Positions 1 to 43,365 of a stretch of DNA of 43,365 nt are shown one piece after another. The notes under the pieces were generated by a model that made no database searches, was not told the DNA's origin, and saw only the letters and a program-made list of their open reading frames with translations. A program made the position numbers and the translations under genes. The stretch comes from a bacterium (GTDB lineage Bacteria > Patescibacteriota > Gracilibacteria > Absconditabacterales > Absconditicoccaceae). The stretch lies in contig JBHAST010000058.1 in NCBI GenBank assembly GCA_041831495.1, positions 1-43,365 of the forward strand. Reading direction: 5' to 3'. Numbering within the stretch: position 1 is the first letter of the stretch; each line of letters starts with the position of its first letter.

Positions 1-126
1 AATTAAGAATTAACAATGAACAATTAAGAATTAACAATGAACAATTAAGAATTAACAATGAACAATTAAGAATTAACAATGAACAATTAAGAATTAACAA
101 TGAACAATTAAGAATTAACAATGAAC
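1..126. repeat. Tandem repeat: six perfect copies of a 21-nt unit
   Basis: AATTAAGAATTAACAATGAAC is repeated head-to-tail six times from base 1. The array may continue upstream of the window. There are no spacers, so it is not CRISPR-like. Confidence 0.95.
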
Positions 127-133
127 AATTCAA

Positions 134-161
134 AGTTCAGAGTTCGGAGTTCAGCATTCAG
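134..161. repeat. Four tandem heptamers (AGTTCAG AGTTCGG AGTTCAG CATTCAG)
   Basis: Read directly from the sequence, immediately after the 21-mer array. Confidence 0.8.
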
Positions 162-181
162 GCGAAAGGTCCCTCTTATAT

Positions 182-389
182 GATATAAGGAAGTCGTTTT
201 ATATCCCTCCGCCTCGCTATCGCTCGGCACCTCCCTTAAAAAGGGAGGACTCAAATACAAAAGTCCCCCCTTGTTAAGGGGGGTAGGGGGGATGTGGTAT
301 AAGGAAATCTTTTTATACCGCTCCGCCTCGCTATCGCTCGACACCTCCCTTAGACCCCGGGGTGGAATAGGAAAACAAACACCCCGGGG
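182..389. repeat. Two ~57-bp direct repeats plus GC-rich perfect hairpins (REP-like or structured intergenic block)
   Basis: Copies at about 182-238 and 296-352 share ...TATAAGGAA.T..TTTTATA.C.CTCCGCCTCGCTATCGCTCG.CACCTCCCTTA. There are perfect 8-bp stems CCTCCCTT/AAGGGAGG (230-248) and CCCCCCTT/AAGGGGGG (265-283). CCCCGGGG palindromes lie at 355-362 and 382-389. Confidence 0.8.
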
Positions 390-429
390 GCTAGCTCCCT
401 TTCTCTTTTTATTTCTACAAATCTCATTG

Positions 430-1425
430 ATGTTTTACCTCTGGAGAGAAGCCTATGATCCCAAGCATCCGAAGTTTTGCGTGGTGAAATTCCAAGAAAG
501 GCTCGGTATGCAGCAATATGAGAGGTATGAAACCTTGGGGAACATCATTAGCGAATCACTCTCCCATCAGCACTATGATCACTATTTTCTCCTTGATGAT
601 ACCAGATTTCATTTTTTTAGATTTGATATTTACAAGGAGAAAGAAAATGCTTTTACGATCGAGGATATGAATGCAATCCTTGCAGATAGGCTAGACTATC
701 TCAAGAATATCACACAAGAAGAGCTTCTCTTTACCCATATTGATACGATTTTTGTAGATGGAGAACCTAAAAAGTTCTTGATCGGGGAAAAGGGTCAGCT
801 TTTTTTTCGTTTGTATTTTGTATATCTCAATAGAAATACGCTGCTGGAGTTTAATAAATCCTACGGTAATGTTTTCAACCAAAAAAATCTCCAGCTCCGA
901 CCCGAGAGCTTCAAAACGATTAATTTTCTCAAAAGAAAGCTTGGTCGTGATTCCTTTCTGCTCCTCTATATCAAGGAAAATTATTGCAAGGTGATCGCGG
1001 TGGAGGACGGTTTTTATAAGCAGATTGAGCATATCAACTTTGGGATCAATTTTTTGATGCAGATGTATAAGGACAACCAAATCGTGAAATACCGATATAA
1101 GAGCTCTGAAGAGATCGAGCAGAATCCCCTAGCAAAAAATCTGGTTTTGGAGAGCATTCGTTTTTATGTGGAATATCTCTGTAAATGGCTGAACGATCTC
1201 CATTTGACCGAAAAAGATATTTTCCTGATTTCTCCGATTATCAAAAATGGGAATTTCATGGAAGAGTTCAATAAATCCTATGCGAGTCTGCATAATAAGT
1301 ATATTGTGCCGTTCCATCATTCAAGTCAGCTCGAACTTTTTGGCAAGCACTGGGCACCTGAAGATATGGACACGCTGATTTTCTTGAATGGAAGTAAGAT
1401 GAAAAAGCAGATTATAGGAAGCTAG
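430..1425 (+). CDS. Hypothetical protein (weak actin-fold/FtsA-PilM-like resemblance only)
   Basis: This uses the ORF-track frame 271..1425. The first ATG (430) lies just past the repeat block, the stop is TAG 1423-1425, and there is no in-frame TGA. The segment LLLYIKENYCKVIAVEDGFYKQIEHINFGINFL faintly resembles ASKHA-fold proteins. The function is not established. Confidence 0.6.
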   Translation: MFYLWREAYDPKHPKFCVVKFQERLGMQQYERYETLGNIISESLSHQHYDHYFLLDDTRFHFFRFDIYKEKENAFTIEDMNAILADRLDYLKNITQEELLFTHIDTIFVDGEPKKFLIGEKGQLFFRLYFVYLNRNTLLEFNKSYGNVFNQKNLQLRPESFKTINFLKRKLGRDSFLLLYIKENYCKVIAVEDGFYKQIEHINFGINFLMQMYKDNQIVKYRYKSSEEIEQNPLAKNLVLESIRFYVEYLCKWLNDLHLTEKDIFLISPIIKNGNFMEEFNKSYASLHNKYIVPFHHSSQLELFGKHWAPEDMDTLIFLNGSKMKKQIIGS

Positions 1426-1574
1426 GTTTTTTAAAAGAAAAGAGACCTTCGTTTTATAATTTCTTTGAAAGAGTTTCTCTTGAAAAAAGTGCAGGTAAGT
1501 ATAGAATGAAAGAGACTTAGGTCTGGCAAAATGTTTTTTTGCTCATAGCACTTTTTATTTTTTATACTATAGTA

Positions 1575-4500
1575 ATGAAAAAATTACTTTTACTGCTTCT
1601 AGTGCTGACTTTTTTCGTGGGGGGGGGTAGTTTACGCACCTTCGCCCTCATTTCAACACCAACAAGAGATTTCCCCCTTTCCACCCCTGTAGGTAGCGTG
1701 ACAGGACATTGGGACCAAGCCACCCAGACACTCAGTATCGTTGGAAACGGGAAAATTGATGTTGATAAGTGGAAGGCACTCAAAAACACCACGACTAGCC
1801 TTCATCTCGTGAATGCGAATGCCAGCGGAACTCATATTCAATTTCATTCTGGAGTGCAGTTTCCAGATAATGCAGGTCGTTTCTTTGAAGGAGTATATTC
1901 TACCATCGGATTTCCTGCATCAATGGATGTCTCTAATGTAACTGATATGAGCAATATGTTTTCTAAAGCCTATAATTTTAATGCAGAATCGCTCAATTGG
2001 TCTGTCCCTAAGGTAACCACAATGGTGGGAATGTTTCACACTACTCCAGCTTTTACGGGGAAGGTGCATTTTACCAATGCTGATAAGGTTGGTTTAATGA
2101 TTAATATGTTCTATTGATCTCGCGTCAAAGAAGTAAAAATTGAAAATACCGCAGTCCTTACCAGAGTTGATGGAATGTTTTGGGATTCTGCAGTTGAAAA
2201 AGTTGAGTTCACTGATCTCAGAAAAGTGCAAATGGCAACGAGAATGTTTATAGGAGCAACAAAATTTAATGCTGATATTGACCGAGAGGTTCCAGAACTC
2301 AAGGAAGCTTGATCTATGTTTCAAGGAACTACCGATTTTACAGGAAAGGTGATCTTGAGAAATGCAGGTAAGCTCAGCTCTTTAAACTCAATGTTTCAAA
2401 GTTCAGCAGTCAAAGAGGTAGAAATCTTGGGACTGAAAGAAGCAACTACTATGAAGCAAATGTTTTATAGAGCTACAAATCTGGAAACTGTCTCATTTGG
2501 TCCTGATCCAAAAGCTACACAAACCGTGAAAACTATGGCAAGTATGTTTGATTGAGCAAGCAAATTTAATACCGATATTGACCGAGATCTTTCAGAAACA
2601 ACAGAAACGAATGGAATGTTCGCAAATACGCCAGGCTTTTCTGGGAAGGTAAAATTGAGAAATACGGGAAAGATTATCACAACACAAACGATGTTTCATT
2701 CTTCTGCTGTGCGTGAAGTAGAGTTTGATGGCTTAACAGGGGCAACAACAATGATTCAGATGTTTGCAAAAACTGAAAATCTTCAAAAATTAAAACTCTG
2801 AGATACTTCCAATGTTCAAGATATGTCTCAGATGTTTAGGCGATCTACGATGAATCTGGATATTTCGGATTTAAGAATTGATGCTTTGACGAATGGAAGC
2901 TTATTTATCCGAGAAAATAATAAGGCTTTCTCTCGCGTAAACTATGACAAGCTTCTTTCGGGCTGGGCGAGCAGACTTCCTGCGATACCACGCGTTCCGT
3001 CGGTTCCTATAACTATCAACGCTCCTTATTGTCTAGGGAAGGCTGCAAGAGCGGAAATTATCGCTAAAGGCTATAGCATTAGCAGAGATCGACTGGACTG
3101 TGGACTCAGCATCACCGAAAGACCAGCCGCAAAAATCTCAAGTGGAACAATGGCAAAACGCCAGATTATTATTCAGTCTGCTGCCCCTATTCATACCGGG
3201 TCGATCAAGATTATCGCTGGAAATCTCGGCTATAGCAATTTGAAATGCACTTCATCAGCGGCTCTTCCGACTAAAGTGAATTGTTATCTGGATATCACCG
3301 CTACGCCTGTTGGAGCCCTTTCTCAACTCACGATTCAAGCCACAGACACGATGTGAGATAGTGAGCAATATCTCCTTTCAGGGTTTATCATTGATACGAA
3401 GAAACCAGAGATCGGGCAGGTAAGTATTGATGTGAGTAATGGAATCTCTACTCCAAAGGTCAAACTACGTGCTTTCCCAAGAGATGAATGAGGATCAGGT
3501 TTTTCTGGTTGTAATTTTGTCTATACGGGTGATGATGGGACTTTAAAAACCGTTCCTGCCTCTACTAGCGAATCGGACTTGAGTTTCGATCCAAGTGAAA
3601 CTACCCATACACTCCGCGTGCTTTGCTATGATAAGGTAGGGAATAGCTCTGAAAATCTGATCAAGTTTCCACCTATTATCACCTTTAATCCTGACAATCT
3701 CACGCTCAGCAATCAGGCTATGAACGGTGTTTTTGAGGTTTATTCTCCATCGTCGGTAGCGATTGGTAGTATTCAACTTAACTATAGTGATAATACTCCT
3801 GTTAGTTTCTCGTGCAGAAGCCAGATTGATAACGGCACAACTCCTCCCTTTACCAATAGTCCAACCGCACCTGTTCGCTGTGAATATAGCAATGCGAATC
3901 GCTCAGGAACCCTCGTCGCTAAGGCTCAAGATATCAATGGAGCTGCAGGACAGCAGATGCAAAGCGTAATCCTTGATACTAACCAGCCTCATATCACGAT
4001 CAGTCCAGAAAATGCTCTTACAAGCGGAAATCTCGTGATCAAAATTCAGGTTTTTGATGCTGTAGGAATCCAGACTTGAGCAGTAGGTATCTCAAGTTCG
4101 CTTGATCATTCAGATTGGGATTGCGTGCAAAGTGGAGCTACGATGGTTCGTTGTCAATTTACAGCAAATACTGCAATCCAAAATGGAAATCTGACCATCA
4201 CAGCAACCGACCTTGCAGGCAATGGAGAAAGTAAAACCACCTCATGATACACGATAGACCAAATGCTTCCAACTATTGACCAACTTAATGCCACTTTTCA
4301 GGAGAGCTGAACGAAACTTTTGGTGAGTTTTAGTGGTTCTGATGCTGGAGGAGCAGGGCTATGGAAGCAGTCAGAAAACGGGAATCCTCAATTTGATGCT
4401 GCTGCGATATCCTATGGTCTTGCTTCAGATGTAAATTGTAGTAATTTCGTGAGTATTGATAGCTTGAGCCCTCAAGAAATTGAGCCTTATAGCTTAAACT

Positions 4501-5945
4501 TTGAATTTAATGATGTAACTCAAAACGGAAAATACCTCTGTATCGTGGTCAAAGATAAAGTATGAAATACGCAAACAGGAGCACTTTCTAGTCCACTGAA
4601 TCTCAATATTGCACCAAGCTTCCCTCTTCATACCGCAACAATCGCTGAAAATAGTGCAATCGGAAGCTTCGTAAGCCTTCTTACTGGAAGTGATGTAAAT
4701 ACAGGTGATACCCTGACTTATACTATCATTGAAGGAAATACAGGAACAGCGTTTAGCATACAAGATAATAGACTTATAGTCAATGGTGCACTGGATTATG
4801 AAACTCTTTCAGGCTATCGTTTGATGATTAAAGTTAGTGATCAGTATGGACTCTTTTGAACGGGAGAAATGGAGATTACGCTAAACGATAAAGATGAGAT
4901 TTTGCCTACTTTAAGCACAGGAAGCTCTGTGAATTATCCGCAAGGTGCTACGATCACTCCGATTGTCTTTACAGGAAGTGATAACCAGGCGATCAGTGGG
5001 CGAAAGGTGACAGGACTTCCAGCAGGACTAACCTTTGAAGGAACGACAGGAGCTACGACAGGAAACTTGACGATCTCGGGAACCCTTTCTGCACCTACAG
5101 GAACTTATCTCATTAGTGTTGAACTTAGCGACCATGAAGGGAATGTTGCTCTTCAGACCTTTACTATTACAATCAAAACCCCTTCTCAACCTGGTTATTC
5201 ATGATGATGAGGAAAAGCACTTTCTCAGCCAACAAATCAAAATCCTGATCCTCAAACCCCAGTTCAAACCGAAAATCAGGTAAAATTCAACGATAGCGAT
5301 CTCTTCAATCCAACAATAGAAGACGGAAAGTGTTATACGAGAAGACCTCATCAGTGAATCCAGACCTCAACTACGTTCCCAACTACAGAAGAATTTAATA
5401 AAGCTCTAAGCTTTCTTTGGACTTATGAGATGACGAAATATGATAGCGTAGCTGGTTATGATCCGTATAGAAACTTGAGCAGACAGGAAGCAGCAAAAAT
5501 CTTTTCACAGTTTGCTACGAATGTCCTCTGTAGAAAACCAGATCAGAACTTAAGAGTAAACTATAGCGATACCGAAAATGCAGACCCAAGCCTGAAGCCT
5601 TATATTACGCTTGCGTATCAGCTTGGTTTGATGAAAGGAAGCGGACAAGGAGATGGGCTCTTCAGACCGTATGAAATGATCAGTAAAGCAGAGGTGAATG
5701 CCGTGTTGATTAGAATGATTTTGAAGGCTTACTTGAATGAAACATCTCTAGCAAATTGGTTTAGTAATTATAATGAAGTAGCTACGAAATTAGGAATTAT
5801 CAATCAATGAGCGGGACTACAGTCAGTTCCAAGAAATGATGTTGCATTGATGCTGTTTAGAGCCTACAAAAATCAGGTATTTGACCGACAAGAGATTGAC
5901 TATTTCAGCTATGTCTTGAAATCGAGAGATCTCTTTGTGAAGTAA
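1575..5945 (+). CDS. Giant secreted surface protein (1456 aa): DUF285/BspA-type repeats, cadherin-like repeat, Ig-like segment, SLH-like C-terminus
   Basis: Eight ORF-track pieces (1539-2117 through 5430-5810) share one frame. They are separated only by TGA: 16 in-frame TGA and no TAA/TAG by hand translation. ATG 1575 gives a signal-like N-terminus MKKLLLLLLVLTFFVGGG, and the stop is TAA 5943-5945. Motifs: repeated ..MF..A..FN.DI..W... units (DUF285-type); IAENSAIGSFV...ALDYETLSGYRLMIKVSD (cadherin-like); NLSRQEAAKIF...ISKAEVNAVLIRM (SLH-like). Confidence 0.85.
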
Positions 5946-6000
5946 TAATGCAAGTAATCGCCTTATCTGTTGATTCTTATCCCTCTTAGAATGCTAAAAA

Positions 6001-6028
6001 ACCCTCCTTAAAAAGGAGGATTTTTTGT
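6001..6028 (+). terminator. Rho-independent terminator after the surface-protein gene
   Basis: Stem CCTCCTT/AAGGAGG with an AAAA-type loop (about 6003-6020), followed by TTTTTTG. Confidence 0.7.
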
Positions 6029-6052
6029 TTTATGAAAAAAGATGCGTTTTTT

Positions 6053-6081
6053 TTGCATTTTTTTCAATTTGTCGTTATAAT
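6053..6081 (+). promoter_or_regulatory. Sigma-70-like promoter (TTGCAT, 17 nt, TATAAT)
   Basis: -35 TTGCAT at 6053-6058 and -10 TATAAT at 6076-6081, about 40 nt upstream of ATG 6120. Confidence 0.4.
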
Positions 6082-6119
6082 TGGAGTGATACTTTTTTAG
6101 TCTTTCAGTGTGAATAGTA

Positions 6120-8021
6120 ATGCCAACTAATGATTCTCAGCAAACTTCAGTAACTCCTACAAACCAGACCGTAGGTACTTCTCAGGATTATGAATTTGAT
6201 CTTGGGATTGCAAACCAAGAAGAACCAGTTTCTCAGGGACAAGACCTACTTCCTGCCACAGAGCCTCTTCAAGAAACACAGCCTGAAAGCACAGGAATGG
6301 CTTTTGATTTTAGTCTTGATCTTCCGGAGAACTATAGCCTAGCCAATGAAGCAAATGCTGAAACTCAAGTTCAGCCATCTGTTGATTTGGAGGATGACAA
6401 TTTGGAACAAGAAACCAGAGAAGAAACCCCTCAGGAGCTAAGCTTTGTAAGTTCAGAACCGCAAAAAAAACCAGAGGAAGCTTTGAGTTTTTCTGAATGA
6501 GAATCTTCATCGGTACTCCTTGAAGAACCTATAGAACAATCCGCAGAAGAGCCCGTGGAAGAACAAACTGAAGAAAATAATAATGAAAAAACTTTTTTTC
6601 AAGCAGAGCAAACAGGAGTTTCTGAGCAAACCTCTGTCGAACTCCTTACAGAATCTGCACCGTTCTTTACTCCTATTGAAGAAAGTGTTTCAGAAGCGAT
6701 TACCACTGAGAATGAACCTTCATCAATGCTTTCTGAAGATCCAATTTCTTGAGCAGATGCAGCAGCACCTCAGCTAGAAACCTTTCCTCAGGTTCAGCTA
6801 GCATCTCCTTCAGAACCCACTCCTGAACAAACTTCTGAGACTCCACAGGAACCTATTGAAGCAGCGAAACCAGAACTAGAACTTTCAAATTCAGCTTTAG
6901 AGGTGCCTCAGACACAGGAAGCTGGATGACCAAAGCTTCTTAACCTAGATGAAATGATTTCCCATTTTTCAGGTGGAGAACAGACCGCTTCTGCACAGGC
7001 AACCATGGATCCATTTAGTGCAATGAAAGCGACTTTAGAGGCACAACATCAGGAGAATCCTCAACCGAAAGAAAAACACGAAAGCCAAACTCTCTCAAAC
7101 CCGCTTCAACAAGCAGAAATTCAGACAGTTCAAAAAAGCCAAAATCAGACTTTAGAGTCTTGAACTGAAGAGTCAAAGGGAGCAATGGAAATGCCTGTCC
7201 AGACGTTAAATTTAGATGCAATGATCGCTTCAGAACAGCCGATTTCTTGAGGTCTTGAAGCTCCTGTCGTTCAGCAGACTCCAATGCCTGAAAGTCCTCT
7301 CAGCAATCCAACACTTAGCTATCCTCAGCTAATAACTCCGCCAAAGAAAGCGCAGGGAAAAGGAATTACTGTCCTTTTAGCTTCAATATTGGTCCTTGTG
7401 ATTGGAGGAATTGCTGTCATGAGATATCCAGATTTACTTTCTTTTTTTCAGTGAGGAAACACACCTACGCCTACGATTTCTGAGGAGCAGGAGCACTCTT
7501 CGGCTCCAGAGCAAACGCTTCTGACTGGAGAAGAAAATAATGAACTCTTGTCTGGAGCTCAGGAGGAGGATACTTTTGAGTCTTTAGAAGAGATTACCCT
7601 AGATGAGCTTTCTTCGGATGAAGAAAAAGAGATTCCACTTATTGATCTCAGCTCTGGAGAGGCAACCACAAGCAATACTTCTGGGGACACCTCTTTGCCT
7701 TCACTTCCAGAAAATCAAAATCAGAATCCTGAATCAGGAACGGTGGATCCTTTAGGAGCAGTAGAGGGATTGGTTGGTCCAATCAATAATAATGATGTGA
7801 TTAAGCAAGAAGTTCTTGAATACCAACAAAAGGGACAAAGTCTCAAAGAACAAGGAAGTGCTCAAGCAAAGAAAACGATGATGAAATATGGGCTTGCTGT
7901 AGAGAAAGAGGCAACAGACCTTTTAAATACGCTTGCAAATGGTGGAAATATTACTATATCTGAGCGGTCAGCTTTGAAGCTCAAGCTTGATAATTATTTA
8001 CAGACTGCAAATAATGCCTAA
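6120..8021 (+). CDS. Acidic, low-complexity (E/Q/P/S/T-rich) protein with a single TM helix (633 aa)
   Basis: ORF-track pieces 6120-6500, 6555-6752, 6954-7163 and 7548-8021 are in one frame joined by TGA. The gaps were hand-checked for TAA/TAG. There is one hydrophobic helix, GITVLLASILVLVIGGIAVM (about 7365-7425). The stop is TAA 8019-8021. Confidence 0.8.
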
Positions 8022-8118
8022 ATCATCAACCTTTTGAAAAAAAATATCGACCTACCAGAAGAAAAAGGAGGAGCTTCAGCCTTCCTTTTCTTTCTTAGCA
8101 AAAAAAAGAGGAAATCCC

Positions 8119-8997
8119 ATGAAAATGTCCTCCTTGTTTGCCACCTACCTTGAATATCTTGAACATACTAAAAATGTCAGCCCTAGAACGCTTTCAAACT
8201 ACAAACTCTGGATTCTGAGGGCAATTCACTTTTTCTGAGACCCAAAAATTCAGGACCTCAAACCTTTGGATGTTCTTGAACTCAGAAAGGAGCTGAGAGA
8301 GCAGGGACTTAGCAAAAAAACGATAAATTATCATATTATTGCCTTGAGATCCTTCCTTAGGTTTCTGCTCAAGAATGATATTGACTGCATGAGTCCTGAC
8401 AAATTGGAACTTGCAAAAATTCCTCAGAGAGAGGTTCATTTTTTGCAGGAAGAGGAAATTACGCAGCTTTTGCTTGCACCAAGAACACGAGGGAATGCTG
8501 AACTTCAAATCGCAAGGGATGAATTAATTCTCGCTATCCTCTATGGAACGGGGCTAAGAGTTTCAGAATTAATTTCCTTGCAAAAAAACCAAATTATCCT
8601 TTGAGAAAAACAGTTTTCTATCAGAGGAAAAGGATCAAAACTCAGATCAGTTTTTTTGACTGGTTCTGCAATGCAAAAACTCTCTGAATATCTCCAGTTA
8701 AGAAGCGACAACTATCCTCCACTTTTTATAAGCCTTGCTAAGAATAGCTATGGAAATCAGCTTTCTAGAAATTCGGTAGAAGCGCTGGTAAAAAGCTATG
8801 CAAAAAAAATCTGACTCAAAAAAAAGGTTACGCCACATACGCTTAGACACTCTTTTGCGACAATGCTACTCAAAAAGGGGGCAGATATCAGATCGGTACA
8901 AACACTCCTTGGACACGCATCCATCACAACAACCCAGATTTATACCCATATTGATGACCGTTTTCTCAAAAAAGTTCACGATCTCCTTGATGAATAA
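8119..8997 (+). CDS. xerC: Tyrosine recombinase, XerC/XerD family (292 aa)
   Basis: ATG 8119 to TAA 8995-8997 with three in-frame TGA. Catalytic signature: GLRVSEL (Arg), HTLRHSFAT (His-x-x-Arg), [15 protein letters not shown] (His, Tyr). The N-terminal SAM-like core-binding segment is [15 protein letters not shown]. Confidence 0.9.
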
Positions 8998-9289
8998 CAA
9001 GGTTGATAAAGTCGTTATGTTTTAGGCAAGCATACTCAGCATATTTTTTTCTTTTCTGCTCTTCTCAGTCATCAGTCAAAAAAAGATAAATCAGAATTAT
9101 TTGAGGATCGTAAGCAATTCAGTTAAAGTTGATAGTGACTCTTCATCATGAGAAGCGCCCTTGCATTCAGCTTTGTTTCGGTCATAGATAGTCATTTTTG
9201 TAACTATCTCCTACAAATAGGATCGTTTCGGGTTTTGACTAATCTAGAATTTTGACTATAATAGTAAGTGAATTTTATTTTAAATTTCT

Positions 9290-9925
9290 ATGAAAATGAA
9301 AAAAAACATTAAAATTAGTTTACAGATTTTTTGATGCACTGCAATTTTCGCTTTATTCTTATTTTTGTTTTTGATTTTTTCTATGAGAATTAAATCATCT
9401 AACAATAATTGGAGTGTTTTCTCTTGCAAATTAACAGATAAAGAGACTTTATTTACTCAGTGTGATGATAGAATTACCGCTTGGAAACTTTCTTGAAATA
9501 AACTTTCTTTTTATGCTCCACAGGGAATTGCATCAGTTTATATTCCCTTTACTTCTCCAAATATCAATCTAAGTATTGATGAATCTGCAAATCTAAGTTA
9601 TGATTATTGGATAGTCTATGATAATTTTTGATGGAAAGAACTTCAAAAAGTAGATGGAGAAATAGTAAATGATACTTCAGAGGATGCATTAGAAGAGTCT
9701 TTAAACAATAAAAAAAATAATAACTTCTGGTTTAGTAAAGATAAAACAGGAAAGAAAAATATTAAAATTGATGCTGGAAGACCTTTTAATACCGATGAAC
9801 TTATCGGTTATCCAAATATTGTAAAAAATACATTTCTTACAAAATGAAAGCATGCAAAGGGTGTTATTATGATGATAATGTGAGAAGCACAAGAAGTAAA
9901 TATTCAAAAAATTGAAGTATTGTAA
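9290..9925 (+). CDS. Hypothetical membrane-anchored or secreted protein (211 aa)
   Basis: Codon-by-codon translation from ATG 9290 to TAA 9923-9925 is open if five TGA are read as sense. The N-terminal hydrophobic segment is CTAIFALFLFLFLIF. This ORF is invisible in the standard-code ORF track. Confidence 0.6.
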
Positions 9926-9992
9926 TTATTAAAAATAAATCTCTAAATATCTATAATTTTTTTCTTAAAAACCCTTTGATAGTATAGATAAT

Positions 9993-10016
9993 TCCCTCAT
10001 AGTGAGGGATTTTTTC
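9993..10016 (+). terminator. Putative rho-independent terminator
   Basis: TCCCTC..GAGGGA hairpin followed by TTTTTTC, downstream of the 9290-9925 ORF. Confidence 0.5.
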
Positions 10017-10148
10017 TTTGTTCCAAAATCAATTCTCTCCTATAGATTAAAGGGTGTAATTCTTCCCTTTAATAAAAAGAGGCATTTATCCCCCTTAAAC
10101 TTCAGACTTACTTTTTGGCATTGTCTCAAAAAATAAGCAAAAGTAGAA

Positions 10149-10550
10149 TGATCTTTACTGTTTATCAAAAGGGCTTACTTCTCCAAAGTAATCCGTTCTA
10201 ATACTTCAAAGCACAGGAAGAAGCTATAAAATATGGAGCCATTCGTCCTATTTTTAGAAAAAATCCTAAATATCATGATTTTTGACCAACTTTAATGAAG
10301 GAATATCTTGCCTTGGATTTTGGAGTCAACATTCCAAAAGAGACCTTGAGGTAAATTATGATTAAAGAAGGTATTTGGGTTGCTAATCCTCAAAGAAGGA
10401 GGATTAAGTACCAAAAAAGAATAATGAGAAAAGCTCCTGTAACAAAAAAATAAAAAGAAATGAAATGAAGTTTGCCTCGCGATAGTGAGTCGAACTTCCA
10501 AAGTCATAGAGGGAACTTTGTTATTCATTCTCTCTAAAAGGTAGGAAATG
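10149..10550 (+). pseudogene. Decayed transposase remnant (rve/ISNCY-like N-terminal region)
   Basis: One frame reads MIFTVYQKGLLLQSNPF*YFKAQEEAIKYGAIRPIFRKNPKYHDFGPTLMKEYLALDFGVNIPKETLR*IMIKEGIWVANPQRRRIKYQKR. The ..YxDFGPTL..E.L....G......ETLR.WM...GLW motif of ISNCY-type transposases is present, but it is interrupted by in-frame TAA stops and lacks the DDE core. Confidence 0.55.
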
Positions 10551-10695
10551 GACTACTTTAATCAAAATCAAACAGGATTATTGTCTCTTAGATAGTCTAA
10601 AAAAACAAAAAATTTAGGATTAATGGTAAAAAATGTGTGGCTAAAATAAGGTGAAAAGGTAGTAGATAATTAGCTTTATCTACTATTTTTAATAA

Positions 10696-11025
10696 ATGCA
10701 AATAAAAAAATGTAAGAAATGCGGCGGTAGCCGCATTAAAAAAGATGGGAGAATGAGATGAAAACAAAGGTATAAATGCCAATTATGTTGATATGTGTTT
10801 CAAAACACGCGTAAAACACTCAATACTGAAAAGTTATGGAAAGAATATAGTAGTTGAAAACAGACATATTGAGAAATTGAAGCAAAATATAATCTTAGTA
10901 AAGTAACAGTTCAAAAATATTTAGACACTAAATCAATTTTCAAAATTAAGACAACTCCTCAGAAAACAGTGTTACTAATAGATACAACTTATTTTTGAAG
11001 AAAATATTGAATAATATCTGTTTAA
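10696..11025 (+). pseudogene. Truncated transposase N-terminus (zinc-ribbon plus HTH, IS1/IS1595-like), 109 aa
   Basis: The frame reads MQIKKCKKCGGSRIKKDGRMRGKQRYKCQLCGYVF (CxxC...CxxC), then an HTH-like segment. It ends at ...VLLIDTTYFGRKYGIISV*, just where a catalytic domain would start. It is far too short for a functional transposase. Confidence 0.55.
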
Positions 11026-11260
11026 TTATTTACTCTTACCTCAATGACAAGAAATTTTAAAATCCAGTATTACTTGACAAGCCCAATGATGATTAAATAG
11101 AGTAAATTTATTAAATATCAAAATTCCACTTCCTCCTCTAGAAACTCAAAAACAAATCGTTGCACAAATAGAAAAAATAGAACAAGAAATAGAAAAGTTA
11201 AAATCTGAAATAGCAGAAATCCCAAATAAGAAAGAAGAAATTTTGAGAAAATATTTATAA
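11015..11260 (+). pseudogene. C-terminal remnant of a restriction-modification specificity (HsdS-like) subunit
   Basis: The frame reads ...GQAQGGLNRVNLLNIKIPLPPLETQKQIVAQIEKIEQEIEKLKSEI...*. The I.IPLPPL.EQ..I motif followed by a coiled coil is the conserved HsdS repeat end. There is no start codon and no upstream target-recognition domain. Confidence 0.5.
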
Positions 11261-11274
11261 TTGTATATATAGTC

Positions 11275-11601
11275 ATGAAGGAAATTAAACTCAGTGAAGA
11301 AAACTACAAAGCACTATTAAAGAGCTTGGCAGTAGGGAATTTTATCTATTGAATTATGTCCGATTGTGTAAGTGATTTTTATAAAAAAGATCTACATGAT
11401 TCTGATGGGCTAATTCACCAAATCCTCAAATATTGTGATGATCCTAAGATAAAAGATGTTTGGGAATGAAAAAATATTTTTAGTGAAGAGTATAGCGAGG
11501 AAATTTTTAATGATGTGATAGAGTATGAAAATTATGTTGTAGAAGATTTAACTGGAATTAATATTGATGAATTAGACAAAGAGATTGATAAATTGAGTTA
11601 G
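11275..11601 (+). CDS. Hypothetical protein (108 aa)
   Basis: ATG 11275 to TAG 11599-11601, open with two TGA read as sense. No recognisable motif. Confidence 0.5.
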
Positions 11602-11625
11602 AATTTTAAGTTATAGATTATCAAT

Positions 11626-11976
11626 ATGCAATTTGCCGAACTAAAAGCGTTTATTCAGCGATTCAAACAGCAAGCTTCCTATGTGGAAATAACAAAAACT
11701 ATCGCTACTGAAAAGGAAATTATTTTTGCTCATAGTCTCAAAATCGGTGAAGAACTCGGAGAGCTCAATGAACAGTTGCTTGGAAAATTCCATCATCAAA
11801 GAAAGGAAAAAGCTGATCGTTTTTCTGATGAAAAGTTGGGTTTAGAACTTGCTGATATTGTACTTTCAACCGCGATGCTTGCCGATGAATTACATCTTGA
11901 TTTAGGAGAACTTCTTAATCAAAAAATGGCTATTTTGAGGAAAAAAATGGAGCAAGCGGATTGAGTAAAGGGGTAG
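11626..11976 (+). CDS. MazG-like nucleotide pyrophosphohydrolase
   Basis: ORF track 11626..11964 plus read-through of one TGA to TAG 11974-11976. Motifs EELGELNEQ and ELADIVLSTAMLADELHLDL match the small all-alpha MazG NTP-PPase pattern. Confidence 0.75.
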
Positions 11977-12068
11977 TGTTTTTTCCCATTTTCCCCTTGA
12001 AAGCTGAGCTTAAATGAGTAGTATATTCTGTCTTGCTAGAATTTTTTGCAAAGATTTTTTTAGTTGAG

Positions 12069-12650
12069 ATGATTTTTCTGATGCGAGCTTCTTTGATAGC
12101 TACTTTTCTTGAGTATAATAGTAAACTTAATCTTTCAGCGATTCGTGATGAGGAAGGGGTTCGTGTGAAGCATATTCAGGATTCTTTGCAACTTTTGGAA
12201 AGCTGACTTTTTGTTCCGTGAAGTTTTGTGATTGATATTGGGACAGGAGGAGGCTTCCCTTTGATGCCTTTGGCTCTGAGCTGTCCAGAATGTCGTTTTC
12301 TCGGTATTGATTCAGTGAGGAAAAAAACGCTTGCGGTCAATGAAATGCTAGCTCAGCTTGGCGTGAAAAATGCAGAAGTGCTTTGGACAAGGATTGAAGA
12401 ATATCAAGGAGAAAAAGCTGATCTCATCACTGCGAGAGCAGTTGCCTATAGTGATAAACTCCTCAACCGATCCTATCCTTTGCTCAAAAAAGGAGGAGCT
12501 TTTGTTTTTATGAAGCAGGAGATTGCTGAAGAAAGGGAGCTTTTGATGGAGCTCTGTAAGAAGTATCATCTAAGATTAGAACAAGAGAGAAAGTATCAGC
12601 TTTTTGATGGGGATATCTCAAGAGTAATCTATGTCTTGAGAAAAGACTAG
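12069..12650 (+). CDS. rsmG: 16S rRNA (guanine527-N7)-methyltransferase RsmG (GidB)
   Basis: HIQDSL, then VIDIGTGGGFPLMPLAL (SAM motif), then ITARAVA. ORF-track piece 12228..12650 extends upstream through two TGA. The start is uncertain: ATG 12069 was chosen, with ATG 12081 as the alternative. Confidence 0.85.
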
Positions 12651-12761
12651 TTCAAATCTTTGGTGTATAGTGTTTATTTTATTCCTGTTTTGTATTTGTA
12701 GTTATGGAAAATCTTTCTTTATAGTCAAATGCCCTTGTTTTTATTTGCTAAAAATATCATT

Positions 12762-13445
12762 ATGAAAAAAACAACAAAAGAATGGCTTATTCAAGCTGGA
12801 CGGAGGAAAGAAGTATTTGAGAGAATCCTCAGAAGACTAAAAGTCATCGTCATTAGCTTACTTTCTCTCCTCGGAATGCTGACCTTACTCCTTTTTGCTT
12901 GTAGTCCTTTTTTTAGAAACTGTTTATCAGAAATTATTGTCAGTAACATTTCGTATTTTAAATATGGATCCCATGAAAAATTCATAGAAAAAGTTTGGAA
13001 TATGGACCTTAAAAATCTTCAAACGGTTGAATACGATAAAGAAGTGGTTATTCCACAAGGGAAGATTGATCAATTAGACCTGACTTTTCTTTCTCCTCTT
13101 GATGGACAGCATGATTTAGAAATTATGATACTTTCTTGAAAAGCTAGTTTAGGATATGTTAGTTATAATCCTAATTATAAATGATTGTTGAACAGTTTCC
13201 CGTATACCGAGCATGCTTTCAAAGTTTTCTGACAAGAGGAAGGAAAGATGGCTTCTTGCCTCCTGATTAAAGAAGGGAAATCTGGATTTTCAAATTGGAT
13301 ATCACCAAAACAAAATCCGAATCATTGTGAAGTCGTTTGGATTAGTGATGCTGCATATCACTCAAAACAGATATTCTCGCTTTCCAGTTTTTCTAAATGA
13401 GGGATGATAGTGAAATTTTCGAAGTATAAAGCTTATGATTATTAG
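12762..13445 (+). CDS. Hypothetical single-pass membrane protein
   Basis: ORF-track 12729..13139 extended through four TGA to TAG 13443-13445. The TM helix is VIVISLLSLLGMLTLLLFA. The start is either ATG 12762 (MKKTTKEW) or ATG 12729. Confidence 0.6.
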
Positions 13446-13547
13446 ATTGAAAATAAATGATATAGAGGTTCAAGTAGGTCTTTCTTTTTGCTTTTTAGGA
13501 GAAAATAGGTATATTCATCTTCCAATTTATCTTGATTAAAAAGCTGA

Positions 13548-15017
13548 ATGAAATTTCATGTGATTACTCTTGGTTGCCAGATGAATTATTCTGATACTGC
13601 CAGAATTACTTCTGTTTTGAAAAACTGTGGATTTTCTCGCGTAGAAACGATCGCTGAGGCAGATATTGTGATTTTTGATACCTGCTCGGTTCGCCAGAAA
13701 TCCGAAGACAAAGTGACATGAAAACTCAAAGAAATCCCGCTGACCAAAAAGGTTTGGATCACAGGGTGCATGATTCAGCACACGATGAGAAATCAGAAAG
13801 TCAGCTCGGCTAGCAAGATACCAGAACAGCTCAAAACCTGAAATTTCTCTGGAGCGATTTTGAGCAAAGAACCAAAAATCGTTGGCTTGACCTCGGAAGA
13901 AATCAATGAGCTCAAAAAAACTGAGACTTCCGATATCGTAGGGATTAACCATACTTTCAATCCGCTTTTTCATTCTCTTTCCCAGAAATGGCCGAATATT
14001 GAGCTCTTTTTCCGTATTGATGATACGGGCTTTTTGCCACTGATGCTCAAGAGATTAGGTTATGAGATTCGCTATGATCAGGAGCTCACCAACGAATATT
14101 CTACGATCATTCCCGAGGGGATCAATTCAAGTATGAATGCACACGACAAAACGGCGTATATCCCGATTTCTAGCGGTTGTAACCAGTTTTGTGCCTATTG
14201 TATCGTGCCCTATGCCCGCGGCCTGGAAAAATGGTTTCCTGTAGAGCAAATCATCAATGAAGCGAAAGTCCACCTTGCAAACGGCGTGAAAGAAATCTCG
14301 CTCCTTGGGCAGATCGTAAATAAACATCCAGATTTTTTGACCATTGTCAAAGAGCTCTTGAAGCTTGAGGGCTTGGAGCGATTGAGATATACTTCTCCGT
14401 ATCCGACCTACTATTCCGATGAGTTGCTCGCTTTGCACGAGCATGAGCCAAAGCTCTGTCCGCATATTCATATTCCGTTTCAGTCAGGTTCTACGCCGGT
14501 TTTGAAAAAGATGTTTCGTGGCTATAGTGCTGAGCAGTGTTATGCGTTCATTGACAAGATCAGGGCTTTGAAAAGACCAATCTCTATTACGACCGATATT
14601 ATCCTTGGATTCCCAGGCGAAACAGAGGAAGATTTCCAAGAAACCCTAAAACTGACAGAATACGGGCGTTTTGATATGATTTATATGGGAATCTATAGTA
14701 ATCGCCCAGGGACTTTTGCAGATAGAAAGTATCCTGATGAGATTCCTTACAAAGTGAAACACGAGAGGCGAAGTAGACTAAACGAACTCTTGCACCGCAT
14801 CTCTGAGCAAAATAATCAAGCTGAAGTCGGAAGCCAAAGAATGATGATGATCAACGAAATTTCAGAGCAGGGCGATCTGTATGGGTATACCGACAATATG
14901 AAGCAAATCACCGTTAAAGCCAACGAAAAAACAAAAAATCTAAAAATCTGAATGATGATTCCCGTTCGCATCACGAAAGGCGTGGTTTTCAAGCTAGAAG
15001 GAACTTTGCTTGACTAG
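13548..15017 (+). CDS. miaB: tRNA-2-methylthio-N6-dimethylallyladenosine synthase MiaB-like radical-SAM methylthiotransferase (489 aa)
   Basis: ATG 13548 gives MKFHVITLGCQMNYSD...DTCSVRQKSEDKV (UPF0004 domain). The radical-SAM motif is SSGCNQFCAYCIVPYARG, and a TRAM-like C-terminus follows. The gene joins the track piece 13860..14951 across TGA codons on both sides. The stop is TAG 15015-15017. Confidence 0.9.
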
Positions 15018-15150
15018 GTATTTCCTTTGTTTTTAGCATTATTCTGAACTCTTGCTTTTCTCGTTGAGTATTTTTTCTTTTGTTTGGGATTAGTTTTTTT
15101 AATCATTATCCTGTGTTTTAAAAGAAAGTAGATATTTTTTTCATTTTCTC

Positions 15151-15179
15151 TTGATTTTTATTATTTTTTTATATATACT
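15151..15179 (+). promoter_or_regulatory. Sigma-70-like promoter (TTGATT, 17 nt, TATACT)
   Basis: -35 at 15151-15156 and -10 at 15174-15179, in an AT-rich spacer about 37 nt upstream of ATG 15216. Confidence 0.45.
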
Positions 15180-15215
15180 TTATACATACATTGCATTTAT
15201 AAATATCGGAATGTC

Positions 15216-15482
15216 ATGATCTTTGAGTATAGTGAAGAAAAAAGACAGAAGCTTATCTCAGAATGAAAGATGGATTTCCTCCTTATTGTAGAGATGATTA
15301 ATCAAGGGAATATCCTTGATGTGAAGCAAAATGAAGTAAAAGGAAGAGAGCATCAAAAAGTTTTTATTCTTCAATATAATGAGTATATACGAGTAGTTCC
15401 TTTCGTAGAGACAGCAGAAAAGATCTTTCTTAAAACAAACTATCCATCAAGAAAACAGACCAAACTTTATCTTTGAAAATAA
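15216..15482 (+). CDS. brnT: BrnT-like (DUF497) toxin of a type II TA pair (88 aa)
   Basis: MIFEYSEEKRQKLISEGKMDF... and C-terminal ..IFLKTNYPSRKQTKLY match the BrnT pattern (FEWDE.K......HG..F ... ISaRkAt..E..Y). There are two in-frame TGA. The gene lies 5 nt upstream of its partner. Confidence 0.6.
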
Positions 15483-15487
15483 TTAAG

Positions 15488-15778
15488 ATGACGAAAAAAG
15501 ATTACCACTTGACTCCTGAGGAGCTTACAATAGAAAAGGAGTTGGATCAGTATGTATCAGTTCCTAATCTAGAAGAAGAGAAAGCGAGATATGCTAAGAT
15601 TGCAAAAGCTACTCTTGCAAAAAAATCTCAAAAAAAAGTGATTACTATCAGACTTCCAGAAGAAGTTATTGGGCAATTTAAGTTGATGGCAGAAGAGGAA
15701 GGAATACCTTACCAAACTCTTATGTCTTCCGTTCTTTATAAAGTTGCACATAAAAAACTTTCTTTGGTTGTAGAGTAG
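15488..15778 (+). CDS. brnA: BrnA-like antitoxin (96 aa)
   Basis: VITIRLPEEVIGQFKLMAEEEGIPYQTLMSSVLYKVA matches the BrnA C-terminal RHH-like motif (..RLd.dvl..fk..a...G.gYQT.iN..L). ATG 15488 lies within ORF-track 15473..15778. Confidence 0.65.
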   Translation: MTKKDYHLTPEELTIEKELDQYVSVPNLEEEKARYAKIAKATLAKKSQKKVITIRLPEEVIGQFKLMAEEEGIPYQTLMSSVLYKVAHKKLSLVVE

Positions 15779-15824
15779 TTTTCTAGTGAAACTTGAAATT
15801 TTTCTAGCTTATATGAAAGAAATG

Positions 15825-16619
15825 CTAATTTTTATCTAGTTTTTTGTTTCTTCGTTTAGTTTTTTTTGCTTTTGGGGCTTTCTTTCCTGTTTGCTCTTTT
15901 TTGTTGGAAGTTTTCTTTGGAGTTTCTTTGCTTTTTGTGCTTTGTCTGTTTATGTTTTGATGCTCAGCGATCTGAGAGAGATTAAAGCAAAGCTCGGAAA
16001 GTAAGTACAAATCATGCCAAGTAATGAGCTTTTCTAGTGCGAGTCCAGATTTTAGGCTCGCAAAATCAATTTCAATCTTCAGTCCATAGTTCTCACTTCC
16101 TTTTCGCTGGCTGATATATTTCGCATAGAGGAAATCAAGGCTGATTTTTGCGGAACCGTTCAGTTTTTGAACTCTTTGAACCTTAGGCGAAAGGATGAAA
16201 TCTTTCTGAATTTCGTAGTCTTCAAGCTTGATAATCAGTCCTGAACTGGTCGTATGATTGAGGACATTTCTGAGGAATCTGATCGTTTGTTCAAAAGGAA
16301 AATACTGATCTTTGAGTGTCGTTTTGAGAAATTCGCGGAAAGCGGCATCATTTTCTATCAGTTCCCTCATGAGCGAAAAAATCCCTCTAAAAGCACTGAT
16401 TTCGGTCAGATAGCCATAGACATTTCTCTGCTGAGGATGCGCGTAAATCGTGCTTAAGAGCCTTTTTATCAGGCTTTCTTTCAGTCCAAAAGAGGAGTTC
16501 CCTCCGGTCATAATCGGCAAATCTATCGCAAGATCAGAGAGGTCGTTTGTCATCATGACTTGTTCCATGAATTTTCCAAGCGACAGGAAATGGTAGTAGC
16601 CTTGGAGAAGTTTTAGCAT
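15825..16619 (-). CDS. Hypothetical protein with RxxxxH (HEPN-like) motif and Lys-rich C-terminal tail (264 aa)
   Basis: Intact ORF in the track. It contains FEQTIRFLRNVLNHTTS, where the Arg is an AGA codon. The last ~45 residues are K/T/S-rich (KSKETPKKTSNKKEQTGKKAPKAKKTKRRNKKLDKN). Confidence 0.7.
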   Translation of the reverse strand: MLKLLQGYYHFLSLGKFMEQVMMTNDLSDLAIDLPIMTGGNSSFGLKESLIKRLLSTIYAHPQQRNVYGYLTEISAFRGIFSLMRELIENDAAFREFLKTTLKDQYFPFEQTIRFLRNVLNHTTSSGLIIKLEDYEIQKDFILSPKVQRVQKLNGSAKISLDFLYAKYISQRKGSENYGLKIEIDFASLKSGLALEKLITWHDLYLLSELCFNLSQIAEHQNINRQSTKSKETPKKTSNKKEQTGKKAPKAKKTKRRNKKLDKN

Positions 16620-16637
16620 GTGATAGGAAAATAAAAA

Positions 16638-18242
16638 TTAAAAAATCTGAACCTTGATCGTAGTGGTATTGGTCATCGGATTGGAAGAAATGCGAGATTT
16701 ATAGAAGATTCCCTTGGCAAAATCCGCTTCAAAACTTCCCTGATCAAAAAGGTCTCCTGAAGTCTCTAAAATCTGCACTTGCTTTGGGAAATAAATGATT
16801 TCCTTGCTTTCTCGCCGTTTGAGGGGTCGCTGAGGATCAGGATTTTTGGGCTGTAAAGCGAGGATATGACGCTCTCTATCAGTCATTTCTACGCCATATT
16901 TCTTTTCCAGTCCTAAGATTCGGTCTTGGTAGGTCTTTGGAATATCCAGCGTATAGCGAATCTGAATCTGATAGATTCACGGCTTCAAACTATCAGTTTT
17001 CAATTTATTTTCATCGGTGGCGAGGATTACCTGCCCTTTTTCATCCAGAATTTCAATCTGTTTTTTCACAAAACCATCGGATTTATTGAACGAAGTATTG
17101 ATATTGAAAAAGTACCAAAAATCTGGGTTATACACGGTCGTTAGATCATAAGACTGCAAGAATCCCCAAAGCTCATCGGAAACATTGGAGAGATAGATAT
17201 TGATAAATCCCTTATGAAGCAGCTCTTGGATACTGTTGATCCCTGCTTTTGCGAGCGAAAGGGCATTGGTTTTCAGGTAGGCTTCTAAATCCTTGATATA
17301 AAGCTCTTTTTTATTGCTCTTGTCCTCGCCTCTGATGAGGTCAATATTCGCATTCACGAACTGCCATTCTCGCGATTTCTCACGGAAAGAAGGTAAAAGA
17401 TAGCTAATAAGCTCAGAATCTAGGAAAATCACACCTTTGATATTTTTCTGAAAAAGCTGATCCCACTTTTCAGGATTGAACATTTGGGCTTTCTTCTGAG
17501 GATCAAAATCGTGATGAAAAATCTTTTCATAAAGGGTTTTCAGATTTTTTCCATCTTTATCAGTAAAACCAAACTTATTTCCTGCGATAAATCCCGCAGA
17601 TTTTGCCCCCAAAAAGCTCCAACTTCGCTCAGGAAGCGGAACACGCGTATTAGGAGCGAGCAAATCAGGAAGATAAGAATCCACGATCTGCAAATCTACT
17701 ACATGCGCACCCGAGAAACTCACGAAAGCGAAAGAACCGAAAAATCCTCCATTAGGGCGGACTTCATTGCTATTTTGGAGCGGAACAAGATAGTTAAAAC
17801 GCTGATGCTTTCCGAGCAGCTCGAAAATTTCCTCTCTCATCGGCCACGCATCATTGAGCATCTGGAAAATCCTCTCATAATTTCCAAATCCGAGTTTTGT
17901 CAGATAAGGTCCTTGCTCTCTCGCATAGTCCCAGAGTTCAGTAAGTTCCTTTTCCTTGGTTTGGAGGACATTCGCTCCTGCCAAATAGTCCTGAATAATC
18001 TCATCAAAAGTCAAAAGCTGACGCGAGATCTCGGGATCAATCAGCCAAAAATAGAAAGCAATCTGATCAAGATCATTAAAAATATCAATTTTATTTGCTG
18101 AAAAAATCCAGCCCGTAATTCTCGCATAGAGTGCAAAAAATGAAAAACTCAGCACCAAAACCGCAATATACACAAAACGAAGCACTAAATTTGTGCCTGA
18201 AAAGCTGGATTTTCTCTGGGCAGTGATTCAGATTTTTTTCAT
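16638..18242 (-). CDS. DUF4012-type membrane-anchored protein (534 aa)
   Basis: Track pieces 16977..18185 and 16638..16886 are in frame across one TGA (16977-16979). An upstream extension through one more TGA reaches ATG 18240-18242 (MKKIGITAQRK...). The N-terminal TM is followed by the ..NSNEVRPNGGFFGSFAF.. motif typical of DUF4012, which is common in CPR genomes. Confidence 0.75.
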
Positions 18243-18472
18243 TTTTGGGTGGGGTTAAACGCCTGAAGTGTAGCATTTTTCGGAAGAAATGCAAGAGGAG
18301 GCTAATTCTCGGAATTTATTTCTTTTTAGAGAGTTTTAAGGGGCAAAGATACTTTTCTTCTTTCTTACAGGAGTTGAGGCTTGGATGACTAAATTTGAGC
18401 TTCTACTTGAACTTTCTTTTCCTTTCACTATAAGCAATCAGATTTTTATTTTTCTTTTTCTTTTATAGTGTG

Positions 18473-19219
18473 ATGAAAAAACTCGTGTTGCTCCGCCATG
18501 GAGAAAGTACTTGGAATCAAGAAAATAGATTTACTGGGCGAACGGATGTTGATCTAACAGAAAAAGGGATTCAAGAGGCGATAAAAGCTGGGAAACTTCT
18601 CAAAGAGCAGGGTTTTCAGTTCAAAAAAGCCTTTACTTCTTACCTTAAAAGAGCGATCAAAACGCTGAATATGGTGCTTGATCAGATGGATCTTGATTGG
18701 ATTCCTGTAGAAAAGAGTCGAAGACTGAATGAAAAACACTACGGAATGCTTCAAGGGCTCAATAAAGCAGAAACTGCGCAAAAATATGGAGAAGAACAGG
18801 TTCTTGTGCGAAGAAGAAGCTATGATGTTCCTCCAACTCCGCTTGAGAAGTCAGATACTCGTTCTCCTTTCCAAGATCCTCGCTATGCAGAGGTGGCAGA
18901 AGCAGATTTGCCCCTCACCGAGTCGCTTAAGGACTGTGTTGCTCGTATTTTACCCTACTGGAAAGCGCAAATTTTGCCGACTTTAGCTCAAGAGGGAGAA
19001 ATTCTGGTTGCAGCACATGGAAATAGTCTGAGAGGGATTATCAAGGTCATCAAAGGGATTTCTGATGAGGGAATCGTTAGTCTTAATCTCCCAACGGCAG
19101 TGCCTTATGTTTTTGAGTTTAATGATGAAATGGAACTTGTAAAGGATTATTTTCTTGGAGATCCAGAAGAGATCAAAAAACTGATGGATGCTGTCGCAAA
19201 TCAGGGGAAAAAGCAGTAA
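18473..19219 (+). CDS. gpmA: 2,3-bisphosphoglycerate-dependent phosphoglycerate mutase
   Basis: [32 protein letters not shown] and AAHGNSLRG give near-full-length colinearity with dPGM. The three CGA codons fall on the invariant Trp positions (see findings). Confidence 0.95.
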
Positions 19220-19663
19220 TTATTCCTCTCTGCCTTGGATTACTTTTTTAATATCTCCGAGGCGATAGCCTTTTCTCATCAGCTTTTGAATGATTTCAAA
19301 TCCCTCAACGCCCTTTTTCTTGTATTGTCTGATTTCTTTTTCTATACCTTGCAAAATTCCTTCCTGAATATCTTCAGCATATTTTTCCATAAGCTGAGCG
19401 AGCAAAGCTTTATCAATACCTTTGAGTTCCAGCTTTTGTTTAATCACAAAAAGTGGCTTTCCCTTTCTGATTACTTCGCTATTAAGATAACTTTCCGCAA
19501 AAAGCTGATCATTCACAAAGTTTTCAGCCTTTAATTTTTCTAAAGTTCTCATCACCATTTCAGAATCATAGCCTTGTTGATAAAGTTTAATCCTAAGTTC
19601 CTTTTCAGTTTTTGGGTATTTACTGATGAGAGTTATCGCATATTCATAACAAGATTTTGCCAT
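19220..19663 (-). CDS. recX: Recombination regulator RecX
   Basis: 147-aa ORF with three-fold helical repeats typical of RecX (..EKELRIKLYQQGYDSEMV..L.KLKAENFVNDQLFAESY...). Confidence 0.75.
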   Translation of the reverse strand: MAKSCYEYAITLISKYPKTEKELRIKLYQQGYDSEMVMRTLEKLKAENFVNDQLFAESYLNSEVIRKGKPLFVIKQKLELKGIDKALLAQLMEKYAEDIQEGILQGIEKEIRQYKKKGVEGFEIIQKLMRKGYRLGDIKKVIQGREE

Positions 19664-19666
19664 TGA

Positions 19667-20134
19667 TTAAGATTGAAAATATAAATGTTCATTTTCTAAA
19701 AATGTATTTCGTGCAATTTTAACCGCTTGTGGAGTGATTTTTGATAGTACTGCTTCTTTTGCTTCCCAAGTGATGCTGAATTCTCATATTTGTTGCTCTA
19801 AATCAAACAGCTCAGCAAAAAAGAAATGAGATATAGAATGCAAATTAAGATCCTGCTTTTGCTCATACCTTTCAAGGTGAATAATTACCTGCAGATTTTT
19901 AATCTTCTTAATATGAAGAAATCAGACCTCTTCTTTAATCTCTCTTTCAACTGCTTGTTCTAAGCTTTCTTCTTCAATTCATCATCAAGGGACGGTAATG
20001 CCATATTTTTCTTCAATGAGGGCAAATTTTTCTTGACTTGGATGCTTTAAAAAGCAGGCAACTCTTTCTCTAGTCGTTCGTTCCTTTCAATTTTGAGGGG
20101 GCTGAAGTTCCGATACAATCCTGATCTTTTGCAT
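19667..20134 (-). CDS. Nudix hydrolase (155 aa)
   Basis: Hand translation of the minus strand gives the Nudix box VPGGGIEEEESLEQAVEREIKEEVG. The GGG is three consecutive TGA (19979-19987). This gene is absent from the standard-code ORF track. Confidence 0.85.
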
Positions 20135-20976
20135 TACAACAATTCATCAAATAAAGCTCCGACCTCACCAAAATCTCCATCGCCGATGAGAACGAGATCA
20201 AAAGCTTCTTCGTAAGTCTTAAGAAGCTCAGGAGTTTCAGAAATCAAAATTCAAATTTTAAGCACAGTTTCATGAGAATTTCCCTGTGCCATTTGAGCAT
20301 CACCAAGCCCATCACCGATCACGATAACATTTTTTCTCTTCTCAAGCTGACTTTTCAGTTCAGGGAGTTTAGAAAAAACTCATTCATCTTTATTGAGTGC
20401 ATGAATAATTTCTCCTTCAATACCTTTCGCAACTCCCTCTTCATCTCGGATAAAATGGTTGATAACATAAGAAATATTAGGAAAATCGCATTGATTATGC
20501 TGCATAAAAAGCGGAATTGCATCTCCACAACCGCTTGCAGAAAAAATCACAATCGGGATTCAGCTTTCATTCAATTTTTTGAGGCAATCCTTCACACCAT
20601 TTCTGAGCTGAAGATGCCCATTAGTTGCGATATCTTTAAGATCTGAAAGTCTAAGTTTTGAATCAATCAAAAGCTGATCATGCTTTTCTCGCCATTCCTG
20701 CATTTGAGCTTTTTTGTATTCTAAGTCTAATGCTGGATTACATTCTATAGCATGATAATGATCAAAAAGTGCATGAGCTTTTTCTGCATAATCGTCGGTC
20801 AAATGATTACCATCTCTCAAAAGTGAGATAATACTCGGTGTTTTTTTCCCATTGAAAGTACCATAAGTAAGCGTTCTATCAAAATCAACAAGAATATAGG
20901 AAAAGTTCTTCCCAGCCTGTTGAATTATTCTCTTTTTCTGGGCAAAAAGTTCTGGATTTTTGATACGAACTTGCAT
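20134..20976 (-). CDS. HAD-superfamily pyrimidine 5'-nucleotidase (UMPH-1/NT5C3-like), 280 aa
   Basis: Motifs are DFDRTLT (motif I), FSASGCGD, GDGLGDAQMA and FI.DEEGVAKGIEGEIIHALNK (compare NT5C3 [23 protein letters not shown]). Track piece 20560..20976 extends through three TGA. The stop TAA overlaps the Nudix ATG (TAATG at 20132-20136). Confidence 0.75.
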
Positions 20977-20979
20977 TGA

Positions 20980-21594
20980 TTATTGAGCCAAAGTAAAGTG
21001 AACACTTTCATTTCAAGAAACAAATTCTGAACTCATCACTCAGTCAGCCTCTTTTTTTTCAATACTCAATAGAAGCGCTTCTCCTTTGAGAAATTCATCA
21101 AATTCCTCCAAAATTGCGGTCAGATTTTCGCTTTCAGTGCTATAGGTTAGCTTTACCTTTTGCTCCACGGCAAAATCAGCATCTTTTCTCATCTGATTAA
21201 GGAAACGAGAAATCTCCCTTGCTACCCCTTCTCTCTCAAGTTCTGGAGTTAAATTCAAATCAAGTTCCGCGATCATATTTCCCTCTACTGCAATATTGTC
21301 CGCATCTAGTCCCTCATACGCCACTTCGTAATCCTCAGCACTCAAAATCCAGCTTCACCCCTGCGGAGAAAAAACTTCAATCTGTCTGTTTTCAAGTTCT
21401 CTGATATTTCCTTGCTTTCCATTAGCGATAATTTGTCCTGTATCTTTCCCAAATTTCGCAGAAAGTTGGCTTCCAAGGGGTTTAAAAACTTTTACCAAAG
21501 GTTTTTCGGAATGGAAAGATCAGATTTCTTTTACATTTACTTCTTCTTTGATGATTTCGCCATATTTTTCCAAAAGTTGTTGTTCGTTGAGCAT
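20980..21594 (-). CDS. Free-standing homologue of the C-terminal domain of type-2 isoleucyl-tRNA synthetase (204 aa)
   Basis: ...EEVNVKEI...FKPLGSQLSAKFGKDTGQI...LDLNLTPELEREGVAREISRFLNQMRKDADF.. matches the IleRS C-terminal junction/anticodon-contact region. ATG 21592-21594 is preceded in frame by TAG TAG. The upstream 164 bp is non-coding and leads to the divergent tilS gene. Confidence 0.7.
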
Positions 21595-21758
21595 TGTTCT
21601 CTACTAAAAAGGGTAAAATTAAATTTCCTAAAAAATATTAAACCTGACCTTATCATAGTAAATCCCCCTCTGAATGCAAGATTTCTTTCGGCAGATTTCC
21701 TCTTTACAATCAAGGAGGATTTGACTATACTCTCTCCATTTATCAGAAGAACGTTGTA

Positions 21759-23033
21759 ATGCTCACTCGTTTCCAAGCATTTCCATCGCTTCATCAGAAT
21801 TTTCCTCAGCTCTTTACGCTCCTTGAGCAACTTTTTCCGATAGAGCAGAAGCTTGCAATTGGGCTTTCTGGGGGGAGCGATAGTATGTTTCTGAGTGCGG
21901 TGCTTGCAAGTTTTTGGCAGGAGAAACAATGGAATCCTGATCAGCTTTTTTTCTTGCATTGCAATCATCAGATCAGAGAAGAAAGCAAAGCAGAAGCTGA
22001 ATTTCTCCAAGCGTTTTTCCAAGATTGGCAGCTCAAAATCTTCACAAGAGAAGAAAGCTGAATCGCGAGCGAGGAATCCTTGAGAAACTGGAGATATGCT
22101 TGTTTCAGGGAGTTTTGTGAGAAAAGGGGGATTAGTCTGCTTTCGCTCGGTCATCATCTCAATGATAAGATTGAAACTTCCATGATGAATTTGATTCGTG
22201 GTTGCTGATTGCAGGGCTTTCTCAATATGCAGGTTCAGAGTTCACATGCTTTAGTTCCTCAAATGCAGGTTCTTAGACCACTTCTGAGGCTGAGCAAACA
22301 GGAGATTGAGCAAGCTTGCTTGGCGCTTGAGCTTCCTTTTGTTGAGGATCAGAGCAATTTTGAGAGCGAAACCAGCCTGAGAAATAAACTCAGAAATGAA
22401 ATTCTCCAGCCACTTAGCCAGCTAGGAAACCAAAAATCGGGAAAATCCAGCTTTTTTGAGAGCCGAAAGCTTATCTATCAGCAGCTAGAAGCCCAAAAAC
22501 AAGAAGACTGAAGCAAACGACTTTCTCCACTCAGAAAAAGCCCTTACCGGAATGCAGAGCAAGCTTTTGAACGAACGCTTCCTAGGACTTTGATCAGTAG
22601 CATGAGTTTGTATGGGCTTTTTCAGCTTTTAGAGATTGATGCGAAAAAAAACGAGCTTGCTTCTATTGTAGATCGGCTCCAAAAAGGAAGCGATGGCTTT
22701 CGTGAACTCGGGAAATGGACGATTTTTTTGGCACATCAGCAAATTTTTCTGATCAAAGGGAAAGCGAGATTCCGAGAAAAAGAACTCCAGCTTGAAAAAA
22801 CAATCACTCAAAGCGGAATTCAGACTTTTGGAGCTTTCCAGTTAGAAACTCCAGAATTCCTCATCGGAGCAAGGCTGAGATTTCCAAAAGCAGGCGATCA
22901 TTACCAAGGAAAACTCCTCAGCAAATGGGCATTAAACCACAAAATCCCTGTTTTCCGAAGAAACGCACTTCCTCTTGCAGAAAAAGAGGGAAAGCTTATA
23001 CTCGTTTTCAGTCCACAGCAGCTTATCTTTTAA
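21759..23033 (+). CDS. tilS: tRNA(Ile)-lysidine synthase TilS (424 aa)
   Basis: The PP-loop is IGLSGGSDS, followed by LGHHLNDKIETSMMNLIRG. Track pieces 21759-22061, 22209-22511 and 22590-23033 are in one frame joined by TGA. Confidence 0.9.
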
Positions 23034-23048
23034 CTCAACACTTTCAGC

Positions 23049-23582
23049 ATGGAACAGATCATCGTATATTGGGGATATTTTCTAAAAGGAATCGCTTTCT
23101 TCCAATCACAGTTTCAGGAGCTTACTGGCTTGTCCGAGGGGCTTGCTCGCTTAGTTTTCTGGTTAATCATCGGTTATTTTCTGATTTTTTTTCTTGTAAT
23201 CCCTTTGCAGAGAATGCTCAAAAAGAGAAAAATCAGACTTCAGCAGACGTTGGTAGAGCAGGTTGATGAGATGATTTACCTTCTCGCAAAAGCTCAGCAC
23301 TACAAGCAGCTTGATCTCAAAGCCCTTGGTGGAAATCCGAATATTGCGCTTATGAAGAGTATTTTTACAAAGGGGAACTGCGATTATATTCAGAGTGCCT
23401 TCCTTATCCTTGATAATATGCACAAAGTAGAAACCCTCCTAGGAAACAAGGTCGTTCCTGTAGAAAAAGAATCGGTTTTCTTGAAAGGAATCAGGCGCTA
23501 CAAGAGCATCAGCTTTTTTGAGGCGTTTCTGAGAGGGATCGCTGTCCTTGCAACGCTAGGAATTTACGCAGGATTGGAGTAA
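23049..23582 (+). CDS. Hypothetical membrane protein (177 aa)
   Basis: Intact ORF with hydrophobic helices (LVFWLIIGYFLIFFLVIPL; GIAVLATLGIYAGL). Confidence 0.65.
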   Translation: MEQIIVYWGYFLKGIAFFQSQFQELTGLSEGLARLVFWLIIGYFLIFFLVIPLQRMLKKRKIRLQQTLVEQVDEMIYLLAKAQHYKQLDLKALGGNPNIALMKSIFTKGNCDYIQSAFLILDNMHKVETLLGNKVVPVEKESVFLKGIRRYKSISFFEAFLRGIAVLATLGIYAGLE

Positions 23583-23616
23583 AAATTCTTGATATATAAA
23601 ATCTAAATTTGTCAAG

Positions 23617-23647
23617 CTCAATGGCTTTGTGGCTGTTGAGTTTTTTT
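23617..23647 (+). terminator. Rho-independent terminator
   Basis: 9-bp stem CTCAATGGC/GGCTGTTGAG (two G.U pairs) followed by TTTTTTT. Confidence 0.6.
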
Positions 23648-23674
23648 GTAAATTTTAAATTTTTAGACTATACT
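23646..23674 (+). promoter_or_regulatory. Sigma-70-like promoter (TTGTAA, 17 nt, TATACT)
   Basis: -35 at 23646-23651 and -10 at 23669-23674, upstream of ATG 23736. Confidence 0.4.
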
Positions 23675-23735
23675 TAAGTGATGAACAAAGCAGAAAAAAC
23701 TGACTTCAGTCTTTTAGTTTATTCCAGACCTTACG

Positions 23736-24416
23736 ATGAAAGTTCACGAAAAAAATCACATCCCTTTAGTCCAGATCAAAGAGCTAACCTGGGGCTATTT
23801 AGATAGTAAAAAAGTTCTCTTTAAAAAATTCAACTTTGAACTCGAGAAGGGGGATTTTACCGTTATCACAGGAAAGTCTGGGACGGGGAAATCTACGCTC
23901 GTAAAGTTCCTGATCGGGCAGATCAAACCTTACAAAAAAACACTCTACTACAAGATGGAAGATATGTCAGAGTTTTCAGATGCGGAAATCCAGAGATATA
24001 GGAGAAAGATTGGGATTATTTTTCAGGATTATCAGCTTATCAACAGCCTCTCTCCAAAAGAAAATGTGATCTATCCTCTAGTTTTGGAGGGCGTTCCGCT
24101 AACTGAAATCAAGAAAAAGTATGATGCCGTCAATACGTTGCTCGATATTTCTAGTATCGAAACCAGGGAAATCAAAAAGCTCAGCTGAGGAGAAAAGCAA
24201 AAGATTGCGATGGCGAGAGCGATTATCCACGCTCCAGATTTCATCATTGCCGATGAACCGACAGGAAACCTTGATCAAGAAAGCTCGCTTCAGATCGCGG
24301 ATATCCTTATTAAAGCCAATCAAATTGGAAACACGATCGTGCTTATTACTCATGATACTGCATTGCTTGAGTATCTCAAAAAGAATACCAAGGTAAAAAC
24401 CATCACCCTTGGCTAG
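23736..24416 (+). CDS. ABC-transporter ATP-binding protein, FtsE-like (226 aa)
   Basis: Walker A is GKSGTGKST. The signature is LS[TGA]GEKQ, i.e. LSGGEKQ (TGA at 24186-24188). Walker B is FIIADEPTGNLD and the H-loop is ITHD. Confidence 0.85.
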
Positions 24417-24455
24417 TTCAGACTTCCTTTTTTTACAGCTAACTTGCTTATCATA

Positions 24456-24944
24456 ATGACGAAAACTCAGCAACTTTTAGCGCAGATTAGCGAGCAGATC
24501 AATGCCCTTGAGATCGCGTGATATATCAAGGAAGAGGTGCTTGCTTCTCTCAAATACCTGCATTGGTATAAACTCCAAAATATCCAGAAAAATCTGACCC
24601 TTTTTTGCGAATATCTTGAATATCTCAATCTCCAAAATACCGATAAAATCAGCCAGCTCGGCACCAACACTTCAAAAACACCGAGCGAAGAGAAAAGGGA
24701 ACTGAGTTATTTCCTCGTTCCAGAAAAAAAACTGAGCAAGAAATCCGAACAATCCTTCCTCCAAAAGATTGCTGCCAATGGCTACGAGCTTTTAACGCTG
24801 ATCCAAGGCGTGAAAGGGATTCTCGTGCTGAGTATTGATGAGTTTTGTAATGCTTCTCAGACAAGAATGGGGATCCACCAGCTTCTGATGGAAAGAGAAA
24901 CGGATTACAAAAAAGTCATAAAAAAAAGAAAAGCTGACTCGTAG
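24456..24944 (+). CDS. Hypothetical soluble protein (162 aa)
   Basis: ATG 24456, one in-frame TGA, joins track piece 24537..24944. It has no TM helices, so it is not an FtsX permease. Confidence 0.6.
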
Positions 24945-25018
24945 TGGTCAGTTTTTTTCTATTTGAAATAAGGAGGAGGAATCGTTATACTTCTGCTCTT
25001 TATGATGGTTTTTCCCTA

Positions 25019-26260
25019 ATGTCATCTCCTGATTTCCTCCTTTCCTCCTATGATTATCTACTTCCTGAATCTTGTATCGCTCAGGAGCCTGCTCATCCTG
25101 CTCATAATGCAAAAATGATGGTTGCAATCCCTGATAAGCAGGGGGATTTTGAACTTCAGGATCAGCATTTTCTTGATTTGGCAGCGCAGCTTGATGAGAA
25201 CTATCTGCTTTTCCTCAATAGTACCAAGGTTTTTAAGGCAAGAATTCCGCTTCACAATACCAAAATCATCAGAAAAAGTGGAAAGGAAGTGCTGCTCGCC
25301 TCAGGTGAGATTTTTATTTATCAGCTGCGTTCCGAAAGTCAGTTTGAATGCCTTGTTTCTGATAGTAAAAACTTCAAACCCTGAAGCCAGATCTTTTTTG
25401 AAGAGGGGATTGTGTTCAAGAGTCTGGCTTTCACGGAAAATGGGCTTCTGTTCGAGATTATTGATCTGAAGCGTACTGATGGAAAGGCTCAGCTTTTTGA
25501 TTTTTTAGAGAAGCGGGGAGAAATGCCTTTGCCGCCTTACATTCGCTATGAAAAAGAGAAAGAACAGCGGTATCAAACCTTTTTTGCGGAAAAGGTCGGT
25601 TCTGCTGCAGCTCCTACGGCTTCATTGCATTTTACTCCAGAGCTTGTGAGGCGTTTAGCGTCCAAAAATGTCGGATTTCAGTACTGCTGTTTGCATGTGG
25701 GGCTGGGGACGTTTAAGCCGCTTTATGAAGAAAATATTGCTGATCAGAAGCTCCATTTTGAGCCGATGCTGATTGATCCCCAGATTCGAAAGCTGATCGC
25801 TGATGCCAAGCAAGCTGGAAAAATCTTCCTGCCCGTTGGGACGACAATGATCAGGTATTTGGAGTCTTTACCGTATATTTGGAGATTCCTCAAAAAGAAA
25901 AATCTGATTTCATCTCTTGATCCTGCTACGCAAGCACGACGAAATGATCTAAGCTCCCCAATTTCCGAAGAGTTGATAGCTGAGTTTATTCCTGAAACTT
26001 ACTCAAATGTATCTGATTCTGCAATTTTAGCACCTGGGTGATACCTCATTCAAACCAGGCTTTTTATCAGACCGTGAATTCCTTTTTATTTGACTGATGA
26101 GCTGATTACAAACTTTCATCTACCAAAATCTTCGCTTATGATGCTGATTTCCGCTTTTATGGGAAGAAAAAACCTCTTGAAATGCTATCAAGAGGCGATC
26201 TGAAAAGGCTATCAGTTTTATAGTTTTTGAGATGGAATGCGAGTAAGAAGAAAGGCTTAG
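25019..26260 (+). CDS. queA: S-adenosylmethionine:tRNA ribosyltransferase-isomerase QueA (413 aa)
   Basis: [65 protein letters not shown] and YQFYSF[TGA]DGM. Track pieces 24944-25384 and 25412-26041 plus a tail are joined by TGA. Confidence 0.9.
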
Positions 26261-26261
26261 T

Positions 26262-26666
26262 TTAGTTGCTTTCTTCAAGCGTTTTCCCAATTTGAGTTTT
26301 TGTAGCTTGTTTTGCTTGCTTGACTTCCATTTGCTCAAGAAATACGGCTTTCTGTTCATTCAGGTAGTCTTGGGTTTTTTGCAAAATATCCATTTTTTTT
26401 CAGTATAAATGACCAAAGGTCCGCCCCCCATTTGATAGATTAACATTCAATTCTCAAAGGACATTACCTGATTCTTCACATAAGAGAGCGCTTCTATTTG
26501 ATGGTTCTGTTGGGTCAAATGGTATTAAAGAAATATCATAGTCTTTATCCGCTATAGAAAACTTTACGGTTTTCCCATCAACAAAATCTCTCCATTGTTC
26601 GGGATTGAATGCGGGAAATCAAGTATTTACTTCCTTTTCTGGAGTTCTATTAACATGTGTTTTCAT
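26262..26666 (-). CDS. Hypothetical protein (134 aa), last gene of the minus-strand operon
   Basis: Hand translation from ATG 26664-26666 to TAA 26262-26264 is open with three TGA read as sense. It lies 24 nt downstream of the preceding gene. Confidence 0.5.
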
Positions 26667-26690
26667 CTCTACTTCTATAAGAAATAAAAT

Positions 26691-27194
26691 TTATTTTGCC
26701 TCAATAAAGGTTCTCCTTTTGAGTGTGCTGGAACTTGTAGGCTCTCCCGCTGCTGCTTTTCTTCCTCTCCCTCTATAGGTTTTGAGTTTATCTTTCTTGG
26801 TAAGGGCATCATCAATTTCGTTTTCAAGGTTTTCGATCGTTTTTTTGAGTTCTTGAACTCTTTCCCATTCTACTTGATAGCCTTTCGTATCTCCACTCGC
26901 TTGCAAGGCAATCAGCTTTTTTTGTCTTTTTTCATAGTCATCAAAATACTCGTTGTAGATCGCTAGCATTTCCTGTATTTTCGCATCATTTTTTTCAATG
27001 AGCTGTTCAGTTTTCCCACTCTTAAAATCACCTTTTGCAGTCTTATTTCGTGATCCTGTTGTCGGTTGGCTATTACAACTGCTTGCTGAAAGGGTGATAA
27101 AAGCCGCTGTGGCTGTAGCGAGGCTCAGTTGTTTTGCTCTATTTTTTGCTTCTTTAAGCTGTGCTCCGATTTCTTTAAAGTTGAGAGTAGTCAT
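26691..27194 (-). CDS. Putative lipoprotein or membrane-anchored coiled-coil protein (167 aa)
   Basis: Intact ORF. The N-terminal hydrophobic stretch ends in a LSASSC lipobox-like motif, followed by a heptad-rich segment (IQEMLAIYNEYFDDYEKRQKKLIAL...IENLENEIDDAL). Confidence 0.65.
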   Translation of the reverse strand: MTTLNFKEIGAQLKEAKNRAKQLSLATATAAFITLSASSCNSQPTTGSRNKTAKGDFKSGKTEQLIEKNDAKIQEMLAIYNEYFDDYEKRQKKLIALQASGDTKGYQVEWERVQELKKTIENLENEIDDALTKKDKLKTYRGRGRKAAAGEPTSSSTLKRRTFIEAK

Positions 27195-27227
27195 TGTTTA
27201 TGCTTTTACAAGATAAAAAATCTGATA

Positions 27228-29849
27228 TTACTGGGTAGGGTGTTCCTGTTTCCAAAGTGCATTGAGATATTTTACAAAGAATCTTCTATTTTGTTCAGCT
27301 TCTATAGTAGGAAACTTTCTATCCATAGTACTCAGGATTGGAATTCTATCGCTGAGGATCGTTATTTCTGTTCCATTATTGTGTTTGAAGATAATGTTTT
27401 GAAAGATACGATCATATCGTGTTGAAGATAATGAGAACGGGTAATTTTCATCGTTCTGTTTTTGTAAATCTGGAGTCTCTCATCGTGTGTTGTGATCATT
27501 CTTCAACATGCTCACTAAGAGCCCTATATGCAATAATTCTTCGGCAGATCCAATAGGGATTTCATTTCCCGTAGCATCAACAAAGCCCTCAAGGCGTTTC
27601 TGTTTCATATTGAGTTTGATCTCTTGACCGTAGGCTTTCAGGGTGATACTTTCGGTGTCATTAACTTCAAGTCCTAGCTGCTCAATGTTTGCTTTCCCAG
27701 CCATAGTTTTATAGGTCTTGTAGAGTGTGAGTTTTTCGCTATCAGGGAGCCCAAGCTTTTGAATATTTTGAAAAGTCTCATCATGAGGCAAGAGTAATCC
27801 TTCTTCTTGCATTTTCTTAAAATCACTCTTGCTGAGTTGCTTGTTCGTAAAGATTCTCTGTTCTAATTCCTGTCTTTTCTCCTCATTTACGGTGAGTTGA
27901 TATTGAGTACAGTAATTTTCAAGTTGTTTGAAAGCTTCAGAATCCTGATAAAGTCTTTCATTTAGGTTATTTTGTGCAGAACTTGGATTTGCAAGGTCTT
28001 CTGCTTTGAGTTGCATTTTCTCAATCTCTTGTTGAAAGCGTTTTTCATTGCCTTGGTTGTTGATGATGCTTTCTAGGGCAGCAAGCTGACTTTTGAGAAT
28101 GGATTCAGTTTTCCTATCTTGATTTGCCTTTGCTTTTTCTAGTTCTCAAGTATAGTAGTCTTTTAGTTTTCCTGTATCAATATGAGTAATATTTCCCATT
28201 GCTGGAGAGCTACACTGTGCTAAAGTGCTAAATGGTACACCCAAAAGCACAAATTGAAGCATACTTTGGTTGACAGCAATCTTTTCAATTCCTGTGGCTT
28301 GGTCAAATGCTTTACTATTCCAAGGCGCAACTCCTGTTCTTCGGAAAGTATTGATATTTTCTAATAATCACTTTCCTGTTGCTGCTTGAGAAGCATAGTT
28401 TGCAAGCATTGGAAGTCCAATCGCAGCAGCAATTTTTCCAAGTGAAAAGCCAAATTTTCATTCCTTGTTTGTAAAAAGCCATTTTCCTACAAGAATCGCT
28501 GCTCCAATCATTCCAACCGTTGTAAGCGTATTGACTGCATTTCTCGCTTGTCCATGAGACATTTTTGTATTTTTATCAAGCCACTTTTCTGCGATGTTTG
28601 CATAGCCTCCACAGGTTTGAAAATAGGTATTAACCGGAACAAAGTTTTTATTAAAGTCTTTTTGAAGCAATGCTTGATTATAGATTTCAATTGGTTTCCC
28701 TTGATAGGAGAGTGTGGTTTTTGCTCCAGATTTAATTTTATTTTTGTTTTTGTAGAGATCAATGATCAGCGGGTTTTGTTCAAGAAAAGCGATTGGAGTA
28801 TTGATATAAATGCCCTGTTCTAAGGCTTGAGCGATTTGTCAAAGTACACTTGCCTTTCGTAGTTTGTAATTATTGCTATTTTGCTCATTAAGGAGTTTTT
28901 CGTAAGATGTAAGCAGTTTATCAAGTTCTTTTCCAGATTTTTTTTCTGCTTTTAATCTTTTTTCTATTCTTTTTCTTGCTGCCTTAATACTAGCAGGATC
29001 CAAAAGATCTTCTCTAGTGAGGTAATCTTGATATTTCTTAGGAATCTGAAGAGAGAGTGCTTGAGGAGGGGCGACTAAGCTATCAATCCTATCTAATTCA
29101 CGCAACTGTTCAGCGGTAAGGAAAATGTTCCCTTTCTCGTCAGGCTTAATCGTTTTTGAAAGTTTTTCCAAACGCTTCGTAACTTCTTGTGCTTTTTGGT
29201 CAAGAGTAAGTTCTGCTTTTTGTTCGTGAGTTTCAGATTTCTCTTCTGATGAAGTCTGAGGCGTTGTGCTTTTCGTTTCTGGGACTTGTTCCTGAGTCAT
29301 GGTATTTGAGATTTGTTCGTTTGTTTCTGAGACCTGTTCTTGAGTGATAGTCTTTGAGCTTTCGTCCTTTGTTTTTTCCTGAAGGTTTCAACTACTAGGA
29401 GCTTGTGCTAATTGTTTTTTTATGCTAAGAATGATGCGATCTTGCTCTGGAGTCGTAGTAAATTTCTCCTCAAGAAGAAGTTGTTCTGCAGTTTTTCAAG
29501 CTCCATTTTCTTTGATTCGTTGCTGAAAGTTGGGATTATCTGGATTTTTCCCTTCAAAATTATACCTTTTAGAGAGTTCAATACCTGTTTTTTGAAAGAG
29601 CGCTTCCTGTTCTGGGGTAAAGCTAAAGTTTTGTTCAGTTAGTAGTTTTTCTGCTTTGTCATAATGTTCCTTTCAAAAAAGATTTTCAATAAAAGATTTC
29701 CTGAGCGCTTTCATATCAATGCGATTTACCTGTTCAGAAAACTTATCAAGAGGTTTTTCTGCAATTTTTTCTCAGAGTTGCTTTACTTCCATGCTTGATA
29801 GTGAAGGAGCTTGCTGCTCGGTTTCTTTTTTGATTTCAACGATATTCAT
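27228..29849 (-). CDS. Large uncharacterised membrane protein 'D' (873 aa): coiled-coil/STQ-rich N-terminus, Gly/Ala-rich TM pair, helical C-terminus
   Basis: Track pieces 28839-29300, 28458-28670 and 27480-28016 share a frame. All gaps were translated codon by codon and contain only TGA. The upstream in-frame stop is at 29934-29936, the first ATG at 29847-29849, and TAA at 27228-27230. The TM candidates are TTVGMIGAAILVGKWLF and FGFSLGKIAAAIGLPMLANYA. Confidence 0.8.
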
Positions 29850-29884
29850 CAGTTTTTCTCTAAGAGATAAAATTCCCTGCCTCA

Positions 29885-29913
29885 AGTATATCCAGAAAAC
29901 TGAAAAATGTCAA
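29885..29913 (-). promoter_or_regulatory. Near-consensus sigma-70 promoter for gene D (TTGACA, 17 nt, TATACT)
   Basis: On the minus strand: TTGACA (29908-29913), exactly 17 nt, then TATACT (29885-29890). This sits about 36 nt upstream of ATG 29849. Confidence 0.55.
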
Positions 29914-30048
29914 AAAAAATCAGACTTTTTTATTTATACTATGTATATCACAAATTTGAAATATGCAAAGCCCATTCGTAAGCTCAGATAAAAAATGCTG
30001 AGCTTTTTCGTTCCATTTGAGTATACTTAGAGCTGTTTATTTCTCGTG

Positions 30049-31548
30049 ATGGAGATGATGAAAAAAAACTCGCTTTCGTTCCTAGGATATGCCTTTTGAG
30101 GAGTGCTTTTCCTTGCTTGGATTCTCTTCCTTTTTTTTGATGCAAAGAAAGAAACCTTCTTATGAGCTGATAATGCTCAGCTTTCTCCAGCAAATGAAGC
30201 TTCCCAACTTTCAGGAGAAGATCCTCATCAGAATGCTGAACTTTTATCTGGGTTTTTACAGCAGGAAGAAGTGCTTACTTCCGAGAATCTTCAGAGCCTT
30301 GGAGAATTAAAGGAAAAAATTGAAGTCTTGGAGCAGCTTTTTGCCGAGCAAGCAAAGAGCGAACTTGCGAACCTCCTTTTAGAAGCTTATCAGCTTGATA
30401 AGCAGTTTGATACCGCAAAAAAGTTCTATCTAAGCCTGAATGAAGAGATGAAAGCTGACTTGGATCAGACTTTAGATTTTAAGCTGGGAATCCAGACTTT
30501 TTCTCAGACTTCAGATACTGAATATCGTAATCTCAAAGCCCTTTTGGAGCAGAAATATGAGCAGAAACTCTTTTCCTCACTTGAGAGAAAGTATTACGCG
30601 ATTGCTTTTGCCCTAGCTGATCAGCGTTATGATGCGGTAAAGGCTGGAATACAAGAGCTCTACGGCACAAAATATCAGGATTTTGCTCGTGGAATCCAGT
30701 CCGCCTTTGACCAATATGCGAACCTCAAAGATGTTCCTGCATATTACCAAGATGCCTTGCTCGCCTATCAGCTGATGAACGAGGGCTTCCTCGCTTTGTC
30801 CAAGAAAATGGCACTTTCGCTGGTAAATCAGTATCCTAACTATATTTTGCCGTATCAGATCCTCGCAAATGTTGATTTTTCTATGGGGAAGCGATCTTCG
30901 GCTGCTCGTTATTTTTCTCAGCTTTTGGAGCTGGATTATCAGGAGAAAAATCTCTATCTTTATCATTTAGGAGCTTGTTATTATCGTTTGGAGAAATATT
31001 CTGATGCCGTACTGTATTTGGCGCAGATTACCGATCCGAGTATTTTACTCGATTCTGATAGATATTTGATTTTGAGTTATCTCGCTCTTGGAGAAGAGGA
31101 AAGAGTTTTTTCAGGTTGGCAGAGATTACTAGGCTATCCATCAATCAAAAAATCAGATTTTTATTCTTTTTTTGAAGAGGCATTGCGAAAATCCTATCGC
31201 CTCTGAAAGTCCTCTCCTTACCTAAAAAAGAACGAAAAACTTGTCCAATCCTACCTTCTCGCTTGCAGTAAAAAGCTTTCATGAAGCGATGCTGAGGTTT
31301 GTCAGTATGGAGAACTCGGACTTGCTGCTCAGCAGGGAAAAATTTCAGATCTTGAAGTCCAAGTTTCCCGTTTAGCAAGAAAATATCCAAAATCTGAATT
31401 CTTTCTCCTTTTGGCTCAGCTTGCGGAAGAAAAATGAGATGAAAAAGAGGCAACTGCATCCTTGATGAGAGCCTTGAGTCTAACGAAATCTGCAGAAGAA
31501 AAAGCCTATCTTAAGGAGCAGATTCTCAAGTTAAATGAAGTAGAGTAG
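30049..31548 (+). CDS. Membrane-anchored TPR-like helical-repeat protein (499 aa)
   Basis: The frame of track piece 30271..31206 extends upstream through two TGA to ATG 30049 (MEMMKKNSLSFLGYAFGGVLFLAWILFLFF, a TM helix). It extends downstream through three TGA to TAG 31546-31548. TPR-like segments include AARYFSQLLELDYQEKNLYLYHLGACYYRLEKYSDAVLYL. Confidence 0.75.
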
Positions 31549-31669
31549 TCATTGTTTTTGTTCATTCAGGGATGGTATCCTTGATGATGGTTTTCTCTTA
31601 TTTTCAGCTATAATCAAAAAAAGAGAAGTCTGATGCTTCCTTTCTTATGTTGTGAATACTATTTCAAAC

Positions 31670-31747
31670 TGGGGCGACTGATGGGGTTCGAACCCACGAC
31701 CCTCTGGACCACAATCAGATGCTCTAACCAACTGAGCTACAGTCGCC
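31670..31747 (-). tRNA. tRNA-His (anticodon GTG) with encoded G-1 and 3' CCA
   Basis: The reverse complement is GGCGACTGTAGCTCAGTTGGTTAGAGCATCTGATTGTGGTCCAGAGGGTCGTGGGTTCGAACCCCATCAGTCGCCCCA. It folds as a cloverleaf: acceptor GCGACTG/CAGTCGC, an extra 5' G opposite C73, D arm GCTC/GAGC, anticodon loop TTGTGGT, T arm GTGGG-TTCGAAC-CCCAT. Confidence 0.9.
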
Positions 31748-31924
31748 ATTACCTCCAGCAAATACTATACAGAAAGTTTCAGGAATTTCAAGAGATTTCT
31801 CAATAAAAAAATCTGAATTTATAGAATGTCAAGTCATTTGAGAAGGAAAGGTATTTAGATTTTTCTTTTTTCTTTGATTTTGGTTATACTTAGCGTGAGG
31901 ATTTTATTTCCTATCAAAAATTCA

Positions 31925-34900
31925 ATGCCGACTTCATTAGAAACTCTAAAAACCAGAAAAGAAACGATTCGTGAGGAGCTTGATCAGCTTAAATCGTTAT
32001 CACAAAGCCAAGAAAAAGAGCAAAAACAAGAGAAAATTGCTAGTGAAATTTCAAAGCTTGATCAGGAACTTCAAGCCTACTTGGCTCAGGAAAGTGATAC
32101 AGCAAAAAAAGCAGAAGCACAGGAGATTGCAAAAGAGCTAGAAAGTTTTTCTTCTGCGTTGGAAGATTTGAAGCAGGAAGTGATAAAAAGTCAAAAACCT
32201 GAATCTGAAGCTGTGAACACTGAGGCTTCTTCTTCAGCCAAAGCGACTCCAACAACGGAAGAGAAGAAAAATTTTCTGCAAAAAGGAATGGATTGGATCA
32301 AGGGGGACGAAAATGAGACGCATCATACTGCGAAAGCAATTGGTCGTGGTGCTTTGGTCGCTTCTGGAGTGGGTATTGGAGTGTATGGGCTTGGAAAGCT
32401 TTTTGGTTGGTGGGGAAAGAAAGAAGCATCTGCTTCAAACTCAGATACTTCAAAAAAAGAAGAGAAAAAGGGTTTCCGAAATTCTGGTTTTGGAAAATTT
32501 TTGAAATGGGCTGGGATTGGTGCTGGTGTAGGAACTATTGGTTATCATCTTGGAAAAACGTTTGGTTGGTGGGGGGAAGACTGACCGTGAGAATGAGTAG
32601 ATGCTACCGATAATGCAAAAGATCAAGCAGAGAATACTGCAGAACTCAAAGAAAAAAATCCTGAAAAATTTGCCAAATATCAGGGAATGTGAGCAAATAT
32701 TGATAATCAATATCATCAAATTATGAAAAAAGAGCTAGATGCTGGTTGGTCAGGAATGAGTATTGCTGATGGCTATGTAAAATATGCAGACAAAACCAAA
32801 CTTAGCAAAGAAGATTTCCAAGCAACCGTGCCAATGTGTATTGATAATGAATTTAGCTCAGTTGAAAACTTGCTTTCTGAAGGAGGATATTATGGATATT
32901 TGAGAGAAAAAAGTCTAGGTGAGATCAAATCTTTTCTCATTGGTAAAGGGAAAGAGTGGATTGGTAAAATTATGGGACCTTATCTTGTAAATCTTACTTC
33001 TTTTATTCCTTTTATAGGAGATGATTGGTCAGAATCGTTGACAAAGTGGTTAGAGTCTGGAGAACCTGCGGAAAGAGAAGCAGAATTAAAACTTTTTTTC
33101 AGACAATATGCTAAAGTGGTAAATTACACACAAAATATTCGTGCTAGATTGATTGAAAAAATTGCAGAAGAGAAGTTTAAGAATGTAGGAGAAGATTTTT
33201 CTACTTTAGAAGATGCATTAGACGATGAAGAGCGACTCACAACACATATCTATTCAGATGCTCGTTATAAAAACTTTATGGGAGGGAAGCTTCATCAAGC
33301 AATTGATGTCATGAAAAGTCAATCGCTCTTTGATGCTCAGCTCTCTGTGAGAATGAAAAAACAGATGGATGCTGCAGATGCTCAGAGAGACACAATTTTG
33401 AAAGCTAAAGATGGCAAAGATGCTTTGCAAAGACTACAAGAAGCAAATGGAAATCTGACTCCTGAGCTCAATCGTGAGGGGATTCAGGTTTGTAAAGATA
33501 TTACTGAAGACCTCAAAGAAAACTTTGATAAAGATTGGAGTTATCTTTATTTTGGTTCAGCTCATGCAGCGATAAACTCGGATCAAAAGAATATTCAAGA
33601 GTTTCTTAAAGAATCAGGTCTGTGAGATTTAAAATCAGGAATTCTTGATTCCCTCAAACATTTTGAACAAAAATTTGCATCAGGACAGATGAATTCTGCA
33701 GATTTAGAACTTTACAAAAATCAGATCAATAGCTACTTTGCTATGAAAAAAGAGATTCTCATTGGTGCAGAATCAATTCAACAGATGAAAGCAGACAATA
33801 GCAGTATCATAGAGAGAATCCTCAATGTTGGAAGTGCAGTAGTAGGAGATGTCCTCCATCATACAGGTCAATCTGTAAAATCCTTCAAAGATGGAAATTT
33901 TATGACATGATGGCTTCAGGCAACATTGCCTTTAGTGATTTGAGGGGAAATATTTATTGGATTTGGGAAATATAAAGGAAGTAAAAAAATAGAGAACCGA
34001 GCAAGATTTATGCGTAATTCCAATCTCTTTTCTCTTGCACGAAACATCAAAGGCAAGCTAATCCGTCGTATGCCAAATAAAAATCTGAATTTTATGCCAA
34101 ATTGGCTTTTATCTTCAAGATATAATATTCCTCATGGAGATCAACTCCTTTTTCAAGATATTATTGAGGGAAAAATCAATGGAGAAAAGGCTCAAAGACT
34201 GATAAAGAAGGGGAATAGTCAGTGGAAGCATGGAGAGTGAATCAATTCACTCTCTGAATTTATACAAAAAGTAGCAGGAAAAACTGATACCGAATTGCCA
34301 GCAAAGCAACTGCAAATTCTCTTTAATAATGATGCTCAAATCTCATTTACTAAAAATAAGTCTTTAAGAGATTTGTTCTTTAGACAAGGAAAAATTGGAG
34401 CTTGGGAACAAACAAAGAGTATTTGGAACGGATATCGTCAAAAAATATATACCCCATCTGGATTTCATCATGTAGAAATTTTAGAAAAATTTATGGCTGG
34501 AGAAGCAGGTCAAACTTCACCATTTGCTAAACTTACAAAGAATCAGCAACTTTTGTTCAAAGAATTAGTTGATCAAGGAAAATTTACCAAGATTGAGGAA
34601 TTAGGTGCGATACTCAAAAATATTGATAGTATCAATTTAGAAAATGTTGAAATCTGAAAAATATCTCGTTTAGCCTCAGAATTGGGAGCTTCTTTAGATG
34701 ATTTTTTGGATCCAGCAAAACTTCAAAATAAAATCACTGCTTCTTTGCAAAAACCTCTTGATCAGACAGTTATTGCTGATGAAGCTCTAGATGCAGCTTC
34801 AGAAGCACTCCGCAAAAAGCCAATTTTCAATGATCTCTGAGAGCAAAAAAGACTTTTAGATGCAGAACTGGAAAGACTCCAACAACTTCCAAACAAATCC

Positions 34901-35356
34901 TCTGTAGATCAGGTTCGTATCAATAAACTGCAAACTCAGCTTACTGAACTAGAAAACTTTGAAAAACAGCTCTTGAACTGAGGAGAGGAGATGGTGGATC
35001 AGACCTCAGAACTTTTGACCCTTTTGAAAAAGGGAGGAAATCTGAGTGCAGCTATTGAGCAGCTTGAACTTTTGAAGAAACTTGAAGGAGAAAAGTTTGT
35101 GAGTAGTGTTATTGATCCAAAAACTGGGAAATGAATTGAAAGATCGCTTGATGAGGTGATCAAAAATCTTGATGATGTAGCGATTCGTTCTCTGAAAGGG
35201 AAAATCTCAGGAGTTAGCGATGATGCTCTAGAAAATCTAGCAAAAACTTTTGCTGATATCAAGGTTGCACAAAATGCAAAAAAACTCTTTAGCAATGCTG
35301 ATGAGTTTTTGACAGGAGTGAAAACGATGATCAAAATCTTTGCTAAAGTAACTTAA
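31925..35356 (+). CDS. Giant uncharacterised protein 'A' (1143 aa): N-terminal coiled coil, duplicated glycine-zipper TM hairpin, long helical body
   Basis: Track pieces 31874-32584, 32723-33625, 33689-33910, 34010-34240, 34295-34657 and 35156-35356 share a frame. The gaps contain only TGA (hand-checked). ATG 31925 to TAA 35354-35356. Confidence 0.8.
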
Positions 35357-35385
35357 GACTTTCTTTATTCTTGTTTCAGAGAACG

Positions 35386-38300
35386 ATGACAGAAGCAACA
35401 GAACAGCTCAAATCAGAAATCTCAGATCAATACCTCAAAGATTTTAAAGATGAACTCTGATGGATGAAATCATTGGCACTTTTGCCGATAGAAGAAAAAG
35501 TCAAAAAAATCCTGACTGGTGCCTTTCAATTGCCTGAAAAGTTTGATGAAGTCAAAGAGTTTGGTTGGTGGAAAGATATTATCAATTTTGTCTCTCCTAG
35601 TGTTGCAAATCAGATTTTTGACTTTATGAAAACAAAGAGACTAGAAATAGAAAAGAGAAAAACAGAAGATGAATTGCGTAAACTCAAAGCAGAGATTTTG
35701 TGAGAATCTGTTGAGGAAACTGCTCCAACTGGAACCCCTGCTTCAACTCCTGATACACAAACTCAAAATTCTTCAGATACTGTGCAAACTCCTGCATCAT
35801 CAGATATCGCTCCTGGCGAGAATGTATCTTCAAATATCAATTCTGCTCTAGCATGAGCGGGAACTGCAGCAATCTGAGTGCTGGCAACCAAATGAATTGC
35901 TTCTAAACTCAATGCTAGAGAACTGCAAAAAATGGCAGAAAATTTTGATACAGAAAAGGCTAAAAATCTCCTCAATAATGCCATTGATGCTTTGGAAAAG
36001 CAAAAGCAGACGCTCGCTTCTCGTTTGAGCACAAAGCAGATCGCAAACATTGACAAGCATATTGCCAAGCTCAAAGAGGGAATGACTACTGCCGATGATG
36101 ATGTGATCAAGCTCCTCAAGGCATGGCAACAGCTTGATACGAAACTTCCCAAAAAACTTTTAGTAGAAGCGGGACTTTCTGTTGCTCAGCTTGCTAAGAT
36201 TGAAAAACTTGCACCTCAGCTCATCGGAAAAGAGTCTCAAGCTCTCAAGGCAATTCTTGATCAAAATGGACTAAAAATCAGTGATGATATAATCTCTGCA
36301 TTGGCAAAAGCAGGGACGGAAGCAGAAATCAAAACCATGACCAGAATCCTCAAGCATGGAAGTAAAATCAATAGATTTACTCAGGCTTTTGCTGGTGCGA
36401 TGCTGATTGATGTTGCTTGTTTAGGGCTAGATGTATGGATGTATTTAGAAACGCAAAAAGAAGCAGACCTCATCGCAAAGGTAAACGAACTCAGAGCTCA
36501 AAATAAAAGAAATCAGGCAACGACTCAGCTTTGGATTGGTATTGGTTCGGTAGCAGCAGAGGTGGCGATTATTCTCACTGCAATGAGTGGAGGAACCGCG
36601 GTTTGAGGTCCCTTTGGAACGGTTGCTGGTTTGGTTGTGGGAGGGCTTTCTGCAGCTGCGAGTATGGGAGTGGATAGCCTTTATTTTGATGTGCAGGATT
36701 TCTATAAGCAGAACCGCGAAGATTTCCTCAGACAAAAACAATCTCAGCTCAATCAGGCCATTCTCCAAGGACTCCACAATCAAAAAGAAGGAGACAAAAG
36801 CCTGAATGAAAAACTTTGATCACCAGAACCAAGTCAGAAAGCACAATCTCTACAAGATGCGATCTGGTCAAGAATTTTCCTTGATGAACTGCAAAATGGA
36901 AACTTTGCGAGCTATGGTCCTTTTTGGGAGTATGTGCAGAGCGGGGAAAAGAAAGCTGATTTTGTAGATAAACTTACTGCTGATCAGTCGGCTGAGTTTA
37001 GGCAAAAACGAGAGGAGATTTCGCTAGTCATTGCCAAGAGAATGGAGTATGTCAATCAGGAACTCAAAAAAACAACCGTAATGCAGGCTTTGAAGCAAGG
37101 AAGAGGTATGCAAGCGGTTTCTACACTGATTACCCAATCAAAAGCATATGCAGAGCTTACATCGCAAGACAAGCGAAATCAAAAACTGTCTTTTGAACAG
37201 AATCTTGCGAAGTATAAGTCAAATTTTTTTGCTGATTTTCCAAAGCAAAAGCTAGAAAAACTAGAAAAAATAAAAAAATCTGATCCTTACCTCTTTCAAG
37301 AGCTGATGGCGACAGCTTCTTTGTCTTCTCTCATCAGGGAAACACAGACAGATCTCAACTATGATCAGAATGTAAAGCTCGTTGCGAAGTACCAAGAATG
37401 GCTGGATTTGACTGCTCCTCAGGAGGAAAAAATCAAACTAAAAATTCCTGATTCTGCAAAAAATATGAGATTTATAGAAAAGTTTTTGGAAGCTGATTTT
37501 GAAGTTGATAAGGTCGCTTTTCTCGGAAACTCGGCAGATCAAGTGAAAAACCTTATCCATCTCAGGCAAGAAAGAAATGCAGTGATGGAAATTTCCGATG
37601 GTCCGATACAAAATGCCTTGTATAGACTGGCAAAAGAGCTTTATGGTTATACTGGGGCTAATGAAAAGGAGGATTTGATGGCATTTTACGATGAAAGTAA
37701 TGGTGCTGTCCACGGAATCTACTACAAAGATGCACGAAAGGTCAATGAAGACTGGGCTATTGATAGCGGAATGAAGATGGGGAAGTGAACCGCAAAGCTC
37801 AATTCTGAAGCTGAAATCAATCAATATGTAGCATCTTTTATGAGCAGAAACTTTGAAACAATCGATCAAAACGGACATTCTATCAAAAAATCCGCGATTG
37901 ATACTCCAACAGAAACAATTGATAGCTATCTGCAAGAGGAGTTTGAAACACAGTTTGCTCGCTTGCTCAAAGAGGAATTGCTTACTCGCACTCCAAACCA
38001 CCAAAACAAGGTAAAAAATCAGATTTCTTCTTTTGTTCAACAGCAAGCCAAAAATGGTGAATATGTAGAATTGCCGTATTATCTCCTCTTGGCAGCGAGG
38101 CAAGCGGGATTAGGAGATTTGCAAAAGCATTTTTATACTCGGAAAAATGGGAAAATGGAGGTGGTTATGCTTCCTTCTGAGCTGAATAATGCCTATGGTT
38201 TAGATGCCAAAAAAACGTATTTGACCAAGACTCGTGAACACTTTTCAGAGCAAGAGCAGATCTATATTCAGAGAGTAGAAAATGCTCATCAACTACTGGA

Positions 38301-39465
38301 AAATCTGAGAAATCTCGGAGGAACAGCTTTTTTGAGAGAAGGCTTTGAAGATGAGCTAGATCTCCCAGCAGAAATTGAAGTACTGATCAGTGATAAATAC
38401 AAAGAATGGAATGCTTTTAAGTCCGATATCTTGCTTTATAGTGCAGAAAGTGCGACAAGTTCAGATATTGTGATGAAATATCAAGCATTTGCTGAGTATT
38501 TTGAGCATCTTTATCGTGGGATTTTGCTCAGTTTGGGCGATTTCAAGATGAGTAATGATGTGGATTCTTTTGCATTGTATCGTGGAGCATTGAGCTTATG
38601 AAGCCAAAATCTCTTTGATGAAAACGGAGGTTTGAAGTCAGATTTATCTTCTTCTTTTCTCCAAAATGAGCAGGTAAAAACTTTTTATGCTCAGCAGCTC
38701 AATAAGCACTCCATCTGAGGAAAAACACTTGCACAGCTGCGATCTTCTGAGGAAAGCAAAGAGCAGTCGCTAGCAAAAAGAGCAAGTGAAGCGATCCTTA
38801 CGGCAATCTTGGAGCAGAGTTTTCTGAAAAAAGCTAAAGATGGCAAGATTACGAGTATTGCAATCGGTGGACATTGGCTTGATACCGATAAAAACTCCTT
38901 TGCTAATGCACAAACTGAAGCTCTCATTCAGCAAAAACTTGCTCAACTCCAAAATCTACCAGATCTTGATAAAAATAGCATCGCAACTCTTCAAACTCAG
39001 CAACAAACGATCAAACCTTTGACTCAACACGAGGAAAAGCTGGTGCCTCAGGTGTCAGCGATTCAAAAGCAGATTGAAGCCACGATGAGCGAAGTTGTCT
39101 GGCAAGGAAAAAGGGGAAATCTGACCTACGATCCCGAGCAATCCACGATTTCTAGCCGAAATAATACCGTTGGAGTAGAAATTAAAGGAGATAAGCTGTA
39201 TCTCAAAGGTCTTGATCTAGCTTTTTCTCCTCAGGAACTCGCATGGTTTGCAAACTTTCGCAATCGAGTAAAACATAAATATCAAGGGAAAACTCTTGTC
39301 TTTGCAAGAGATTTGATGAATACTTCGTTTTCATTTAGGAAAACTTTTGTAGTTGATGGGACGATGTTGATTGCTAGATGAGACCTAGAAAAGCATTTGC
39401 CTTGCTGTAAAGATGATGCCGTGATGCAGAAAATGCTCGTTTGGCTTAATTCAGCTTTGAAATAA
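35386..39465 (+). CDS. Giant uncharacterised protein 'B' (1359 aa): N-terminal module, STP-rich linker, Gly/Ala-rich TM cluster, long helical C-terminus
   Basis: Track pieces 35464-35703, 35932-36606, 36631-36819, 36934-37788, 37840-38601 and 38809-39381 share a frame, and the gaps contain only TGA. ATG 35386 lies 29 nt after the stop of A. The stop is TAA 39463-39465. The TM cluster is FAGAMLIDVACLGLDVWMYL ... LWIGIGSVAAEVAIILTAMSGGTAVGGPFGTVAGLVVGGLSAAASMG. Confidence 0.8.
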
Positions 39466-39490
39466 TTTTACTTTAATGAGATAGAACACA

Positions 39491-40498
39491 ATGAATATAC
39501 TTAATGCACTGAATGAGATCGTTGAAGCAGTAAACGAAACCTCGGAAGACACAGCCACTGCAGAAAATCTGCTCAACCTTAAAAAAGAGCTTGCAGAGCA
39601 GATTGTTGAAAAAATGGAAGCTGAGAGCCCTGATCTTTTGCTTTCAATGGGGAGGGATTTTGTGGTTGATTATTTGGTAGATGAGGGAATGATGGATAAA
39701 ATCCATGATGCTTTTGTTGAAAAGGGCTTAGATGCTCTGACTTCTGTTTCTCCAAAACTTAAAGAGCTTAGAGAAAAATTAGGAAAAGTCTGAACGGAGG
39801 CGGAGCTTCAGCATTTAAAAGCTGAAATTTTACACGAAAATGTTGCTCCAGCTTCAGAAGCTGCAGCTTGAGCTGAAGTTACTTCTACTTCTCCAACCTC
39901 TAAACCTTCTTCTGAGGCTCTTGCATCTTCCCCTTCGGTTTCTAGCTCATCTTTTCAAGGTTCTGCTGTTGAATCTTCTTTTCGTGAGGCTCCAAACGAA
40001 CTTCTTGCTCCTGGGGTTTTGGGGTTTAATGCTGCTAAGATTCAGTCTTCTCCTTTTGAAAGAAGTCGCTCAGGAACAACGCTTTGTGCCAAGACCGCTA
40101 AAGAAAATGCAGAAAAATTCGGTATTGAACTGCCTTCGGGGAATGCGCGAGATGCTTCACAAGAGTTACCAATTGCAGAAAATTATATAACAAGTCTTCC
40201 TATAGACAAAAAAACTGAAAGACCACAAAGATCGCGAGAATCTTTGACGATTGAAGATTTTAATGCGATGGAAGGTGTAAATGTTGCAGATATTTACCCT
40301 GATTCTAAATCAAAATATGGGCATAGAGCACTTGCTTTTAGAGATGTTTCAGGGGAGCGAATGGTGCTTGATCCTTATATCAAAGTGAATGGAGTGAGAG
40401 ATAGAAAACCAAAAAAGCTAGAGGACTACCTGCAGGCGAGAAAGATCTTTAAAAGTCATTTCTATGTTGTGGATCATAATAAAAAACTTGTTGCGTAA
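39491..40498 (+). CDS. Uncharacterised protein 'C' (335 aa): N-terminal module shared with B, Ser-rich linker, C-terminal Cys...His peptidase-like domain
   Basis: Track pieces 39491-39793 and 40019-40498 are in frame across two TGA. ATG 39491 lies 25 nt after the stop of B. The C-terminus contains SGTTLCAKTAKENAEKFGIELPSGNARDA ... SKYGHRALAFRD. Confidence 0.8.
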
Positions 40499-40501
40499 AT
40501 G

Positions 40502-41455
40502 TTAGAGTTCCCAAACTTTATAGCTTACTCTAGCTTTGGGTGCTTGCTTGCCCTCGGCAATATACCTTCTAAACCAAGTTCTCTGCTTTTTGGCGAGGTG
40601 GTGAGTGTTTCTTTTGAGGAGTTCTTCCATTTTTTCTTTCCCATATTCGCCTTTAAGGTAGCCAACGACTTCTTTATAGCCGATGCCTTGCATGGATTGA
40701 AGCTCAGGTGCGTAACCTGCCTCTAAAAGTCATTTAACTTCCTCAATTAGACCGTTTTTGAACATTTCTTTGATTCTGGTATTGATGAGCTGATTGGTGG
40801 ATTCCTTATCTCTCCAAAGTCCGAGCATCAGGAGCGGATGACGAGGGGGCTGTTGAATGTAGCCAGCTGTCTTGGTGATTCAGGTTTTTTTGTAAATTTC
40901 CAAAGCTCTGATGAGATATCTGGTAGAGTTAGGGTGAAGCTTCTGGGCTTCTTCGGGATCTACTTTCATCAGTTCACGGTAGAGAAATCCTGATTCTTTC
41001 GCCTCTTTTTCTTCAAGTTCAGCTCTTAAAGTCGGATCAGGAGGGCATTCTGGCAGAGAGAAATTTTTGTAAATGCTATCAATATAGAGCCCTGTTCCTC
41101 CTACGATAAAAGGCACTTTTCCTCTCGCTAAAATCTCGTCCATCTGCTGATCTGCGGCTTCTTTTCGTTGACCTGCGGTATAGCTTTCATCAGGATTTAC
41201 AATATTAATTTGATGATGCGGAATTTTGGCTCTAATGTCCGCTGGGATTTTGTCCGTTCCGATGTCCATCATTCTGAAAATCTGCCTGCTATCGCTAGAA
41301 ATAACCTCCAAATCAAAAAAAGCTGAAAGCTCCACAGAAAGTCTACTTTTCCCTGTTGCAGTCGCTCCCCAAATGATGATGGTTCCATCAGGATTCTGAT
41401 TTTTGAATGTTGTGATCGTGCTTTTCGCATCATCTAAAATCGCAGAGAAATCCAT
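40502..41455 (-). CDS. miaA: tRNA dimethylallyltransferase MiaA (317 aa)
   Basis: The P-loop is GATATGKS, followed by DSRQIFRMMDIGTDK, FIVGGTGLY and AKKQRTWFRR. Track pieces 40880-41455 and 40502-40693 are in frame and joined by TGA. The gene is convergent with gene C, with a 3-nt gap. Confidence 0.9.
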
Positions 41456-41601
41456 TTGCTTTCATTTTAAAAAGGTTAAAAATCTGACTTAGAGTCTACG
41501 GAAAGGCAGAAAAGATGCAAGTCAGAAAGGATTTCCTTTCTCTTGATAATTTCAAGAATATTCTTACACTTGCATTACTTTACTTTTTGAGGAGTAGTAT
41601 T

Positions 41602-41931
41602 ATGGTAGTAATTGTAAAAGTGCAGGATAGTTCTGGAACTGAGATTGGATCTTTTCAGGCAGAAGATACTCTTTCTCTGGCTGAAATGGCAGCAATGCAC
41701 GGTATTGAGATTTTGCAGTCGTGTAGCACTGGATTTTGTGGGGTTTGTCTTTGTGAGGTCTTAGAAGGTGCTGATGGGATTCAAAAAGATAAAACCTGAG
41801 ATGCTCTCTATGATTTGGCTACTGATGAGGATTGAAATCCAAAACAGGTTTTGGCTTGTGTTTGAGGGATTAAGTCAGAATTTTTTGCTGATGATAAAGA
41901 GCATACGATTGTTCTCAAGAAAGCCTATTAG
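41602..41931 (+). CDS. Plant-type [2Fe-2S] ferredoxin-like protein (109 aa)
   Basis: ATG 41602 is preceded by GAGGAG. The cysteine pattern is CSTGFCGVC (C-x4-C-x2-C) plus a downstream LAC. There are three in-frame TGA, and the stop is TAG 41929-41931. Confidence 0.75.
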
Positions 41932-41949
41932 CAGACTTTATTACAATTG

Positions 41950-42055
41950 TGCGTCATTCTGAGGAATAGATGGATTGTCATTCTGAACGCAGTGAAGAAT
42001 CTAGTATCCGCTTTTCATTATATCCTTCGCTAACGCTCAGGAAGACACTCAGCAT
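41950..42055. repeat. Intergenic short-repeat/palindrome block
   Basis: GTCATTCTGA occurs twice, 24 bp apart (41953-41962 and 41977-41986). CATTCT...AGAATC is an imperfect palindrome. The TCGCTAACGCTCAG motif is related to TCGCTATCGCTCGG at 213-227 and 328-341. Confidence 0.6.
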
Positions 42056-42081
42056 TGTGAACTTTAAACTCTGAACGGTTT

Positions 42082-42651
42082 ATGACAATAATTAAATTTG
42101 AACAAGCATTTCTTCTCCTCCTGATTCAACAAGATGCAGGAGCTTACAATACTTTCTATCTTCAGACAGTAGATGTGTTTTTTCGTTATTTGCAGAGTAA
42201 TTTTTTCCTTTCTCAAGAAGATGCTGAAGATGTGATCGCTGATTTTTATGTAAAGTTCTGGTCTGCAGTAACGAAATATGACATCAATCAGTCTTTTTCC
42301 GCTTATGTATGGGCAATTTTCAAAAATACCCTCAAAGACTATTTCAAAAAGCACAAAGAACTTTCTTTCTCTCAGCTTGATAGTGATGATGAGGAAGGAG
42401 AGAAGTTTGAAGATACTTTGATTGAGGAGAGCGAGGTTGAGGAGCTCTTGCAGCAGGATTTTGAGCTTGAGCAGATCAAACAAGCTATGCAAGAACTTGA
42501 TGTTTTGAGTAGGGAGATACTTTTTTTGAGGTATATTGAGCATAGATCCTATACTGAGATTGAGGATCAGCTTTTGCTTTCGCAAGAAGTGATTAGGCAG
42601 AGGATTTCTAGAGCTTTGAAAAAGTTAAGAGCGATGCTGAATAATTGATAA
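42082..42651 (+). CDS. RNA polymerase sigma-70 family (ECF-type) sigma factor
   Basis: Region-2-like segment EDAEDVIADFYVKFW...FSAYVWAIFKNTLKDYF and region-4 HTH LFLRYIEHRSYTEIEDQLLLSQEVIRQRISRALKKLR. The terminal TGA is read through to TAA 42649-42651. Confidence 0.8.
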
Positions 42652-42691
42652 TTCAGAATTATAAATCACTTTATTTTCTTCTCTTTACTTG

Positions 42692-43249
42692 ATGAAAATT
42701 ATTTGAATTACTTGACCTTCTGCGGCAGGGAAGGGGACGGTTGTGGCGTATCTCGTTGAGAAGCTTGGTTTTGTGCATTATTCGGTCAGTGGATATCTCA
42801 CTGAGCACTTGCAGGCTCAAGGGCAGGCAATCAATAGGGACACGATGAGAGTTTTGGCTGATAGCTTGAGAGCAGAGTTTTGACCTGCATATATCATTGA
42901 GCAGCTCTATTTGCAGGCAGAGAAGAACGGGAAGAATGCGATTATTGAGTCTATTCGTGCTTTGGGAGAAGTTGAAATCTTAAAGGAAAAGTCTGACTTC
43001 CTTCTTTTGTCCGTTAATGCTGATCAGAAGCTCAGATACGAAAGAGCGATCAAAAGGAATTCGGCGAAAGATCAGATTACTTGGGAGCATTTTCAGCAGC
43101 AGGAAGCCTTGGAAGCTGAAAATCAAGACCCTAACAAGTGAAATATTGTGGCTTGTCAGAAGTTGGCAGATATTCAGCTGGATAATAATGGCAGTTTTGA
43201 GGACTTGTATAAGCAGATTGAGGGTTTAGTTCGTTTTAATCCACTCTAG
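42692..43249 (+). CDS. P-loop nucleotide kinase (CoaE/dNMP-kinase-like), 185 aa
   Basis: MKII[TGA]IT[TGA]PSAAGKGT reads as IIGITGPSAAGKGT (Walker A). The gene joins track piece 42911..43141 across TGA codons. The stop is TAG 43247-43249. Confidence 0.7.
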
Positions 43250-43254
43250 CTCTC

Positions 43255-43365
43255 CTTCATTCGCAATGATAATAGCTATGAACTAATTTCTCTTTGTCAT
43301 CGCGAGCCGTAGGCGTGGCGATCCAGATAGAAAAGAAGCTTAATTTTACTGGATTGCTTCGCTTC
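43255..43365. repeat. GC-rich palindromic intergenic elements (cut by the window end)
   Basis: GTCATCGCGAGCCGTAGGCGTGGCGATCCAG (43296-43326) has complementary ends ATCGC...GCGAT. CTGGATTGCTTCGCTTC (43349-43365) looks like an inverted partial copy, since GCGATCCAG is nearly complementary to CTGGATTGC. Confidence 0.6.

Follow-up and report, generated by a model that had tools for sequence, protein, structure and literature searches.

The window that we analyzed is an entire contig of 43,365 nucleotides from an uncultured bacterium, and its GC content is about 38%. Homologues of its proteins carry names such as "candidate division SR1", "Candidatus Absconditabacterales" and "Candidatus Gracilibacteria", and the best of these named homologues are 42-59% identical. 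The gene that first drew attention is gpmA, which encodes a 2,3-bisphosphoglycerate-dependent phosphoglycerate mutase (dPGM; positions 18473-19219 on the plus strand; E = 4e-95 by phmmer against PDB) and whose 248 codons include three CGA and no TGA. The window also encodes a surface protein of the DUF285 family (Pfam E = 8e-38), RsmG, MiaB, a DUF4012 protein, a UMPH-1/NT5C3-like nucleotidase, QueA, and MiaA. The sole tRNA gene is for tRNA-His(GUG) (31670-31746, minus strand; ARAGORN and Rfam), and Rfam found nothing else in the window. Four CGA or CGG triplets at 145-387 are in a non-coding repeat region and should be left out of codon counts.

TGA is a glycine codon in this window. The longest open reading frame has 417 amino acids under code 11 versus 1475 amino acids if TGA is a sense codon. 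In alignments to related loci, the window's TGA codons pair with GGN 31 times, with TGA 21 times, and with TGG 0 times. For example, FG(TGA)DGM in QueA corresponds to FGDAM in other bacteria. To this extent the window resembles NCBI translation table 25, in which UGA encodes glycine and which is ascribed to SR1 and Gracilibacteria by papers that cite Campbell 2013 and Rinke 2013.

An earlier note on this DNA had proposed that CGA is probably reassigned from arginine to tryptophan, in which case every R that derives from CGA in the predicted proteins should read W. We considered four kinds of evidence: alignments to solved structures, codon pairs from alignments to 11 related loci, polymorphism among strains, and the scores of profile HMMs if these codons are translated as R or as W. 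All four support the claim, and we would extend it to CGG.

CGA and CGG codons in conserved proteins

The CGA and CGG codons of conserved proteins lie on tryptophan, aromatic, or hydrophobic columns. The clearest case is gpmA, where all three CGA codons had been noticed to coincide with conserved tryptophans. In alignments to three dPGM structures, from Burkholderia and E. coli, each of them does align with tryptophan: the W of FTGW (18539-18541), of (K/H)SW(K/R)LNE (18719-18721), and of (V/Q)WRR (18809-18811; all on the plus strand). Because E. coli GpmA has 7 tryptophans in about 248 residues, simple arithmetic gives a chance of about 1e-5 that three random positions would all be on tryptophan columns. 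In a relative (L103) whose gpmA is 75% identical, the first two codons are also CGA and the third is TGG. It was also correct that the conserved arginines of gpmA avoid CGA: the arginine of RHGES is encoded by CGC, and those of NRFTG, LKRAI, and GNSLR by AGA.

If the organism used plain code 25, with CGA as an arginine codon, then such matches would be coincidental, or tryptophan would have been replaced by arginine in this lineage. Public gene predictions do give R at CGA codons, and two codons of the window, in QueA and MiaB, are on arginine columns (see below). But arginine is hard to reconcile with three of three CGA codons on invariant tryptophans of dPGM, or with the score of gpmA against the NCBIfam model PRK14115, which climbs from 388.1 to 409.0 bits (a difference of 20.9 bits) when its CGA codons are translated as W instead of R.

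In the DUF285 protein, the tryptophan that defines the repeat is encoded by TGG in one unit (FNAESLNW, 1998-2000), and codon reading confirmed that two sister units have CGA at this position (FNADID-CGA, 2283-2285, and FNTDID-CGA, 2583-2585; all on the plus strand). Reading CGA as W instead of R raises the Pfam score of this protein from 132.3 to 139.4 bits.

In other proteins, CGA falls on aromatic or hydrophobic positions, and the four assignments made from the sequence held up against structures and homologues. In MiaA, the CGA codon at 41165-41167 (minus strand) falls on the aromatic residue of (Y/F)SAA(D/E)F, which is F in 5 of 5 aligned structures; the score against the Pfam family IPPT is 257.8 bits with R and 264.6 bits with W. 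In the UMPH-1/NT5C3-like nucleotidase, which is on the minus strand, structure alignment places the CGA at 20446-20448 at the F of FMDFDE and a second CGA, at 20689-20691, opposite the Y of VEWYTK. The UMPH-1 score is 191.8 bits with R and 200.9 bits with W. In RsmG, the CGA at 12468-12470 (plus strand) corresponds to L, L, W, and W in four structures, and the score against TIGR00138 is 111.4 bits with R and 115.0 bits with W. In MiaB, the CGA at 14769-14771 (plus strand) aligns with L, and it is TGG in a relative (L092) whose MiaB is 89% identical. QueA has a similar codon at 26240-26242 (FGDGM-CGA, plus strand). Among 65 aligned QueA proteins from bacteria with the standard code, 36 have F and 26 have L at this position, and it is opposite L in a structure alignment, while four relatives have TGG.

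Across the NCBIfam models, the gain in score from changing R to W was largest for gpmA, followed by rsmG (+3.6 bits), miaA (+3.4), miaB (+1.7), and queA (+0.8). Summed over Pfam families, the gain was 25.8 bits. The profile scores of QueA and MiaB are nearly unchanged, and the score of the Radical_SAM family falls by 2.2 bits with W.

Exchange of codons between relatives and strains

CGA and CGG swap with TGG, but not with arginine codons, whether the comparison is to related genomes or to strains of one species. When we compared the window to 11 related loci, its CGA and CGG codons formed 101 pairs: 35 were with CGA or CGG, 32 with TGG, 7 with phenylalanine codons (TTY), 5 with leucine codons, 4 with tyrosine codons (TAY), and just 1 with other arginine codons (AGR or CGY). 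Conversely, 29% of the pairs that involve the window's TGG codons are with CGA or CGG, as compared to 0.9% for phenylalanine, 1.6% for tyrosine, 0.2% for leucine, and 0.3% for AGR and CGY (1 of 390 pairs). The Fisher exact test on these codon pairs gives P = 2e-34, which overstates the significance because the pairs share phylogeny and are not independent. Counting by site instead, one or more relatives have TGG at 19 of the 33 CGA or CGG sites, and an arginine codon occurs at 1 of 33.

We also compared strains of the same species (94.5-100% nucleotide identity). Among 827 codon differences, there were six changes from CGA or CGG to TGG, three from CGG to CGA, and none from CGA or CGG to AGR or CGY. 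Four of the six changes to TGG require two nucleotide substitutions. Together with the pairs between relatives, this leaves virtually no chance that CGA is simply an arginine codon.

The same data bear on whether CGA and CGG might instead encode another aromatic or hydrophobic amino acid (phenylalanine, tyrosine, or leucine). Distant homologues do have F, Y, or L at the positions in MiaA, UMPH-1, MiaB (14769), and QueA (26240). However, the positions in gpmA and DUF285 are specifically tryptophan, and within the lineage, TGG is exchanged with CGA and CGG far more often than the codons for these amino acids are. We give this alternative next to no weight.

A few sites illustrate the exchange, and they include CGG codons. 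In the DUF4012 protein (minus strand), the CGA at 17625-17627 is TGG in three relatives and in the same-species strain L009, and the CGG at 16815-16817 is TGG in two relatives and in strain L001 and CGC in one relative. In QueA (plus strand), the CGG at 25514-25516 is in a hydrophobic or aromatic column: the outgroups have L, I, or V, four relatives have TAT, and strain L001, which is of the same species, has TGG. A lineage-specific insert in QueA has an adjacent pair of CGA codons (25937-25942, plus strand). At the first of these, relatives have TGG, CGG, or TTT, and strain L001 has TGG. The second (25940) is CGA in 7 of 8 lineage genomes and TGG in none (an alternative pairwise alignment puts CAT in one), so it is uninformative by itself. 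CGG codons at 22674 and 26421 also pair with TGG in relatives. Although there are just about nine coding CGG codons in the window, a smaller data set than for CGA, CGG is reassigned like CGA. We rejected a reassignment of CGG only, since CGA is the main codon on tryptophan columns.

The outgroups for QueA were 80 distant proteins from bacteria with the standard code (at most 37% identity), from a scan of a genome collection with a QueA alignment. A scan of the collection with TilS found zero relatives.

Codon usage fits with this reading. Per 10,000 codons, across all genes of this one contig, there are 185 AGA, which is the dominant arginine codon, and 79.7 TGG. Counting CGA, CGG, and TGG together implies that about 1.4% of residues are tryptophan, which is normal for a bacterial proteome.

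Overall, judging from these sequence comparisons, we estimate a probability of about 93% that this bacterium, probably of the SR1/Absconditabacteria lineage, uses UGA for glycine, both CGA and CGG for tryptophan, and only AGA, AGG, CGU, and CGC for arginine.

A candidate tRNA and two arginine columns

How might CGA be read as tryptophan? ARAGORN and Rfam found no CGA-decoding tRNA in the 43,365 nucleotides of the window. However, a related metagenomic contig in which TGA is a sense codon (L099) encodes a tRNA(UCG) with A1-U72, G73, U20 (that is, no A20), and G37. Its gene is upstream of, and adjoins, the orthologue of the window's DUF4012 gene. The corresponding region of the window (18255-18472) has no tRNA, and three closer relatives, one of them the complete genome RAAC1_SR1_1, lack tRNA(UCG) at their DUF4012 loci. 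Around gpmA and QueA, we fetched 17 loci from the lineage and scanned ten, which had tRNA-His only. The supplement of a 2026 NAR paper had no tRNA sequences from Absconditabacterales. We also considered the anticodon arm of the tRNA from L099 (CCGGU/ACCGG) as a mark of tryptophan origin, but a scan of viral contigs matched 43 of them, mostly phage tRNA arrays that include tRNAs labelled Arg(UCG) by ARAGORN. The arm is therefore not diagnostic, and we dropped it.

The literature on Absconditabacteria reports tRNA(UCG), tRNA(CCG), tRNA(GCG), and tRNA(CCA), while tRNA(ACG) is absent (PMC8629427). From this and the one related contig, we propose that a tRNA(UCG) with the identity elements of tRNA-Trp (A1-U72, G73, and no A20) would be charged by TrpRS. 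It would decode CGA, and also CGG via wobble, and tRNA(CCG) might contribute as well; CGU and CGC would be decoded by tRNA-Arg(GCG).

Two codons of the window are on arginine columns. One is a CGG in QueA (25568-25570, plus strand), in the column of the conserved arginine of ERYQTVY, which is R in 68 of the 80 outgroup proteins and in 3 structures. In eight lineage genomes, this codon is CGG once, CGA five times, and TGG twice; it is CGA in strain L001. The other is a CGA in MiaB (GLE-CGA-LRY; 14379-14381, plus strand). The earlier note had already cautioned that this position is arginine in some MiaB proteins, and it is indeed R in MiaB from B. uniformis, but it is W in RimO from T. maritima and TGG in L092. 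Because both positions are arginine in bacteria with the standard code and TGG in relatives, they look like ancestral arginines that were converted by the reassignment.

These positions could also indicate that CGA and CGG are ambiguous, that is, read as both tryptophan and arginine by competing tRNAs or by a single tRNA that both synthetases charge, in a code that is mid-switch. Besides the retention of CGA or CGG on both ancestral arginine columns, the tRNA(UCG) of L099 is suggestive, since it joins an acceptor stem of the tryptophan type to an anticodon loop with G36-G37. Such a loop is typical of tRNAs for codons that start with C. Shulgina and Eddy state that experiments are needed to exclude ambiguity (PMC8629427). 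On the other hand, close relatives have TGG at both columns, so tryptophan is tolerated there. Despite the dominance of AGA, the QueA column shows none of AGA, AGG, CGT, and CGC in any lineage genome. Invariant catalytic arginines are never encoded by CGA or CGG; in QueA, the conserved arginines R75, R279, and R383 are encoded by AGA, AGG, or CGC. The near absence of pairs between CGA or CGG and other arginine codons also argues against ambiguity, which we consider very improbable.

If CGA and CGG encode tryptophan alone, then low GC may have left these codons scarce, which would have made the switch cheap, and the few arginine codons that were left over, such as those at 25568 in QueA and 14379 in MiaB, would have turned into tryptophan codons. 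A bolder version is that the reassignment occurred before CGA and CGG were lost, so that functionally conserved arginine codons became tryptophan codons and have been retained since, with some drifting to TGG. We think this is unlikely. Candidates for converted arginines are the arginine of ERYQTVY in QueA, the first arginine of R-I-R-F in MiaB, and perhaps that of QRAVTPGQ in MnmA from L099. A census of converted arginines across SR1 genomes would be a direct test of codon capture against an ambiguous intermediate, and it could expose residual dual decoding as arginine and tryptophan.

Comparison to known genetic codes

The earlier note had pointed to a computational prediction, by Shulgina and Eddy in 2021, of CGA and CGG as tryptophan codons in a clade of Absconditabacterales. 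This attribution was accurate: the prediction was made for Absconditabacteria (SR1) with Codetta (eLife 2021; PMC8629427), and the reassignment was detected again by KACI (bioRxiv 10.64898/2026.04.02.715157). So the reassignment is correctly identified, but it is not new. In the literature, the code of this clade is described as computational only; more broadly, sense-codon reassignments in bacteria are rare and are known from computational predictions only.

We found no difference in kind between the window's code and that of Absconditabacteria. The same two codons have the same tryptophan meaning, UGA encodes glycine, and AGA is the main arginine codon. The names of the homologues and the tRNA(UCG) of L099, with G73 and without A20, also match, and the GC content of the window (38%) compares to 0.29-0.38 in that group (PMC8629427). 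The window has 46.7 CGA and 10.5 CGG per 10,000 codons, while all but one of the listed Absconditabacteria species have under 37 and under 7, but this comparison is loose because it sets the genes of one contig against Pfam-aligned columns. The window provides independent confirmation of the code, at the level of codons and of strains, it uses the reassigned codons fairly heavily, and it shows sites of apparent conversion from ancestral arginine to tryptophan.

Other codes are less similar. In Anaerococcus and in the RFN20 Bacilli, an arginine CGN codon was also reassigned to tryptophan at low GC, but only CGG changed: CGA remains an arginine codon that is decoded by tRNA-Arg(ICG), and tRNA(UCG) is absent (PMC8629427). 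In the window, CGA is the main reassigned codon. [quoted passage not shown]

Standard annotation pipelines mistranslate this organism, with TGA as stop or tryptophan and CGA and CGG as arginine. Under table 25, CGA and CGG remain arginine codons, so about 67 positions in the window that it translates as R are most likely W (leaving aside the non-coding triplets), or about 1 wrong residue in 175. Both errors are visible in public protein sets from this lineage, where genes are broken up, glycines appear as "W", and tryptophans appear as "R".

Probable tryptophan at conserved CGA sites

The earlier note proposed that CGA has probably been reassigned from arginine to tryptophan, and all of its coordinates proved correct. 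In gpmA (18473-19219), the CGA codons at 18539, 18719, and 18809 align with tryptophan in the dPGM structures from Burkholderia and E. coli (phmmer E about 1e-95 to 1e-90), where the contexts are FTGW, SW(R/K)LNE, and (V/Q)WRR. The conserved arginines of GpmA do without CGA, as the note had it: RHGES uses CGC, and NRFTG, LKRAI, and GNSLR use AGA. In the DUF285/cadherin/SLH surface protein (1521-5945; Pfam DUF285, E = 8e-38), the repeat position FN.(D/E)(I/S)..W is encoded by TGG at 1998-2000 and by CGA at 2283-2285 and 2583-2585. Other CGA codons align mostly with aromatic or hydrophobic residues: in solved structures, these are F (5/5) for MiaA 41165-41167 (- strand), F for 20446-20448 (-) and Y for 20689-20691 (-) in UMPH-1, and L, L, W, and W for RsmG 12468-12470, and the residue is L for MiaB 14769-14771.

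Following the principle of Codetta, we computed profile scores for each protein twice, once with its CGA and CGG codons translated as R and once with them as W. With W, scores for NCBIfam models rose from 388.1 to 409.0 bits for gpmA (PRK14115, +20.9), from 266.6 to 270.0 for miaA (+3.4), from 111.4 to 115.0 for rsmG (+3.6), from 318.4 to 320.1 for miaB (+1.7), and from 318.0 to 318.8 for queA (PRK00147, +0.8). Among Pfam families, UMPH-1 rose from 191.8 to 200.9 (+9.1), DUF285 from 132.3 to 139.4 (+7.1), IPPT from 257.8 to 264.6 (+6.8), and GidB from 110.2 to 114.7 (+4.5), and Radical_SAM fell from 94.6 to 92.4 (-2.2); the net change over all main Pfam families was +25.8 bits. Per 10,000 codons, the window has 46.7 CGA, 10.5 CGG, 79.7 TGG, 185 AGA, and 91.8 TGA, and tryptophan makes up about 1.4% of codons if CGA and CGG are counted with it.

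Codon exchanges among strains and relatives

Same-species strains that are 0-5.5% different from the window showed 827 codon differences. Six are swaps between CGA or CGG and TGG (at 17627, 17465 [in two strains], 16817, 21351, 25514, and 25937), three replace CGG by CGA, and none is a change between CGA or CGG and AGA, AGG, CGT, or CGC. In four of these six swaps, two nucleotides must change, which is hard to explain unless CGA and CGG are synonymous with TGG.

We also aligned the window's genes to DNA around the homologues of QueA and the DUF4012 protein from ten related genomes (38-75% protein identity), and to one further related contig from a tRNA scan (L099), all translated with TGA as glycine. 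The window's CGA and CGG codons gave 101 aligned pairs: 35 with CGA or CGG, 32 with TGG, 7 with phenylalanine codons, 4 with tyrosine codons, and just 1 with AGA, AGG, CGT, or CGC. The window's TGG codons gave 92 pairs, of which 27 (29%) were with CGA or CGG, 36 with TGG, and 0 with those four arginine codons. When the window has one of the four (390 pairs), the relative has one of them in 176 pairs and CGA or CGG in 1; for the window's Phe, Tyr, and Leu codons, CGA or CGG accounts for 0.9%, 1.6%, and 0.2% of pairs. Because these pairs share ancestry, the Fisher exact test on them (P = 2e-34) overstates the significance. Counted site by site, the data agree with the pair counts on the tryptophan reading: at least one relative has TGG at 19 of the 33 CGA/CGG sites, and an arginine codon is aligned at 1 site. 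In the QueA columns where at least one of eight lineage genomes has CGA or CGG, these codons occur mainly alongside TGG, TTT/TTC, or TAT/TAC; three of the columns also hold Leu, Ile, Lys, or Ala codons, and AGA, AGG, CGT, and CGC are absent from all of them. The window's TGA codons align with GGN or TGA in the relatives and never with TGG, so by these alignments TGA is glycine, as in table 25, and not tryptophan.

Overall, the profile scores, the strain polymorphism, and the codon pairs in relatives support the note's interpretation, and we put the probability that CGA and CGG mean tryptophan in this organism at about 93%.

Two sites lie on columns that are arginine in standard-code bacteria. 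The CGG at 25568-25570 in QueA falls on the R of ERYQTVY, which is R in 68 of 80 standard-code QueA proteins and in 3/3 solved structures. The CGA at 14379-14381 in MiaB, which the note rightly gave as a caveat, aligns with R in MiaB of B. uniformis and with W in RimO. Within the lineage, the QueA column is CGA in five genomes, TGG in two, and CGG otherwise, and none of the eight genomes has AGA, CGT, or CGC there; at the MiaB site, a relative with 89% identity has TGG. The truly invariant arginines of QueA, R75 and R279 (R in 79/80 and 80/80 outgroups), use AGA or AGG. On the simplest reading, both sites still used CGA or CGG for arginine when the code switched, so that they turned into tryptophan and this was tolerated; such sites bear on how the reassignment came about. 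Alternatively, CGA and CGG may be decoded ambiguously, though nothing in the data requires this. An MnmA-like ORF on L099 (1100-2212) has CGA in the motif A-CGA-AVSPGQ. Other bacteria presumably have QRAVTPGQ there, with a conserved arginine; if so, it is possibly a third converted site.

A candidate decoding tRNA and the known code

No CGA-decoding tRNA was found in the window, where tRNA-His(GUG) (31670-31746) is the sole RNA gene detected. A search of the JGI metagenome collection used a tRNA-shaped pattern that pairs a Trp-type acceptor stem (AGGGG...CCCCUG) with the anticodon UCG. One of the three matches was L099, a 14-kb contig with 35% GC. TGA is clearly a sense codon there: the longest ORF grows from 206 aa under code 11 to 655 aa with TGA as sense. 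The tRNA(UCG), at 7771-7843 (+), is AGGGGGTTGGTGTAATCGGTTAACACACCGGTCTTCGGAACCGGCATTACGGGTTCAAATCCTGTACCCCCTG. It lies directly upstream of a DUF4012 orthologue (~7900-9498, 38% identity to the window's), a linkage that neither the window nor three closer relatives share. The gene at 10328-11497, 2.5 kb from the tRNA, has a KMSKS motif and we take it to be TrpRS-like. By cloverleaf reading, the tRNA has A1-U72, G73, U and not A at position 20, and G37 beside G36, features that match Shulgina and Eddy's criteria for a Trp-type tRNA(UCG).

We considered the anticodon arm of this tRNA as a mark of tryptophan origin and dropped it, as IMG/VR has the same arm in tRNAs called Arg(UCG) by ARAGORN, most of them in phage tRNA arrays. 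Many of the IMG/VR viral contigs (L105-L147) carry such arrays, with up to 29 tRNAs. Among them are tRNA-Arg(UCG) genes that share the arm CCGGU-CUUCGRA-ACCGG with the L099 tRNA, so it is widespread and uninformative about origin.

The code itself is already known. UGA=Gly with CGA/CGG=Trp was predicted for Absconditabacteria, which have tRNA(UCG), tRNA(CCG), tRNA(GCG), and tRNA(CCA), lack tRNA(ACG), and have a GC content of 0.29-0.38 (Shulgina and Eddy, eLife 2021, PMC8629427); the note gave this prediction accurately. CPR bacteria are without tRNA-Arg(ACG), their tRNA-Arg(GCG) reads CGU and CGC, and they carry tRNA(UCG) and tRNA(CCG) for CGA and CGG (PMC8629427). By analogy with this literature, the window's organism would lack tRNA-Arg(ACG), use tRNA-Arg(GCG) for CGU and CGC, and read CGA and CGG with tRNA(UCG) and tRNA(CCG), and low GC would have left CGA and CGG rare before the switch. 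A 2026 preprint on 2.7 million NCBI assemblies (bioRxiv 10.64898/2026.04.02.715157) re-detected the code among known or suspected reassignments, a 2026 NAR paper treats it as established, and the gTranslate preprint still terms prokaryotic sense-codon reassignments "computationally predicted."

The defining features of the Absconditabacteria code that are testable in the window are seen there, and the Trp-type tRNA(UCG) is seen only in the relative L099. Unlike Anaerococcus and RFN20, where CGG alone is reassigned, the window has CGA reassigned too, and it differs from plain table 25, where CGA and CGG are arginine. The phenomenon is rare and predicted, and specialists would expect it in any SR1 contig. 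Our analysis adds evidence that CGG behaves as CGA does, strain-level and codon-level confirmation in a lineage that the 2021 tables do not name, and the two apparent converted-arginine sites.

Annotation and gene content

Public translations for this lineage (P0001-P0269) mix three codes. TGA is read as a stop in some entries, which breaks proteins of the window's species into pieces of 82, 146, and 402 aa, and as Trp (F-TGA-D-G-M in the gene shows up, for instance, in FYSFWDWM) or Gly in others; CGA and CGG are read as R in all of them. Without the underlying DNA, each W or R in these entries is ambiguous.

The window is a complete contig of 43,365 nt and has a GC content of about 38%. Its ORFs are fragmented under the standard bacterial code (longest 417 aa) and reach 1475 aa with TGA as sense. 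Besides the surface protein and GpmA, it encodes a XerC/D-type recombinase, RsmG, MiaB, the DUF4012 protein, RecX, a Nudix protein, the UMPH-1/NT5C3-like nucleotidase, TilS, FtsE, QueA, MiaA, a sigma-70 factor, a small kinase-like protein, and several large lineage-specific proteins. Among named homologues, the closest belong to candidate division SR1, Candidatus Absconditabacterales, or Gracilibacteria, and a human oral metagenome contains a QueA with 68% identity. The gpmA region recurs almost unchanged (94.5-100% nucleotide identity) in several NCBI MAGs (GCA_0418...) and Logan assemblies. GpmA's full-length match to proteobacterial enzymes is much closer than the matches of the window's other housekeeping proteins to PDB homologues; gpmA may be a horizontally acquired gene. 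In another relative (L103), a gpmA with 75% identity lies near DUF4012.

Gene content differs among the same-species strains. In two of them (L001 and L002), the nucleotidase and DUF5915 genes are separated by a 247-aa Metallophos_2 gene that is absent from the window (junction 20979/20980). The 155-aa Nudix gene (19667-20137) is present in the window and L002 and absent from L001. The DUF5915 gene (20980-21600, -), kept in all strains, encodes a stand-alone IleRS C-terminal domain of 204 aa, with the sequence EGVAREISRF and without the synthetase core.

The contig's lowest GC (~30%) is at 9926-11600, where reading TGA as sense still leaves no convincing long ORF and Rfam gave no match. At the start of the contig, a 21-nt unit (AATTAAGAATTAACAATGAAC) is repeated in tandem about six times (1-126); the two copies of a 61-nt direct repeat that follow (178-238 and 292-352) are 89% identical and lie 114 nt apart. 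These repeats fill the first ~320 nt of ORF 112-1425, so its 5' part is probably non-coding; the four CGA/CGG triplets in this repeat region are not codons. Two neighbouring giant ORFs at 31859-39465 (+), of 1160 and 1364 aa with a 10-nt overlap, contain many TGG codons (16 and 15) along with 10 CGA codons.

Follow-up and report, generated by a model that had tools for sequence, protein, structure and literature searches.

The sole isoleucyl-tRNA synthetase (IleRS) of the genome under study (G000) is very probably made from two unlinked genes: alpha, which lies on contig C64, and beta, which lies in the window, that is, the whole stretch of 43,365 nucleotides that we analyzed. Beta is a short ORF that the initial annotation had found head-to-head with tilS, the gene for the tRNA-Ile lysidine synthetase, and for which it had offered three readings: a split synthetase, a free tRNA-Ile-binding factor, or a relic. 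The single-copy state of both parts, their exact complementarity, their conservation and the selection acting on them together point to a two-gene IleRS, rather than to a relic or a paralogue.

The stand-alone ORF and its reading under genetic code 25

The features referred to below have the following positions in the window:

19220-19663, minus strand: recX, 147 aa (RecX_HTH1/2 domains)
19667-20134, minus strand: Nudix hydrolase, 155 aa (PF00293, E 8.7e-11)
20134-20976, minus strand: HAD-IE/UMPH-1-type 5'-nucleotidase, 280 aa (PF05822, E 1.9e-56)
20980-21594, minus strand: proposed beta gene (204 aa in code 25) for the smaller part of a split type-2 IleRS, with a DUF5915 match
21184-21189, minus strand: codons of R136/K137, equivalent to R964/K965 of P. 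megaterium (Pm) IleRS2, part of the pocket of ARD3 that takes up anticodon base 34
21310-21513, minus strand: INS (D-loop-binding) subdomain, approximate, beta residues ~28-95, with inferred borders
21600-21595, minus strand: two in-frame stop codons, TAG TAG, immediately 5' of the beta ATG
21595-21758, no strand: spacer of 164 bp between beta and tilS, holding a junction (21685-21694) that is unsupported by the other assemblies examined
21759-23033, plus strand: tilS, 424 aa (PF01171, E 2.8e-40; TIGR02432, 161.2 bits versus 93.6)

The beta ORF extends from an ATG at 21594 to a TAA at 20982-20980. As had been noted initially, the ORF has its own ATG, and because the TAG TAG pair stands in frame just before it, the ORF cannot extend upstream; these stops are also covered by contigs of sequencing runs X5 and X1, for which no differences are listed there. 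The ORF contains four in-frame TGA codons, and the 204-aa product first described is real only if TGA is a sense codon: under translation table 11 the ORF falls into pieces, the largest of which is 101 aa, while table 25 leaves both it and the neighbouring genes open. The genome encodes one tRNA with the anticodon UCA, which supports the reading of TGA as glycine, and in alpha TGA sits at the glycine of the motifs LGI and IGI, positions that we take to be glycine in other IleRS. Furthermore, the invariant EG motif of ARD3 appears with W in 33 of 119 database sequences, and these W readings are taken to be TGA codons translated under code 4. The source organism is a code-25 bacterium of the SR1/Absconditabacteria type, and for SR1 the use of TGA as glycine is reported in the sections consulted of Kantor et al. 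2013 (PMC3812714).

The beta protein matches Pfam DUF5915 (PF19302) over positions 2-191 of 195 (E 3.9e-28; 98.8 bits, gathering cut-off 27), a domain that was matched in eight of 14 reference genomes in a control search. Further matches are to residues 827-1010 of the MupA/MupB type-2 IleRS models and, in P. megaterium IleRS2 (PmIleRS2; PDB 8C8U/8C8V; E ~1e-11), to residues 832-1010. DUF5915 is the C-terminal module of type-2 IleRS and, judged by these matches, beta is such a module, which bears out the original assignment of the ORF to this region. Besides INS and ARD3, beta contains the remainder of ARD2; we placed the INS borders by combining the alignment of beta with PmIleRS2 and the range of residues 851-923 given for INS in PmIleRS2 (PMC13752280, section 12). 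In public sources, the beta protein is tagged 'hypothetical protein' or carries no name.

Contigs of the RNA library X1 (95-99% alike) cover positions 20974-21614 and neither neighbouring gene, which weakly hints at transcription of beta; these contigs may stem from DNA carried over into the library, and regions without X1 cover are not to be read as silent.

The only ileS gene of the genome lacks the C-terminal module

The main ileS gene, which the initial annotation had proposed to locate, is alpha (G000:C64:7862-12688, 1608 aa); it lies on a contig other than that of beta, and precisely the stand-alone domain is missing from it, as expected for a split gene. Alpha scores 753.6 bits against TIGR00392 (curated equivalog cut-off 621.4) in five stretches separated by inserts, and IleRS-class matches above the ileS cut-off were confined to C64 (740 bits summed) in G000. 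The profile search of this genome (82 contigs, 91.5% complete) gave one match to DUF5915, at beta, and none was found in alpha; across the order, DUF5915 is single-copy in all 134 genomes that have it (141 searched). A full-length ileS with an identical C-terminus, which had been named as the case against a split, was not found in this assembly, whose completeness of 91.5% makes a second ileS in unassembled sequence formally possible.

Two further candidates were rejected: (i) the next-best match to the ileS model, on C25, is a valyl-tRNA synthetase (ValRS; 1211 bits) and not a second IleRS; and (ii) an 885-aa ORF at 27228-29885, considered as an IleRS body, has no Pfam or NCBIfam match.

Alpha comprises the catalytic HUP domain, CP1/editing, ARD1 and the first ~44 residues of ARD2, and it carries inserted Nudix and histidine-phosphatase domains, a third histidine-phosphatase insert being present only in G000 among the sampled genomes. 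These inserts are not close copies of genes in the window: the Nudix insert is only distantly like the Nudix hydrolase (E 0.003), and the gpm-like gene gave E 0.001. Alpha ends with '...VKQPLQKLGLKL*', just past Pfam Anticodon_1 (residues 1449-1603) and seven residues beyond the conserved KQPL motif, after which an unrelated ORF follows. As regards substrates, the genome has genes for tRNA-Ile(GAU), three tRNA(CAU) and tilS, so that both tRNA-Ile species are expected.

Position of the break

In an alignment with nine fused homologues, the end of alpha and the start of beta share one short loop, with no overlap and no loss, at residues ~824/825 in the numbering of P. megaterium IleRS2. Set against these homologues, the two ORFs add up to a single fused enzyme, of which the 91.5%-complete assembly contains no further full copy. 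It is the abutting of the ORFs, together with a sole ileS that lacks the module and a DUF5915 in single copy, that sustains the split synthetase among the readings first proposed.

The break appears to lie within ARD2, ~44 residues in, so that neither chain has the whole of it, and the folding of ARD2 may therefore need both chains. This placement is arithmetic from published ranges (INS, 851-923; ARD3, ~82 residues); a profile comparison between ARD3 and the N-terminal part of ARD2 did not reach significance (probability 0.1%, E 0.56). No added dimerisation element was seen at either new terminus in the alignment with the fused homologues. A split intein or trans-splicing, which would call for intein halves of ~100 aa and ~35 aa at these termini and a nucleophile at the junction, was considered and rejected, as the termini have no extra residues (alpha ends LKL, beta starts MLN). 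The match of 1ile_A (T. thermophilus IleRS, 821 residues) to a fused homologue stops 13 residues before the natural break, an extent close to that of alpha, which implies that a body of such extent can be a stable protein.

The position of the break also bears on an alternative that we consider unlikely, namely that beta is a free factor which binds the anticodon and D-loop of tRNA-Ile and passes the tRNA on to alpha, or encounters alpha on the tRNA only, without a stable complex; Trbp111 and Arc1p represent a similar idea. Such a factor would suit genes that are unlinked and not co-transcribed, as well as termini without a new interface element, and tRNA binding turns the mobile INS/ARD2 region of fused PmIleRS2 by ~77 degrees (PMC13752280, section 8). 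However, a break that appears to leave neither chain with a whole ARD2 favours joint folding, and the anticodon cleft is built jointly by ARD1 and ARD3 (PMC13752280, section 8), the former residing in alpha and the latter in beta.

Distribution of the split within the order

With all loci read under code 25, and frame lengths obtained with TGA as a stop set aside, 25 of the 47 IleRS genes inspected across the order, from 19 genera, showed the same break as G000. A second, earlier break was found in two other genera, while the gene is fused in 18 lineages. All 24 of the G000-type split genes that were taken into the IleRS tree (24 of the 25) fall into one clade (SH-aLRT 100), which argues for a single origin of this split.

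Both parts were located in 93 genomes, in 86 of them on different contigs and in seven (G007, G018, G134, G135, G142, G151, G152) on one contig with a gap of 14-531 kb between alpha and beta; in none of the 93 are the two adjacent.

These data make it extremely improbable that the split was created by errors of assembly, binning or gene calling, for instance by a chimeric contig, a TGA counted as a stop or a frameshift. There are grounds for such a suspicion, since the G000 assembly is fragmented into 82 contigs, its tilS junction is not supported by other assemblies, and counting TGA as a stop outside the match made the ileS genes of G017 and G019 appear split, although both are fused when read under code 25. 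However, in 25 independent assemblies alpha terminates at one and the same residue, with TAA or TAG and never TGA (G007, G004 and G018 stop at this same site), the seven genomes with both parts on one contig include the single-contig genome G142, and independent contigs cover the beta start as well as the stops before it.

Selection and conservation of functional residues

Seven unsaturated pairs gave dN/dS values of 0.058-0.099 for beta, values that indicate strong purifying selection. The beta ORF is intact in G000 and in all 19 of the split relatives inspected, so that the stand-alone ORF, whose conservation the initial annotation had asked about, is indeed kept. On this comparative evidence, both pieces have been retained together, under selection, across the lineage.

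The base-34 pocket of ARD3 was scored at four residues of PmIleRS2 (Q961, R964, K965 and L969). R964 is essential for base 34, and its replacement by alanine abolishes aminoacylation, with a drop of more than 100-fold (PMC13752280, section 8). The equivalents of R964 and K965 (R136/K137 of beta) are invariant across all 119 stand-alone sequences, while Q961 is replaced by Asn in 118 and L969 by Phe in 115 of the 119; with its essential Arg and also the Lys kept and two supporting residues swapped, the pocket is predicted to be preserved. In INS, K38 (equivalent to Pm K862) is kept in 116 of the 119 sequences, and Pm F865 is replaced by Gly, likewise in 116 of 119. The changes at Q961 and F865 imply that some tRNA contacts differ from those of PmIleRS2.

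It is hardly credible, then, that beta is decaying as a relic, or is redundant as a paralogue beside a full-length ileS. Its shortness, its detachment and its public status as a hypothetical or unnamed protein might suggest this, but the 91.5%-complete assembly has no other DUF5915 and its only ileS is without the module, and the low dN/dS (0.06-0.10), the absence of broken ORFs among the split genomes inspected and the invariant key residues led us to abandon the relic reading.

Proximity of beta to tilS

The surroundings of beta in this contig were correctly described at the outset: a 164-bp spacer and a divergent tilS, whose N-terminal PP-loop lysidine synthetase domain scores 161 bits with TIGR02432, on one side, and a HAD nucleotidase, a Nudix hydrolase and recX, each confirmed by domain matches, on the other. 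The nucleotidase gene begins 4 nt past the beta stop and follows beta in three of 21 relatives (G015, G005, G007), and no Nudix gene was found beside beta in any of the 21 (BLAST, E 1e-5). The recurring neighbour is recX, which is directly or nearly directly downstream in 14 of the 21. None of these relatives has tilS within ~5 kb of beta; each of the five congeners carries it at another place, which in G007 is 502 kb distant.

Furthermore, three DNA runs contain 95-99% identical sequence on both sides of the junction at 21685-21694, and no contig crosses it. On the tilS side, the match of the contigs (X4 record 12, X5 record 14 and X6 record 19) ends at 21695 and other sequence follows; on the beta side, the match of X5 record 13 ends at 21684. 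No repeat of the spacer was found elsewhere in G000, and two 30-letter flanks from the other runs are absent from the G000 assembly and from all fetched loci. The adjacency of beta and tilS reflects a rearrangement specific to this strain or else a join made during assembly.

TilS and IleRS have an established biochemical link, and a functional pairing, in which a shared divergent promoter would co-regulate lysidine formation and the module that reads lysidine 34, has been considered on these grounds, given the head-to-head genes, the 164-bp spacer in the G000 contig and one promoter-like site on the plus strand (21703-21731) that faces tilS. We regard this as highly improbable: the pairing is missing from all 21 relatives and from the five congeners, the contigs of three DNA runs diverge at 21684/21695 with none bridging, and the region has four promoter-like sites, i.e., fewer than the mean of 8.0 in shuffled controls. 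The position of beta beside tilS looks accidental and without functional meaning, and the functional tie suggested initially is not upheld. Guilt by association with the gene next door can arise from a single assembly.

Proposed function of the two-gene enzyme

In the two-gene IleRS that we favour, alpha and beta would assemble without a covalent link, and the assembled enzyme would charge tRNA-Ile as fused IleRS2 does. The INS of beta would bind the D-loop of the tRNA, and its ARD3 would form the pocket for anticodon base 34, accepting G34 in tRNA-Ile(GAU) and lysidine in tRNA-Ile2.

More tentatively, and with a rather low probability, beta may be a dissociable specificity subunit and not a passive fragment, its dosage tuning IleRS turnover or the balance between tRNA-Ile(GAU) and tRNA-Ile2. 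The freed beta might also quicken product release, in line with PmIleRS2, in which kcat rises when C-terminal tRNA contacts are weakened. Under this reading, the 45-residue stretch at the border of ARD1 and ARD2 would be a fission hot spot of SR1, with two sites and no fewer than three breaks, one of them next to an IS200-like transposase gene.

Cells cannot do without IleRS, and the acceptance of tRNA-Ile depends on its C-terminal module; here is a natural case in which, across 19 sampled genera, this module is encoded apart from the enzyme. The split IleRS is therefore a ready-made system for asking how far anticodon recognition needs a covalent link, and it bears on the current study of the remodelling of the IleRS C-terminus (PMC13752280). 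It also matters for annotation: pipelines leave beta 'hypothetical' or unnamed and possibly score ileS as truncated, and surveys in which one chain must carry the C-terminal domain as well could misclassify such enzymes.

Comparison with known systems

Alpha and beta together have the same domains as fused PmIleRS2 (8C8U/8C8V; PMC13752280), namely HUP, CP/editing, ARD1, ARD2 with INS, and ARD3. Beta shares R964 and K965 with it and differs in having Asn for Q961 and Gly for F865; unlike the fused enzyme, the one described here comes from two unlinked genes, with the break at ~Pm 824, and its alpha part has a Nudix and two to three histidine-phosphatase inserts. The chain of 1ILE (821 residues) ends within 13 residues of the natural alpha end, as aligned to a fused homologue; it is a chain without the C-terminal module of a fused enzyme, not a natural subunit. 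The IleRS of SR1 RAAC1 comes from the same lineage as G000, and its account, in the sections consulted of Kantor et al. 2013 (PMC3812714), describes insertions within one gene and leaves a detached C-terminal gene unmentioned. We found no description of a detached IleRS C-terminal gene in the literature searched, the supplements of which might list such genes.

In 1992, Shiba and Schimmel reportedly split E. coli IleRS in the laboratory into fragments that reassemble in vivo. These fragments indicate that IleRS tolerates breaks of its backbone; their cuts are artificial and were made in a type-1 enzyme, whereas the present case is a natural and long-lived split in a type-2 enzyme. Natural two-piece synthetases are represented by the alpha-beta LeuRS of Aquifex aeolicus and the split AlaRS of Nanoarchaeum equitans, in which, likewise, one synthetase consists of two separately encoded chains that must cooperate. 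However, enzyme and break site differ from those found here, where the detached part is confined to the terminal tRNA-recognition module and where a single bacterial order shows breaks that arose at two distinct sites.

The detached C-terminal module

Read with the standard bacterial code, the region yields short fragments only; under code 25, in which TGA specifies glycine, the window reads as ordinary genes. This recoding is supported by a tRNA with anticodon UCA encoded in the source genome (G000; 1.05 Mb in 82 contigs, 91.5% complete, the window being contig C58) and by TGA codons at the 'LGI' and 'IGI' positions of the IleRS body, which are glycine in other IleRSs. TGA as glycine has been reported for SR1 bacteria (Kantor et al. 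2013, PMC3812714, available portion), and one database relative of the small protein is labelled 'candidate division SR1 bacterium'. ARAGORN listed 37 tRNA genes in G000. Among these are a single tRNA(UCA), which the program calls SeC, a single tRNA-Ile(GAU) and three tRNA(CAU) genes; tRNA-Gly(GCC) and tRNA-Gly(CCC) were not listed for this 91.5% complete assembly. Under code 25, we recovered the small gene as initially annotated:

20980-21594, minus strand: small IleRS C-terminal ORF, 204 aa under code 25, starting at an ATG directly preceded by in-frame TAG TAG and containing four TGA codons

The neighbours named in the initial annotation were likewise recognized by domain matches: a divergent tilS and, downstream, genes for a HAD-IE nucleotidase, a Nudix hydrolase and recX. 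The small protein matches Pfam DUF5915 over nearly the whole profile (E 3.9e-28). Its other matches are to the final 180 residues of the MupA/MupB type-2 IleRS models and to residues 832-1010 of Priestia megaterium IleRS2. The 581 public-database matches (112-357 aa, E up to 1e-5) bear either no name or the label 'hypothetical protein' or 'isoleucyl-tRNA synthetase'.

The IleRS body and the break point

The initial annotation had left open whether the main ileS gene retains this domain. The best match to the ileS model in G000 lies on contig C64:

C64:7862-12688 (locus L010:862-5688), outside the window: IleRS body (ileS), 1608 aa under code 25, 753.6 bits against an ileS cut-off of 621.4

The body ends '...VKQPLQKLGLKL*', directly past the Pfam Anticodon_1 domain, and is followed by an unrelated 369-aa ORF. 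As it lacks the module, and DUF5915 has a single match in the whole assembly, the gene is split. The second-best match to the ileS model, on contig C25, was rejected as an IleRS; it is ValRS. In an alignment with nine fused homologues, the last residue of the body and the first residues of the small ORF fall in one short loop (approximately residue 824/825, P. megaterium numbering), with no overlap, loss or added sequence such as an intein at the break. Three related genomes (G007, G004 and G018) share this end point of the body.

The C-terminus of IleRS2 comprises ARD1, ARD2 with an inserted INS subdomain (residues 851-923, P. megaterium numbering) and ARD3; the pocket for anticodon base 34 is formed by ARD3 residues Q961, R964, K965 and L969, and R964A reduces aminoacylation more than 100-fold (PMC13752280, available portion). 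These pocket residues align with N133, R136, K137 and F141 of the small ORF, and INS residue K862 with K38. Among 119 stand-alone sequences (G000, 113 of 120 database matches of 185-245 aa, and five from other genera), R136 and K137 never vary; N133 is kept in 118 and K38 in 116. Thus, the body by itself is missing an element required by the fused enzyme. The invariant glycine of the ARD3 'EG' motif appears as tryptophan in 33 of the 119 database sequences, presumably TGA codons translated under code 4 by the source databases, a third line of support for the recoding. Since ARD3 is on average 82 residues long and ARD2 is structurally homologous to it (PMC13752280, available portion), we infer that ARD2 starts near residue 780 and that the break falls about 44 residues into it; a profile comparison meant to place the break within the ARD2 fold was not significant.

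Within the body are a Nudix domain (residues 224-325) and three histidine-phosphatase inserts (approximately 655-885, 935-1160 and 1285-1440), the middle one being confined to G000 among 47 sampled IleRS genes. Split-clade genes typically have the Nudix domain and two histidine-phosphatase inserts; fused lineages either lack all of these, have Nudix alone or have one insert. A Nudix and two phosphoglycerate-mutase inserts in SR1 IleRS were already recorded (Kantor et al. 2013, PMC3812714, available portion). The window itself holds a stand-alone histidine-phosphatase/phosphoglycerate-mutase-like gene (18470-19219, plus strand) adjoining recX and near the stand-alone Nudix gene; these are of the same domain types as the inserts, with only distant similarity (E 0.001 and 0.003). 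QueA (24944-26260, plus strand, 438 aa) matches its 322-position Pfam profile over residues 33-432, and thus has about 80 extra residues; like IleRS, it looks like a housekeeping enzyme with inserted sequence. No Pfam or NCBIfam match was obtained for the 885-aa ORF at 27228-29885 (minus strand, code 25), whose N-terminal half is of low complexity and rich in Glu/Lys/Gln and whose middle contains a hydrophobic stretch.

Distribution of the split

We ran a junction-spanning profile against every one of the order's 141 species genomes (one family, 59 genera). A single match crosses the junction in 29 genomes, which we therefore consider fused; the pieces meet near profile position 170 in five; and in most of the remainder the body tail stops at about 213-230 and the C-terminal piece lies apart from it. 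DUF5915 occurs once in each of 134 genomes, and the seven in which its profile had no match are 81-90% complete. By a tally of the matches listed, 93 genomes with the G000-type break have both parts located: 86 carry them on different contigs and seven on one contig, 14-531 kb apart. In TGA-recoded genomes, fused genes can appear as short stand-alone frames in the open-frame figures of the genome search, because TGA outside the match is counted there as a stop.

Translation of 47 retrieved IleRS genes with code 25 gave four outcomes: 25 (19 genera) stop 6-10 residues past the KQPL motif, 18 (17 genera) are fused, three stop earlier, at '...SVHLxDW...' (genus g6: G021 and G117; genus g51: G125), and one (G102) is interrupted by a contig end. 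In a quick maximum-likelihood tree of 46 of these genes (G114, too short, was left out) and four outgroups (LG+G4, 850 columns, SH-aLRT only), every one of the 24 G000-type genes falls into a single clade (support 100, stem length 0.53). The earlier break appears at two places among fused lineages, so that at least three changes of state are required. This tree, the product of a fast search, depicts the gene and not the species.

The earlier break, a second type of split, lies about 45 residues upstream, at roughly the ARD1/ARD2 border:

L025 (G021:C7:65001-75000), 3068-8727: second-type split locus of G021, halves on one strand

Between these halves lie a Nudix gene, an IS200-like transposase gene (30 bits, cut-off 23) and an unassigned ORF. 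In G117 the two halves are 4.2 kb apart, and in G125 and G118 they occupy different contigs. The transposase gene between the G021 halves suggests mobile DNA insertion as one route to IleRS fission.

The tilS neighbour and the junction

A functional link between the small gene and tilS, as initially proposed, is not supported: none of 21 relatives has tilS less than about 5 kb from the small gene, and in five congeners it is 502 kb away (G007) or on another contig. The recurring neighbour is recX (14 of 21), sometimes with a HAD gene in between (3 of 21).

The initial annotation had also considered a chimeric contig near 21600. Among contigs of three DNA runs (X4, X5 and X6) near-identical on both sides (95-99% match), none listed crosses 21685-21694; three on the tilS side cease matching at 21695 and run on into other sequence, and one on the small-gene side ceases at 21684. 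Given also that the alternative flanks are absent from the G000 assembly and that the spacer between the two genes does not recur elsewhere in the genome, this junction may be a real strain-specific rearrangement or a misjoin. Neither possibility touches the small ORF; independent contigs cover its start and the stops just before it.

Maintenance of the small gene

The initial annotation had proposed to check conservation in relatives: of 21 family relatives read under code 25, 19 have a stand-alone ORF (203-266 aa) and two are fused (G017 and G019). Small-gene dN/dS is 0.058-0.099 in seven pairs (G000 with G015, G014 and G007, dS 0.68-0.87; G015 with G014 and G007; G004 with G001; G008 with G010) and 0.143 for G006/G003, where dS is just 0.09; in more distant pairs, high or saturated dS makes the values unreliable. 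Contigs from an oral metatranscriptome (RNA library X1) span 20974-21614 and leave the genes on either side uncovered, which hints weakly at transcription of the small ORF.

The low dN/dS in the seven pairs, a body without the module, the complementarity of the parts in alignment and the clade-wide split all favour the split synthetase, one of the three readings initially offered. On this comparative evidence, we consider the small gene and the body to be a real, ancient and selectively maintained two-gene IleRS.

Comparison with known systems

In the available portion of a 2026 paper on IleRS C-terminal remodelling (PMC13752280), 'split' occurs four times, never for a detached gene. Our full-text search of main article texts retrieved no description of a detached IleRS C-terminal gene. 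Split synthetases do exist, as in Aquifex LeuRS and Nanoarchaeum AlaRS.

What the first reader, a model, noticed from the sequence alone, without database searches (positions are those of the whole stretch)
26262..29913. Divergently placed operon with a fourth large protein (D) of the same architecture and a near-consensus promoter
**Gene D.** Gene D (873 aa, 27228-29849, minus strand) is only visible after joining three track fragments. Its layout matches A and B: a charged, coiled N-terminus, a T/S/Q/E-rich linker (..TKDESSKTITQEQVSETNEQISNTMTQEQVPETKSTTPQTSSEEKSETHEQ..), a pair of Gly/Ala-rich TM helices, then a long helical region.

**Shared C-terminus with B.** The extreme C-terminus of D resembles that of B.
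- D: ...ITLKAYGQEIKLNMKQ...FKHNNGTEITILSDRIPILSTMDRKFPTIEAEQNRRFFVKYLNALW...
- B: ...VGVEIKGDKLYLKGLD...FVVDGTMLIARGDLEKHLPCCKDDAVMQKMLVWLNSALK

Both end in a (V/K)(W/Y)LN(A/S)L motif.

**Operon context.** D is followed at 33-nt and 24-nt spacing by a lipobox-bearing coiled-coil protein (26691-27194) and a 134-aa ORF (26262-26666). It is preceded by the best promoter match in the window: TTGACA, 17 nt, TATACT at 29885-29913. This suggests a paralogous or partner module of the A-B-C system.
Basis: partly seen in the sequence, partly recalled or inferred. Interest (0 to 1): 0.7.

Follow-up and report, generated by a model that had tools for sequence, protein, structure and literature searches.

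The report
Orphan SR1 membrane-protein operon sharing B's end-domain
Gene D is a real 873-residue membrane protein of an oral SR1 (Absconditabacteria) bacterium, readable only because TGA codes for glycine here; it forms a conserved, strongly promoted gene pair with a small membrane-anchored partner, shares one previously undescribed C-terminal domain with protein B, and is not a conserved neighbour of the A-B-C genes.

Summary
D (27228-29849, minus strand) is one open frame once TGA is read as Gly (code 25).

- **Promoter.** The motif alone is not above chance in the window. However, it sits 35 nt before the ATG and is conserved in all 17 D loci inspected, so it is very likely real.
- **Known families.** D matches nothing in Pfam, NCBIfam, PHROGs, PDB (sequence or fold) or BFVD.
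- **Relation to A and B.** Pairwise BLASTP finds no similarity to either. Profile comparison shows that the last ~150 residues of D and B are the same domain (hhalign score 32.5; shuffled controls 11.8±1.9, maximum 18). AF2 gives both the same order of strands and helices. A third protein, X, found upstream of A in other lineages, is hit by both profiles. There is no homology to A or to the rest of B.
- **Gene neighbourhood.** In about 40 loci, D is followed by its small anchored coiled-coil partner wherever the DNA extends that far, and queA lies beside it in all but a few short loci. A-B-C lies within 10 kb only in the window's own clade.
- **Verdict.** D and its partner form an autonomous, lineage-specific envelope module that shares a domain with B and X. 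Function is unknown, and the idea that D is a partner of A-B-C is only weakly supported.

The parts
27228..29849 (-). Gene D: 873 aa under genetic code 25, with nine in-frame TGA = Gly codons at positions 26, 59, 118, 154, 337, 464, 494, 568 and 790. It belongs to an orphan membrane-protein family of oral SR1.
29885..29913 (-). Sigma-70-type promoter TTGACA-17 nt-TATACT, ending 35 nt upstream of the D start codon. It is preceded by a conserved GTCTGA-T-run.
   Evidence: It is conserved as TCAGACTTTTTT-TTGAC(T/A)-N16-17-TATA(A/C)T in 17 of 17 D loci.
29214..29399 (-). Disordered T/S/Q/E-rich linker of D (residues 151-212).
   Evidence: pLDDT 23-34; sequence
28398..28541 (-). Gly/Ala-rich hydrophobic helical hairpin of D (residues 437-459 and 466-484). 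It is preceded by the family hallmark NTKMSxxQAR and followed by SQAATGK.
27231..27686 (-). C-terminal beta3-alpha-beta3-alpha3 module of D (residues ~722-873), homologous to the C-terminus of B and to the modules of X and P0174.
26691..27194 (-). Partner gene (167 aa): N-terminal basic stretch, hydrophobic anchor ending in ...SASSC (a possible lipobox), then a ~110-residue coiled coil with the conserved motifs YNEYFDDYE, LQAxGD and RRTF.
   Evidence: It lies immediately after D in every D locus that extends that far.
26262..26666 (-). Third ORF (134 aa, three TGA codons). It occurs only in the window's clade and evolves fast: 38% identity to the orthologue in L008, where D is 88% and the partner 85% identical.
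26172..26196 (-). Terminator-like hairpin plus T-run, 66 nt after the stop of the third ORF, inside the 3' end of the convergent queA gene.
39112..39462 (+). C-terminal module of protein B (residues ~1243-1359), the counterpart of D's module.

Best explanation
**Organism and code.** D belongs to a human-oral SR1/Absconditabacteria genome that reads TGA as glycine.

**What the locus is.** It is an autonomous, lineage-specific gene module. A conserved near-consensus sigma-70-type promoter precedes D, a small N-terminally anchored coiled-coil partner and, in this clade only, a fast-evolving third ORF.

**Shown.**
- The reading frame and the genetic code.
- The promoter motif and its conservation.
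- The invariable D-partner pairing and the queA synteny.
- The absence of any known family or fold.
- A ~150-residue C-terminal beta3-alpha-beta3-alpha3 domain shared with B and with protein X of other A-B loci.

**Inferred.**
- D is held in the membrane by its Gly/Ala-rich helical hairpin at 437-484. A third hydrophobic segment at 524-551 may place the conserved C-terminal ~320 residues outside the cell.
- There D would pair with the exposed coiled coil of its partner to form an envelope complex.
- The shared C-terminal module would be an interaction domain that binds the same kind of ligand in D, B and X, such as the cell wall or a common envelope component.
- On this reading D works in parallel with the A-B(-X) proteins, whose loci carry NlpC/P60 and YkuD wall enzymes, and is not an obligatory subunit of them.
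For: - **Code 25:**
- **Lineage:** the only GTDB species hits are SR1 bacterium human oral taxon HOT-345 and an oral SR1 MAG.
- **Family size and limits:** 4 proteins by word search and 59 representatives by exhaustive HMMER, many of them code-11 fragments.
- **No known family or fold:**
- **Promoter conservation:**
- **Pairing and synteny:** D is followed by its partner in every locus that extends far enough, and queA is adjacent in nearly all. A/B/C/X are absent from the DNA held (up to 10 kb each side) in the two other D clades.
- **Hydrophobic segments:**
- **AF2 model:** pLDDT 72-91 for residues 500-873.
- **Shared module:**
  - hhalign with controls.
  - Matching strand/helix order in the two AF2 models.
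  - Both profiles hit X and nothing else among 1210 ORFs, with E = 5.5e-6 and 3.9e-10.
  - Both profiles weakly hit the three tandem modules of P0174.
  - Alignment of the modules.
- **Wall enzymes next to A-B:**
Against: - Topology is not established. The hydrophobic segments are weak (Kyte-Doolittle 1.2-1.5), and AF2 confidence there is low (pLDDT 27-49). With only two membrane passes the whole protein would face the cytoplasm and could not touch an external partner domain.
- No function is attached to any homologue.
- The hhalign probability for the D-B domain is only ~50%, and the two models could not be superposed.
- The partner's Cys is not conserved in the largest clade, so lipidation is uncertain.
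- Physical interaction between D and its partner, co-transcription and terminator use are all inferred from gene order and motifs.
Confidence: 0.55

Rival explanations
1. D is a true component of the A-B-C machine. In lineages that lack X upstream of A, D (with its partner) supplies the module-bearing third membrane subunit. The divergent arrangement in the window reflects co-regulation.
For: - D is adjacent and divergent to TPR-A-B-C in the window and its close relatives.
- D shares the C-terminal module with B and X.
- X has a D-like build and sits directly upstream of A in L004, L005, L012 and probably L044. The window and L002, L003 and L045 have no X there.
- In L022 the D locus lies 7 kb from the miaA-fer2-sigma70 block that flanks A-B-C in the window and in L004.
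Against: - No A, B, C or X lies in the DNA held around D (up to 10 kb each side) in any locus of the two other clades.
- D has its own conserved promoter, partner and queA synteny.
- There is no detectable homology between D and A or the body of B.
- A tRNA-His gene and a TPR gene separate D from A, and the tRNA marks a rearrangement point.
Confidence: 0.2
2. D is a mainly cytoplasmic, membrane-tethered scaffold, for example for division or envelope biogenesis, and is unrelated in role to A-B-C. The shared C-terminal domain is an old mobile domain with no common ligand.
For: - D has no signal peptide, and its N-terminal 430 residues are charged, helical and disordered.
- The hairpin alone would return the chain to the cytoplasm.
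- D sits among housekeeping genes: queA, ftsE and tilS-like.
Against: - The co-transcribed partner has a type-II/lipoprotein-like anchor that would put its conserved coiled coil outside the cell.
- The module occurs in 1-3 tandem C-terminal copies in relatives, a pattern more typical of external binding modules. This is inference only.
Confidence: 0.15
3. D is part of a prophage or other mobile element, for example a tape-measure-like protein with membrane segments.
For: - D is long and helical, with Gly-rich hydrophobic segments.
- D has a strain-level mosaic segment, and the third ORF is hypervariable.
Against: - No PHROG family matches, and BFVD and PDB give no structural match.
- The chromosomal position beside queA is stable in about 40 loci across three clades.
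- No phage genes lie nearby.
Confidence: 0.03
4. The region is a decayed pseudogene or is non-coding, because the frame carries nine stop codons under the standard bacterial code.
For: the ORF listing with table 11 breaks the frame into fragments of 84-178 aa.
Against: - All nine stops are TGA. TGA aligns with Gly in orthologues and in catalytic motifs window-wide.
- Full-length orthologues exist at 30-88% identity.
Confidence: 0.01

Closest known systems
C-terminal domain of protein B (window 35386-39465) and of the uncharacterised B family of SR1/Gracilibacteria
   Same: - A ~120-150-residue module at the extreme C-terminus, with the order three strands, a 16-18-residue helix, three strands, three helices.
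- Shared signatures: L-x-F-x-S-x-E-E-L-x-x-x-(A/G)-N-x-x-N, a (F/L)P(T/C) turn and a final (W/Y)L(N/T) helix.
   Different: - The rest of the proteins is unrelated.
- B is 1359 aa, with hydrophobic segments at 154-172 and 334-434.
- B is always paired with A and followed by wall-enzyme genes, while D is paired with its own small partner and queA.
Protein X (645-686 aa), encoded directly upstream of A in other lineages (L004 4576-6636; L012 4839-6776)
   Same: - The overall build: coiled-coil N-terminus, charged low-complexity linker, Gly-rich hydrophobic segments and C-terminal modules.
- X is hit by both the D and the B C-terminal profiles.
   Different: - X carries two modules, and its N-terminal 171 residues are 69% identical to the neighbouring A protein.
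- X lacks D's NTKMSxxQAR-hairpin-SQAATGK core.
- X is linked to A-B and not to queA.
Distant D-superfamily proteins P0153 (1057 aa) and P0174 (1488 aa)
   Same: They share D's central region, including the NTKM(S/T)xxQAR motif, the hydrophobic hairpin and SQxxTG.
   Different: Their C-terminal parts differ from D's. P0174 has three tandem modules that match the D and B profiles only weakly. Their genomic context was not examined.
Bacterial lipoproteins (lipobox-dependent anchoring), as the model for the partner protein
   Same: A basic N-terminus and a hydrophobic stretch of ~17 residues, followed by small residues and Cys (ASSC here; TTGC, INSC and SASC in relatives).
   Different: - The Cys lies at residue 40, later than usual.
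- Position -3 is not Leu/Val/Ile in most relatives.
- The Cys is replaced by Trp in the largest clade, where the segment must act as a plain membrane anchor.
Polytopic membrane components of monoderm type IV secretion systems reported in Patescibacteria (VirB6/PrgH-like; bioRxiv 10.1101/2025.01.22.634366)
   Same: Resemblance is general only: large membrane proteins of CPR bacteria encoded near wall hydrolases.
   Different: - No Pfam, NCBIfam or PDB match to any T4SS component.
- That paper reports VirB6 homologues as scarce or absent in Gracilibacteria.
- No VirB4 or coupling ATPase is nearby.

Membership tests
   - BLASTP finds nothing.
- hhalign D-family against A-family gives P = 0.22.
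- D against B shows only the C-terminal stretch.
   - hhalign score 32.5 (P = 1.6e-4), against 8.8-16 for other B slices and 11.8 ± 1.9 (maximum 18) for column shuffles.
- Same order of secondary-structure elements in the AF2 models.
- Both profiles hit the bridging protein X.
Partner module of the A-B-C system | Conserved genomic linkage of D with A/B/C across lineages | tested here: not met
   Linkage exists only in the window's clade. It is absent from all D loci of the two other clades and from B loci L002-L005, L012, L044 and L045.
Partner module of the A-B-C system | Genome-level co-occurrence of D with A/B | not tested
Sigma-70-type promoter | -35 and -10 hexamers with 16-18 nt spacing, correctly placed upstream of the gene | tested here: met
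   TTGACA-17-TATACT, an 11/12 match, with the -10 ending 35 nt before the ATG. The motif count in the window equals chance (2 against 2.2).
Sigma-70-type promoter | Conservation of the elements in orthologous loci | tested here: met
   17 of 17 loci keep TTGAC(T/A)-N16-17-TATA(A/C)T and the upstream TCAGAC-T-run, down to 31% protein identity.
Sigma-70-type promoter | Mapped transcription start | not testable with these tools
   No transcript data are available.
Operon D-partner-ORF134 | Same strand, short gaps, no internal terminator, terminator after the last gene | tested here: met
   - The gaps are 33 and 24 nt.
- The only strong terminator-like hairpin on this strand is at 26196-26172, after ORF134.
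- Co-transcription itself was not measured.
Bacterial lipoprotein (partner, 26691-27194) | Lipobox [LVI][ASTVI][GAS]C after an N-terminal hydrophobic region | tested here: inconclusive
   The sequence is ...FITLSASSC, with Cys at residue 40. Cys is kept in three clades and replaced by Trp in the largest clade. Presence of Lgt/Lsp was not checked.
Genetic code 25 (SR1/Gracilibacteria) | TGA read as Gly | tested here: met
   TGA lies at P-loop and ABC-signature Gly positions. It pairs with Gly 20 times and with Trp 0 times in orthologue alignments. The taxon is SR1.
Phage tail tape-measure / mobile-element protein | Match to phage protein families or structures, and a phage gene context | tested here: not met
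   PHROGs gives 0 families, the best BFVD hit has E = 0.06 and TM 0.08, and the context is housekeeping genes.
Any curated protein family or solved fold | Significant hit in Pfam, NCBIfam, PDB sequences or PDB folds | tested here: not met

The most novel reading that the evidence does not exclude
D, B and X carry a previously undescribed surface module. Together with A and the polymorphic C proteins they would be parts of an SR1/Gracilibacteria-specific envelope apparatus that presents or delivers wall-degrading enzymes to the host bacterium. The C proteins share one N-terminal domain fused to NlpC/P60, YkuD or unknown C-termini. The D-partner pair would be a second, separately promoted anchoring unit of that apparatus.
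Probability: 0.12. Interest if true: 0.75.

Novelty: new variant of a known kind. Interest (0 to 1): 0.35.

Why it matters
Oral SR1 bacteria are thought to live on other bacteria, as the few cultivated CPR relatives do, and almost none of their envelope proteins has a known role.

- **An unannotated family defined.** This work defines a protein family, its obligatory partner and its promoter, none of which is covered by current annotation.
- **Annotation is damaged by the genetic code.** Many database entries for this family are code-11 fragments or carry Trp where Gly belongs.
- **A new domain linking three sets of proteins.** The shared C-terminal domain ties together three otherwise unrelated sets of large membrane proteins. 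Two of them (B and X) sit next to wall-hydrolase genes. The domain is therefore a concrete handle for asking how these cells build their surface or attack a host wall.
- **Limits.** The finding does not overturn anything known, and the function remains open.

Tried and rejected
- **Standard-code ORF listing** fragments the gene. I replaced it with code-25 translation.
- **Pairwise BLASTP** of D, the partner and ORF134 against all window proteins found nothing significant.
- **Family and structure libraries** gave no usable hit:
  - Pfam, NCBIfam and PHROGs on D, the partner, ORF134, A, B, C, six D relatives and two X proteins.
  - PDB sequence profile search.
  - Foldseek of the D model against PDB and BFVD, and of the B C-terminal model against PDB.
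- **Full-length profile comparison** of D against A and D against B shows no relationship beyond the C-terminal domain.
- **The 910-aa gene at the left edge of L004** was tested as a possible D relative and is not one.
- **The first genome-collection scan** with the 14-sequence alignment failed for lack of conserved columns. I repeated it with five sequences.
- **Linking D and B to one genome** by looking up NCBI-sourced B homologues gave other assemblies, so genome-level co-occurrence stays open.
- **Promoter significance from motif count alone** was rejected: 2 matches found against 2.2 expected.
- **Prophage and pseudogene readings** were rejected; see the rival explanations.
Full report
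**1. The gene and the genetic code**

Under the standard bacterial code the region breaks into ORFs of 84-178 aa. The frame 27228-29849 (-) has 873 sense codons interrupted only by nine TGA codons, and it ends in TAA.

Treating TGA as sense turns the whole window into long, tightly packed genes. TGA falls on the glycines of a P-loop (MKIIxITxPSAAGKGT) and of the ABC signature (LSxGE). In alignments of D, QueA and FtsE with orthologues, TGA pairs with Gly 20 times and never with Trp.

This is genetic code 25. The only species-level genome hits for D are SR1 bacterium human oral taxon HOT-345 and an oral SR1 MAG.

**2. Anatomy of D**

- The N-terminal ~150 residues are helical and contain repeated F-x-x-TPEQ motifs.
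- Residues 151-212 are a disordered T/S/Q/E-rich linker (pLDDT 23-34).
- A further helical region follows.
- Two Gly/Ala-rich hydrophobic helices lie at 437-459 and 466-484. They are preceded by NTKMSxxQAR and followed by SQAATGK, the hallmark of the family.
- A third, weaker hydrophobic stretch lies at 524-551.
- The C-terminal half is well predicted (pLDDT 72-91) and ends in a beta3-alpha-beta3-alpha3 domain.

The resemblance to A and B in layout is real but loose, because the hydrophobic segments sit at quite different positions.

**3. What D is related to**

D has no match in Pfam, NCBIfam, PHROGs or PDB sequences. Its model has no match in PDB or BFVD folds.

The family is small. A word-indexed search finds four proteins. 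An exhaustive HMMER search finds 59 representatives, many of them fragments produced by wrong-code gene calling. Full-length members are 30-46% identical to D over residues ~170-873. Two distant relatives, P0153 and P0174, share only the central hairpin region.

**4. The claimed link to B**

BLASTP sees nothing between D and A, B or C. Profiles tell a different story for the C-terminus:

- The D-family C-terminus against the last 175 residues of the B family gives hhalign score 32.5 (P = 1.6e-4, probability 51%). The alignment covers 118 collinear columns that end at both C-termini.
- Twenty other 175-residue slices of B score 8.8-16, except the one that overlaps the true domain.
- The reversed alignment scores 12.4, and 100 column shuffles give 11.8 ± 1.9 with a maximum of 18.
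- AF2 models of D and of the last 200 residues of B (pLDDT ~90 in the domain) show the same order of elements: strands, a 16-18-residue helix, three strands, then helices of about 8, 4 and 16 residues.

Two bridging proteins strengthen this:

- Protein X (645-686 aa) lies directly upstream of A in L004, L005 and L012. Both the D and the B C-terminal profiles hit it, with E = 5.5e-6 and 3.9e-10. They hit nothing else among 1210 background ORFs.
- P0174 carries three tandem copies of the module, which both profiles touch weakly.

Outside this domain there is no D-B similarity, and there is no D-A similarity at all (P = 0.22). The domain itself has no PDB fold match.

**5. The operon and promoter**

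TTGACA-17-TATACT lies at 29913-29885 (-), and the -10 ends 35 nt before the ATG. Such an 11/12 match occurs twice in the window against 2.2 expected by chance, so the motif alone proves nothing.

Conservation is the decisive evidence. The same elements, plus an upstream TCAGAC-T-run, are present in all 17 D loci inspected, down to 31% protein identity and regardless of what lies upstream.

On the coding strand, the only strong terminator-like hairpin follows the third ORF, at 26196-26172 inside the end of the convergent queA gene.

The small partner follows D in every locus that reaches that far. It has a basic N-terminus and a hydrophobic anchor, then a conserved coiled coil with the motifs YNEYFDDYE, LQAxGD and RRTF. 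The Cys that would make it a lipoprotein is kept in three clades but is Trp in the largest one.

The 134-aa ORF exists only in the window's clade. It is 38% identical between strains whose D and partner proteins are 88% and 85% identical.

**6. Linkage to A-B-C**

In the window and its close relatives the order is C<-B<-A, tRNA-His, <-TPR | D->partner->ORF134-> <-queA, with the three-gene block A-B-C on the strand opposite to D.

The two other D clades are HOT-345-like at 42% identity and a large clade at 30-33% identity.
- In both, D keeps its partner. queA is adjacent, convergent in the first clade and divergent in the second.
- No A, B, C, X or TPR gene lies within the DNA held, up to 10 kb on each side.

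B loci from seven other contigs have no D within 10 kb.

In L001 a tRNA-His gene lies directly upstream of D. In the window the same tRNA separates the TPR gene from A, which points to a rearrangement.

In L022 the D locus is 7 kb from the miaA-fer2-sigma70 block that flanks A-B-C in the window and in L004. No A-B-C lies between them there.

Adjacency is therefore lineage-specific. Genome-level co-occurrence could not be tested.

**7. Interpretation**

The best-supported reading is an autonomous, strongly expressed two-gene envelope module (D plus its anchored coiled-coil partner). It shares one novel domain with B and X.

I infer, but have not shown, the following:
- D is membrane-anchored by its hairpin.
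- The C-terminal half may be external if the third segment spans the membrane.
- D pairs with its partner.
- The shared module binds a common ligand.

A-B(-X) loci elsewhere carry genes with NlpC/P60 and YkuD_2 domains behind a common N-terminal domain. A wall-related role for the module is therefore a reasonable lead, but only a lead.

The literature held here notes small modules of hypothetical proteins acquired by animal-associated Absconditabacteria and Gracilibacteria, without characterising them (PMC8406219). A survey of Patescibacterial type IV secretion found no VirB6 homologues to speak of in Gracilibacteria (10.1101/2025.01.22.634366). Nothing here matches that system.

**8. Verdict**

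- The family and its C-terminal domain are undescribed, but the general kind of locus is ordinary for a CPR genome and no mechanism is demonstrated.
- Interest is moderate to low (0.35).

Noticed in passing
window 1-43365: The whole window uses genetic code 25 (TGA = Gly). Public protein entries for these genes carry Trp at those positions (for example P0001 and P0005) or are split into fragments, so database annotation of this lineage is systematically damaged.
   Followed up: yes
L004 4576-6636; L005 4575-6635; L012 4839-6776: An extra gene, X (645-686 aa), lies directly upstream of A in other lineages. Its first 171 residues are 69% identical to the neighbouring A protein, and it carries two copies of the B/D-type C-terminal module. 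It looks like a mosaic of A-like and B/D-like parts.
   Followed up: partly
L002 14228-17577; L004 14122-16383; L044 9185-11455; window 39491-40498: The genes after B are polymorphic. They share an N-terminal ~160 residues with the window's C protein but end in YkuD_2, NlpC/P60 or an unannotated domain, in one to four tandem copies. This resembles a cassette of wall-active effectors.
   Followed up: partly
window 35575-35835 (B residues 64-150) and 39731-39949 (C residues 81-153): The N-terminal regions of B and C resemble each other (33% identity over 87 residues; E = 0.004 in a 35-protein database), including the motif EL..LKAEIL.E.V followed by a Ser/Thr/Pro-rich linker.
   Followed up: no
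window 26262-26666: The third ORF of the D operon is confined to the window's clade. It is only 38% identical to its positional orthologue in L008, although the flanking genes are 85-88% identical. It is either fast-evolving or has been replaced.
   Followed up: partly
window 28845-29069 (D residues 261-335): D contains a mosaic segment. This stretch is 37% identical to the close relative P0002, while the flanks are 96-98% identical. P0002's version is closer (65%) to the distant HOT-345 type. This suggests intragenic recombination.
   Followed up: partly
window 31670-31746 (-); L001 8357-8433: tRNA-His lies between the TPR gene and gene A. The same tRNA lies directly upstream of D in the HOT-345-type locus and 6 kb upstream of A in L002. 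It probably marks a rearrangement point that brought D and A-B-C together.
   Followed up: partly
window 29981-30004: A perfect 7-bp hairpin (AGCTCAG-N10-CTGAGCT) lies in the divergent D/TPR intergenic region. On the plus strand it is followed by a T-run, about 45 nt before the TPR gene start. Its role is unknown.
   Followed up: no
window 30049-31548: A 499-aa protein with an N-terminal membrane anchor and TPR repeats (below the Pfam gathering cut-offs) lies between D and A. It is present only in the window's clade.
   Followed up: partly
window 9235-9262 (+): A second 11/12 promoter-like match (TTGACT-16-TATAAT) sits just upstream of the 211-aa ORF at 9290-9925.
   Followed up: no
window 9000-11600: A low-GC stretch (0.29-0.33 against ~0.39 elsewhere) contains short ORFs. 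One is a Cys-rich, zinc-finger-like ORF (10696-11025) with six TGA codons that looks like an insertion-sequence remnant.
   Followed up: no
window 1575-5945: A 1456-aa protein has a signal-peptide-like N-terminus and many internal repeats (leucine-rich-repeat-like, then Ig/cadherin-like). It is probably a surface adhesin. It was not examined.
   Followed up: no
L022 9491-22077: In this relative the D-partner pair lies 7 kb from the pilin-miaA-fer2-sigma70 block that flanks A-B-C in the window and in L004, but housekeeping genes fill the gap and not A-B-C.
   Followed up: partly

Follow-up and report, generated by a model that had tools for sequence, protein, structure and literature searches.

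The window, i.e., the whole 43,365-nucleotide stretch of DNA analysed here, carries three co-directional genes (A, B and C), separated by gaps of 29 nt (A-B) and 25 nt (B-C), and neither gap contains a terminator-like site (Table 1). Gene C is followed by a convergent miaA gene, only 3 nt from the C stop codon, which serves as a flank marker and is not a working part of the unit. Under translation table 11, the region fragments into numerous short open reading frames (ORFs). When TGA is read as sense, the ORFs of 100 aa or more in the window add up to 93 kb instead of 38 kb, and three long ORFs appear at exactly the coordinates of the tight three-gene operon that the first-pass annotation had proposed after retranslation with TGA as Gly and CGA as Trp. 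The start codons of A, B and C match the N-termini of full-length homologs. In codon alignments of orthologs, TGA of the window was found opposite TGA or GGN, and CGA opposite only TGG, CGA and four scattered non-Arg codons (the Arg codons AGA, AGG and CGT never stood opposite a CGA of the window). At the three CGA codons of gene C, more distant homologs mostly have Trp. The ortholog alignments confirm a code with UGA = Gly and CGA/CGG = Trp, which is the published code of Absconditabacteria (PMC8629427). The source organism, a tiny host-dependent mouth bacterium, belongs to candidate division SR1.

Table 1. Coordinates of the A-B-C genes, their predicted parts and flanking genes in the window (aa, residues of the respective protein).
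Feature	Positions	Strand	Description
Gene D	27228..29849	-	873 aa; layout similar to A and B, with a helical N-terminal part, a linker of low complexity and Gly-rich hydrophobic segments
tRNA-His	31670-31746	-	
Gene A	31925..35356	+	ATG to stop, 1143 aa; polytopic giant membrane protein, family-less
A N-terminal module	31925..32470	+	aa 1-182; charged helical segment, S/T/P-rich linker, first Gly-zipper hydrophobic segment
A hydrophobic hairpin	32336..32566	+	aa 138-214; two Gly/Ala-rich segments (hydropathy, flanking charges)
A central domain	32642..33889	+	aa ~240-655; invariant columns of the family alignment
A third hydrophobic segment	33902..33967	+	aa 660-681; strongly basic stretch after it
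Gene B	35386..39465	+	ATG to stop, 1359 aa; polytopic giant membrane protein, no known family or fold detected
B N-terminal domain	35386..35724	+	aa 1-113; homolog of the hydrolase Ndom
B membrane region	35845..36678	+	hydrophobic segments aa 154-172, 334-352, 382-402, 411-431 (hydropathy)
B soluble body	36688..39462	+	aa 435-1359; mostly alpha-helical with alpha/beta parts, novel fold (model)
B C-terminal module	38983..39462	+	aa ~1200-1359; two copies in the X686 family
Gene C	39491..40498	+	ATG to stop, 335 aa; Ndom, linker, papain-like Cys peptidase domain (candidate)
C Ndom	39491..39844	+	aa 1-118; all-helical (model)
C linker	39845..40000	+	aa 119-170; low-complexity, A/S/T/P-rich, predicted disordered
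C catalytic domain	40013..40489	+	aa 175-333; candidate triad, pLDDT ~90
C candidate triad	40085-40087; 40322-40324; 40370-40372	+	Cys199; His278; Asp294
miaA	40502..41455	-	tRNA isopentenyltransferase; Pfam IPPT, E 1.5e-76

Homologs were found for all three proteins: 22 full-length ones for A (29-67% identity), more than 130, mostly full-length, for B (40-99% identity) and 63 for C. B was also identified in 19 species loci at 24-56% identity, and it is conserved along its whole length. Neither A nor B matched anything in Pfam, NCBIfam, PHROGs, PADLOC or the PDB sequences, in agreement with the earlier statement that both are family-less. The AlphaFold model of B (aa 175-1359) is fair (pTM 0.70), with pLDDT values of 80-94 across most of the soluble body and long helices of low pLDDT in the membrane region, and a fold search with this model (Foldseek), as the first-pass annotation had suggested, found nothing known in PDB or BFVD (best PDB E 1.5; best BFVD E 0.025, probability 0.08). 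As modelled, B thus has no detectable known family or fold.

The Gly/Ala-rich hydrophobic segments are located where they had been placed before (A 138-214; B 154-172 and 334-431), with an additional one in A at aa 660-681; in B a helical stretch (aa 175-330) separates the first segment from the second. Both segments of the A hairpin end in FGWWG. The most conserved stretch of A is the first part of the central domain, to about aa 420, whose motifs include ATVPMCIDNEF, LSEGGYYGYLR and LFFRQYAKV. The charges are acidic after the second hydrophobic segment of A, and after the third there are 11 K/R against 1 D/E, so that by the positive-inside rule the central domain is probably outside the membrane. 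These charges are compatible with an N-out arrangement of A, but N-terminal tails of 135-150 aa that carry charges seldom cross a membrane unless a signal is present, and the predicted topology is ambiguous. Parts of both proteins recur in another family, X686, which is encoded upstream of A in three of the related loci (L001, L017 and L023) and has in common with A its N-terminal region and with B its C-terminal module (hhalign probability 97%, E 5.6e-11; second copy 87.5%).

Gene C encodes a protein without signal peptide or hydrophobic segment, soluble by hydropathy. Its residues 116-170 have pLDDT values below 50, and the length of the linker differs among homologs. The catalytic domain belongs to no Pfam or other sequence family, yet the candidate cysteine peptidase recognised earlier in this protein stands: its model looks like a papain-like peptidase, and Cys199, His278 and Asp294 are invariant in all 22 aligned sequences. 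In the model, Cys199 is the first residue of a helix (199-208), His278 lies just before a strand (280-285) and Asp294 just after another (290-293). The best Foldseek match was the C39 peptidase toxin StbD-CT (8ssk, E 3.7e-5), followed by further papain-like folds. The substrate of the C domain may be peptidoglycan; StbD-CT, in contrast, is a protease toxin that cleaves proteins and not a wall hydrolase.

We searched 1.84 billion representative proteins with a profile of the Ndom and obtained 83 matches, all of them N-terminal. Among the 47 full-length members, the Pfam domains fused to the Ndom were YkuD_2 (9), M15_4 (6), M23 (5), NlpC/P60 (5), VanY (2) and SLT, CHAP and Peptidase_C39_2 (one each); the families that occur in more than one member are exclusively peptidoglycan enzymes (16 other Pfam families were single-member matches and were judged to be noise). 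In two proteins, P0062 and P0063, this Ndom is joined to NlpC/P60 and not to the C domain. A signal-peptide-like or transmembrane hydrophobic segment was predicted in none of the 47 proteins, whereas the surface protein g02 of the same window has a classical signal peptide. The Ndom defines a family of signal-less peptidoglycan hydrolases.

Profile comparisons show homology between this Ndom and the N-terminus of B: hhalign aligned the Ndom of C with it over 90 columns (probability 88%, E 2.8e-6), the HMM matches are reciprocal, the B-family HMM covers the whole Ndom of diverged hydrolases, and an aligned motif is common to both. The last residues of the domain in B are ...KRLEIEKRKTEDELRKLKAEIL, after which comes an S/T/P-rich linker (aa 114-150). 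The similarity between the Ndom of B and that of the neighbouring hydrolase is 23.0% within a locus and likewise 23.0% between loci, so that co-evolution is not apparent.

Relatives of B were found in 19 species-level genomes, which are Absconditabacterales/SR1 or unnamed MAGs, with one labelled Gracilibacteria. A lies directly upstream of B at every locus whose contig extends upstream of B, and one A-B copy was found per genome. Since A and B are retained at full length (24-99% identity) and in constant order, they are real, vertically inherited genes, and decaying junk ORFs, as had been considered earlier, are ruled out. The gene after B nearly always encodes a protein of about 340-380 aa that consists of a helical Ndom (about 115 aa), a linker of low complexity and a domain that cleaves peptidoglycan, and it is the last of these that differs by species: NlpC/P60 (L001, L010-L016), YkuD_2 and the C domain, each with an Ndom (L004 and L007), Peptidase_M23 (L022), Peptidase_M15_4 (L025), an NlpC/CHAP-like domain (L024) or, in the window, the papain-like domain. 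Some loci have several hydrolases, stand-alone YkuD_2 genes (the family is named for L,D-transpeptidases) occur within the same clusters, and in L008, L017 and L023 no hydrolase gene is next to B. By its predicted domains, the third gene in relatives encodes a peptidoglycan hydrolase in most loci, which together with the domain common to B and these enzymes ties A and B to cell-wall cleavage.

The miaA gene directly follows the hydrolase gene in the window and in L006, L012-L016, L018, L019, L024 and L025 (one gene farther away in L021), and this adjacency holds even in the most distant relatives. The close relative L006 is 96% identical in DNA to the window up to position 32470 and unrelated beyond; most of A (all but the N-terminal module) and all of B are swapped for an unrelated cassette, and C is retained, so C is not strictly dependent on B. 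A roughly 14-kb locus that would also include gene D, its partners and a TPR gene had been proposed as well, but the case for it is weak. A single-sequence hhalign of D against X686 gave only E 9e-4 (probability 23%), D did not match B or the B family, and the weak resemblance of its C-terminus concerns only the module that X686 has in common with B. The metagenome scan yielded no relative of D, and no homolog of D, g29, g30 or the TPR protein adjoins A-B in any other examined locus. It is uncertain whether D is part of the A-B-C system.

Our tentative interpretation, to which we give slightly less than even chances, is that A-B-C is a chromosomal, vertically inherited module, confined to the Absconditabacterales (SR1), in which A and B form a platform that docks signal-less wall hydrolases and exports or positions them. 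C would be a soluble peptidase that acts on peptidoglycan through a papain-like Cys-His-Asp domain and is made without a Sec signal, and the Ndom would be the handle by which C and the other Ndom hydrolases attach at the membrane to the N-terminal modules of A and B. The two giant proteins would then translocate the enzyme through the membrane or keep it in place, restricting the cutting to one site, and the flexible linker of 40-50 residues might allow the catalytic domain to reach the wall. Neither the operon nor its conserved flanks encode an ATPase or any other source of energy. The envelope-spanning, host-interaction or effector-delivery role suggested earlier for the unit is likewise hypothetical. 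As the target we lean towards the host cell wall at the contact zone, because the lineage is predatory or episymbiotic, the catalytic domains are freely swapped, some loci have several hydrolases and there is no immunity gene. The combination may point to an undescribed machine for bacterial cell-wall cutting.

The same platform could instead serve the cell's own wall in growth and division, with A and B as a lineage-specific replacement of FtsEX-type autolysin control that tethers and activates hydrolases with a helical domain. CwlO, RipC, PcsB and EnvC likewise combine a helical N-domain and a linker with NlpC/P60, CHAP or M23, and such a role would suit the single copy per genome, the vertical inheritance with deep miaA synteny, the conservation of B over its full length and the stand-alone YkuD_2 genes. 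However, these four proteins have a signal peptide, unlike the Ndom hydrolases, A and B contain no ABC ATPase or FtsX domain, and the catalytic chemistry differs among close species although that of the own wall should be stable. The replacement of the A body and B in a strain with a 96% identical flank also speaks against an essential, finely tuned part of the divisome, and we regard this explanation as unlikely. That replacement, which begins exactly past the N-terminal module of A, resembles the C-terminal displacement of polymorphic toxins, and it would fit with A, B and C all being cargo (each, like polymorphic effectors, with a conserved N-terminal handle, a variable body and a flexible linker between them) of an export machine whose genes lie elsewhere, A and B inserting in the host membrane as translocators or pore-formers and C cutting the host wall. 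The replacement proteins also bear Gly-zipper hydrophobic segments, the N-terminal modules are found on different bodies (that of A on X686 and the L006 fusion protein, that of B on the hydrolases), the proteins all lack a signal peptide, and StbD-CT is built like C from a helical entry domain, a flexible linker and a Cys peptidase toxin. But conservation of B extends over the entire protein throughout the order, with variation not confined to the C-terminus, LXG, Rhs, PAAR and CDI domains were not detected, and no flank contains immunity genes, orphan toxin modules, a secretion ATPase, WXG-like or chaperone genes. A long N-terminal domain followed by three or four hydrophobic segments is most simply that of a resident membrane protein with a signal-anchor, and we doubt the cargo model somewhat more.

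Phage tail/lysis modules and Gram-positive conjugation modules contain long helical proteins with hydrophobic segments beside NlpC/P60, M23, M15, CHAP and SLT lysins. A and B beside hydrolases resemble such modules, and the set of catalytic domains is an endolysin set, so the operon might be a remnant of a prophage (tape-measure protein and lysin) or of a conjugative element (VirB6-like protein and VirB1-like hydrolase). This origin is very improbable and largely refuted. There was no match in PHROGs, by tblastn against 50,697 phage genomes or on IMG/VR viral contigs, the best BFVD fold match (see above) has a probability of 0.08, and genes for capsid, terminase, tail, VirB4 or VirD4 proteins are absent from the immediate neighbourhood of the cluster at all loci (L004 has one prophage, 9 kb away with housekeeping genes between). 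The chromosomal place beside miaA is moreover stable across the order. The earlier impression that the setting is not that of a phage, conjugative element or known secretion system thus extends from the window to the related loci, and A-B-C appears to be neither phage, plasmid nor defence. Giant membrane proteins are a known feature of Absconditabacteria with a proposed role in host recognition (PMC8080830), and A and B could be surface or adhesion proteins of this kind (cf. the ‘fibrous coat’ proposed for Vampirococcus), their adjacency to hydrolases having no functional meaning. The cassette difference between strains would agree with this, but we consider it improbable: A and B have no adhesin-type domains or signal peptide, whereas g02, a true surface protein in the window, has DUF285, cadherin, He_PIG and SLH domains besides its signal peptide. 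The domain common to B and the hydrolases argues that the adjacency is not incidental, and B remains paired with a hydrolase gene across 24-56% sequence divergence.

Translated with the standard bacterial code (table 11), the region falls into many short ORFs. Once TGA is read as sense, ORFs of 100 aa or more add up to 93 kb in the window instead of 38 kb, and neither TAA nor TAG as sense gives a similar increase there. With TGA as sense, the three adjacent genes A, B and C of the first-pass annotation were recovered with exactly the boundaries it had assigned to them (see table); the gaps measure 29 nt between A and B and 25 nt between B and C, and the start codons of all three coincide with the N-termini of full-length homologs. 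The proposed recoding (TGA as Gly, CGA as Trp) likewise agrees with codon-by-codon alignments of the window genes to their orthologs in three related loci: TGA in the window pairs with TGA or GGN, and CGA pairs 12 times with TGG, 14 times with CGA and never with AGA, AGG or CGT. The window codons AGA and CGT pair mainly with Arg codons. C contains three CGA codons (220, 249 and 290), and at each of them more distant homologs mostly have Trp. In the window, UGA is thus read as Gly and CGA/CGG as Trp, the code published for Absconditabacteria (PMC8629427). Because CGA/CGG behave as Trp, table 25 applied to this contig wrongly gives Arg at these codons, and the use of table 4 for many homologs in the databases has left W at positions where the window encodes G.

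Genes of the A-B-C region in the window, and domains encoded by the gene after B in the window and in loci of relatives (L001-L025)
Feature	Position or locus	Strand	Remark
A	ATG 31925 to stop 35356	+	1143 aa; ORF with TGA as sense
B	ATG 35386 to stop 39465	+	1359 aa; ORF with TGA as sense
C	ATG 39491 to stop 40498	+	335 aa; ORF with TGA as sense
tRNA-His	31670-31746	-	
NlpC/P60 after B	L001, L010-L016		
YkuD_2 after B, then ortholog of C	L004, L007		
Domain of the window's C after B	window, L006, L021		in L006, B itself is replaced by an unrelated protein
Peptidase_M23 after B	L022		E 1e-22
Peptidase_M15_4 after B	L025		E 1.5e-17
NlpC/CHAP-like domain after B	L024		
Unclassified Cys...His domain after B	L009		

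More than 130 homologs of B were found, most of them full-length and 40-99% identical, and a scan of one genome per GTDB species detected B in 19 assemblies with identities down to 24%. The named assemblies belong to candidate division SR1 / Absconditabacterales, plus one labelled Gracilibacteria, and their sources include the human and the dolphin mouth. For A, 22 homologs were found (29-67% identity), and an A-family gene lies immediately 5' of B in all loci whose contig extends upstream of B, so that the conservation and synteny of the pair, named beforehand as a check, are borne out by full-length homologs in a constant order. The idea of two paralogous A-B loci per genome, which arose from a comparison of L001 with L004, was rejected: the 19 GTDB matches come from 19 different assemblies, and the loci are therefore orthologous loci in different species. 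In public records, the A-B-C proteins are named only as hypothetical, and the literature searched mentions giant membrane proteins and scattered hydrolases in this lineage but not the A-B-C module; the genome papers leave the "giant membrane proteins" of Absconditabacteria unspecified (PMC8080830).

The description of A and B as family-less stands, for B at the fold level too. Pfam gave no consistent match for A, B or 18 relatives of each, nothing was found in NCBIfam, PHROGs, PADLOC or the sequences of solved structures, and the PDB sequences recovered with profiles of both families were all coiled coils, designed or generic, with E above 0.004. B was modelled with AlphaFold (residues 175-1359 of the database homolog P0064, which is 99% identical to B; 34-sequence alignment), which gave a mean pLDDT of 75.7 and a pTM of 0.70, with most of the soluble body at 80-94. 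Foldseek searches with this model (residues 175-1359) gave a best PDB match of E 1.5 and a best viral match (BFVD) of E 0.025 with probability 0.08; the alpha-pore-forming toxins AhlC and XaxB, considered as fold relatives of B, were not significant (E 5-10). Paralogy of A and B was also rejected, the hhalign probabilities of 44% and 30% involving short helical stretches only, as was an anti-phage defence system, PADLOC having returned nothing. The stretch after the third hydrophobic segment of A contains 11 K/R against 1 D/E, and the flanking charges are consistent with A having its C-terminal domain in the cytoplasm and its central domain outside; the side of the membrane that holds the N-terminal modules of A and B is ambiguous. 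A scan for promoters and terminators of the operon yielded counts at chance level.

In the neighbourhoods of B homologs, the gene 3' of B nearly always encodes a protein of ~340-380 aa with an N-terminal domain, a linker and a peptidoglycan-cleaving domain. The operon linkage of A-B with peptidoglycan hydrolases is strict, the catalytic domain is exchanged often (see table), and stand-alone YkuD_2 and NlpC/P60 genes are additionally present in several loci. The database homologs P0062 and P0063, e.g., have only their first ~120 residues in common with C and then continue into NlpC/P60. This helical N-terminal domain of ~115 aa, here called Ndom, was searched as a profile against 1.84 billion representative proteins and gave 83 matches, all N-terminal; in the four most distant loci (L009, L022, L024 and L025) the N-terminal part was not detected by the profile, and their layout (helical N-terminus, conserved L..LK..I helix, linker) was judged by eye. 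The 47 full-length Ndom proteins examined are 276-411 aa long (with one outlier of 519 aa) and matched YkuD_2 (9), Peptidase_M15_4 (6), M23 (5), NlpC/P60 (5) and VanY (2) in Pfam, with SLT, CHAP and C39_2 once each; 16 further single-member Pfam families among them were judged to be noise. A signal-peptide-like or membrane-anchor hydrophobic segment was found in 0 of these 47 proteins; the surface protein g02 of the window has a textbook signal peptide. A double-glycine leader and the T7SS YxxxD/E motif, looked for by eye in Ndom, either did not fit or were not kept in B. In most Ndom sequences Trp is inflated (median W 4.5%) and Gly depleted; this pattern is the signature of UGA mistranslation, so the family is essentially confined to lineages with UGA = Gly.

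The same domain links the hydrolases to B. Aligned by hhalign, the hydrolase Ndom matched the first 125 residues of the B family with a probability of 88% (E 2.8e-6, 90 columns); the HMM matches are reciprocal, and the B-family model spans the whole Ndom in diverged hydrolases. Conservation common to both is strongest in the helix that immediately precedes the linker (...KR.EIE.RKTE.EL..LK.EIL in B, ...LKEFREKL...T..EL..LK.QI in the enzymes). By these profile comparisons, the N-terminus of B is homologous to Ndom. The Ndoms of B and of the hydrolase next to it gave no signal of co-evolution or gene conversion, the identity being 23.0% within loci and 23.0% between loci. Further modules are shared with X686, a family of 645-711 aa encoded upstream of A in L001, L017 and L023, in which both the first ~200 residues of A, comprising the charged helices, the linker and the first Gly-zipper segment, and the last ~160 residues of B recur, the latter twice (probability 97%, E 5.6e-11; second copy 87.5%). 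The window gene D (27228-29849, minus strand) weakly resembles the X686 copies of the B C-terminal module (E 9e-4, probability 23%, one sequence) and has no match to the B family by hhalign; because a scan of JGI metagenomes gave no relatives of D, this likeness rests on one sequence.

For C, 63 homologs were found, and the candidate cysteine peptidase domain noticed in the first-pass annotation is supported in silico by a structural model, an invariant triad and fold matches. The model, built on the database homolog P0001 (98% identical to C), is all-helical at residues 3-113, has a disordered A/S/T/P-rich linker at 116-170 and is globular at 175-330 (pLDDT ~90). In the model helix 199-208 starts with Cys199, strand 280-285 comes directly after His278 and strand 290-293 directly before Asp294, a predicted arrangement that is papain-like; the three residues are invariant in 22 of 22 aligned sequences. 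The best Foldseek match is StbD-CT (8ssk; E 3.7e-5), in which, according to its paper, a flexible linker connects a C39 cysteine peptidase to a helical entry domain; apart from it the fold matches are weak (E ~0.01-0.1) and comprise JOS clippases, the papain-like toxin 9l5u, the CHAP-type Gsp amidase (3a2z) and USPs. No Pfam model, including PF00877, PF05257 and PF13529, matched any of 24 C-family members even at E = 1, and no match was found among PDB sequences. The C domain resembles the papain-like folds of NlpC/P60, CHAP and C39 in having Cys at a helix N-terminus and His/Asp by the next strands, and differs from them in lacking a Pfam or PDB-sequence match. Since NlpC/P60, YkuD_2, M23 and M15 domains occupy the position of the C domain in relatives (mostly behind Ndom, NlpC/P60 replacing it behind the same Ndom in orthologous positions), its substrate may be peptidoglycan stem peptides.

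A close strain provides a view of the locus in exchange. L006 (GCA_041815705.1) belongs to a MAG series with at least 13 contigs that encode a protein identical to C. The DNA of L006 is 96% identical to the window from 31161 to 32470, a segment that runs from the end of the TPR gene past tRNA-His to about codon 182 of A. L006 1311-5902 (4.6 kb) is then unrelated to window 32471-39462 (7.0 kb), and identity resumes at 82% in C, miaA and Fer2. One protein of the L006 variant joins the A N-terminal module to a different body, and the other is an unrelated protein of 999 aa; both contain Gly-zipper-like hydrophobic segments. The constant parts are therefore the A N-terminal module and the whole of C, and the rest of A and all of B behave as a swappable cassette. 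Since C, miaA and Fer2 are only 82% identical compared with 96% upstream, the locus is a recombination mosaic.

The A-B-hydrolase locus is chromosomal and old. A convergent miaA directly follows the hydrolase gene in the window and in L006, L012-L016, L018, L019, L024 and L025 (in L021 it lies one gene further on), and this adjacency holds in the most distant B relatives. The earlier view that the genes do not look like a prophage, a conjugative element or a known secretion system agrees with the scanned parts of the window and the conserved flanks of relatives, where no phage, conjugation or secretion-ATPase genes were found. Neither a VirB4/VirD4-type ATPase nor a VirB6-like protein was matched in Pfam among the called genes of related loci and the window genes apart from ~20 recognised by eye; LXG/WXG100 proteins, EssC, small helical partners and an immunity gene were absent from every examined flank, and Ndom and the A/B N-termini have no LXG or other Pfam match. 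Homology to tape-measure proteins or T4SS/T7SS parts with partner genes nearby, the finding that was to speak against a novel module, did not turn up. A phage tape-measure or lysis module was rejected on PHROGs, on the BFVD fold search, on tblastn of B against 50,697 phage genomes (no match), on IMG/VR viral contigs (neither B nor Ndom found) and on the housekeeping character of the flanks. A prophage fragment (Phage_Mu_F, Peptidase_S78_2) does occur in L004 at ~19250-20981, and likewise in L005, ~9 kb downstream of the A-B-hydrolase cluster, to which it is unrelated because Wzy_C, UvrB, LemA and TPM-phosphatase genes intervene. The proposed extension of A-B-C to a 14-kb locus with D, its partners and the TPR gene gained no support from conservation, because D, g29, g30 and the TPR gene have no homolog in any other examined locus. 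Beside D, g30 (26691-27194, minus strand) carries what may be a lipoprotein signal (…AAFITLSASSC), after which comes a helical region rich in charges, and g29 (26262-26666) shows no features. The only ABC ATPase in the window (23736-24416, plus strand; ABC_tran, E 4e-31) stands alone, is of FtsE-like size, has no adjacent permease gene and lies 7.5 kb from the operon, from which we keep it apart because it is not syntenic with A-B in other genomes. Between miaA and Fer2, L001 (20210-21232, minus strand) and L010 (11972-12994, minus strand) encode a 340-aa protein with a non-Ndom helical N-terminus and an NlpC/P60-like domain; in L001-type species the neighbourhood gathers wall hydrolases beyond the operon itself. 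The 2Fe-2S ferredoxin of the window was called as an ORF of 174 aa (41407-41931, plus strand) that overlaps the miaA 5' end; because relatives encode 109 aa, its true start is probably ~65 codons downstream, near 41602.

Absconditabacteria and related lineages are very small bacteria that live on other bacteria and, in cultured cases, kill them; to our knowledge, the way in which Absconditabacteria open the host envelope is not known. The Ndom enzymes must act outside the membrane despite having no export signal. Ndom would then be a docking or targeting handle for the enzymes. A and B, as a resident membrane platform, would receive them and bring them to the wall, and the linker, being flexible, would extend the reach of the catalytic domain. 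We regard this account as the simplest because of the operon linkage, the private Ndom, the missing export signals, the exchange of catalytic domains and the absence of immunity and ATPase genes. As to the target we lean towards the host wall, because the lineage is predatory or episymbiotic, the catalytic chemistry changes between close species, cocktails of enzymes occur in some loci and immunity genes are missing.

A housekeeping role is a serious rival, in which the module would be analogous, not homologous, to FtsEX with PcsB, CwlO, RipC or EnvC and would serve the cell's own wall. In both cases a membrane complex is paired with a peptidoglycan hydrolase, and the FtsEX hydrolases, like the relatives of C, consist of a helical N-domain (in FtsEX, contacting the membrane partner), a linker and a C-terminal CHAP, NlpC/P60 or M23 domain, a layout also followed by the C model with its helices, disordered linker and globular domain. 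However, A and B are giants in which neither an ABC ATPase nor an FtsX domain is present and homology to FtsEX was not detected (Pfam found neither ABC_tran nor FtsX in A, B or 36 family members), the Ndom hydrolases, unlike the FtsEX partners, carry no Sec signal peptide (0/47), and B itself bears the same N-terminal domain as the hydrolase.

In a third reading, which the L006 cassette swap prompted, A, B and C would all be exported effectors with conserved N-terminal handles. Polymorphic effectors (T7SS LXG toxins, CdiA-CT such as StbD-CT) are similar in their helical N-domain, flexible linker and interchangeable C-terminal enzyme, have no Sec signal, as is true of the Ndom hydrolases, and have cassettes displaced downstream of a conserved N-terminal module, as in L006. 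In contrast to them, A-B-C has no LXG, CDI or Rhs domains, EssC, CdiB, export or immunity genes occur in no locus, the cargo seen consistently comprises peptidoglycan enzymes only, and B is conserved over its full length. Holin-endolysin cassettes and type 10 secretion also place signal-less hydrolases of endolysin families beside membrane proteins, and by this analogy A and B are obvious candidates for letting the signal-less hydrolases out. Holins are small, whereas A and B are giant, multi-domain proteins with large conserved soluble domains; the phage context is missing here, and the hydrolases carry Ndom instead of a wall-binding domain. By analogy, then, A-B-C would work most like the FtsEX-type hydrolase-tethering complexes or the effectors with an N-terminal handle, the defining features of both being absent. 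We rate it as lying outside the known kinds, with a putative function read from gene order and shared domains only and with fold evidence that covers B and C.

Two orphan giants are thus tied to a defined wall-cutting family through a shared domain and a strict gene order, which yields, as directly testable outcomes, named candidate parts, a sequence marker (Ndom) for finding such enzymes in any genome, and predictions on Ndom binding, Sec-signal-less export and localisation at contact sites. Three protein families (A, B and the catalytic domain of C) and two domains (Ndom and the B C-terminal module) are added, and the strain-level swap singles out this locus as a hotspot at which the envelope of an oral symbiont varies. 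Should A and B move folded hydrolases with neither a Sec signal nor a nearby ATPase, export would here follow a new principle; should the module act on the wall of the cell itself, it would take the place of the near-universal FtsEX logic without being homologous to it. That A and B constitute a new protein-translocation or envelope-breaching apparatus of predatory and episymbiotic SR1 bacteria, with Ndom as a new export signal that carries folded hydrolases lacking a Sec signal through or along A/B into the attached host wall, we consider rather unlikely; were it true, the operon would encode the central part of the feeding or attack device that has long been sought in these bacteria.

Elsewhere in the window, a secreted protein of 1456 aa (1575-5945, plus strand) combines a classical signal peptide with three DUF285 (BspA-like) repeats, cadherin and He_PIG Ig-like domains and a C-terminal SLH domain; it is a bona fide wall-anchored surface adhesin, the design of which contrasts with A and B. 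The gene directly after it (6120-8021, plus strand) encodes 633 aa of extremely acidic, low-complexity sequence (E, Q, P, S, T) with one strong TM helix near residue 416. The stretch at ~8000-12000 has a GC content of 0.30-0.33 compared with ~0.39 elsewhere and contains short ORFs only, one of which (10696-11025) has an N-terminal CxxC...CxxC zinc-ribbon resembling proteins of IS elements; the stretch may be a decayed mobile element. Two small adjacent genes at 15216-15778 (plus strand; 88 and 96 aa) look by eye like a BrnT/BrnA-type toxin-antitoxin pair, the second ending in a ribbon-helix-helix-like ...IPYQTLMSSVLYKVAHKK.
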